A stretch of DNA of 32,000 nt from Cupriavidus necator (GTDB taxonomy: Bacteria; Pseudomonadota; Gammaproteobacteria; Burkholderiales; Burkholderiaceae): contig NZ_CP066019.1 of the NCBI RefSeq assembly GCF_016127575.1, positions 1 to 32,000 of the forward strand. Reading direction: 5' to 3'. The translations under genes were made by a program, and so were the position numbers. Position 1 is the first letter of the stretch; every line of letters begins with the position of its first letter. The notes under the pieces were generated by a model that worked only from the letters and a program-made list of their open reading frames with translations, did no database searches and was not told the DNA's origin. Below are positions 1-32,000 of this stretch, in pieces.

Positions 1-196
1 CCGGCCCACGGCCGTCACGCGCTACCTGGTGCCGTCGCTGCAGGCGATGAACTTCGTCCTCGATGGCGTGCTCGATGGCGGCGTCAACGACGCGCTCAAC
101 CTCGACACGCACGGCAAGGCGCTGTCGTTCCGCCTGCTGCAGCTTGAGATCCCCGTGCCGCCGCGGCTCGTGTCCGGCACCGCGGCTAGCCACTGA
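1..196 (+). CDS. 3' end of an unidentified CDS (5' part lies outside the window)
   Basis: Frame starting at nt 2 is open with strong GC3 bias (...RYLVPSLQAMNFVLDGVLDGGVNDALNLDTHGKALSFRLLQLEIPVPPRLVSGTAASH) and ends at TGA 194-196. It is absent from the ORF track because it has no start in the window. Family not recognised. Confidence 0.5.
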   Translation, partial: RPTAVTRYLVPSLQAMNFVLDGVLDGGVNDALNLDTHGKALSFRLLQLEIPVPPRLVSGTAASH

Positions 197-238
197 TCCA
201 CCGCTTCACACCGACAACGACTTCTACAGGAGACCACG

Positions 239-1204
239 ATGTACCCATTTCTCAAGCCACTGGCCGTCGCCGCACTTGCGCTGATCCTGCCCGCGGGGCA
301 GGCCTGGGCCGAGTTCCCGGACAAGCCGATCCGCTTCGTGGTGCCGTTCGCCGCCGGCAGCGCCACCGACCAGCTGGCGCGTGCCATTGGCCAGGCCATC
401 ACCGTGGACAGCAAGGTCACCGTGGTGGTCGACAACAAGCCGGGCGCGAATGGCTTCATCGCCGCGTCGGACGTGGCCAAGGCCGCGCCGGACGGCTACA
501 CCGTGCTGATCAGCACCAACACCACGCATGCGGCCAACGAGCACCTGTTCAAGAAGCTGCCCTACGACCCGGTCAAGGACTACGCGCCGATCACCGCGCT
601 GGGCCGCGGCGGCCAGATCATGGTGGTCAACCCGCAGGTGCCGGCCAAGACCGTGGGCGAGTTCATCGCGCTGGCAAAACAGCAGCCGGGCAAGCTCAGC
701 TTCGGCAGCGGCAGCTCGTCGTCGCGCATTGCCGGCGAGCTGTTCCAGCAGATGGCGCATGTGGAGTTGCTGCACGTGCCGTACAAGAGCAACCCGCTGG
801 CCATCACCGACCTGCTCGGCAACCAGATCCAGATGATGATCACGGACACGGCCACCGGCCTGCCGCAGGTCAAGAGCGGCAAGCTGCGCGCGCTGGGAGT
901 GTCGGGCAAGACGCGCTCGCCGCTGGCGCCGGACGTGCCCACCATCGACGAAGCCGGCGTCAAGGGCTACGAGATGAGCTACTGGTTCGCGGCCTATGCG
1001 CCCGCCGGCACGCCGCAGCCGGTGGTGGCGAAGCTCAATGCGATGATGGTCAAGGCCGCGCGCGGCGATAGCGCGGCTGGCTTCTACAAGTCGACCGGCA
1101 CTGAGGTGTTCACCAGCACGCCCGCGGAGCTGGCGAAGTTCCAGTTGCAAGAGTCCGGCAAGTGGGGACGCATCATCAAGGCGGCGAATATCCAGCCGGA
1201 GTAA
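239..1204 (+). CDS. Bug/TctC-family periplasmic substrate-binding protein (tripartite tricarboxylate transporter receptor)
   Basis: 321 aa with a signal peptide (ALILPAGQAWA/EF). Typical Bug N-terminus FPDKPIRFVVPFAAGSATDQLAR; about 320 aa; AGGAG 8 nt upstream of the ATG. Confidence 0.9.
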   Translation: MYPFLKPLAVAALALILPAGQAWAEFPDKPIRFVVPFAAGSATDQLARAIGQAITVDSKVTVVVDNKPGANGFIAASDVAKAAPDGYTVLISTNTTHAANEHLFKKLPYDPVKDYAPITALGRGGQIMVVNPQVPAKTVGEFIALAKQQPGKLSFGSGSSSSRIAGELFQQMAHVELLHVPYKSNPLAITDLLGNQIQMMITDTATGLPQVKSGKLRALGVSGKTRSPLAPDVPTIDEAGVKGYEMSYWFAAYAPAGTPQPVVAKLNAMMVKAARGDSAAGFYKSTGTEVFTSTPAELAKFQLQESGKWGRIIKAANIQPE

Positions 1205-1234
1205 ACGCAGGGCAGCGCAAGCTCCCATGCATGG

Positions 1235-1262
1235 AAAACGGGGCCAAACGGCCCCGTTTTTT
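1235..1262 (+). terminator. Rho-independent terminator of the Bug gene
   Basis: Stem CGGGGCC (1239-1245), loop AAAC, stem GGCCCCG (1250-1256), followed by TTTTTT (1257-1262) and preceded by AAAA. Confidence 0.8.
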
Positions 1263-1284
1263 ACGCAGAAGTAGGTACGCTTTG
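1263..1284 (-). repeat. Fourth (inverted) copy of the ACGCAGAA-N3-GGTACGCTTTG intergenic repeat
   Basis: ACGCAGAAGTAGGTACGCTTTG matches the reverse complement of the 21198/21334 repeat (ACGCAGAAACGGGTACGCTTTG) at 19 of 22 positions. It directly abuts the T-run of the terminator. Confidence 0.6.
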
Positions 1285-1390
1285 GTGCTTGCGGCCTTGA
1301 TGGACAAGGGCCGGCTAAGATATGCCTGGCCGCGCGGCCTTGCCGCTCCGGCCTACTCCTCGACAATACCAACCAGAACAGGAACAGGAT

Positions 1391-2437
1391 ATGAAGCAGC
1401 AGTCCGTGGTGTGCCATGCAACCTTACATCCCGGCCGTCCCCCGGGGCTGCGCCAGGCCGTATTGCGTGCCGCCATCGCCGTCACCATGGGGGCCGCCGT
1501 GCTTCCCGCCATCGCCACTGCGCAGACCGCCACGCCGCCGGCGCAGCAGAAGACCCAGGTGCCGGGCTACTACCGCATGATGGTCGGCCAGCTCGAGGTC
1601 ACGGCGCTCTATGACGGCTACATCGACCTGGACCCGAAGATCCTCAGGTACACCAGCGCGCGCGAGGTGCAGAGCCTGCTGGCGCGGATGTTCGTCGAAT
1701 CGACGCCAGGCATGCAGACCGCGGTCAACGCCTACCTGATCCATACCGGCAGCCACCTGGTGCTGGTCGATACGGGCGCGGCAGCCTGCTTCGGGCCCAC
1801 GCTCGGGCGCATCGGCGAAAACCTGCGCGCGGCGGGCTACGCGCCGGAACAGATCGACACCGTGCTGCTGACCCACCTGCACGGCGACCACGCCTGCGGC
1901 CTGGCCGCCAACGGCAAGGCGGCCTTCCCGAACGCAACCGTCTATGTCGACAAGGCCGATGCCGACTACTGGCTCAGCGAGGCCAATGCCGCCGCCGCGC
2001 CGAAGGAGGCGCAGGGCCTGTTCGCCATGGCGCGCGCCGCGGTCGCGCCGTACCAGGCGGCGCAGCGCTTCCGGCCCTTCAACGGCGGCGCCGGTGTCGA
2101 GCCCGTTTCCGGTGTGCGCGCGGTGCCGGCCAATGGCCATACTCCGGGCCACAGTGGCTACCTGTTCACCTCGGGCAAGGACAGCCTGCTGCTGTGGGGC
2201 GACATCGTGCACAGCCATGCGGTGCAGTTCCGCCGCCCGCAAGTGGCGATCGAGTTTGACGTGGACAGCAAACAGGCCGTGATCACGCGCCAGCGCATCC
2301 TGGCCGATGCCGCCAAGGGCCGGCTGTGGGTGGGGGGCGCGCATATGCCTTTCCCGGGCCTTGGCCATGTGCGCCGCGATGCGGCCGGGTATGCATGGGT
2401 GCCGGCCGAGTTCGGTCCAATCCGCAACGACCGCTAG
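1391..2437 (+). CDS. Exported MBL-fold metallo-hydrolase (beta-lactamase-like superfamily)
   Basis: HLHGDHACG (HxHxDH zinc motif) with later H/D ligands (GHTPGH). N-terminal signal peptide ending AIATAQT. Start moved to the ATG at 1391 (MKQQ..., AGGA upstream) within track ORF 1322-2437. Confidence 0.85.
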   Translation: MKQQSVVCHATLHPGRPPGLRQAVLRAAIAVTMGAAVLPAIATAQTATPPAQQKTQVPGYYRMMVGQLEVTALYDGYIDLDPKILRYTSAREVQSLLARMFVESTPGMQTAVNAYLIHTGSHLVLVDTGAAACFGPTLGRIGENLRAAGYAPEQIDTVLLTHLHGDHACGLAANGKAAFPNATVYVDKADADYWLSEANAAAAPKEAQGLFAMARAAVAPYQAAQRFRPFNGGAGVEPVSGVRAVPANGHTPGHSGYLFTSGKDSLLLWGDIVHSHAVQFRRPQVAIEFDVDSKQAVITRQRILADAAKGRLWVGGAHMPFPGLGHVRRDAAGYAWVPAEFGPIRNDR

Positions 2438-2533
2438 CCGTCCACGCACGGCCGTCGCTTTTCGCCTAGAGTCATCCCAGCGGCCCGTATGACGTACGGG
2501 ACGGGTGGTCGTGTCTACTGCGGAGGATTTGCG

Positions 2534-3298
2534 ATGAACGCCAAGGCATCCCGCTTCGATCCTGCCCGCCGCCGCTGGCTTGGTGCCGGCGCCGCGGCCC
2601 TGGTGCTGGCCGTGCCCCTGCCGCGCGCCGCGCGCGCCCAGCCTGGGCCGGCGGCCAGCCGCGAGGCCACCGCGCAGCGCATCGGCGTGATCGGCTCGGG
2701 CCGCATCGGCGGCACGGTGGGCGGGCTGTGGGTCAAGGCCGGACACCCGGTCCTGTTCTCGTCGCGGCACCCGGAGGCACTCAAGCCGCTGGTGGAAGAA
2801 TTGGGTACGCTGGCGCGCGCCGGCACCGTGGCCGAGGCGATTGCGTTCTCTGACGTGCTGTTCCTGGCCACGCCCTACGGCGCGCTGCCGCAGCTCAGCC
2901 GCGACCATGCCGATGCCTGGCGCGGCAAGATCGTGCTCGATGCCACCAATGCCTATGAGCACCGCGATGGCCCGATCACCGAGGAGGCCAGGCGTGACGG
3001 CATCGGCATCACCACCGCGCGCTACCTGCGCGGCGCGCGCGTGGTGCGGGCCTTCAACTTCATGGGGGCGGCACAGTTTGCCAGCGAGCACCACCGGGCG
3101 GGCGGCCTGGTGGCGGTGCCCATTGCCGGCGACGACAAGGCCGCGCTCGATGTGGCCGCGCAGCTGGTGCGCGATGCGGGATTCGAACCGGTGGTGGTGG
3201 GGCCGCTGGCGAGCGCGGATCGCTTCGCACCGGGCGGGCCGCTGTTCCGGCAGGTGGGTACGGCCGAAGAGTTCCGGCGCAAGATGGGCGCCCGCTGA
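2534..3298 (+). CDS. NAD(P)-binding F420-oxidoreductase-like (COG2085-type) protein with a twin-arginine signal
   Basis: Rossmann motif IGVIGSGRIGGTVG. The N-terminus SRFDPARRRWLGAGAAALVLAVPLPRAARA looks like a Tat signal. ATG at 2534 is preceded by GGAGGA, in frame with track ORF 2489-3298. Confidence 0.75.
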   Translation: MNAKASRFDPARRRWLGAGAAALVLAVPLPRAARAQPGPAASREATAQRIGVIGSGRIGGTVGGLWVKAGHPVLFSSRHPEALKPLVEELGTLARAGTVAEAIAFSDVLFLATPYGALPQLSRDHADAWRGKIVLDATNAYEHRDGPITEEARRDGIGITTARYLRGARVVRAFNFMGAAQFASEHHRAGGLVAVPIAGDDKAALDVAAQLVRDAGFEPVVVGPLASADRFAPGGPLFRQVGTAEEFRRKMGAR

Positions 3299-3322
3299 CG
3301 CTGCGCCGGGCGCGCTGGCGCA

Positions 3323-3712
3323 TCAGGGCCGGCGCCGCTCCATTGCCACCATCGACGGCGTAAAGCCGAGCTGGCCGAAGAATGCGGCTTCGGAGGAACG
3401 CGCCGCGCGCAGCATCCAGGTGATGTCGGGGTCGTTGCCCACGATGTGCCGCACCAGGGCGCGGCCGATGCCGCGCCGGCGGTGGCTGGGCGCGACGGCA
3501 ACCATCGACAGGAAGCCGTCGCAGACGTCGTCGCACAGTGCGCGGGCAAAGCCGACGATCTCGCCGTGCTCCACCGCCACGACCACCCGTTGGGAGTTGG
3601 CCACCAGCCGTGCGAATTTCTCCGGGCCGCCCACCCGGTGGGCCCAGCCGTTGGCGATCAGTAGTTGTCTGGCTGCCTCGATGTCGTCAGGCAACAGGTT
3701 ACGGATTTCCAT
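3323..3712 (-). CDS. GNAT-family N-acetyltransferase
   Basis: 129 aa from MEIRNLL. Acetyl-CoA motif A RRRGIGRALV plus a C-terminal FFGQLGF. Start set at ATG 3712 (GGGAGAG upstream) within track ORF 3323-3790. Confidence 0.8.
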   Translation of the reverse strand: MEIRNLLPDDIEAARQLLIANGWAHRVGGPEKFARLVANSQRVVVAVEHGEIVGFARALCDDVCDGFLSMVAVAPSHRRRGIGRALVRHIVGNDPDITWMLRAARSSEAAFFGQLGFTPSMVAMERRRP

Positions 3713-3740
3713 CGGCGGCTCTCCCAGTAAAGCGTGTACG

Positions 3741-3804
3741 GCCCCTCGCCGCCCCCTGCCACGAGGGGCGCCGCGAGTCGAGAACGGCACGGGAACCCGT
3801 GCCG
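3741..3804. repeat. Two GC-rich inverted repeats in the GNAT/amn divergent intergenic region
   Basis: GCCCCTCG (3741-3748) pairs with CGAGGGGC (3762-3769). CGGCACGGG (3785-3793) pairs with CCCGTGCCG (3796-3804). Function unknown. Confidence 0.5.
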
Positions 3805-3899
3805 CGCAATTGGCGGAGTGTAGCGAGCGGGCGCGGGCGCGTCAATTTGGCTTCCGGCGGGGTCGGGTGCTGCTCACGCCGGCGCGCCGGCGCGGTATC

Positions 3900-5387
3900 A
3901 TGGCCTCCATGAACGCCCCCGTCTTTTCCTCCGCACATCCGGCCGATCAGCTTGCCGAGTTCACCGACGCGGATGCGGCGATCGCGCGCATCCGCGACAT
4001 CTACGAAGCTTCTGTCGGCGCCGTGCGCGCGCGCTTCGATGCCTTCGCCAGCGGCAAGCCGCTGCCCTCGGCCGCGCATGCGTGCTATCCGTACCTGGGC
4101 ATCTCGGTCAATATCGAGACCATGGTCACCGACAGCCGGCCGTCATGGGGCACGGTGGCCTACCCGGGCGTGTATGGCACCACCGTGACCCGCCCCGACC
4201 TGCTGGCGGACTACTACCGCGACCAGATCGAGCGGCTGATGCGCTATCACCGCGTGCCTGTGGTGGTAGGGCTGAGCCGGCGCCCGATCCCGCTGCCGTT
4301 CGTGATCGAGGCTTCGACCACCGACATCAGCTACACCCAGGCGCGCGAGCTGGAGGCATCGTTCGTGCTGCCCGAGCTGAGCCGCATCGACGACGGCATC
4401 GCCAATGGCACCTATGAGCCGATCCCGGGCGAGGCCTGGCCGCTGTCGCTGTTCCCGGCCGAGCGCGTGGACCTGGCCCTGCAGCGGCTGTACCACTACA
4501 CCGGCACGGCACCGCAGCATTTCCAGCGCTTCGTGCTGTTCACCAACTACCAGCGCTATGTCGACGAGTTTGTCGAGCTGGGCCGGGGCCTGATGGCCAG
4601 CAGCGACGGCGGCGGCTACACCCGCTTTGTCGAACCCGGCGACGTGATGCAGGAACTGGGCGGCGCGGAACCCGACGACGCCTCGCGCCCGCGCGCGCTG
4701 CCGCAGATGCCGGCCTATCACCTGGTGCGCGAAGACAAGCTGGGGGTGACGCTGGTCAATATCGGCGTGGGACCGTCCAACGCCAAGACCATGACCGACC
4801 ACCTGGCCGTGCTGCGCCCGCATTGCTGGCTGATGGTGGGCCACTGCGGCGGCTTGCGCCGCTCGCAGCAGCTCGGCGACTACGTGCTGGCGCACGCCTA
4901 TGTGCGCGACGACCACGTGCTCGACCACGACTTGCCGCCGTGGGTGCCGGTGCCGCCAATCGCCGAGATCCAGGTGGCCTTGCAGGAGGCCGTTGCGCGC
5001 GTGACCGGGCTGTCCGGCAACGAGATGAAGACCCGCATGCGCACCGGCACGGTGGTCTCGACCGACGACCGCAACTGGGAACTCAAGTCCAAGTCGCTGT
5101 ATGCGCGCTTCAACCAGTCGCGCGCGATTGCCATCGATATGGAAAGCGCGGCGGTGGCGGCCAACGGCTTCCGGCTGCGCGTGCCCTATGGCACCTTGCT
5201 ATGCGTGTCGGACAAGCCGCTGCATGGCGAGCTCAAGCTGCGCGGCATGGCCAACGCCTTCTATCGCCAGCGTGTCAGCCAGCATATGACCATCGGGCTG
5301 GAGGCGATCCGCATCCTGCGTGAGAACGGGGTGGAGCAGCTGCATTCGCGCAAGCTGCGCAGTTTCGACGAGCCGGCGTTCCGCTAG
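3900..5387 (+). CDS. amn: AMP nucleosidase
   Basis: 495 aa from MASMNAP. The N-terminal regulatory domain and the C-terminal PNP/UDP-phosphorylase-like catalytic domain (GVGPSNAKTMTDHLA..., MESAAVA) are typical of Amn. The track ORF 2841-5387 is an artificial 5' extension overlapping other genes. Confidence 0.85.
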   Translation: MASMNAPVFSSAHPADQLAEFTDADAAIARIRDIYEASVGAVRARFDAFASGKPLPSAAHACYPYLGISVNIETMVTDSRPSWGTVAYPGVYGTTVTRPDLLADYYRDQIERLMRYHRVPVVVGLSRRPIPLPFVIEASTTDISYTQARELEASFVLPELSRIDDGIANGTYEPIPGEAWPLSLFPAERVDLALQRLYHYTGTAPQHFQRFVLFTNYQRYVDEFVELGRGLMASSDGGGYTRFVEPGDVMQELGGAEPDDASRPRALPQMPAYHLVREDKLGVTLVNIGVGPSNAKTMTDHLAVLRPHCWLMVGHCGGLRRSQQLGDYVLAHAYVRDDHVLDHDLPPWVPVPPIAEIQVALQEAVARVTGLSGNEMKTRMRTGTVVSTDDRNWELKSKSLYARFNQSRAIAIDMESAAVAANGFRLRVPYGTLLCVSDKPLHGELKLRGMANAFYRQRVSQHMTIGLEAIRILRENGVEQLHSRKLRSFDEPAFR

Positions 5388-5425
5388 TCGCCCCGCTCCC
5401 GGCAGCCGCAAAAGGCAACTTCCGC

Positions 5426-5740
5426 TCAGTGGCTGATCATCCAGGGCCGCCCCCCGGGGGCCTTGGCCGCGTCCGTGCGCCCGGCCAGCCGGACCGGGCC
5501 GCAGCAGCCACACCCGGCGCCATGCGCCGACGATGACCTGGGCTCGGCCGCGCTGCGCTCATTGACCGCATGCGCCGCGCGCGCCGACCTCGCCATGCTG
5601 GCCAGCGCCGGTGCGGCCACCAGCGCGCGCGCTGCCAGCGCGCCGCATTGCGGGCAGGCCGCGGCTTCGTCGCGCCGCGACATTGGCCGCATCACCGCGA
5701 AATCGCCACAATCTTCACACCGATAGTCGTAGGTGGGCAT
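5426..5740 (-). CDS. fmdB: FmdB-family zinc-ribbon putative regulatory protein
   Basis: MPTYDYRCEDCG...CPQCG is the canonical FmdB CxxC-N-CxxC ribbon. ATG at 5740 has GGAG upstream. It lies 40 nt downstream of the formamidase gene. Confidence 0.8.
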   Translation of the reverse strand: MPTYDYRCEDCGDFAVMRPMSRRDEAAACPQCGALAARALVAAPALASMARSARAAHAVNERSAAEPRSSSAHGAGCGCCGPVRLAGRTDAAKAPGGRPWMISH

Positions 5741-5780
5741 TGCATCTCCGCCAGTGGGATCACGACAACCACCTTCCAGG

Positions 5781-7013
5781 CTAGGCCAGGTCGGGGGAAA
5801 GGGGCAGGTCCACGCCGCCCTGGATCATCTTCACCGGCCCGCTGGCGTTGGGCCGGATATCGAAATCGAAGATCTGCGTCGGCAGCCACAGCGTGGCGCA
5901 GGCATTGGGAATATCCACCACGCCACTGATATGCCCCTGAACCGGCGCTGTGCCGAGGATCGAATAGGCCTGGGCCCGCGAGTAGCCGAACCTGCTCAGG
6001 TATTCGATCGCGTTCAGGCATGCCTGCCGGTAGGCCACGTGCACATCCAGGTAATGTTGCTTGCCTGACTCATCGACGGAGATCCCTTCGAAGATCAGGT
6101 AGTCGTTGTAGCTCGGCGTGATCGGGCTGGGCTTGAAGATCGGATTGCGGATGCCGTACTTGGCCATGCCGCCCTTGATCAGCGACACGCGCATATGCAC
6201 CCAGCCGGCCATTTCGATGGCGCCGCAGAACGTGATCTCGCCATCGCCCTGCGAGAAATGCAGGTCGCCCACGGACAGGCCCGCGCCGTCCACATAGACG
6301 GGGAAGTAGACCTTGGCACCGCGTGACAGGTCCTTGATGTCGCAGTTGCCGCCATGCTCGCGCGGCGGCACCGTGCGCGCGCCGGCCGCGGCAGCCTGGG
6401 CGCGCGCATCGCCTTGCAGCCTGCCCATGTGCGCGGTGGCGGCAAACGGCGGATTGGCCAGGGGGGGCACGCGCCCGGGATCGGTGGCGATGAAATCCAT
6501 CTCGCGTTTGTTCCACGTCTCCAGCATGGCCTGGTCCGGCAGGCAGCCGATCAGCCCCGGGTGGATCAGCCCGGCAAAGCTCACGCCGGGGATATGGCGC
6601 GACGAGGTGTAGAGCCCGTGGAAGTCCCAGATCGACTTCTGCGCCTGCGGAAAGTGGTCGGTCAGGAAGCCGCCGCCGTTCTGCTTCGAAAAGAAGCCGT
6701 TGAAGCCCCACTGGCTTTCCGGCCTGGCGCCGATGTCCAGCAGATCCACCACCAGCAGGTCGCCGGGTTCGGCGCCTTCCACGCCTACTGGACCGGACAG
6801 GAAATGGACGATCGACAAATCGATGTCGCGCACATCGTCGGCCGAATCGTTGTTCTTGATGAAGCCGCCGGTCCAGTCGTAGGTTTCGAGGATAAAGTCG
6901 TCGCCCGGCTTGACCCAGCAGGCCATCGGGATGTCCGGGTGCCAGCGGTTGTGGACGTTGGGGTTCTCGTACGGCGATTCGGCCAGATCGACCTTGATCA
7001 GGGTGTCCGTCAT
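5781..7013 (-). CDS. fmdA: Formamidase (acetamidase/formamidase family)
   Basis: 410 aa from MTDTLIKVDLAESPYENPNVHNRWHPDIP, closely resembling FmdA-type formamidases. ATG at 7013 is preceded by AGGAGG. The track ORF 5781-7187 is extended 5'. Confidence 0.9.
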   Translation of the reverse strand: MTDTLIKVDLAESPYENPNVHNRWHPDIPMACWVKPGDDFILETYDWTGGFIKNNDSADDVRDIDLSIVHFLSGPVGVEGAEPGDLLVVDLLDIGARPESQWGFNGFFSKQNGGGFLTDHFPQAQKSIWDFHGLYTSSRHIPGVSFAGLIHPGLIGCLPDQAMLETWNKREMDFIATDPGRVPPLANPPFAATAHMGRLQGDARAQAAAAGARTVPPREHGGNCDIKDLSRGAKVYFPVYVDGAGLSVGDLHFSQGDGEITFCGAIEMAGWVHMRVSLIKGGMAKYGIRNPIFKPSPITPSYNDYLIFEGISVDESGKQHYLDVHVAYRQACLNAIEYLSRFGYSRAQAYSILGTAPVQGHISGVVDIPNACATLWLPTQIFDFDIRPNASGPVKMIQGGVDLPLSPDLA

Positions 7014-7074
7014 GACGTTGCCTCCTGGGTGGAAAAGGGGGTGGGGGATCGGGGATGGGGGAGTTGAAACCGGT

Positions 7075-7764
7075 TCAGACCGACAGCAGTTGCCGGATGT
7101 GGTCCACATCCGTGCTGTTGCGCTGCGTCTCGTGTACGAAGCGGCCGCCTTCGATGACCAGCAGCCGGTCTGCCACGTCCAGCGCAAAGCTCAGCACCTG
7201 CTCGGAAAACACGATCGTGATGTCGCGCGTGCGGCGGATCTCGTCCAGCGCGCGGGCGATGTCCTTGATGATCGACGGCTGGATGCCTTCGGTGGGCTCG
7301 TCGAGCAGCAGCACCTTGGGATCGGCCACCAGCGCCCGCGCGATCGCCAGCTGCTGCTGCTGGCCGCCGGACAGGTTGCCGCCCTTGCGCCGGCGCATGT
7401 CGAACAGCACCGGGAACATCGCGAAGATCTCCTCGGGGATGCGCCGGCGCTTTCCCTGCGCCATGCCGGTGAGGATGTTTTCCTCGACGCTCAGGTGCGA
7501 GAAGATCATGCGCCCCTGCGGCACATAGCCCAGGCCCGCGCGCACGCGGCGATAGCTCTCGTCGCGGGCGACATCCCTGCCATCGATGTAGACCTGGCCC
7601 GAGCGCACCGGCAGCATGCCGATCATCGCCTTGAACAGCGTGGTCTTGCCCATGCCGTTGCGGCCCATGATGGCCACCGTTTCGCCCTGCGCGGCGGCAA
7701 ACGAAACGCCGTGCAGTGCCTCGCTCTGGCCATAGTTCACGACCACGTTGTCGACTGTGAGCAT
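7075..7764 (-). CDS. urtE: UrtE-like ABC transporter ATP-binding subunit (urea/short-chain amide uptake)
   Basis: Walker A GRNGMGKTT, signature LSGGQQQ, Walker B LLLLDEP. 229 aa from MLTVDNVVVNYG (ATG 7764, GGAG upstream). The track start at 7800 is a TTG. Confidence 0.85.
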   Translation of the reverse strand: MLTVDNVVVNYGQSEALHGVSFAAAQGETVAIMGRNGMGKTTLFKAMIGMLPVRSGQVYIDGRDVARDESYRRVRAGLGYVPQGRMIFSHLSVEENILTGMAQGKRRRIPEEIFAMFPVLFDMRRRKGGNLSGGQQQQLAIARALVADPKVLLLDEPTEGIQPSIIKDIARALDEIRRTRDITIVFSEQVLSFALDVADRLLVIEGGRFVHETQRNSTDVDHIRQLLSV

Positions 7765-7796
7765 GTGAGATTCTCCGTCGGTAGCAGGTGGCCGCG

Positions 7797-8540
7797 TCAA
7801 TGGCCCAGGTAGACGTCGATCACGCGCGGGTCGTTCTGCACCTGGGTCATCGAACCCTCGGCCAGGATCTTTCCCTGGTGCATCACGGTGACCTTGTCGG
7901 CGATCTGCTTGACGAAGTCCATGTCGTGCTCGATGACGATCACGGCGCGGCCCTTGCTGACGCGTTTGAGCAGTTCGGCGGTCTGTTCGCGCTCGCGCAC
8001 GCTCATGCCGGCAATCGGCTCGTCAAGCATCAGCAACCTGGGCTCTTGCATCAGCAGCATGCCGATCTCCAGCCACTGCTTCTGGCCATGCGACAGTTGC
8101 GCGGCCTCGCGCTCCAGCGCATCGGCCAGGCCAATCTCCGCGGCCACCTCGGCCACGCGCTGGCGGACCTCGACGGTGGCGCGAAAAGCCAGGGCGCCCA
8201 GCACGCCGCGTCCGCGCGGGAACGACACCGCCAGGTTCTGGAACACACTCAGGTTCTCGTAGATCGATGGCGTCTGGAACTTGCGGCCTACACCGGCGCG
8301 TACGATCTGGTACTCGGGCAGGCCCGTCAGCTCGCGGTTGGCAAACTTGATGCTGCCGCCGCTGGCGCGGGTCTTGCCGCACACCAGGTCCAGCAGCGTG
8401 GTCTTGCCGGCACCGTTCGGGCCGATGATCACGCGCAGCTCGTTGCGGTCGACATAGAGCGTGAGGTTGTCGATGGCCTTGAAGCCATCGAACGAGACCG
8501 TCAGATCTTCCACTGCCAGCATGAAGTCGGTATTGCTCAT
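7797..8540 (-). CDS. urtD: UrtD-like ABC transporter ATP-binding subunit
   Basis: Walker A GPNGAGKTT, signature LSHGQKQ, Walker B LLMLDEP. N-terminus LAVEDLTVSFDGFKAIDNL is typical of UrtD/LivG. Confidence 0.85.
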   Translation of the reverse strand: MSNTDFMLAVEDLTVSFDGFKAIDNLTLYVDRNELRVIIGPNGAGKTTLLDLVCGKTRASGGSIKFANRELTGLPEYQIVRAGVGRKFQTPSIYENLSVFQNLAVSFPRGRGVLGALAFRATVEVRQRVAEVAAEIGLADALEREAAQLSHGQKQWLEIGMLLMQEPRLLMLDEPIAGMSVREREQTAELLKRVSKGRAVIVIEHDMDFVKQIADKVTVMHQGKILAEGSMTQVQNDPRVIDVYLGH

Positions 8541-8557
8541 GGTGTCTGCCTCGCGGG

Positions 8558-9694
8558 TCAGGCCGTCGTGGCCGGGATGCGCTCGGCCGGCGCGGGCGGA
8601 TCGTCGGCACGCCGGCGCGCCAGGTACTTGCGGTAGAGGCCGGCCAGCCCGTCAGGGAAGGCCACCACCACGCCGATGAACAGCGCCGCCATCAGGAACA
8701 GCCAGAGATCCGGGAAACTCTCGGAGAAATAGGTCTTGCCGGCATTGACCAGCAAGGTGCCCCAGACCGCGCCCACCAGGCTCATGCGCCCGCCCACGGC
8801 CGCGAAGATCACCATTTCGATCGACGGCACGATGCCGACGAACGATGGCGACATGAAGCCGACCTGCAGCGTGAACATGGCGCCGCCGATGGCGGAAAGC
8901 GCGGCGGCCAGGCAGAACACGAACACCTTGAACATCGCCACGTCGTAGCCGGAGAAGCGCACGCGATCCTCTTTGTCGCGCATGGCCAGCAGCAGCACGC
9001 CAAGCTTGCTGCGCTGGATCCAGCGGCACAGGGCGACGGCGCCGAACAGCAGAGCCACGTTGACGAAGTAGAGATTGAGCCTGGCGCTGTCCGTGCGGAT
9101 GTCCCAGCCGAGCATCGTCTTGAGGTCGGTAATGCCATTGACGCCGCCGGTATAGCCTTGCTGGCCGATGATCAGCACCGACAGGATCAGCGCCACCGCC
9201 TGGGTGATGATCGCGAAGTAGACCCCGCTGACGCGACGCCGGAACATGGCGAAGCTGACTACGAAGGCCAGCAGCACCGGGATCGCGACCACGCCGGCCA
9301 TCGCGAACGGCAGGTGCCGGAACGGCTCCCACCACCACGGCAGCGCGCTCAGCTGGTTCCAGTCCATGAAGTCGGGAATGCCCGGCGTGGACTGGATCGC
9401 CGTGCTCCTGGGGTCGGATGCTTCGAGCTTCAGGAACATGGCCATGGCGTAGCCGCCGAGGCCGAAGAACACGCCTTGCCCGAGGCTCAGCACGCCGCCG
9501 TAGCCCCACAGCATGACCAGGCCCACGGCCACGAAGGCGTAGCTGAGATACTTGCCGACCAGGTTCAGGCGGAACACGTCCAGCGCCAGCGGCATGGCCA
9601 CCAGCAGCACCAGCGCAAGCAGTGCATAGCCGGCCCATTCGCCGCCGGCGCGCAGCCGCTGCAGCAGGGGCAGGATGGATTTCGAAGGGCACAT
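8558..9694 (-). CDS. urtC: UrtC-like ABC transporter permease
   Basis: Multi-TM LivM-type permease, 378 aa from ATG 9694 (AGGAG upstream). The track start at 9712 is a TTG. Confidence 0.85.
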   Translation of the reverse strand: MCPSKSILPLLQRLRAGGEWAGYALLALVLLVAMPLALDVFRLNLVGKYLSYAFVAVGLVMLWGYGGVLSLGQGVFFGLGGYAMAMFLKLEASDPRSTAIQSTPGIPDFMDWNQLSALPWWWEPFRHLPFAMAGVVAIPVLLAFVVSFAMFRRRVSGVYFAIITQAVALILSVLIIGQQGYTGGVNGITDLKTMLGWDIRTDSARLNLYFVNVALLFGAVALCRWIQRSKLGVLLLAMRDKEDRVRFSGYDVAMFKVFVFCLAAALSAIGGAMFTLQVGFMSPSFVGIVPSIEMVIFAAVGGRMSLVGAVWGTLLVNAGKTYFSESFPDLWLFLMAALFIGVVVAFPDGLAGLYRKYLARRRADDPPAPAERIPATTA

Positions 9695-9716
9695 CGTCGG
9701 GCTCCTTGGCAATGGT

Positions 9717-10631
9717 TCAGCGACGCACCGCCGGGGCGAACAGGCCTTGCGGGCGGATCATCAGGATCGTTACGATCAGCAGCAGCGTCAGCACGCGTGC
9801 CATTGACCCCGTCATGAAGAACTCCGTGATCGACTGCGTCTGCGCGATGCCGAAGGCCGACGCCACCGTGCCGGCGAGGCTGGCTGCGCCGCCGAACGTG
9901 ACCACGAGGAAGGCGTCGACGAGGTAGAGCGAGCCGCTGGTCGGTCCCGTGGAGCCGATCGTCGTGAAGGCCGCGCCAGCCACGCCGGCGATGCCGCAGC
10001 CGATGGCAAACGTCAGCCGGTCGGTGCGGCGCGTGTTGATGCCGGCGGCGTTGGCCATGGCCCGGTTGGCGGTGGTGGCGCGCACGCGCAGCCCCCAGCG
10101 CGAGCGGTACAGCGCCAGCCAGACCAGCCCGGCCACGCACAGCGTCAGCGCCATCACGAACAGGCCGTTGATCGGGATATCGAGGCCGGGGGCAGGCGCC
10201 CACGAACCCATCAGCCAGTCGGGCAGCGTCGGGCTGACTTCCTTGGGGCCGAAGGTCGAACGGAATGCCTGCTGCATGCCGAGCGACAGTCCCCAGGTGG
10301 CCAGCAGCGTATCCAGCGGCCGCTTGTAGAGGTGCCGGATCAGCGCCCATTCGGCCAGCCAGCCGGCACTGAAGGCAATGGCAAACGCGGCGCAAATGGC
10401 CACGGGGAAGTAATGGGGCATCCACGCCGGCGCCAGGCGCTCGACCGTGGTGGATGCCAGGAAGATGGTGTAGGCGCCGATGGCCATGAACTCGCCATGG
10501 GCCATGTTGATGACACCCATCTGGCCGAAGATGATGGCCAGGCCCAGCGCCATCAGCAGCAGCACCGAGAACAGGCTCAGCCCGGCAAAGCCCTGCATCA
10601 GGGCAATGTTCAGCATGTCGGACAGATTCAT
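9717..10631 (-). CDS. urtB: UrtB-like ABC transporter permease
   Basis: LivH-type permease, 304 aa, containing INMAHGEFMAIGAY. Confidence 0.85.
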   Translation of the reverse strand: MNLSDMLNIALMQGFAGLSLFSVLLLMALGLAIIFGQMGVINMAHGEFMAIGAYTIFLASTTVERLAPAWMPHYFPVAICAAFAIAFSAGWLAEWALIRHLYKRPLDTLLATWGLSLGMQQAFRSTFGPKEVSPTLPDWLMGSWAPAPGLDIPINGLFVMALTLCVAGLVWLALYRSRWGLRVRATTANRAMANAAGINTRRTDRLTFAIGCGIAGVAGAAFTTIGSTGPTSGSLYLVDAFLVVTFGGAASLAGTVASAFGIAQTQSITEFFMTGSMARVLTLLLIVTILMIRPQGLFAPAVRR

Positions 10632-10695
10632 GGAAGACGGCTCCGGCGGTCATCGGATCAGGAAGGCGCCTGCCGGCGCCGGTACGGCAAAGCGC

Positions 10696-11985
10696 TTACT
10701 GGTAGCCCTTCGGGAACGGGTTGGGCGGAATCAGCTGCGGAGATTCGGCCACCACCTTGAACTGGCCGTCAAGCTGCGCCAGGCCCACCCGCGTCCTGCT
10801 CCACAGGTGATGGTTGGTGTCGACCTTGACGTAGCCTTCCGGCGCGGTTTTCAGCTCGATGCCGGGCGACGCCGCCACGACCTTGTCGATATCGAAGCTG
10901 CCGGCCTTCTCGACGGCGGCCTTCCACAGCCACGGGCCCAGGTACGCGGCCTGGGTGACGTCGCCGATCACGGCCTTGCCGCCGTATCTGGCCTTGAAGG
11001 CATCGACGAACTGCTTGTTGTTGGCGTTGTTCAGCGACTGGAAGTACTTCATGGCGGCATAGAAGCCGGCGATGTTCTCGCCGCCGATGCCGAGCACTTC
11101 GTCCTCCGTGACCGAGATGGTCAGCAGGAACTGCTTGTCGGCGGTGATGCCGGCAGCCTTCAACTGCTTGTAGAAGGCCACGTTGGAGCCGCCCACCACG
11201 ATCGCGTAGATGCAGTCCGGCCTGGCCACCTTGATCTTGTTGATCAGCGAGTTGAAGTTGGTATGCCCCAGCGGGTAGTATTCCTCGCCCACCACCTTCA
11301 GCTTCAGGAAGTTCTCGATATGCTTGCGCGCGATCTTGTTCGACGTGCGCGGCCAGATGTAATCGGAGCCGATCAGGAAGAAGCTTTTGGCGTTCTTCTG
11401 CTTCGCGGCCCAGTCCAGCCCCCAGATGATCTGCTGCGTGGCCTCCTGGCCCGTGTAGATCACGTTCTTGGATTGCTCAAGCCCCTCGTAGAACGTGGGG
11501 TAGTAGAGCAGGCCGTTCTCTTTCTCGAAGACCGGCAGCACCGCCTTGCGCGAGGCTGAAGTCCAGCAGCCGAACACGGCCGCGACGCGGTCATTGACGA
11601 GGAGCTTGCGCGATTTCTCGGCAAAGGTCGGCCAGTCGGAGGCGCCGTCCTCCTTGATCACCCGGACCTTGCGGCCCAGGATGCCGCCCGCCGCGTTGAT
11701 CTGGTCGATGGCAAGTTGTTCGGCCTGGATCGAGCCGGTTTCCGAAATTGCCATGGTGCCCGTGGCCGAGTGCAGCTGGCCGACGGTGACTTCGGTATCG
11801 GTCACGGCCAGCCTGGTGGTATTGACCGTGGCGGTGGGCAGGCTGGCGCCATGAGCCTGCGCCGCCATGCCGGCCAGCGGCAGCGCGGGCAGGGCGGCCA
11901 GTCCCTGCATCAGGCGACGGCGCGGCAGCGAGACCGCGCCGCCGTCGGGTGTGGAAGGGGAACCGCTACTGTCTTTGTCACGCAT
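10696..11985 (-). CDS. urtA: UrtA/FmdD-like periplasmic urea/short-chain amide binding protein
   Basis: Type I periplasmic binding fold (VGQLHSATGTMAISE..., FGCWTSASRKAVLPV...). Tat-like signal RRRLMQGLAALPALPLAGMAAQA. ATG at 11985 has AGGAG upstream; the track start at 12036 is a TTG. Confidence 0.85.
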   Translation of the reverse strand: MRDKDSSGSPSTPDGGAVSLPRRRLMQGLAALPALPLAGMAAQAHGASLPTATVNTTRLAVTDTEVTVGQLHSATGTMAISETGSIQAEQLAIDQINAAGGILGRKVRVIKEDGASDWPTFAEKSRKLLVNDRVAAVFGCWTSASRKAVLPVFEKENGLLYYPTFYEGLEQSKNVIYTGQEATQQIIWGLDWAAKQKNAKSFFLIGSDYIWPRTSNKIARKHIENFLKLKVVGEEYYPLGHTNFNSLINKIKVARPDCIYAIVVGGSNVAFYKQLKAAGITADKQFLLTISVTEDEVLGIGGENIAGFYAAMKYFQSLNNANNKQFVDAFKARYGGKAVIGDVTQAAYLGPWLWKAAVEKAGSFDIDKVVAASPGIELKTAPEGYVKVDTNHHLWSRTRVGLAQLDGQFKVVAESPQLIPPNPFPKGYQ

Positions 11986-12082
11986 GATCGACGCTCCTTG
12001 GAGGCGAGGTGAGATTGGCTGATCCGTCTTGGTCAAAGCACTCCTGCGGGCCGATCATGCTGCGTCGCCACACTGGCGGCCA

Positions 12083-12098
12083 TACGTCATTCAACGTA
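12083..12098. promoter_or_regulatory. Candidate operator: palindrome TACGT-N6-ACGTA, nested in the 8-bp inverted repeat CGCCACAC (12066-12073) / GTGTGGCG (12110-12117)
   Basis: Read directly from the sequence. It is the only AT-richer palindrome in the 230-bp divergent region between urtA and the kinase gene. Confidence 0.3.
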
Positions 12099-12152
12099 CG
12101 CGGGGGAGAGTGTGGCGGCGGCCTTCGCAACCGGCAATGGCATGTCGCCTCA

Positions 12153-12168
12153 CGGCATGGCTCTTGCG
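12153..12168 (+). promoter_or_regulatory. Sigma-54-like -24/-12 element CGGCATGGCTCTTGCG
   Basis: GG (12154-12155), N10, GC (12166-12167) with GGCA and TTGC sub-motifs. It lies 48 nt upstream of the kinase ATG. Match is by eye only. Confidence 0.25.
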
Positions 12169-12215
12169 TCAGCGCGGCATCACTCCCTGCCAGGTGCCCC
12201 CGGCCCCTTCCAACC

Positions 12216-15200
12216 ATGTCGAGCGCCAGCCAGCCAGTCCAGCGCATCAGCAAGATCCGGCGCGACTACAACCGCTGGGTGGCCGACGAGACCCTTGAGG
12301 ACTACGCCCTGCGCTTTGCACCAAAGTCGTTCCGAAAATGGAGCGCCTTCCGCGTGGCCAATACCGCTTTTGGTGCAGTTGCTTTCCTCGCGCTAGAGGC
12401 CATCGGCGCCGCCATCACGCTGAGCTACGGCTTTACCAACGCGATGTGGGCCATCGGCGCGGCAAGCCTGGTGATTTTCCTGACCGGCCTGCCGATTTCC
12501 TACTACGCGGCCCGCCACGGACTCGACATAGACTTGCTGGCGCGCGGTGCCGGCTTCGGCTACCTGGGTTCGACGATCACTTCGCTGATCTATGCGAGCT
12601 TTACCTTCATCTTCTTCGCGCTCGAGGCCGCCATCATGGCGCAGGCCTTCGAGCTGCTGTTCGGCCTGCCACGGCCTGTCGGCTACCTGTTGTCGGCCAT
12701 TGTCGTCATCCCGCTGGTCACCCATGGCGTGACGCTGCTGTCGCGCATCCAGCTGTGGACGCAGCCGGTGTGGCTGGCACTGCTGGTGCTGCCCTACGCA
12801 CTGATCCTCTGGCGCGAGCCGCACCGCTATGCGGAATTCCTGTCCCTGAACGGCCGGCTGGCCGATGGCGATGGATTCTCGTGGCAGGCATTCGGGGCCG
12901 CGGCCACCGTGGCGGCTGCGCTGATCGCCCAGATCGGCGAGCAGGTGGACTTCCTGCGCTTCATGCCGCCGCTGACGCAGCGCAACCGCGTGCGCTGGTG
13001 GAGCGCGCTGATCGCGGCCGGCCCGGGCTGGATCGTGCCGGGAGCAGCGAAGATGGCAGGGGGTGCGTTCCTCGCCTTTGTGGTGCTGCAGTCGGAACTG
13101 CCGATTGCCCATGCGCTGGAGCCCACTCAGATGTACCTGGCTGGCTTTGCACACGGACTCGGCGGGAGCTGGCCGGGATGGGTCGCGGTGGTGCTGACGG
13201 GACTGTTTGTCCTCATCTCGCAGACCAAGATCAATATCACCAATGCCTATGCGGGCTCGCTGGCGTGGTCGAACGTGTTCGCGCGGCTCACGCACAGTCA
13301 CCCGGGCCGTGTGGTGTGGCTGGCGTTCAATGTGCTGATCGCCGTAATGCTGATGGTGATGGGCGTGTTCGAGGCCATGGAGCAGGTACTGGCGCTTTAT
13401 GCCCACCTGGCCGTTGCGTGGGTCGGCGCGATCTGTGGCGACCTCGTCATCAGCAAGCCGCTCGGGCTTTCTCCCAAGGACATCGAGTTCCGGCGCGCCT
13501 ACCTGTTCGATATCAATCCGGCCGGCTTCGGCGCGATGATGCTGGCCTCGGCGTTGTCGATGCTGGTCCACCTGGGGGTGTTTGGCGACACACTGCGACC
13601 GGCGTCGGTTGGTGTGGGACTTCTGCTGGCGATCGTGTTGCCACCGTTGATCGCCATCGCCACGCACAGCCGCTATTTCGTTGCGCGCACGCCGGTCGAT
13701 TTTGGCCGGCGCCACGCCGTGATCCGTTGCGCGATCTGCCGCAATCCGTTCGAGAAGGAGGACGTGGCAGCCTGCCCGGCCTATCGCGGCCCGATCTGCT
13801 CGCTCTGCTGCACGCTCGACGCGCGCTGCGGCGACCGGTGTAAACCGGGCGCCAGCGCACAGGAACAGATCGCCACTGCGCTCACGCGCGTGCTGCCGGC
13901 CGGCACGCCACCAGTCATGGCCCGCCGGATCGGCAAGTTCGGCCTGATGCTGGCGGGGATGGTGTTTGCCTTCGGCACCTTGCTGTGGCTGCTCTATACG
14001 CAGGAGCAACTGTCCGGCCCGGTGGTGCTGGCTGCCGCGCCCCGTGCCAGCCTGTTCCTGAAGATCGGCGCCGGCCTGATGCTGTTTGCTGCCGTGGCCG
14101 CGTGGTGGCTGGTGCTGGCCAATGAGAGCCGGGCGGTGGCGCAGGAAGAGTCGGAGCGCCAGAACCAGTTGCTGCAGAAGGAAATCGACGCCCACCGCCG
14201 TACCGATGCGCTGCTGCAAAGCGCCAAGGAAGTCGCCGAGCAGGCCAACCTGGCCAAGAGCCGCTTCATCACCGGCATGAGCCATGAGATGCGCGCGGGC
14301 CTCAATTCGATCCTTGGCTACTCGCAGTTGCTGCTGCGCACGCCGGCGCTGCCCGCCGCATGCCGCGAGGACGTGCGGACCATCGGCCGCGCCGGCGAGC
14401 ACCTGTCGAGCCTTGTCGACGGCCTGCTGGAGCTGTCGCGCATCGAGGCGGGCAAGCTGCGGCTGGAACAGGATGCGGTGGCGCTGGAAGACCTGCTGGA
14501 CGAACTCGTCCGCATGTTCCGGCCACTGGCAGCGGTGCGCGGGCTGGCGTTCCACTATCGCGTGACCGGCAAGCTGCCGGCGCACGTGCATGGCGACGCC
14601 AAGCGCTTGCGCCAGATCATCATCAACCTTGTCACCAATGCCATCAAATTTACGGAGCACGGCGACGTGTCGCTGACCGTGCGCCACCAGCGCGAACTGG
14701 CAATGATCACGGTCAGCGATACGGGTCCTGGCATTGCCGCGGAAGACCAGGCGCGCATCTTCGATCCGTTTGAACGCGCCACGCCGCATGACGATCGCGA
14801 AGGCATCGGCCTGGGCCTGGCCATTGTGCGCCTGCTGGCAGACCTGATGGGTGGAGACATCCGCGTGCGCAGCGCACCGGGCCAAGGCAGCGAGTTCTCC
14901 GTGCGGCTCTATCTCCCGACCGTGGCCGCGGCGGTGACGTGCCCGCAGCGGGCGCCCGCGCCGCCAATGCCGGCGGGAGCGCGCGTGCTGATCGTCGACG
15001 ACCGCAGGGCCCATCGGGCGGTGCTGCGCGGCTTCCTGGCGCCGCACGGGCTGGCCGTGCATGAGGCGGGGGATGGCGCCGGCGTGCTCCCGGCGCTGTG
15101 CCAGTGGCGTCCGCACCTGGTGCTGCTCGACCTGAACCTGCCCGATGCATCGGGTTGGGACCTGTGCCGCCAGATCCGCGCCGAAGCCAATGCGCCGCAA

Positions 15201-15551
15201 GTGGTGATCGTCTCCGCCAACGCGCACGAAAACACGGAAGAAGCGCGCGCGCTGCACGGCTATCTGGGATTCGTCAGCAAGCCGGTGCGTGAGCGCGAAC
15301 TGGTCGAGATGGTCCGACGCGCGCTGACGCAGCCGCAGCCTGCGCTCACCCCGGCGCCGGACCTGTTGCGTGAGCTGCTGCAACTGGGCGCCACCGGCCG
15401 GCTGCGCGCGCTGGAGGCCCAGCTTTCAGAACTGGCGGAAGGCGGCGGCGCCGTGGCCACGTGGGCACTGCAGATGCTGGCGCTCGCGCGGACCGATGGC
15501 ACTGCCCTGACCGCATCACTTGGCGAGGCGCTCCATGCATCCCGAACCTGA
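12216..15551 (+). CDS. Hybrid sensor histidine kinase: NCS1/CodB-like 12-TM permease domain + Cys-rich insert + 2 TM + HisKA + HATPase_c + receiver
   Basis: 1111 aa from ATG 12216, where GC3 bias begins. CodB-like motifs: GLDIDLLARGAGFGYLGS, VDFLRFMPP, KINITNAYAGSLAWSN. H-box SHEMR (His690, nt 14283-14285). N/G boxes NLVTNAIKF, DTGPGI, GIGLGL. Receiver LVLLDLNLPD (Asp972, nt 15129-15131) and VSKP. Confidence 0.85.
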   Translation: MSSASQPVQRISKIRRDYNRWVADETLEDYALRFAPKSFRKWSAFRVANTAFGAVAFLALEAIGAAITLSYGFTNAMWAIGAASLVIFLTGLPISYYAARHGLDIDLLARGAGFGYLGSTITSLIYASFTFIFFALEAAIMAQAFELLFGLPRPVGYLLSAIVVIPLVTHGVTLLSRIQLWTQPVWLALLVLPYALILWREPHRYAEFLSLNGRLADGDGFSWQAFGAAATVAAALIAQIGEQVDFLRFMPPLTQRNRVRWWSALIAAGPGWIVPGAAKMAGGAFLAFVVLQSELPIAHALEPTQMYLAGFAHGLGGSWPGWVAVVLTGLFVLISQTKINITNAYAGSLAWSNVFARLTHSHPGRVVWLAFNVLIAVMLMVMGVFEAMEQVLALYAHLAVAWVGAICGDLVISKPLGLSPKDIEFRRAYLFDINPAGFGAMMLASALSMLVHLGVFGDTLRPASVGVGLLLAIVLPPLIAIATHSRYFVARTPVDFGRRHAVIRCAICRNPFEKEDVAACPAYRGPICSLCCTLDARCGDRCKPGASAQEQIATALTRVLPAGTPPVMARRIGKFGLMLAGMVFAFGTLLWLLYTQEQLSGPVVLAAAPRASLFLKIGAGLMLFAAVAAWWLVLANESRAVAQEESERQNQLLQKEIDAHRRTDALLQSAKEVAEQANLAKSRFITGMSHEMRAGLNSILGYSQLLLRTPALPAACREDVRTIGRAGEHLSSLVDGLLELSRIEAGKLRLEQDAVALEDLLDELVRMFRPLAAVRGLAFHYRVTGKLPAHVHGDAKRLRQIIINLVTNAIKFTEHGDVSLTVRHQRELAMITVSDTGPGIAAEDQARIFDPFERATPHDDREGIGLGLAIVRLLADLMGGDIRVRSAPGQGSEFSVRLYLPTVAAAVTCPQRAPAPPMPAGARVLIVDDRRAHRAVLRGFLAPHGLAVHEAGDGAGVLPALCQWRPHLVLLDLNLPDASGWDLCRQIRAEANAPQVVIVSANAHENTEEARALHGYLGFVSKPVRERELVEMVRRALTQPQPALTPAPDLLRELLQLGATGRLRALEAQLSELAEGGGAVATWALQMLALARTDGTALTASLGEALHASRT

Positions 15552-16428
15552 CACCTTTCGCCCGTTGCCGACGATCGAGACCCGCGTACTGGTGGTCGAC
15601 GACGATGCCGACGCGTGCGGCTTCCTGACGCGCGCGCTGGGTGGCGAAGCCATGCTGGTCCACACCGCCGCGAACGGCAACGCGGCACTGGATGCGCTGA
15701 CGTCCTTCGCGCCGGATGCGGTGCTGCTGGACGTGGACATGCCGGGCATGGACGGCTTTGCCGCCTGCACGGCGCTGCTGGACCGCCACGCGGACCTGCC
15801 GGTGATCTTCATGACCGGACTTGGCGATACCGGTCATATCGTGCGCGGTTTCGAAGTCGGCGCATGCGACTACGTGACCAAACCGGTGGCGATTGCCGAG
15901 GTGGTGGCGCGCGTGCGGTCTCATGCGGGCAAGGCACGGCTGGCGCGCAGCGCACGGGAGGCCGTATTCGGCAGCACGGTGCCGATGCTCGCGGCCGGCA
16001 TCGACGGCCGGCTCCTGTGGATAAACGGCAGCGCGTCAGCCTTGCTGCAGGCCCAGGGATGGCCGGTAGCGATTGCCGGCGCGGTACTGCCTCCCGCGCT
16101 GCGCGACGCGGTGTTCCGCCTCTGCAGCGAAGCGGAAACTGGCGCTGATAGTCTTCACCTGCGCCGGTTGACAGGCGAGGCGGGCGACGTGGTCGTGGTG
16201 GAACTGTCGTGCAGCGGTCTGGCCCCGGCCGGCCCGGCCCTGACACTGCGCGAGGCCGAGGTGATGGCCTGGGTGGCGCGCGGCAAGACCAATCGCGATA
16301 TCGCCGACATCCTCGGCATGAGCCCGCGCACGGTGAACAAGCACCTGGAACACATCTACGAGAAGCTCGGCGTGGAAACGCGAACGGCGGCAGTCGCCGC
16401 CACCCGGCGCAACTTGGGGACGGCGTGA
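15535..16428 (+). CDS. Response regulator: REC + PAS-like middle region + LuxR/FixJ-type HTH
   Basis: 297 aa from ATG 15535 (GAGG upstream), overlapping the kinase stop codon by 17 nt. REC motifs VLVVDDD, AVLLDVDMPGMDG, DYVTKP. C-terminal LTLREAEVMAWVARGKTNRDIADILGMSPRTVNKHLEHIYEKLGV. The track start at 15520 is a TTG. Confidence 0.85.
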   Translation: MHPEPDTFRPLPTIETRVLVVDDDADACGFLTRALGGEAMLVHTAANGNAALDALTSFAPDAVLLDVDMPGMDGFAACTALLDRHADLPVIFMTGLGDTGHIVRGFEVGACDYVTKPVAIAEVVARVRSHAGKARLARSAREAVFGSTVPMLAAGIDGRLLWINGSASALLQAQGWPVAIAGAVLPPALRDAVFRLCSEAETGADSLHLRRLTGEAGDVVVVELSCSGLAPAGPALTLREAEVMAWVARGKTNRDIADILGMSPRTVNKHLEHIYEKLGVETRTAAVAATRRNLGTA

Positions 16429-16443
16429 CGTGCCGTGCGCCAA

Positions 16444-16478
16444 GGCAAGAAGGGCCGGCGTTGCCGGCCCTTCTTGCC
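16444..16478. terminator. Bidirectional hairpin terminator between the convergent regulator and ompW genes
   Basis: Perfect 16-bp stem GGCAAGAAGGGCCGGC / GCCGGCCCTTCTTGCC with a 3-nt loop. Confidence 0.8.
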
Positions 16479-16491
16479 AGTCGGATCCCGA

Positions 16492-17136
16492 TCAGAAGCG
16501 GTAACCCACCCCCATGCTGAACAGCCACGGATCCAGGTTCACCTTGGATACCTTGACATCCCCCGCCTTCACATCGCTCGACAGCCAGATCTTCTTGATG
16601 TCGGCGTTGAGAAACCAGTTTTTGGTCAGCTTGTAGTCCATGCCGATCTGCAGCGCGGGACCGACGCTCCAGCTATCGAGCTGCAGCGAGTTGTTGGCGA
16701 TGTCCGCGCCCCAGATGCGGGTGAAGTTCAGGCCCGCGCCGATATACGGGCGGAAGGTGCCGTTGGGGATGAAGTGGTACTGCACCAGCAGCGTCGGCGG
16801 CAGATGCTTGAAGGTGCCGACCTTGTTGCCGTCCAGGTAGACGTCCTGCTTCTGCGGCACTGTCAGCACCAGTTCGGCGGCGATGTTCGGCGTGAAGAAG
16901 TAGGTGACGTCGAACTCGGGAATCCACTTGTTGTTGACCGTGATGCGGTCCGACGGGCCGACGCCGCCGACGGGGTCGGAGCTGTTGGCCATGTCGAGAT
17001 AGGTGCCGCGCAGGCGCACCATCCAGTTGCCCTGGGCATCGTCCGCGGCGGCGGCAGGGGTGGCGAAGGCGCCGAGCATGGCGCAGGCGGCGATGGCGGA
17101 ACAGGTGACCCGGGTGCGGAGAGAGAGTGTTTTCAT
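16492..17136 (-). CDS. ompW: OmpW-family outer-membrane protein
   Basis: 214 aa with a signal peptide. OmpW-like beta-strand pattern (RPYIGAGLNF, DSWSVGPALQIGMDY) and a C-terminal ...GVGYRF. Confidence 0.9.
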   Translation of the reverse strand: MKTLSLRTRVTCSAIAACAMLGAFATPAAAADDAQGNWMVRLRGTYLDMANSSDPVGGVGPSDRITVNNKWIPEFDVTYFFTPNIAAELVLTVPQKQDVYLDGNKVGTFKHLPPTLLVQYHFIPNGTFRPYIGAGLNFTRIWGADIANNSLQLDSWSVGPALQIGMDYKLTKNWFLNADIKKIWLSSDVKAGDVKVSKVNLDPWLFSMGVGYRF

Positions 17137-17425
17137 GAGGTTCTGCTTGGTCTGGTATCAAATCCGGACCCAGTTTGGCCGAGCAGGCCGGGTTGGGCTT
17201 TGACCCAAGACAAGTAGAAGGGAACGTGGGCTGGCTGCGTCGCGCAGGCGCTACAGCGAGGAAGGCGCCGTGGTGTGCCAGCTGCGCCGACGCTTCTAAA
17301 CACATGCGGAATTATTCGTGGCGCGGTGCGATGCTGCCCCTTACGCTGTGCGAAAGATCCGAGCACGCATGCAGCGTGTGCGGATCGGCACCGAGCATGT
17401 CGTGGGCGTCCGCAAGGGCGTCTTT

Positions 17426-17465
17426 CCGGGTGTGCCCCGTGGGGGCGGGGCACACCGGTTTTCTT
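17426..17465. terminator. Strong hairpin just 3' of leuA; its U-tract is on the plus strand
   Basis: 10-bp stem GGTGTGCCCC (17429-17438) / GGGGCACACC (17447-17456) plus CC/GG extension. It is followed by TTTTCTT on the plus strand; on the minus (leuA) strand it is followed by GGAAAGA. Confidence 0.55.
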
Positions 17466-17481
17466 GCGGCGGCTTGCGGTG

Positions 17482-19179
17482 TCAGGCGTCGGCGGCCTCG
17501 GCGGACTGCGGGGCCTGCGCCGCGCCAAAGCCGGCCTGCAGGTGCCGGTTCACGCCCGAGATCACCGCGCGCAGCGATGCCGTGACCAGGTTGGCGTCGA
17601 TGCCGGCGCCGAACCCTGTCGGCGAATCGCCCACGCGCACTTCCACGTAGCAGGCCGCGCGTGCATCCGCGCCGGCGCTCATCGCATGCTCGTGGTAATC
17701 CATCACGCGTACCGGCAAGTCCAGCGCATTGACGAAGGCATCGATGGGCCCGTTGCCGGTGCCGCGCACGCTGCACGGCTTGCCGTCGCGCACCATCTGC
17801 ACTTCGATCTCCGTGGCGCCGCCGCTGTCAGATACCAGCTGGTGCGATACATAGCGCAGCGGTGTCTGCTGCGCGAGGTACTCGCGCTGGAACAAACCAT
17901 GAAGATCATCGGCACTCGCCTCGAGCCCGGTGTCGTCGGTCATGGCCTGCACCGCGCGGCTGAATTCGATCTGCAGGCGGCGCGGCATGTAGATGCCATG
18001 CACCTGCTCCAGCAGGTAGGCCATGCCGCCCTTGCCGGACTGGCTGTTGACGCGGATCACCGCGTCATAGCTGCGGCCCAGGTCGGCCGGGTCGATCGGC
18101 AGGTAGGGCACTTCCCAGATGCCGTCCGGCTGCTGCTGTGCAAAGCCCTTGCGGATCGCATCCTGGTGCGAGCCCGAGAACGCGGTGAATACCAGGTCGC
18201 CCACATACGGGTGGCGCGGATGCACCGGCAGCTGGTTGCAGTGCTCAACGCACTGGCGCACTGCGTCGATATCGGAGAAGTCCAGCCCGGGTGCCACGCC
18301 CTGCGTATAGAGGTTGAGCGCCAGCGTCACCAGGTCGACATTGCCGGTGCGCTCGCCGTTGCCGAACAGGCAGCCTTCGACGCGGTCCGCGCCCGCCATC
18401 AGCGCCAGCTCCGCGGCGGCCACCGCGGTGCCGCGGTCGTTGTGCGGGTGCACTGACAGCGCGATGTGTTCGCGCCGTGCCAGGCGGCGGTGCATCCATT
18501 CGACCTGGTCGGCGAACACGTTGGGCGTGCTGCATTCGACCGTGGTCGGCAGGTTCAGGATCATTGGCCGGTCCGGGCCGGCCTGCCAGGCGGCAGAGAC
18601 GGCGTCGCTGACTTCCAGCGAGAAGTCGAGCTCGGCCAGGCTGAAAGTCTCGGGCGAATATTCATAGGCCCATGCCGTGCCAGGCATGGCATCGGTCAGC
18701 GACCTGATCAGGCGCGTGCCCGAGACCGCGACCTCCTTGATCTCTTCACGCGAGGCATTGAAGACGATGCGCCGCCAGGCTGGCGCGATCGGGTTGTACA
18801 GGTGCACCGTGGCCCGCGCTGCGCCGCGCACGGACTCGACGGTGCGGCGGATCAGGTCTTCGCGCGATTGCGTCAGCACCACGATGTTGACGTCTTCGGG
18901 GATGCGCTGCTCCTCGATCAGCATGCGCACGAAGTCGAAATCGGTCTGCGAGGCGGCGGGGAACGCCACTTCGATTTCCTTCAGGCCGATTTTCACCAGC
19001 TGCTCGAAGAAGCGCAGCTTGCGCGCCGGGTTCATCGGCTCGATCAGGGCCTGGTTGCCGTCGCGCAGGTCGGTGCTCATCCAGCGCGGTGCGCGCGTGA
19101 TGGTGCGGGCGGGCCAGGTGCGGTCAGGGATGTCGACGGTGGCGGCGGGGTGGTACTTGGTGGCGGGATTGCTGAGCAT
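17482..19179 (-). CDS. leuA: 2-isopropylmalate synthase, long (LeuA type 2) form
   Basis: 565 aa. [29 protein letters not shown] and a C-terminal regulatory domain. ATG at 19179 is preceded by GGAAGGAG. Confidence 0.95.
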
Positions 19180-19261
19180 ACGGGGTCTCCTTCCTCGCTA
19201 AGGGAAGTAAAGGAAAAACGGAAGAAACGGTGGCGAAAGGCTGCCGAACTGCCACGGGGCA

Positions 19262-19408
19262 CTAGGCCCGGCAACCGGTCGATAGGCTTAGCAGTAGCGA
19301 GGAAGCGCGCAGGGCGCGGCCCGATGCCAGGGCAGCCAGCACGCGCGCGCGGGCAGCGATGCGGGACGCATCGGCAGCCTGGCTGAGTGTGCTGGTGTAA
19401 CGGTTCAT
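19262..19408 (-). promoter_or_regulatory. Candidate leuA leader ORF ending ...ASSLLLSLSTGCRA (Leu codons CTA CTG CTA - CTA)
   Basis: ATG 19408 to TAG 19262-19264 (48 codons). Four Leu in six codons near the stop, three of them the CTA codon that looks rare in the genes of this window. No clear SD. Confidence 0.3.
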
Positions 19409-19451
19409 CGTGCCTGGAGGAGGAGGGCCGGGGCCGCTCGTGGTTGGTGCG

Positions 19452-19509
19452 CATCCGGCAGGAGCCGGATGACTGGCAAAGGTTAGTCGACAAGGCCGGC
19501 CCCGGTCAA
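19452..19509 (-). promoter_or_regulatory. Candidate leuA promoter (TTGACC -N18- TAACCT) and 5' stem-loop CATCCGG/CCGGATG
   Basis: Minus-strand -35 is plus GGTCAA at 19504-19509. The -10 is plus AGGTTA at 19480-19485. A perfect 7-bp hairpin lies at 19452-19471. Confidence 0.3.
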
Positions 19510-19770
19510 GCGTGGGGGAGCGCCGGGTGCGAACGTGGCCCGATCGGGCGACTGCCATGCGCGGGTTGCGCCAAACGGCTGGGGCCAGGTTGCGGCCGGG
19601 ATCCTGCCGGTCATGTTTGCCTCGCCCGAATGGCGGTGCCGCTGCGCTGAAAGGATGAATCACGCGCATGCTCTGTGCGCTGCGCCTCAGTCCTCTGGCC
19701 GGTATTGCGCTGGCACCTTTGTGCCTAGGCTGGTAGCGCGGGAAAAAACACATGACTGGGGGGGAACATC

Positions 19771-21120
19771 ATGAGACTGAGAACGTGGGCATCCTGGCTG
19801 GCGGGCGCTGCCATGACCATGCTGCTGGCAGCGTGCGGTGGCGGCGGTGGTTCGAGCACGCCCGCCACGCCAAACGCAGGCGGTTCCACGCCGCTGACCT
19901 ATACGGTGAAGATGAGCGTGACCTCGGGCGAGGTCGGCGTCGGCCGCACGATCACCATCAGCGCGCTGGCAGTGGACAGCAACGGCATCGACGTCTCCGG
20001 CAACACCACCTTCAACTGGACCAGTACCGACAGCGGCATTGCCACCGTGGAGCCGAGTGCCACCACGCCGGGCAGCGCCGTGGTCAAGGGCATTGCAACC
20101 GGGACGACCACCGTCCAGGTGGTGGCGAGCGTCAAGGGCGCCGACAACACCACGGTGCAGCTGCCCGCGCAATCCGCCACCATCACCGTGGTGCCGGCCT
20201 CGGCGCTGAGCTACAGCCTGGCGATCCCGAACAGCAGCCTGTCGATGAGCGACGGGCAGGAGCTGCCGGTCAAGGTATCGCTGGTCGACAGCAACGGCGC
20301 CGATGTGTCCGCCAGCGTCAACAGCTGGGCATGGTCCAGCAGCGGCTCCGCGGTCCAGGTCACTGCCAGCCAGAACAGCGCCACGCTGAAGGCGAGCAAC
20401 AGCTCACCCACTGCCGTGGCCACGGCCAGTGTCTCGGTATCGGTGACAGCACCGGACGGGCATGCCATTGCCGGGCTGATCGCGGTGACAGTGCAGACGA
20501 ACGGCGCCGCCGCCTATCGCGTGGTGACGATTAAGGGCGGCCGCGAGGTGAATGCGCTGCAGGTCTTCAGCAACCGTCCGGAAACCTTCACCTCGCGTGT
20601 GCTGCGCCACGATGGCCAGGACGTGACCGCGGAGTTCGACGGCGCCTGGACCTACACGGCGACCTCGGCCACGCTGTCCGCATCGGACGCGGCGGGTACG
20701 CATGACGCCACGGTCAGCACCAGCCTGGCCAACGACAAGGGTCCGGTCCAGAGCAGCCTGACGGTGACGGCTGTCAGCACCAGGCTCGGCGAACGCCGCA
20801 GCGCCACGCTGACGGTGACCGAGAACCCGGTCTGGGCGCTGGTTGGCGACAACCAGGATCCGATGACGCTGCTGCTGATGCCACCGATGAGTATCCCGGT
20901 GACCGCGCGCATGAAGCACCTTGGCGACGATGCGCAGTACACCGCGTGCATCAACTGGGCGTGGACCAGCACCGGCCCGGTGGAGTTGTCGCCTGGCGTC
21001 GCGGATCATCAGAAGAACGTCACTGGCACAGCGCAGGGCGACTTCACTCTTACCGTGACCTGTAATGCCGTCGCCGACAATACGCCGCTGAAGCTGGTCT
21101 TCTACGGTACGGTCAAGTAA
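19771..21120 (+). CDS. Lipoprotein built from about four tandem bacterial Ig-like (Big_2-like) domains
   Basis: Lipobox LLAAC (Cys22) followed by GGGGGSS. Repeated roughly 95-aa units such as ...ALAVDSNGIDVSGNTTFNWTSTDSGIATV...VKGIATGTTTVQVVAS... Thr/Ser/Val-rich beta composition. It has its own terminator. Confidence 0.8.
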   Translation: MRLRTWASWLAGAAMTMLLAACGGGGGSSTPATPNAGGSTPLTYTVKMSVTSGEVGVGRTITISALAVDSNGIDVSGNTTFNWTSTDSGIATVEPSATTPGSAVVKGIATGTTTVQVVASVKGADNTTVQLPAQSATITVVPASALSYSLAIPNSSLSMSDGQELPVKVSLVDSNGADVSASVNSWAWSSSGSAVQVTASQNSATLKASNSSPTAVATASVSVSVTAPDGHAIAGLIAVTVQTNGAAAYRVVTIKGGREVNALQVFSNRPETFTSRVLRHDGQDVTAEFDGAWTYTATSATLSASDAAGTHDATVSTSLANDKGPVQSSLTVTAVSTRLGERRSATLTVTENPVWALVGDNQDPMTLLLMPPMSIPVTARMKHLGDDAQYTACINWAWTSTGPVELSPGVADHQKNVTGTAQGDFTLTVTCNAVADNTPLKLVFYGTVK

Positions 21121-21140
21121 GCAGCAGGTTCCCGCGCCTG

Positions 21141-21175
21141 GCGAAACGCCCTCCATCCGGAGGGCGTTTCGCTTT
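21141..21175 (+). terminator. Rho-independent terminator of the lipoprotein gene
   Basis: Perfect 14-bp stem GCGAAACGCCCTCC / GGAGGGCGTTTCGC, loop ATCC, followed by TTTG. Confidence 0.8.
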
Positions 21176-21197
21176 GTGGGCAAATTGCAGGCTGCCG

Positions 21198-21221
21198 GCA
21201 AAGCGTACCCGTTTCTGCGTG
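21198..21221 (+). repeat. Intergenic direct repeat, copy 1 (GCAAAGCGTACCCGTTTCTGCGTG)
   Basis: Identical 24-mer to copy 2; the 19-nt core GCGTACCCGTTTCTGCGTG is shared by all three copies. Confidence 0.8.
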
Positions 21222-21333
21222 ACCGGCGCCAAGCGTTTCAGGTGCTGCCGGGGCAGGCCAGCATAGGCGTCGGGACAAGGCTGAGCCTGCCTTTGCGGGA
21301 CGTCCCCTATATGCGCACCAGGCAAGCCAGTGC

Positions 21334-21357
21334 GCAAAGCGTACCCGTTTCTGCGTG
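21334..21357 (+). repeat. Intergenic direct repeat, copy 2
   Basis: Identical 24-mer, with the core starting 136 nt after the core of copy 1. It is followed by the small hairpin GTGCC/GGCAC (21363-21382). Confidence 0.8.
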
Positions 21358-21451
21358 CGAAAGTGCCAGCCCTTCCAGGCACGTTTTATCGCCGCTGGAC
21401 AGCCTGCAGGCGAGCGCAAAGCGCTGCCTCCGCGCCGGGCGGAAGCAGCGG

Positions 21452-21470
21452 GCGTACCCGTTTCTGCGTG
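21452..21470 (+). repeat. Intergenic direct repeat, copy 3 (19-nt core only)
   Basis: GCGTACCCGTTTCTGCGTG is identical to the core, starting 113 nt after the core of copy 2 and 28 nt from the stop of the small feo-linked gene. Confidence 0.8.
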
Positions 21471-21497
21471 GATCTGTGGAGGAGGAAATCGCGCCGT

Positions 21498-21815
21498 TCA
21501 GCGCTTGGGCACGAAGCGAATCACCTGTTCGGCAGGCTTGTCCTGCGTGCCGGAGGTGGTGCCGGCGGTGTTGGATCCGCAGGTATTGCAGCCGCCGTCG
21601 TCGCAGCCGCTGGCGCAGCCCGCTGCGGCTTTCGGGGCCAGCCAGCGCACCAGCCGGGCACGCCAGCCGGTGGCGGCGCCGCCGCCCAGGCGCGCGGCCA
21701 GCGCCGCCTTGACGCGCTCGCGCGTGCGCGGCGCGTAGCGCGCGATCACCGACACCGCGCATGCCAGCACGATCAGCGGGACCAGCAGCGTTTCGATGGC
21801 GTGGTAGAGGGTCAT
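21498..21815 (-). CDS. Small membrane-anchored 4-Cys protein co-transcribed with feoB (candidate FeoC analogue)
   Basis: 105 aa from ATG 21815, 14 nt after the feoB stop. N-terminal TM helix LLVPLIVLACAVSVIA and motif GCASGCDDGGCNTCG (Cx3Cx4Cx2C). Only the 3' part of track ORF 21498-22958 is credible. Confidence 0.7.
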   Translation of the reverse strand: MTLYHAIETLLVPLIVLACAVSVIARYAPRTRERVKAALAARLGGGAATGWRARLVRWLAPKAAAGCASGCDDGGCNTCGSNTAGTTSGTQDKPAEQVIRFVPKR

Positions 21816-21829
21816 GGCGGCGCGGTGCC

Positions 21830-23686
21830 TCAGCTGAACATCAGCGCGACGCGGTAGGTCACGAAGGCCGCCAGGTAGGCCAGCCCGGTCAGGTAGGCCG
21901 CCGACAGCGCCATCACCTTCCACGAGTCGGTCTCGCGCCGGATCACTGCCAGCGTGGAGATGCACTGCGGTGCGAACACGTACCAGGCCAGCAGCGACAG
22001 CGCGGTGGCCAGCGACCATTGCGCGGCGATCATCGGCGCCAGCTGCGTGGCCACGGTCTCTTCGCTGCCCGACAGCGCATAGACGGTAGCCAGCGCGCCC
22101 ACGGCCACTTCGCGCGCGGCCAGGCCCGGCACCAGCGCAATGCAGATCTGCCAGTTGAAGCCCACCGGTGCGAACACCTTCTGCAGCGCATGGCCGATCA
22201 TGCCGGCAAAGCTGTAGTCGATGGCCGGCGCGGTCGCGCCCACGGGCGCGGACGGGAAGGTCGACAGGAACCACAGCAGCACCGTCAGCGCCAGGATCAC
22301 CTTGCCCACCCGCGACAGGAAGATGCGGGCACGCTCCCACAGGCCGATGGCCACATCGCGCGGATTGGGGATGCGGTACGACGGCAGCTCCATCAGCAGC
22401 GGATGGTCGGTGCGGTCGCGGCGGAAGAACTTGAGCGCGTAGGCCACCACCAGCGCGCTGACGATGCCGGCCACGTACAGCGCGAACAGCACCAGCCCCT
22501 GCAGGTTGAACAGGCCCATCACGGTGCGCTCGGGGATGAAGGCGCCGATCAGCAGCGCATACACCGGCAGCCGTGCCGAGCAGGTCATCAGCGGCGCCAC
22601 CAGGATGGTGGTGAGCCGGTCGCGCGGGTCCTGGATGGTGCGCGTGGCCATGATGCCGGGGATGGCGCAGGCAAAGCTGGACAGCAACGGGATAAACGAG
22701 CGCCCCGACAGCCCCGCGCCCATCATCAGGCGGTCCAGCAGGAAGGCCGCGCGCGGCAGGTAGCCGGATTCCTCCAGCGTCAGGATGAACAGAAACAGGA
22801 TCAGGATCTGCGGCAGGAACACCACCACGCTGCCCAGGCCTGCGACCAGGCCGTCGACCAGCAGGCTCTTGAGCATGCCGTCGGGCAGGTAGGCGCCCAG
22901 CATCTCGCCGACCCAGTGCACACCGCCCTCGATGCCGTCCATCAACGGCTCGGCCCACGAGAACACCGCCTGGAACATCAGGAACAGCAGCAGCGCCAGC
23001 AGCAGCAGGCCGATCACCGGATGCAGCACGATGCGGTCGAGGCGGTCATCCAGCGCGGCGGTGCGCGCCGGCATGCTGACCGCGGCCGCCAGCAGGCGGT
23101 TGACCTCGGCATGCACGTCAATGTCGTTGGCGGGTTCCGGCGTGACCGGCGGGGCCGGCGGCAGGGTGTCGTCAAGCAGGCTGACCAGTGTCGCGGCGCC
23201 GTCGCGCTTCACCGCCACGGTGCTGACCACCGGCACGCCCAGCGCGGCCGACAGCTTGTCGCGATCGATCTGGATGCCGCGCCGCGCGGCGGCGTCGCTC
23301 ATATTGAGCACGACCACCATGGGCAGGCCCAGGCGGCGCAGTTCCAGCACGAAGCGCAGGTGCAGGCGCAGGTTGGTCGCATCGACCACCGACACCAGCA
23401 GGTCCGGGCGCTGCTCGCCGGCACGCCTGCCCAGGCAGACATCGCGCGTGATGGCTTCATCGAGGCTGGCCGCGTGCAGGCTGTAGGCGCCCGGCAGGTC
23501 CAGGATGCGCACCTGGCGCCCGGCCGGCGACACGAAGTAGCCTTCCTTGCGCTCGACGGTCACGCCCGCATAGTTGGCCACCTTCTGGCGGCTGCCGGTC
23601 AGGCGGTTGAACAGTGCGGTCTTGCCGCAATTGGGATTGCCGACCAGCGCAATGCGCAGGGCGGAAGTGGAAGGAGCTGCAGACAT
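21830..23686 (-). CDS. feoB: Ferrous iron transporter FeoB
   Basis: 618 aa. N-terminal G domain IALVGNPNCGKTALFN, DLPG, then a polytopic membrane domain. Confidence 0.95.
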   Translation of the reverse strand: MSAAPSTSALRIALVGNPNCGKTALFNRLTGSRQKVANYAGVTVERKEGYFVSPAGRQVRILDLPGAYSLHAASLDEAITRDVCLGRRAGEQRPDLLVSVVDATNLRLHLRFVLELRRLGLPMVVVLNMSDAAARRGIQIDRDKLSAALGVPVVSTVAVKRDGAATLVSLLDDTLPPAPPVTPEPANDIDVHAEVNRLLAAAVSMPARTAALDDRLDRIVLHPVIGLLLLALLLFLMFQAVFSWAEPLMDGIEGGVHWVGEMLGAYLPDGMLKSLLVDGLVAGLGSVVVFLPQILILFLFILTLEESGYLPRAAFLLDRLMMGAGLSGRSFIPLLSSFACAIPGIMATRTIQDPRDRLTTILVAPLMTCSARLPVYALLIGAFIPERTVMGLFNLQGLVLFALYVAGIVSALVVAYALKFFRRDRTDHPLLMELPSYRIPNPRDVAIGLWERARIFLSRVGKVILALTVLLWFLSTFPSAPVGATAPAIDYSFAGMIGHALQKVFAPVGFNWQICIALVPGLAAREVAVGALATVYALSGSEETVATQLAPMIAAQWSLATALSLLAWYVFAPQCISTLAVIRRETDSWKVMALSAAYLTGLAYLAAFVTYRVALMFS

Positions 23687-23701
23687 AATCCGGGGGAAGG
23701 C

Positions 23702-24019
23702 TCAGGCAGTCCGTTTTGCGGACGGTTTGGCGGTCTGGTCGCCGCCCTGCGTGGCGGGGGCGATGCTGGTGACCGAGGCGCTGGCGACCGCTACGCCGAT
23801 GCGTGCCGCTTCCGAGCGGCGCAGCGCAAAGCGGGTGAAGCCTACCTGTGCCACCAGCGGGTCCATGCCGAAGGGGCCGTAGGCGATGATCTGTACGGCT
23901 TCACCGGGGACGAAGCCCAGTTCGCGCAGGCGGCGCGCGACCGGGTCTCCCGGGGTGGCGTCGTCCACCGATTGCACAACGGCGGGCGTGCGCCGTGGAA
24001 GTTCAGACAACCGCATCAT
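23702..24019 (-). CDS. feoA: FeoA (ferrous iron transport protein A)
   Basis: SH3-like FeoA core RLSELPRRTPAVVQSV...ARRLRELGFVPGEAVQII. Start set at ATG-ATG 24019/24016 (GGAAG upstream); the track start at 24067 is a GTG. Confidence 0.85.
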   Translation of the reverse strand: MMRLSELPRRTPAVVQSVDDATPGDPVARRLRELGFVPGEAVQIIAYGPFGMDPLVAQVGFTRFALRRSEAARIGVAVASASVTSIAPATQGGDQTAKPSAKRTA

Positions 24020-24078
24020 GCTTCCAGTCCGTGGCGCGGTCTGCCGCCAAGCGGTCAGCGCGACCACGCCGGGGTGTG

Positions 24079-24099
24079 TAAATGAAAATCGTTTTCATT
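24079..24099. promoter_or_regulatory. Fur box upstream of feoA
   Basis: AATGAAAATCGTTTTCATT (24081-24099) has palindromic 8-bp arms. It matches 14 of 19 positions of GATAATGATAATCATTATC when aligned by eye and lies about 60 nt upstream of the feoA start. A weaker second site, AATGATAACCGTT, is at 24182-24194. Confidence 0.6.
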
Positions 24100-24464
24100 G
24101 TATCGTAATTGAGGCATGGCGTTGCCCCTCAAAGGGCGGGCACGCCGGCCTGCTGCCGCCGTCATTGCGCCGCAGGAGGCAAATGATAACCGTTCGGGGT
24201 ATGGGTGGCTGGGGGGAGCGGGCGGCCTTGGCAACGTTTCCCGGGCCTGGCGTCACGCGCAACCGGTGCCGCAGGGCGCTGGTAGAAGTGTAGAAGGCTG
24301 CGCATGAATTCAGCCTGATGCAGTACAGTTCGGCTTTGCGAAGCCGAATGCAACCAGCCTCATGCAGCGCCAATCAATTACTGCATTTGTGTTATTGGAT
24401 GCCGTAAGCGGGCAGGGTTAAGCTTCAAGCACGCTGAACACCCCGTTCCACGCGTACTTCACAA

Positions 24465-24497
24465 GCCATCGGTCTATGGACCGGTGGCTTTTTCTTT
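24465..24497 (+). terminator. Canonical plus-strand intrinsic terminator overlapping the lysR stop codon
   Basis: 10-bp stem GCCATCGGTC / GACCGGTGGC (one G-U pair), loop TATG, then TTTTTCTTT (24489-24497). The minus-strand flank after the hairpin is only CUUGUGAAG. Confidence 0.6.
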
Positions 24498-25394
24498 GGG
24501 GCTGCCGTGGGCGGCGGCTGTCATCTCCCGCACCATGCCGACGAAATGGTCGCGCGCCGGATGGTCCGGCGCCGTCTTCCACGCGCAGTAGACCTCCGAG
24601 CGTACCGACGCGTCGGCCAGTGGCCGGAACGCGGCCCCGGCCATGCCGGAGCGCGCCAGCGCCGCCGGCACCACCGCCACGCCCATTCCCTGCGACACCA
24701 GCGACACCACCGACAGCCAGTGCCGGACTTCATGCCGGATCTGCGGGTAGAAGCCCTGCGCCGCGCACATGTCGAAGATGCGGCTGTAGTAGTCCGGCGA
24801 GGCCTTGCGCGAGAACAGCACGAACGGCTTGCCGCGCAATGCCGCCAGCGGCAACTCCGGCAGCGCGGCCAGCGCATGGTCGGCCGGCAGGCAGCAGACA
24901 AAGGGCTCGCTGTGCACCAGCGTAGCCTGCAGCGTGTCCGGCACGCGGCCGGTGTGGATAAAGGCGACGTCGAGCTCGTCGTGCAGCAGCGCGTCGATCT
25001 GCTCCTGCGAGTTGAGCTCGGTCAGCGCCACCTGGATGCCGGGATAGGCCGCCTGGAACGCGCGCAGCGTCTGTGGCAAGCCGCGATACAGCATCGAGCC
25101 GACAAAGCCCACCCGCAGCCGCCCGATCGCGCCCGCCTCGATCTCGCGTGCCAGCACCCGCGCCGCCTCAGCCTGCGCCAGCAGCGCCGTGGCCGATTCG
25201 CGGAAGGCCCGTCCGGCCGCGGTCAGCCGCACGCCGCGGCTGTCGCGGTCGAACAGCCGCGCCCCGACCGAGGCCTCCAGCTGCTGGATATTGAGCGACA
25301 GCGGCGGCTGGGAAATGGCAAGCCGGCGCGCGGCACGCCCGAAGTGCAGTTCCTCGGCCAGCACGAGGAAGTAACGCAGGTGGCGGAATTCCAT
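24474..25394 (-). CDS. LysR-family transcriptional regulator
   Basis: MEFRHLRYFLVLAEELHFGRAARRLAISQPPLSLNIQQLE is a canonical LTTR wHTH. 306 aa, divergent from the acyl-CoA dehydrogenase operon. Confidence 0.9.
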   Translation of the reverse strand: MEFRHLRYFLVLAEELHFGRAARRLAISQPPLSLNIQQLEASVGARLFDRDSRGVRLTAAGRAFRESATALLAQAEAARVLAREIEAGAIGRLRVGFVGSMLYRGLPQTLRAFQAAYPGIQVALTELNSQEQIDALLHDELDVAFIHTGRVPDTLQATLVHSEPFVCCLPADHALAALPELPLAALRGKPFVLFSRKASPDYYSRIFDMCAAQGFYPQIRHEVRHWLSVVSLVSQGMGVAVVPAALARSGMAGAAFRPLADASVRSEVYCAWKTAPDHPARDHFVGMVREMTAAAHGSPKEKATGP

Positions 25395-25398
25395 GGCG

Positions 25399-25413
25399 AT
25401 ACAGAATTTATAT
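25399..25413. promoter_or_regulatory. Candidate LTTR box ATAC-N7-ATAT (T-N11-A)
   Basis: ATACAGAATTTATAT lies in the AT-rich 120-bp divergent region, immediately upstream of the lysR start. Confidence 0.35.
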
Positions 25414-25514
25414 TGATCAAGCCAATTTTAGAATTAGACGCGAATCCTTGGGGTTTCAATAATGGAGGTCAAAGGGGCCGCAAGCCGGCACCGTCCAATC
25501 CCAGGAGACCCGCC

Positions 25515-27311
25515 ATGCCATCCAGCGCCGTGCGCGACACCACACTTCAAGCCCCTTGCGCCGCATCGGCCGCTGCCCACCCGGTACCGGACCGCCAGGG
25601 CGGCAGCCTGTTTGCCGCCGACCCCGACCTGCGCGCGCTGCTGCCGCTCTACCTGCCGCCCGACCTGTTCAACCACCTGCTGCCGCACCTGGAGCGCATG
25701 GGTGCGCTGGCCGGCGGCGTGCTCGACGAACTGGCCGGCGTGGCCGACCGCCATCCCCCCGAACTCACCTACCGTACCCGCGCGGGCGTGGATGCGCAGC
25801 GCATCGACAAGCATCCGGCCTATGTGGAGATGGAGCGCGTGGCCTTTGCCGAATTCGGCCTGGCGGCGGCGTCGCATCGCGGCGGGGTGCTGGGCTGGGA
25901 CAAGCCCATGCCGCCAGCGGCTAAGTACGCACTCACATATCTGTTTGTGCAGGCCGAGTTCGGCCTGTGCTGCCCGCTCTCGATGACCGATTCGCTGACG
26001 CGCACGCTGCGCAAGTTCGGCGACCCGGCGCTGGTCGGGCGCTACCTGCCCAACCTGACCACCCAGGTGTTCGATGATCTGTACCAGGGCGCGATGTTCA
26101 TGACCGAGCAGGGCGCCGGCTCCGACGTCGCCGCCACTGCCACCCGCGCGGTGCGCGACGCTTCGGCCGAGGGCGGCTGGCGCCTGCTGGGCGACAAGTG
26201 GTTCTGCTCCAACCCCGATGCCGCGCTGGCGATGGTGCTGGCGCGCGTGGAGGATGAGGCCGGCAACGCCGTGCCGGGCCACAAGGGCGTGTCGCTGTTC
26301 CTGCTGCCGCGCAAGCTGGCCGATGGCAGCGACAACCACTACCGCATCATCCGCCTGAAGGACAAGCTGGGCACGCGCTCGATGGCCAGCGGCGAGATCC
26401 GGCTGGAAGGCGCGCATGCCTGGCTGGTCGGCGAACCCGGCCGCGGCTTCGTGCAGATGGCCGACATGATCAACAACTCGCGCCTGTCCAACGGCGTGCG
26501 CGCCGCCGGCCTGATGCGCCGCGCGCTGACCGAGGGCCTGTTCATCGCACGCGAGCGCCAGGCGTTCGGCAAGCGCCTGCAGGACATGCCGCTGATGCGC
26601 CGCCAGCTGCTCAAGCTGACCCTGCCCACCGAGCAGGCGCGCACCATGGTGTTCCAGACCGCCGAAGCGCTGCGCCGCGCAGATGCCGGCGAGGCCGACG
26701 CCTACCCGCTGATGCGCATCCTGACGCCGCTGATCAAGTTCCGCGCCTGCCGCGATGCGCGCAAGGTCACCGGCGACGCCATGGAGATCCGCGGCGGCTG
26801 CGGCTATATCGAGGAATGGAGTGATCCGCGCCTGGTGCGCGACGCCCACCTTGGCTCGATCTGGGAGGGCACCAGCAATATCGTTGCGCTCGACGTGCTG
26901 CGCGCGGTCCGCCGCGAAGGCGCGCTGCCGGTGCTGCAGGCACACCTGGCTGGCCTGCTGGCCGATACGCCGATGCATGCGGCGGCGCGTGCCGTGTTCG
27001 AACGCGCCATCGCCGCCGCTGCGAATCTGGCCGCGCAAGCCGCTGAGGCCGGCGCCGACGGCGAACTGCTGGCGCGCCAGGCGGCCTCGGCGCTGTACCA
27101 CGTCACCAGCGCGGTGGCGATGGCCTGGGAGGCCGGGCGCATCGGCTCGGTGCGCCGCATGCGGCTGGCGCAGCTGGTGCTGCGCCATCGCGTGCTGCCG
27201 CAGGACCCGCTGGCCGCGCAGGCCGAGCCCGAATGGCTGGCCGAGACCGTCGCGCCGGTTGACGGCACCGTGCGTGCCGCCGGCGCGGTCGACCAGGTCA
27301 ACGTGTTCTGA
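25515..27311 (+). CDS. AidB-like acyl-CoA dehydrogenase family protein
   Basis: 598 aa from ATG 25515 (AGGAG 7 nt upstream). ACAD motifs MTEQGAGSDV, KWFCSNP, IWEGTSNI with a long AidB-type N-terminus. The track ORF 24507-27311 is an artificial 5' extension antisense to lysR. Confidence 0.85.
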   Translation: MPSSAVRDTTLQAPCAASAAAHPVPDRQGGSLFAADPDLRALLPLYLPPDLFNHLLPHLERMGALAGGVLDELAGVADRHPPELTYRTRAGVDAQRIDKHPAYVEMERVAFAEFGLAAASHRGGVLGWDKPMPPAAKYALTYLFVQAEFGLCCPLSMTDSLTRTLRKFGDPALVGRYLPNLTTQVFDDLYQGAMFMTEQGAGSDVAATATRAVRDASAEGGWRLLGDKWFCSNPDAALAMVLARVEDEAGNAVPGHKGVSLFLLPRKLADGSDNHYRIIRLKDKLGTRSMASGEIRLEGAHAWLVGEPGRGFVQMADMINNSRLSNGVRAAGLMRRALTEGLFIARERQAFGKRLQDMPLMRRQLLKLTLPTEQARTMVFQTAEALRRADAGEADAYPLMRILTPLIKFRACRDARKVTGDAMEIRGGCGYIEEWSDPRLVRDAHLGSIWEGTSNIVALDVLRAVRREGALPVLQAHLAGLLADTPMHAAARAVFERAIAAAANLAAQAAEAGADGELLARQAASALYHVTSAVAMAWEAGRIGSVRRMRLAQLVLRHRVLPQDPLAAQAEPEWLAETVAPVDGTVRAAGAVDQVNVF

Positions 27312-27393
27312 CCGGATCCACGTCCGGCACCAATCCCCCGCAAAACCATCCTGCCCCGAGGCGGGAGACGTCCTATACCCAGGAGACAACGCC

Positions 27394-28368
27394 ATGAAAC
27401 TCTGGCACCGCGTAGCGGCCATCGCCGCCTGCTCGCTCTTTATCGCCCCCGCCTTCGCGCAGAAGGACTTTCCGTCCAAGCCGATCATGATGGTCGTCAC
27501 CTACCCGCCGGGTGGCCCCACCGATGCCATGGCGCGCACGCTTGCCGCTGCGCTCAAGACCAGCCTTGGCCAGCCGGTGGTGGTGGAAAACCGCGCCGGC
27601 GCCGGCGGCAACATCGGTGCCGAGGTGGTGGCGCGCGCCGAGCCCGACGGCTACACGCTGATGTTCGGCACCTCGGCGCCGCTGGCGATCAACGTCAGCC
27701 TGTACCGCAAGATCAACTACGACCCGGTCAAGAGCTTCGCGCCGGTGATCCAGATCGGCCAGCTGCCCAATGTACTGGTGGTCAACCCGTCCGTGCCGGC
27801 GAAGAACGTCGCGGAGCTGATCGCCTATGGCAAGGCGCACCCGGGCAAGCTGACCTATGCCTCGTCCGGCAACGGCGCCTCGTCGCACCTGGCGGGGGTG
27901 CTGTTCAACAACGTCACCGGCACCGATTTCCAGCACATCCCGTACAAGGGCACCGGTCCCGCGCTGAACGACCTGCTGGGCGGGCAGGTCAGCATGACCT
28001 TCACCGATGTGCTGACCGCGATGCCCTTCATCAAGAGCGGCAAGGTGCGCGCACTGGGCGTCACCACCAAGGCGCGCTCGCAGGCGCTGCCGGATGTGCC
28101 GACCGTGGCCGAGCAGGGCGTGCCAGGTTTCGATGTATCGGTGTTCTTCGGCGTGGTCGCGCCCGCCGGCACGCCGCCCGAAGTGATCGGCAAGCTCAAC
28201 CGTGCCTTTGCCGATGCGCTCAAGCAGCCCGAGGTGCGCAAGACCCTGCAGGCGCAGGGCCTGGAGTTCGCGCCGTCGACCACGCCCGAGCAGCTTGGCG
28301 GCTTCGTCAAGGCCGAGGTCGGCAAGTGGCGCGCCGTGGTGCAGAAGTCCGGCGCCCAGCTTGACTGA
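27394..28368 (+). CDS. Bug/TctC-family periplasmic substrate-binding protein (second copy)
   Basis: 324 aa from ATG 27394 (AGGAGA upstream). Signal peptide ...IAPAFAQ, then FPSKPIMMVVTYPPGGPTDAMAR. Confidence 0.9.
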   Translation: MKLWHRVAAIAACSLFIAPAFAQKDFPSKPIMMVVTYPPGGPTDAMARTLAAALKTSLGQPVVVENRAGAGGNIGAEVVARAEPDGYTLMFGTSAPLAINVSLYRKINYDPVKSFAPVIQIGQLPNVLVVNPSVPAKNVAELIAYGKAHPGKLTYASSGNGASSHLAGVLFNNVTGTDFQHIPYKGTGPALNDLLGGQVSMTFTDVLTAMPFIKSGKVRALGVTTKARSQALPDVPTVAEQGVPGFDVSVFFGVVAPAGTPPEVIGKLNRAFADALKQPEVRKTLQAQGLEFAPSTTPEQLGGFVKAEVGKWRAVVQKSGAQLD

Positions 28369-28388
28369 ACCGCACAGGAAAACCAGCC

Positions 28389-29510
28389 ATGACCCAAACC
28401 AGCCCCGGCGCGCTCGCCGGCATCCGCGTGGTCGACCTGTCGCGCATCCTGGGCGGCCCGTACTGCGGCCAGATCCTGGGCGACCACGGCGCCGACGTGC
28501 TCAAGATCGAACCGCCGCAGGGCGACGACACCCGCACCTGGGGGCCGCCGTTCAAGGACGGCGTGGCCTCTTACTACTTCGGCCTGAACCGCAACAAGCG
28601 CGTGATGCGGCTGGACCTGACCGCCGAGGCGGATCGTGAAGTCCTGCTTGCGCTGCTGGCCGAGGCCGACGTGCTGGTCGAGAACTTCAAGACCGGCACC
28701 ATGGAGAAGTGGGGGCTGGGCTACGACACGCTGTCCGCGCGCTTCCCGCGGCTGGTCCATTGCCGCGTGTCCGGCTTCGGCGCGGATGGCCCGCTGGGCG
28801 GCCTGCCCGGCTACGACGCCGCCATCCAGGCCATGTCCGGCATCATGAGCATCAACGGCGAGGCCGATGGCGATCCGCTGCGCGTGGGTTTGCCGGTGGT
28901 GGACATGGTGACCGGCCTGAACGCCGTGATCGGCGTGCTGCTGGCACTGCAGGAGCGCGCGCGCAGCGGGCGCGGCCAGTTCGTCGAGGCCGCGCTCTAT
29001 GACTCCGGCCTGTCGCTGCTGCATCCGCATGCGGCCAACTGGTTCATGAGCGGCAAGACGCCGCAGCGCACCGGCAATGCGCATCCCAACATCTACCCGT
29101 ACGACACGGTGGCGACCGCCACCGACCCGATCTTCCTGGCGGTGGGCAACGACCGGCAGTTCCGCATCCTGTGCGAGCACCTGCGGCTGCCTGCACTGGC
29201 CGATGACGAGCGCTATGCCACGGCGGGCGCGCGCTCGGTGAACCGCGTGGCGCTGAAGGCGGAACTGGAAGCCAGGCTGTGCGAGTTCGATGGCAAGGTG
29301 CTGGCCGACGAGCTGGTGGCCGCGGGCGTGCCCTGCGCGCCGGTGCTGTCCGTGGCCGACGCCTTGCAGCATCCGCATACGCAGCACCGCGAGATGGTGG
29401 TGGAGATGGAGGGCGGCTACAAAGGGCTGGGTGCGCCGGTCAAGCTGAGCCGGACGCCGGCGACGTACCGGTATGCGCCGCTCACCGAAGGGGACGAGTT
29501 CCTGGATTAG
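28389..29510 (+). CDS. Family III CoA-transferase (CaiB/BaiF family)
   Basis: GIRVVDLSRILGGPYCGQILGDHGADVLKIEPP and YYFGLNRNKR are typical of the family. 373 aa. Confidence 0.9.
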   Translation: MTQTSPGALAGIRVVDLSRILGGPYCGQILGDHGADVLKIEPPQGDDTRTWGPPFKDGVASYYFGLNRNKRVMRLDLTAEADREVLLALLAEADVLVENFKTGTMEKWGLGYDTLSARFPRLVHCRVSGFGADGPLGGLPGYDAAIQAMSGIMSINGEADGDPLRVGLPVVDMVTGLNAVIGVLLALQERARSGRGQFVEAALYDSGLSLLHPHAANWFMSGKTPQRTGNAHPNIYPYDTVATATDPIFLAVGNDRQFRILCEHLRLPALADDERYATAGARSVNRVALKAELEARLCEFDGKVLADELVAAGVPCAPVLSVADALQHPHTQHREMVVEMEGGYKGLGAPVKLSRTPATYRYAPLTEGDEFLD

Positions 29511-29536
29511 ACGCGACGTTGCCGCGCGGCAAACGA

Positions 29537-29560
29537 AAAGGCGGCCATATGGCCGCCTTT
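29537..29560. terminator. Bidirectional Rho-independent terminator (CoA-transferase operon / lactate permease)
   Basis: AAAGGCGGCC ATAT GGCCGCCTTT forms a 10-bp stem with an A-run on one side and a T-run on the other, between convergent genes. Confidence 0.75.
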
Positions 29561-29583
29561 CTTCATTGATTCCGGCTAGCTCA

Positions 29584-31284
29584 TCACCCCGGGATCATCC
29601 CCGGCAACAGGTAAGCCTGCACCACCGTCATGATGCCGATGATCACGGCAAACAGCAGGCTGTGCTTGACCGTGAAGCGGAACAGCTCCGACTCCTTGCC
29701 CACCAGCCCGGTCGCCGCGCAGGCCACGGCGATCGATTGCGGCGAGATCATCTTGGCCGTGACGCCGCCGGTGGTGTTGGCGGCGACCAGCAGCGTGTCC
29801 GACACGCCGATCTGATGCGCCGTGGTGTTCTGCAGCGCGCAGAACAGCGCATTGGACGAAGTGTCCGAACCGGTCAGGAACACCCCCAGCCAGCCCAGGA
29901 ACGGCGAGAAGAACGGGAAGGCCGCGCCGGTGCCGGCCAGCAGCAGCGCCAGTGTCGACGACATGCCGGAGTAGTTGGCGACAAAGGCGAATGCCAGCAC
30001 CAGGCCGATCGACAGCACCGGGCGCGCCAGTTCCACCAGGGTCTCGGCAAAGGTGGCCAGCAGCGTGCGCGGCTTCATGCGCAGCAGCACCGCCGAGATC
30101 AGAGCGGTCAGCAGGATGGCGGTGCCGACGGCGGAGAGCAGGTCGAGCTTCAGCACCGCGTCATAGGCCTTGGGCGTGGCCACGATCGGCGCGGCCTTGA
30201 TCACCATCTGGTCCAGCCCGGGGATCTTGAACTTCAGCACCGTTCCCGCCAGCGCGCCATTGGCCGCGAACAGCGCCTTGAACGGCTGCAGGCTCCACAC
30301 CGTGACGATGGCGGTCAGGATGCCGAACGGCGCCCACGCGCGCAGCGTCTGCGCCAGGGTGTAGGGCGAAGCCTTGCGGCTGGACATCGCACCGCCGAAG
30401 CCGCCGCCGAAGCCAGCCAGCGCGACGGTGCCGCCGCTGACATTGCCGCCGGCACGCTGCGACGCGCTGCGCGGCTGCCATACCTTCAGGAACGCGGCCA
30501 GCGACACCAGGCTGACCAGTGCCGAAGTGATGTCCGGCAGTTCGGGCCCGATATGGTTGGAGGTGAAGTACTGCGTCACGGCAAAGCTGCCGCCGCACAC
30601 CAGCGCCGCCGGCCACGTCTCGCGCACGCCCTTGGCGCCGTCCATCATGAACACCAGCCAGAACGGCACCAGCAGCGACAGCAGCGGCAGCTGGCGGCCG
30701 GCCATGGCGCCGATATGGAAGGGATCGATGCCCGTGACCTGACCGGCCACGATGATGGGGATGCCCATCGCGCCGAACGCCACCGGCGCGGTATTGGCGA
30801 TCAGGCACAGGCCCGCCGCATACAGCGGGTTGAAGCCCAGGCCCACCAGCAGCGCCGCGGTGATCGCCACCGGCGCGCCGAAGCCCGCCGCGCCTTCCAG
30901 AAAGGCGCCGAAGGCAAAGCCGATCAGCAGCATCTGCAGGCGCTGGTCGTCGGTAATCGACAGCACCGAGGCGCGGATCACGTCGAACTGGCCGGTCTTG
31001 ACCACGATCTTGTAGAGGAACACCGCGGTCACGATGATCCATGCAATCGGCCACAGCCCATAGGCAAAGCCGAAGCCGGCCGAGGCCAGCGCCTGCTGCG
31101 CAGGCATGCCGTAGGCGAAGATCGCCACGGCCAGCGCCAATAGCAGCGTCACGGCCGCGGCGACATGGCCCTTCATGCGCCAGACGGCCAGCGCAATGAA
31201 GAAGAACAGTATGGGAATGGCTGCCGCCAGCGACGACAGCCACAGGCTGCCCAGCGGTGTATAGAGTTGGGTCCAGGGTTGCAC
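29584..31284 (-). CDS. lldP: L-lactate permease (LctP family)
   Basis: 566 aa polytopic protein. [34 protein letters not shown] and [14 protein letters not shown] are typical of LctP/LldP. GTG start at 31284 with AGGAG 7 nt upstream. Confidence 0.9.
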
Positions 31285-31344
31285 GGTTTAGTCTCCTGCT
31301 TCGGTGGTGTTTCGGGAAATCTTTGTTTTGTTGATGAACACAGC

Positions 31345-31364
31345 CGCGAGCGGAACCGCTCGCG
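31345..31364 (-). other. Intercistronic hairpin between lutB and the lactate permease gene
   Basis: 8-bp stem CGCGAGCG / CGCTCGCG with loop GAAC, next to an AT-rich stretch (31321-31340). Confidence 0.4.
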
Positions 31365-31378
31365 CCCGTGATGACGGA

Positions 31379-32000
31379 TTACTCCGGCTGCCCCTTCTCC
31401 TTCAGCAAGTCCGCCAGGCTCTTCGCCGCCGGCTTCAGCGGCGTGCGGTGCTGCGTCCATCCCATCTGCTTCGACGGCGTCAGCGCGCGCAGCCGCGTGG
31501 CGGCCCAGCGGAACAGCCGGTACGTCGCCGGGTGCGAATACGCGCCGCTCCAGAAACGCCACACCAGGTGCTCGCCGCGGCTGTACTTGGCGCCTTGGCC
31601 GCGCAGCGGGTTGACGACCTGCTCTGCGGGATCACGGTTGGCCTCGGTGCGCAGGCGCACCAGCAATTGCGGAATCGGAATGCGCACCGGGCAAACTTCG
31701 CCGCAGGCGCCGCACAGGCTCGAGGCGGTGGCCAGGTCGGCGGTGGCGTCCAGCCCCAGCAGGTGCGGCGAGATGATCTTGCCGATGGGGCCGGGATAGG
31801 TCGTGCCGTAGGCGTGGCCGCCGATGCGCGTGTAGACCGGGCAGTGGTTCATGCATGCGCCGCAGCGGATGCATTGCAGCGTGGCGCGCAGCTGCGTGTC
31901 GGCATAGGCCTGGGTGCGGCCGTTGTCGAGCAGCACCAGGTGGACCTCGCGCGGGCCGTCGCGCTCGCCGGCGCGGCGCGGCCCGGAGATCAGGTTGAAG
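31379..32000 (-). CDS. lutB: LutB/YkgF-like lactate-utilisation iron-sulfur protein, 3' part (5' end outside the window)
   Basis: Two 4Fe-4S motifs, CIRCGACMNHCPVY and CGACGEVCPVRIPI. The frame stays open upstream of the track GTG to nt 32000 (FNLISGPRRAGERDGPREVHLVLLDNGRT). TAA at 31379-31381. Confidence 0.8.
   Translation of the reverse strand, partial: FNLISGPRRAGERDGPREVHLVLLDNGRTQAYADTQLRATLQCIRCGACMNHCPVYTRIGGHAYGTTYPGPIGKIISPHLLGLDATADLATASSLCGACGEVCPVRIPIPQLLVRLRTEANRDPAEQVVNPLRGQGAKYSRGEHLVWRFWSGAYSHPATYRLFRWAATRLRALTPSKQMGWTQHRTPLKPAAKSLADLLKEKGQPE

Follow-up and report, generated by a model that had tools for sequence, protein, structure and literature searches.

An NCS1-like LeuT-fold domain fused to a hybrid histidine kinase and encoded divergently from a formamidase and urt-like operon in Cupriavidus necator

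To our knowledge, fusions of transporters to histidine kinases are few, and only those of the SLC5 type (CbrA, CrbS) and of the Amt type have been studied. For CbrA, readout of transport cycling by the kinase has reportedly been proposed. The fmd cluster of Methylophilus methylotrophus is said, in papers from the 1990s, to be induced by short-chain amides and urea; we know of no described sensor for it. As far as we know, the way in which most Proteobacteria regulate the uptake and hydrolysis of urea and short amides in response to the substrate is understood mainly as general nitrogen control. The proteins CbrA and CrbS/MxtR consist of an SLC5/SSS transporter domain, a STAC domain and a histidine kinase, and act on nutrient-use genes via a cognate regulator (PMC13022988, PMC5715377). 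In Ks-Amt5 the fold of a nitrogen-compound transporter is fused to a histidine kinase, and the protein senses ammonium (PMC5764959).

The gene described here occupies positions 12216–15551 of the plus strand in a 32-kb window of Cupriavidus necator DNA, the window being the whole stretch that was analyzed. It encodes a membrane sensor hybrid kinase whose LeuT-fold input domain is fused to the signalling domains in one ORF. The ORF extends from the ATG at 12216 to the stop codon at 15549–15551, corresponding to 1111 amino acid residues. An identical protein (P0001) is present in the public sequence collection, and the nearest named relative, from Cupriavidus campinensis, exhibits 91% sequence identity. 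The original prediction, about 12 N-terminal transmembrane (TM) segments followed by a Cys-rich insert, two extra TM helices, HisKA with His690, HATPase_c and a receiver with Asp972, agrees with the architecture found: AF2 shows a 12-helix LeuT fold, eight cysteines and two hydrophobic helices were located after it, and Pfam matched all three signalling domains with their motifs in place. A signalling helix and the HisKA/DHp domain are encoded at 14127–14453 (plus strand), as seen from the AF2 helix, the Pfam match of HisKA to residues 680–746 (E 3.2e-14) and the H-box motif SHEMR, which begins at residue 689 and contains His690 (codon 14283–14285). The HATPase_c catalytic domain follows at 14592–14915 (plus strand; residues 793–900, Pfam E 6.5e-30) and the receiver domain at 14985–15317 (plus strand; residues 924–1034, Response_reg E 3.6e-22), where Asp972 (codon 15129–15131) lies within the motif LLDLNLP beginning at residue 970. 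The protein therefore possesses the elements that define a hybrid kinase, namely a DHp domain with its acceptor histidine, a GHKL ATPase domain and a receiver with its acceptor aspartate. Structures matching the kinase core in a Foldseek search with the full-length model include ShkA, GacS, HK853 and RetS. At the C-terminus, residues 1048–1110 (15357–15548, plus strand) form four helices in the AF2 model; this region carries no Hpt-type histidine motif and gave no match in the Pfam search. Pfam identified no Hpt domain anywhere in the protein, and a true Hpt domain is present in 6 of 39 homologues.

The N-terminal domain (12333–13670, plus strand; residues ~40–485) has no Pfam match and was assigned from AF2 models, Foldseek, the NCBIfam matches of its relatives and hhalign. 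The AF2 models place the 12 TM helices of the LeuT fold across residues ~44–482, with pLDDT values of 90–98 for this domain in the full-length model. With the N-terminal model as query, Foldseek ranks 1–4 were taken by Mhp1 (E 1.8e-7 to 9.1e-7) and CodB (E 3.9e-6). With the full-length model, at pLDDT 90, Mhp1 was the first non-kinase match (E 5.6e-10, TM 0.72). The sequence of the kinase protein was less telling. The PF02133 match that had been expected over residues 30–480 is absent at E ≤ 1 in hmmscan against Pfam, the NCBIfam permease models also gave no match at E ≤ 1, and Mhp1 and CodB in the PDB were matched neither by a single-sequence search nor by two family profiles. Other members of the family supply the connection. 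The NCBIfam cytosine permease model NF008241 matches 7 of 22 diverse members (best E 3.7e-9) and is the only one among 18,950 NCBIfam models to recur in these 22, and PF02133 is reached by one of 39 members (E 0.0014). An hhalign comparison with E. coli CodB is collinear (residues 26–486 against 3–409, E 7e-5, probability 63%, with low confidence over TM6 and TM8) and aligns blocks in TM2-3, TM6 and TM8. The three CodB strings quoted in the original prediction are truly present in E. coli CodB, and hhalign pairs them with the blocks named for the kinase.

These results support the view that the N-terminal module is a LeuT-fold domain with NCS1 transporters as its closest known relatives; for the kinase protein itself, this link comes from structure prediction and from homology that is transitive through other members. 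The likeness might alternatively be one to the LeuT/APC superfamily in general, the module forming a family of its own, at least as distant from NCS1 as from SSS, Nramp or APC carriers. Such a reading would accommodate the missing PF02133 match, the many SSS, Nramp, LeuT and APC structures that Foldseek also returned (E 4e-5 to 1e-3), and the change of one NCS1 aromatic position and of the Na2 hydroxyls. It is nonetheless unlikely, given that NCS1 structures came first in both Foldseek runs, that no other NCBIfam model recurs, that one member reaches PF02133, and that the motif blocks of TM2-3, TM6 and TM8 align to CodB.

Residues of CodB with assigned roles in substrate and sodium binding (W108, F204, T278 and T279; PMC9379551) were mapped onto the kinase by hhalign; the mapping is provisional, given a probability of just 63% and the low confidence across TM6 and TM8. 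The stacking aromatic of TM6, F204, corresponds to Ala or Ser at position 235, in a low-confidence stretch, and the TM3 aromatic W108 corresponds to F133, which is Leu in some paralogues. By this mapping the NCS1 aromatic pair that sandwiches the nucleobase is not kept. The Na2-site residues T278 and T279 correspond to the invariant K338 and to I339, again in a low-confidence stretch, so that the Na2-site hydroxyl residues of TM8 are not kept by this mapping either. The exchange of F204 for Ala or Ser is consistent with a much smaller ligand. Not every NCS1 member is sodium-coupled, and the changed Na2 residues therefore count against a CodB/Mhp1-like mechanism and not against homology. The original assignment to the CodB/NCS1 type is upheld in part: Mhp1 and CodB are the best structural matches and NCS1 transporters the nearest known relatives, but one aromatic and the Na2-site hydroxyl positions have changed. 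Identity as a CodB-type permease was dropped on account of the same positions, low as the alignment confidence is there, and the module is therefore regarded as a diverged NCS1-like family.

The permease-like domain is followed by a Cys-rich, zinc-ribbon-like cytoplasmic insert (13713–13850, plus strand; residues 500–545) with cysteines at positions 505, 508, 520, 528, 531, 532, 538 and 542, all eight of which are invariant or nearly so among 67 diverse homologues. The AF2 model shows short strands at 502–528 with pLDDT ~95, and the insert may bind metal. An extra TM hairpin (13926–14126, plus strand) was identified by hydropathy, with TM13 at ~572–592, TM14 at ~612–637 and an outer loop of ~20 residues. 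In the AF2 model the hairpin helices comprise residues 571–600 and 604 onward, the second continuing as one unbroken helix (604–708) from TM14 into the DHp helix that bears His690. No family was matched by the linker, residues 494–678, in the Pfam search. Membership in the CbrA/CrbS-type SLC5-STAC group was ruled out, as the protein has no SSF match in Pfam, SSS structures rank below NCS1 and the linker is without a Pfam match.

The minus strand carries, divergently from the kinase gene, a urt-like/fmdA/fmdB operon, in the arrangement originally proposed and now established from the ORFs and Pfam. Its first gene (10696–11985, minus strand) encodes a UrtA/FmdD-like periplasmic binding protein (Peripla_BP_5, E 5e-127), with AAGGAG preceding the ATG at 11985. 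The interval 7075–10631 (minus strand) contains, according to Pfam, two genes each for BPD_transp_2 permeases and ABC ATPases, which are urtB-, C-, D- and E-like. The formamidase/acetamidase gene fmdA lies at 5781–7013 (minus strand; FmdA_AmdA, E 2.4e-182), followed by the gene of a small zinc-ribbon protein (5426–5740, minus strand), whose ORF opens MPTYDYRCEDCG...CPQCG and has a homologue in the same place in 42 loci; its product is presumably a member of the FmdB family. Downstream of the kinase, a response regulator gene (15535–16428, plus strand) starts with an ATG at 15535 that overlaps the 3' end of the kinase gene by 17 nucleotides, in line with the predicted joining of the kinase to a LuxR-type regulator. 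The regulator comprises an N-terminal receiver (REC, E 2.6e-26 in Pfam), a PAS-like middle and a C-terminal LuxR/GerE helix-turn-helix (HTH; E 2.2e-18 in Pfam), which places it in the NarL/FixJ (LuxR-type) class. The extra middle region of ~100 residues is atypical of that class.

A palindrome of the form TACGTC-N4-GACGTA, TACGTCATTCAACGTA, is located in the divergent promoter region (12083–12098, no strand assigned), where it is conserved, and is a candidate operator of the LuxR-type regulator. It is the sole match in the window. A scan of 1.41 Mb of related loci gave 75 matches to the more general motif TACG[TC]N6[AG]CGTA, where an estimate that assumes uniform base composition predicts roughly 5. 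Of these matches, 39 are found upstream of the kinase gene at distances of up to 460 bp, spread over 35 of 53 full loci; among 12 others, about seven lie just upstream of urtA-like genes or at their expected start. This distribution is compatible with the regulator binding the palindrome. Upstream of the kinase gene, a sigma-54-like −24/−12 element of the form GG-N10-GC, CGGCATGGCTCTTGCG, was read from the sequence at 12153–12168 (plus strand). Two other Cupriavidus species keep it in the form CGGCAC-N5-TTGCA, and in many loci a similar candidate element precedes the kinase start by 34–118 bp.

The family to which the module belongs comprises 2016 clusters at 50% identity. Output domains among 39 members include HisKA (24), GGDEF (5), EAL (4) and PAS (~9), and some members have none. 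The anticipated co-occurrence with amide and urea genes is evident from 80 loci, in 72 of which fmdA/urt, urt or urease genes are found no more than 10 kb from the kinase-regulator pair. A urtA-like gene is found upstream in 55 of the 80; the entire fmdB-fmdA-urtEDCBA operon is present in 42 of these 55 and fmdA in 43, most of the others being cut by contig ends. A second urt type accompanies the pair in 10 loci and ureC in 7. The remaining 8 loci lack any such genes, and 5 of them are contigs shorter than 7 kb. A homologous regulator gene follows the kinase in 73 of the 80 loci, and the divergent fmdA/urt-like layout is conserved across beta-, gamma- and alphaproteobacteria. In three Methylophilaceae loci (L058, L072 and L075) the kinase is located beside urt or urease genes and not fmdA. 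Two kinase-less homologues, P0184 and P0186, are encoded directly upstream of PF01425 amidase genes. Some homologues are labelled 'purine-cytosine permease-like' in the IMG automatic annotation, the architecture having thus come to the notice of software ahead of any study. Full-text literature searches returned no paper on an NCS1-like-kinase fusion and no experiment on any family member, as the original prediction had supposed; the family is thus one without a characterized member in the literature searched, although transporter-kinase fusions as a kind are already known.

We propose, with a probability of roughly 0.6, that the diverged NCS1-like module binds urea or a short amide and turns on the urt-fmdA-fmdB operon via the LuxR-type regulator. 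Formamide, another short-chain amide or urea would bind in a central pocket between TM1, TM3, TM6 and TM8. The rocking of the permease fold would be passed from TM12 to the 8-Cys zinc-ribbon-like domain, to the two-helix membrane hairpin and on to the helix of His690, where the kinase would autophosphorylate. The phosphoryl group would then be passed, directly or by way of Asp972, to the REC-PAS-like-LuxR regulator that the overlapping gene encodes, and the phosphorylated regulator, bound to TACGTC-N4-GACGTA, would activate the urtABCDE-like, fmdA and fmdB operon. The sigma-54-like promoter may tie the sensor pair itself to nitrogen limitation. We infer the ligand, the direction of regulation and the route of phosphotransfer, and the control of the operon from its context. 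The proposal draws on the amide/urea gene neighbourhood, the downstream regulator, the enriched palindrome and the continuous helix predicted by AF2; against it stand the lack of a permease-model match for the kinase protein itself and pocket residues that are alike in all locus types.

The last point concerns the nature of the signal. Family-wide invariant residues lining the candidate pocket are E137 (TM3), K338, N340 and N343, and within closer relatives the pocket is also lined by E61, T130, Q239, E242 and Q243. The candidate pocket residues checked are identical in 80 of 80 loci, formamidase-, urt- and urease-type alike; only position 285 separates the three groups. The ligand could therefore be common to all, ammonium for example. 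A sensor of ammonium, pH, nitrogen status or the working of the adjacent ABC transporter or its binding protein would fit such invariance, the release of ammonia by both enzymes, and the coexistence of two paralogues in a single genome (L049 and L077), which would be surprising for two sensors of one ligand. Sensing of this kind is nevertheless quite improbable: the output-less homologues are placed ahead of amidases as substrate permeases would be, the outer loops are short in the AF2 model and offer little surface to a binding protein, and the reported induction of the Methylophilus fmd genes by both amides and urea is explicable by one broad-specificity pocket.

Sensing of the substrate could be combined with transport or could have replaced it. 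The NCS1-like domain may be a true transceptor that still transports the amide or urea, the kinase reading its transport cycling, which shares the sensing claim of our proposal. The whole 12-TM fold is retained at high predicted confidence, and homologues that lack a kinase but share the invariant pocket residues reside in amidase operons, the usual place for a substrate permease. The invariant Lys338, moreover, aligns to the CodB Na2-site residue Thr278, and a lysine at the Na2 position replaces sodium in some cation-independent LeuT-fold carriers. The mapping of Lys338 comes, however, from a low-confidence stretch of the alignment, and a high-affinity ABC system is encoded next door; transport by the domain is not needed because that uptake system is already present. 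Retained transport is accordingly possible but doubtful. The same doubt attaches to the converse possibility, in which the permease fold has lost transport to become purely a ligand-binding membrane sensor and import falls to the ABC system. Such a transporter for the presumed ligand is indeed encoded alongside, the CodB sodium-site threonines are not kept, and the fusion of the module to many outputs among the 39 members is typical of a dedicated sensor module, but output-less members beside amidases resemble working permeases, and the pocket and helix-break motifs are conserved equally in fused and unfused members.

More generally, and only as a tentative extension at less than even odds, the present protein may be the founding example of a large family of NCS1-derived modules with zinc-ribbon-like coupling that serve Proteobacteria and other bacteria as dedicated urea and short-amide sensors (as permeases when unfused), feeding two-component and c-di-GMP outputs, with a tethered lysine in place of sodium and an acidic pocket of a size to fit H2N-C(=O)-X compounds. 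If so, they would constitute a new transceptor class and the substrate-specific regulator that has long been missing for urt, urease and formamidase genes. The family offers a concrete candidate sensor, regulator and operator for the control of urea and amide use. An NCS1-like fusion coupled by another device, here the Cys-rich domain, the TM hairpin and the helix continuous into DHp, would reveal whether kinases can generally be driven by the motion of a transporter, and strains engineered to use formamide as nitrogen source would benefit from a formamide- or urea-responsive switch. The module has no Pfam model despite its about 2000 clusters at 50% identity, so such a model would improve annotation.

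Among the known systems, CodB (cytosine) and Mhp1 (hydantoin) share the 12-TM LeuT fold with the N-terminal domain of the kinase and are its best structural matches. The blocks GL(D/T)..LL(A/T)R..FG..GS, DF(L/V)RF and N..NA.YA..L.(W/F).N are common to CodB and the kinase domain. The latter differs from CodB in its invariant Glu137 in TM3, its C-terminal 8-Cys domain and its fused signalling domains, and the genomic context of the kinase family is amide and urea use and not nucleobase use. Ks-Amt5 contains the Amt/Rh fold whereas the fold here is that of LeuT, and the coupling domains of the two proteins differ. CbrA and CrbS/MxtR resemble the present kinase in having a LeuT-fold transporter-like domain N-terminal to a histidine kinase. 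However, that domain is NCS1-like here and SLC5 there, a Cys-rich domain and TM hairpin take the position of the STAC four-helix bundle, and the partner regulator is of the LuxR type. The fmd cluster of Methylophilus methylotrophus comprises the formamidase FmdA, FmdB and a binding-protein-dependent amide/urea importer; in its enzyme and in its kind of ABC uptake it matches the divergent operon described here.

The gene map of the window (G+C ~ 67%) was built from third-position GC analysis together with Pfam. The hybrid kinase gene extends on the + strand from the ATG at 12216 to the stop codon at 15549–15551 and encodes 1111 residues. Its 3′ end overlaps by 17 nt the gene for a REC-GerE regulator (+ strand, ATG at 15535, end at 16428). 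The divergent genes on the − strand encode a Peripla_BP_5 binding protein (10696–11985), followed by two BPD_transp_2 permeases and two ABC ATPases, the formamidase FmdA (5781–7013; Pfam E-value 2e-182) and an FmdB-like zinc-ribbon protein (5426–5740). The ATG of the UrtA/FmdD-like binding protein, at 11985, is preceded by an AAGGAG ribosome site, and the N-terminal sequence of the protein includes RRRLMQGL, a motif similar to twin-arginine export signals. The FmdB-like protein, encoded after fmdA, has a CxxC…CxxC arrangement, with conserved counterparts in 42 related loci; a Cys-rich ribbon-like domain is present in the kinase too. An AMP nucleosidase-like gene (AMNp_N and PNP_UDP_1) is located on the + strand at ~ 3975–5387, within a longer mechanical ORF (2841–5387) of which apparently only the C-terminal ~ 470 residues constitute the real protein. 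Downstream of the regulator, the + strand frames 16435–17214, 17275–18453, 18466–19383 and 19771–21117 have no Pfam match and were rejected as non-coding by third-position GC; the real genes in this region, identified by GC analysis and Pfam, are OmpW and LeuA, both on the − strand. Their adjacency to the kinase is conserved in none of 80 related loci and they were therefore placed outside the system.

Pfam assigned HisKA to kinase residues 680–746, HATPase_c to 793–900 and the receiver to 924–1034, the three matches expected in the original prediction. The phospho-acceptor residues are His690, within the SHEMR H-box, and Asp972, part of the LLDLNLP motif. Eight cysteines cluster within residues 505–542, and two more hydrophobic helices span ~ 572–592 and ~ 612–637. 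Translation, Pfam and the gene map confirmed all descriptive elements proposed earlier, namely the ORF, kinase domains, Cys insert, extra helices, operon and regulator. In the AlphaFold2 (AF2) model, the Cys-rich domain is zinc-ribbon-like, with strands in the region 502–528 and pLDDT of ~ 95, and TM14 is predicted to continue into the DHp helix carrying His690 as one helix, 604–708. Pfam yielded no match over the linker 494–678 and none in the C-terminal 73 residues, hence assignment of the insert as a STAC domain and of the tail as a recognisable Hpt domain was ruled out. Residues 1048–1110 (window 15357–15548, + strand) comprise four predicted helices after the receiver, without an Hpt-type histidine motif, and may represent a degenerate Hpt or a docking domain; some homologues have a true Hpt domain at the C-terminal end. 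The closest named relatives of the kinase are Cupriavidus proteins; that of C. campinensis is 91% identical across the first 655 residues, and a public collection already includes an identical sequence.

The N-terminal domain had been predicted to match PF02133, the Pfam model of the NCS1 transporters that include CodB (cytosine) and Mhp1 (hydantoin), over residues 30–480. No such match was obtained, as Pfam is blank over residues 1–650 even at E ≤ 1. Neither phmmer nor two family profiles (A1 and A4) identified an NCS1 match, Mhp1 or CodB, among PDB sequences; the only phmmer match, an uncharacterised protein with an E-value of 0.2, was dismissed. The four best PDB matches of the AF2 model of residues 1–530 (pLDDT 72) are Mhp1 in three conformations and CodB, with E-values of 1.8e-7 to 3.9e-6 and target-normalised TM scores of up to 0.70. 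SSS, Nramp, LeuT, SGLT and APC carriers follow. The full-length AF2 model, based on 67 homologues, has a mean pLDDT of 90.5, with 90–98 for the membrane domain. Kinase matches dominate its PDB search, and information on the permease domain comes only from rank 50; the first non-kinase match is Mhp1 (E-value 5.6e-10, TM score 0.72, 485 columns). When 22 diverse members were compared with 18,950 NCBIfam models, the cytosine permease model NF008241 was the only one to match several of them (7 of 22, best E-value 3.7e-9). PF02133 itself was reached by a single member out of 39, with an E-value of 0.0014. Alignment of the diverse family with E. coli CodB by hhalign yielded an E-value of 7e-5 and a probability of 63%, and with a relaxed alignment threshold residues 26–486 align collinearly with CodB residues 3–409. 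The three CodB strings quoted in the original prediction are present in CodB and located in the hhalign-aligned blocks. Several homologues are labelled 'purine-cytosine permease-like' by IMG automatic annotation. It is less likely that the domain is a generic LeuT-fold family, no closer to NCS1 than to other LeuT-fold families, because the NCS1 structures consistently rank first and, among the NCBIfam matches, only the cytosine-permease model recurs. We conclude that the N-terminal domain is a diverged relative of the NCS1 carriers, beyond the reach of the current Pfam model.

Pocket residues were compared with CodB, for which the residue roles were taken from its structure paper (PMC9379551). 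The hhalign register is of low confidence over TM6 and TM8, hence the mapping is provisional. The TM1 break glycine G29 of CodB corresponds to G53, F33, which contacts cytosine, to F57, the substrate contact Q105 to T130, and the stacking aromatic W108 to F133 (Leu in some paralogues). In the low-confidence stretches, the TM6 stacking aromatic F204 aligns with Ala or Ser at position 235, the Na2 site residues T278 and T279 with the invariant K338 and with I339, and N280, which makes a water-mediated substrate contact, with N340. Glu137, one turn past the W108 position, is invariant and the TM6 break, QIGEQ, is nearly so. The candidate pocket residues checked are identical across all 80 related loci, and E137, K338, N340 and N343 are invariant even in the most distant members, including those that have no kinase. 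Judged from sequence, the pocket appears rebuilt for a much smaller polar ligand, and the lysine possibly replaces the coupling sodium ion. The term 'NCS1-type' is appropriate for the fold and the distant homology, but the domain is not a member by the Pfam model, nor are its site residues like those of CodB.

With a profile built from the N-terminal domain, 2016 clusters (50% identity) were matched at E ≤ 1e-3, 641 of them at E ≤ 1e-30; the matches examined are the best 150 of the 2016, and ordinary NCS1 permeases could be present in the weak tail. At least 8000 clusters at 90% identity scored in the first search. The outputs in 39 diverse members are HisKA (24), receiver (17), PAS (~ 9), Hpt (6), GGDEF (5), GAF (5) and EAL (4). 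In some members, 546–576 residues long, the membrane domain and Cys-rich tail make up the whole protein, and these are complete genes with differing downstream genes. Given the varied outputs and the complete genes that have none, the membrane domain and the Cys-rich domain therefore behave as an input module that is portable and occurs by itself too. This module has no Pfam model.

A scan of one genome per species yielded 80 loci from beta-, gamma- (Pseudomonas, Stutzerimonas) and alphaproteobacteria (Bradyrhizobium, Methylocystaceae). Within 10 kb, the upstream urtA-like gene in the window's arrangement occurs in 55 loci; the whole fmdB-fmdA-urtEDCBA operon is visible in 42 of these, and most others are cut by contig ends. 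A more distant urt operon (42–50% identity to that of the window), lacking fmdA, occurs in 10 loci and the urease gene ureC in 7, and the remaining 8, of which 5 are contigs shorter than 7 kb, have none of these. A homologous LuxR-type regulator is encoded downstream of the kinase in 73 of the 80 loci. One Comamonadaceae MAG, Jr-19feb18-39, has two kinase paralogues (L049 and L077), one beside fmdA/urt and the other beside urease. The context groups are told apart only by alignment position 285, which is Phe in the fmd type and Leu in the others. Since the checked pocket residues are identical in formamidase-, urt- and urease-linked paralogues, the signal could be a compound common to the three contexts rather than each substrate.

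The genes of two homologous proteins that have no kinase, P0184 and P0186, are located directly 5′ of amidase-signature genes, and in P0186 the two genes overlap. Besides the first amidase, the P0184 cluster includes an FmdA_AmdA gene, a second amidase and a CN_hydrolase. Homologues of this kind, 558 residues long and composed of membrane domain and Cys-rich tail, occur in loci L083–L085 (gene 6001–7677 in L083) and L089 (gene 1079–2755), with a PF01425 amidase next downstream; the neighbouring regulator is of the LysR type in the cluster containing FmdA_AmdA and a divergent GntR in the other. Their position directly upstream of amidase genes points to a permease role for the unfused form, likely for amides. 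Together with the context of the loci, these homologues provide the strongest evidence that the module handles amide-type nitrogen compounds, and the amide/urea link is well supported by genomic context. The fused domain may still transport, as a transceptor, or may be a receptor only. The unfused members beside amidases argue that the fold can transport; in favour of a dedicated sensor are the neighbouring ABC system and the variety of outputs.

The 230-bp divergent intergenic region contains a palindrome, TACGTCATTCAACGTA, at 12083–12098, its single occurrence in the 32 kb, which is kept in two other Cupriavidus species. Of 42 full fmd-type loci, 41 have a relaxed form (≤ 2 mismatches, spacer of 4–8) in the corresponding region, with two or three copies in Pseudomonas and the form TACGCAAGATCGCGTA in Bradyrhizobium. 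The 1.41 Mb of loci contain 75 copies of the strict pattern TACG[TC]N6[AG]CGTA versus ~ 5 expected, an estimate that assumes uniform base composition. Thirty-nine strict occurrences, distributed over 35 of 53 full loci, are within 460 bp 5′ of the kinase gene. Of the 12 remaining matches, about 7 immediately precede urtA-like genes or coincide with their expected start, even at loci in which urt and the kinase are not divergent. From this distribution we infer a candidate binding site of the co-encoded LuxR-type regulator. In Pseudomonas oryzihabitans (L024:4676) and Stutzerimonas kirkiae (L027:4381) one more copy of the palindrome is located in the interval from fmdA to the urtE-like gene, which suggests a second regulated promoter before fmdA. 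A sigma-54-like −24/−12 element, CGGCATGGCTCTTGCG (GG-N10-GC), is located at 12153–12168 (+ strand), ~ 50 bp 5′ of the kinase start; its counterpart in two other Cupriavidus species reads CGGCAC-N5-TTGCA, and many related loci have similar elements. As a lead only, this putative element suggests NtrC/RpoN control of the sensor pair. The NtrC regulon of Burkholderia cenocepacia includes two strongly NtrC-dependent 'two-component response regulators', BCAM0639 and BCAM2039 (PMC5491218). In the LuxR-type regulator encoded in the window, REC and HTH are separated by an additional middle region of ~ 100 residues (~ 135–230), with no Pfam match, that looks PAS-like (…GIDGRLLWINGSASALL…); it is atypical for NarL/FixJ regulators and may provide a second input.

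In the mechanism proposed, the permease-like domain would bind a ligand in its central pocket and the resulting motion would be relayed via TM12, the Cys-rich zinc-ribbon-like domain and the TM13–TM14 hairpin, with the predicted continuous helix 604–708 offering a direct mechanical path from TM14 to the kinase. Because no Hpt domain is detectable in the kinase by Pfam, two routes to the regulator are considered: the phosphoryl group would pass either directly from His690, or via Asp972 and a separate Hpt protein. The regulator, acting at the palindrome, would then activate the operon of urt-like genes, fmdA and fmdB. The 'transceptor' function and the control of this operon put forward originally are hypotheses. 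What the analysis establishes is the anatomy, the homology and the conserved context, whereas the ligand, the sign of regulation, the phosphotransfer route and any transport activity belong to the proposal.

In full-text searches, neither an NCS1-kinase fusion nor a two-component sensor for urea or amides emerged as the subject of a study, which is weak evidence of absence because most subscription journals are outside their scope. One genome paper places fmdA, urtABCDE, a hybrid kinase and a LuxR regulator merely side by side, without comment (PMC13296017). The nearest functional analogues of the kinase are the SLC5-STAC-kinase proteins CbrA and CrbS (PMC13022988, PMC5715377) and the Amt-kinase fusion Ks-Amt5 (PMC5764959), from which it differs in transporter family, coupling device and regulator class.
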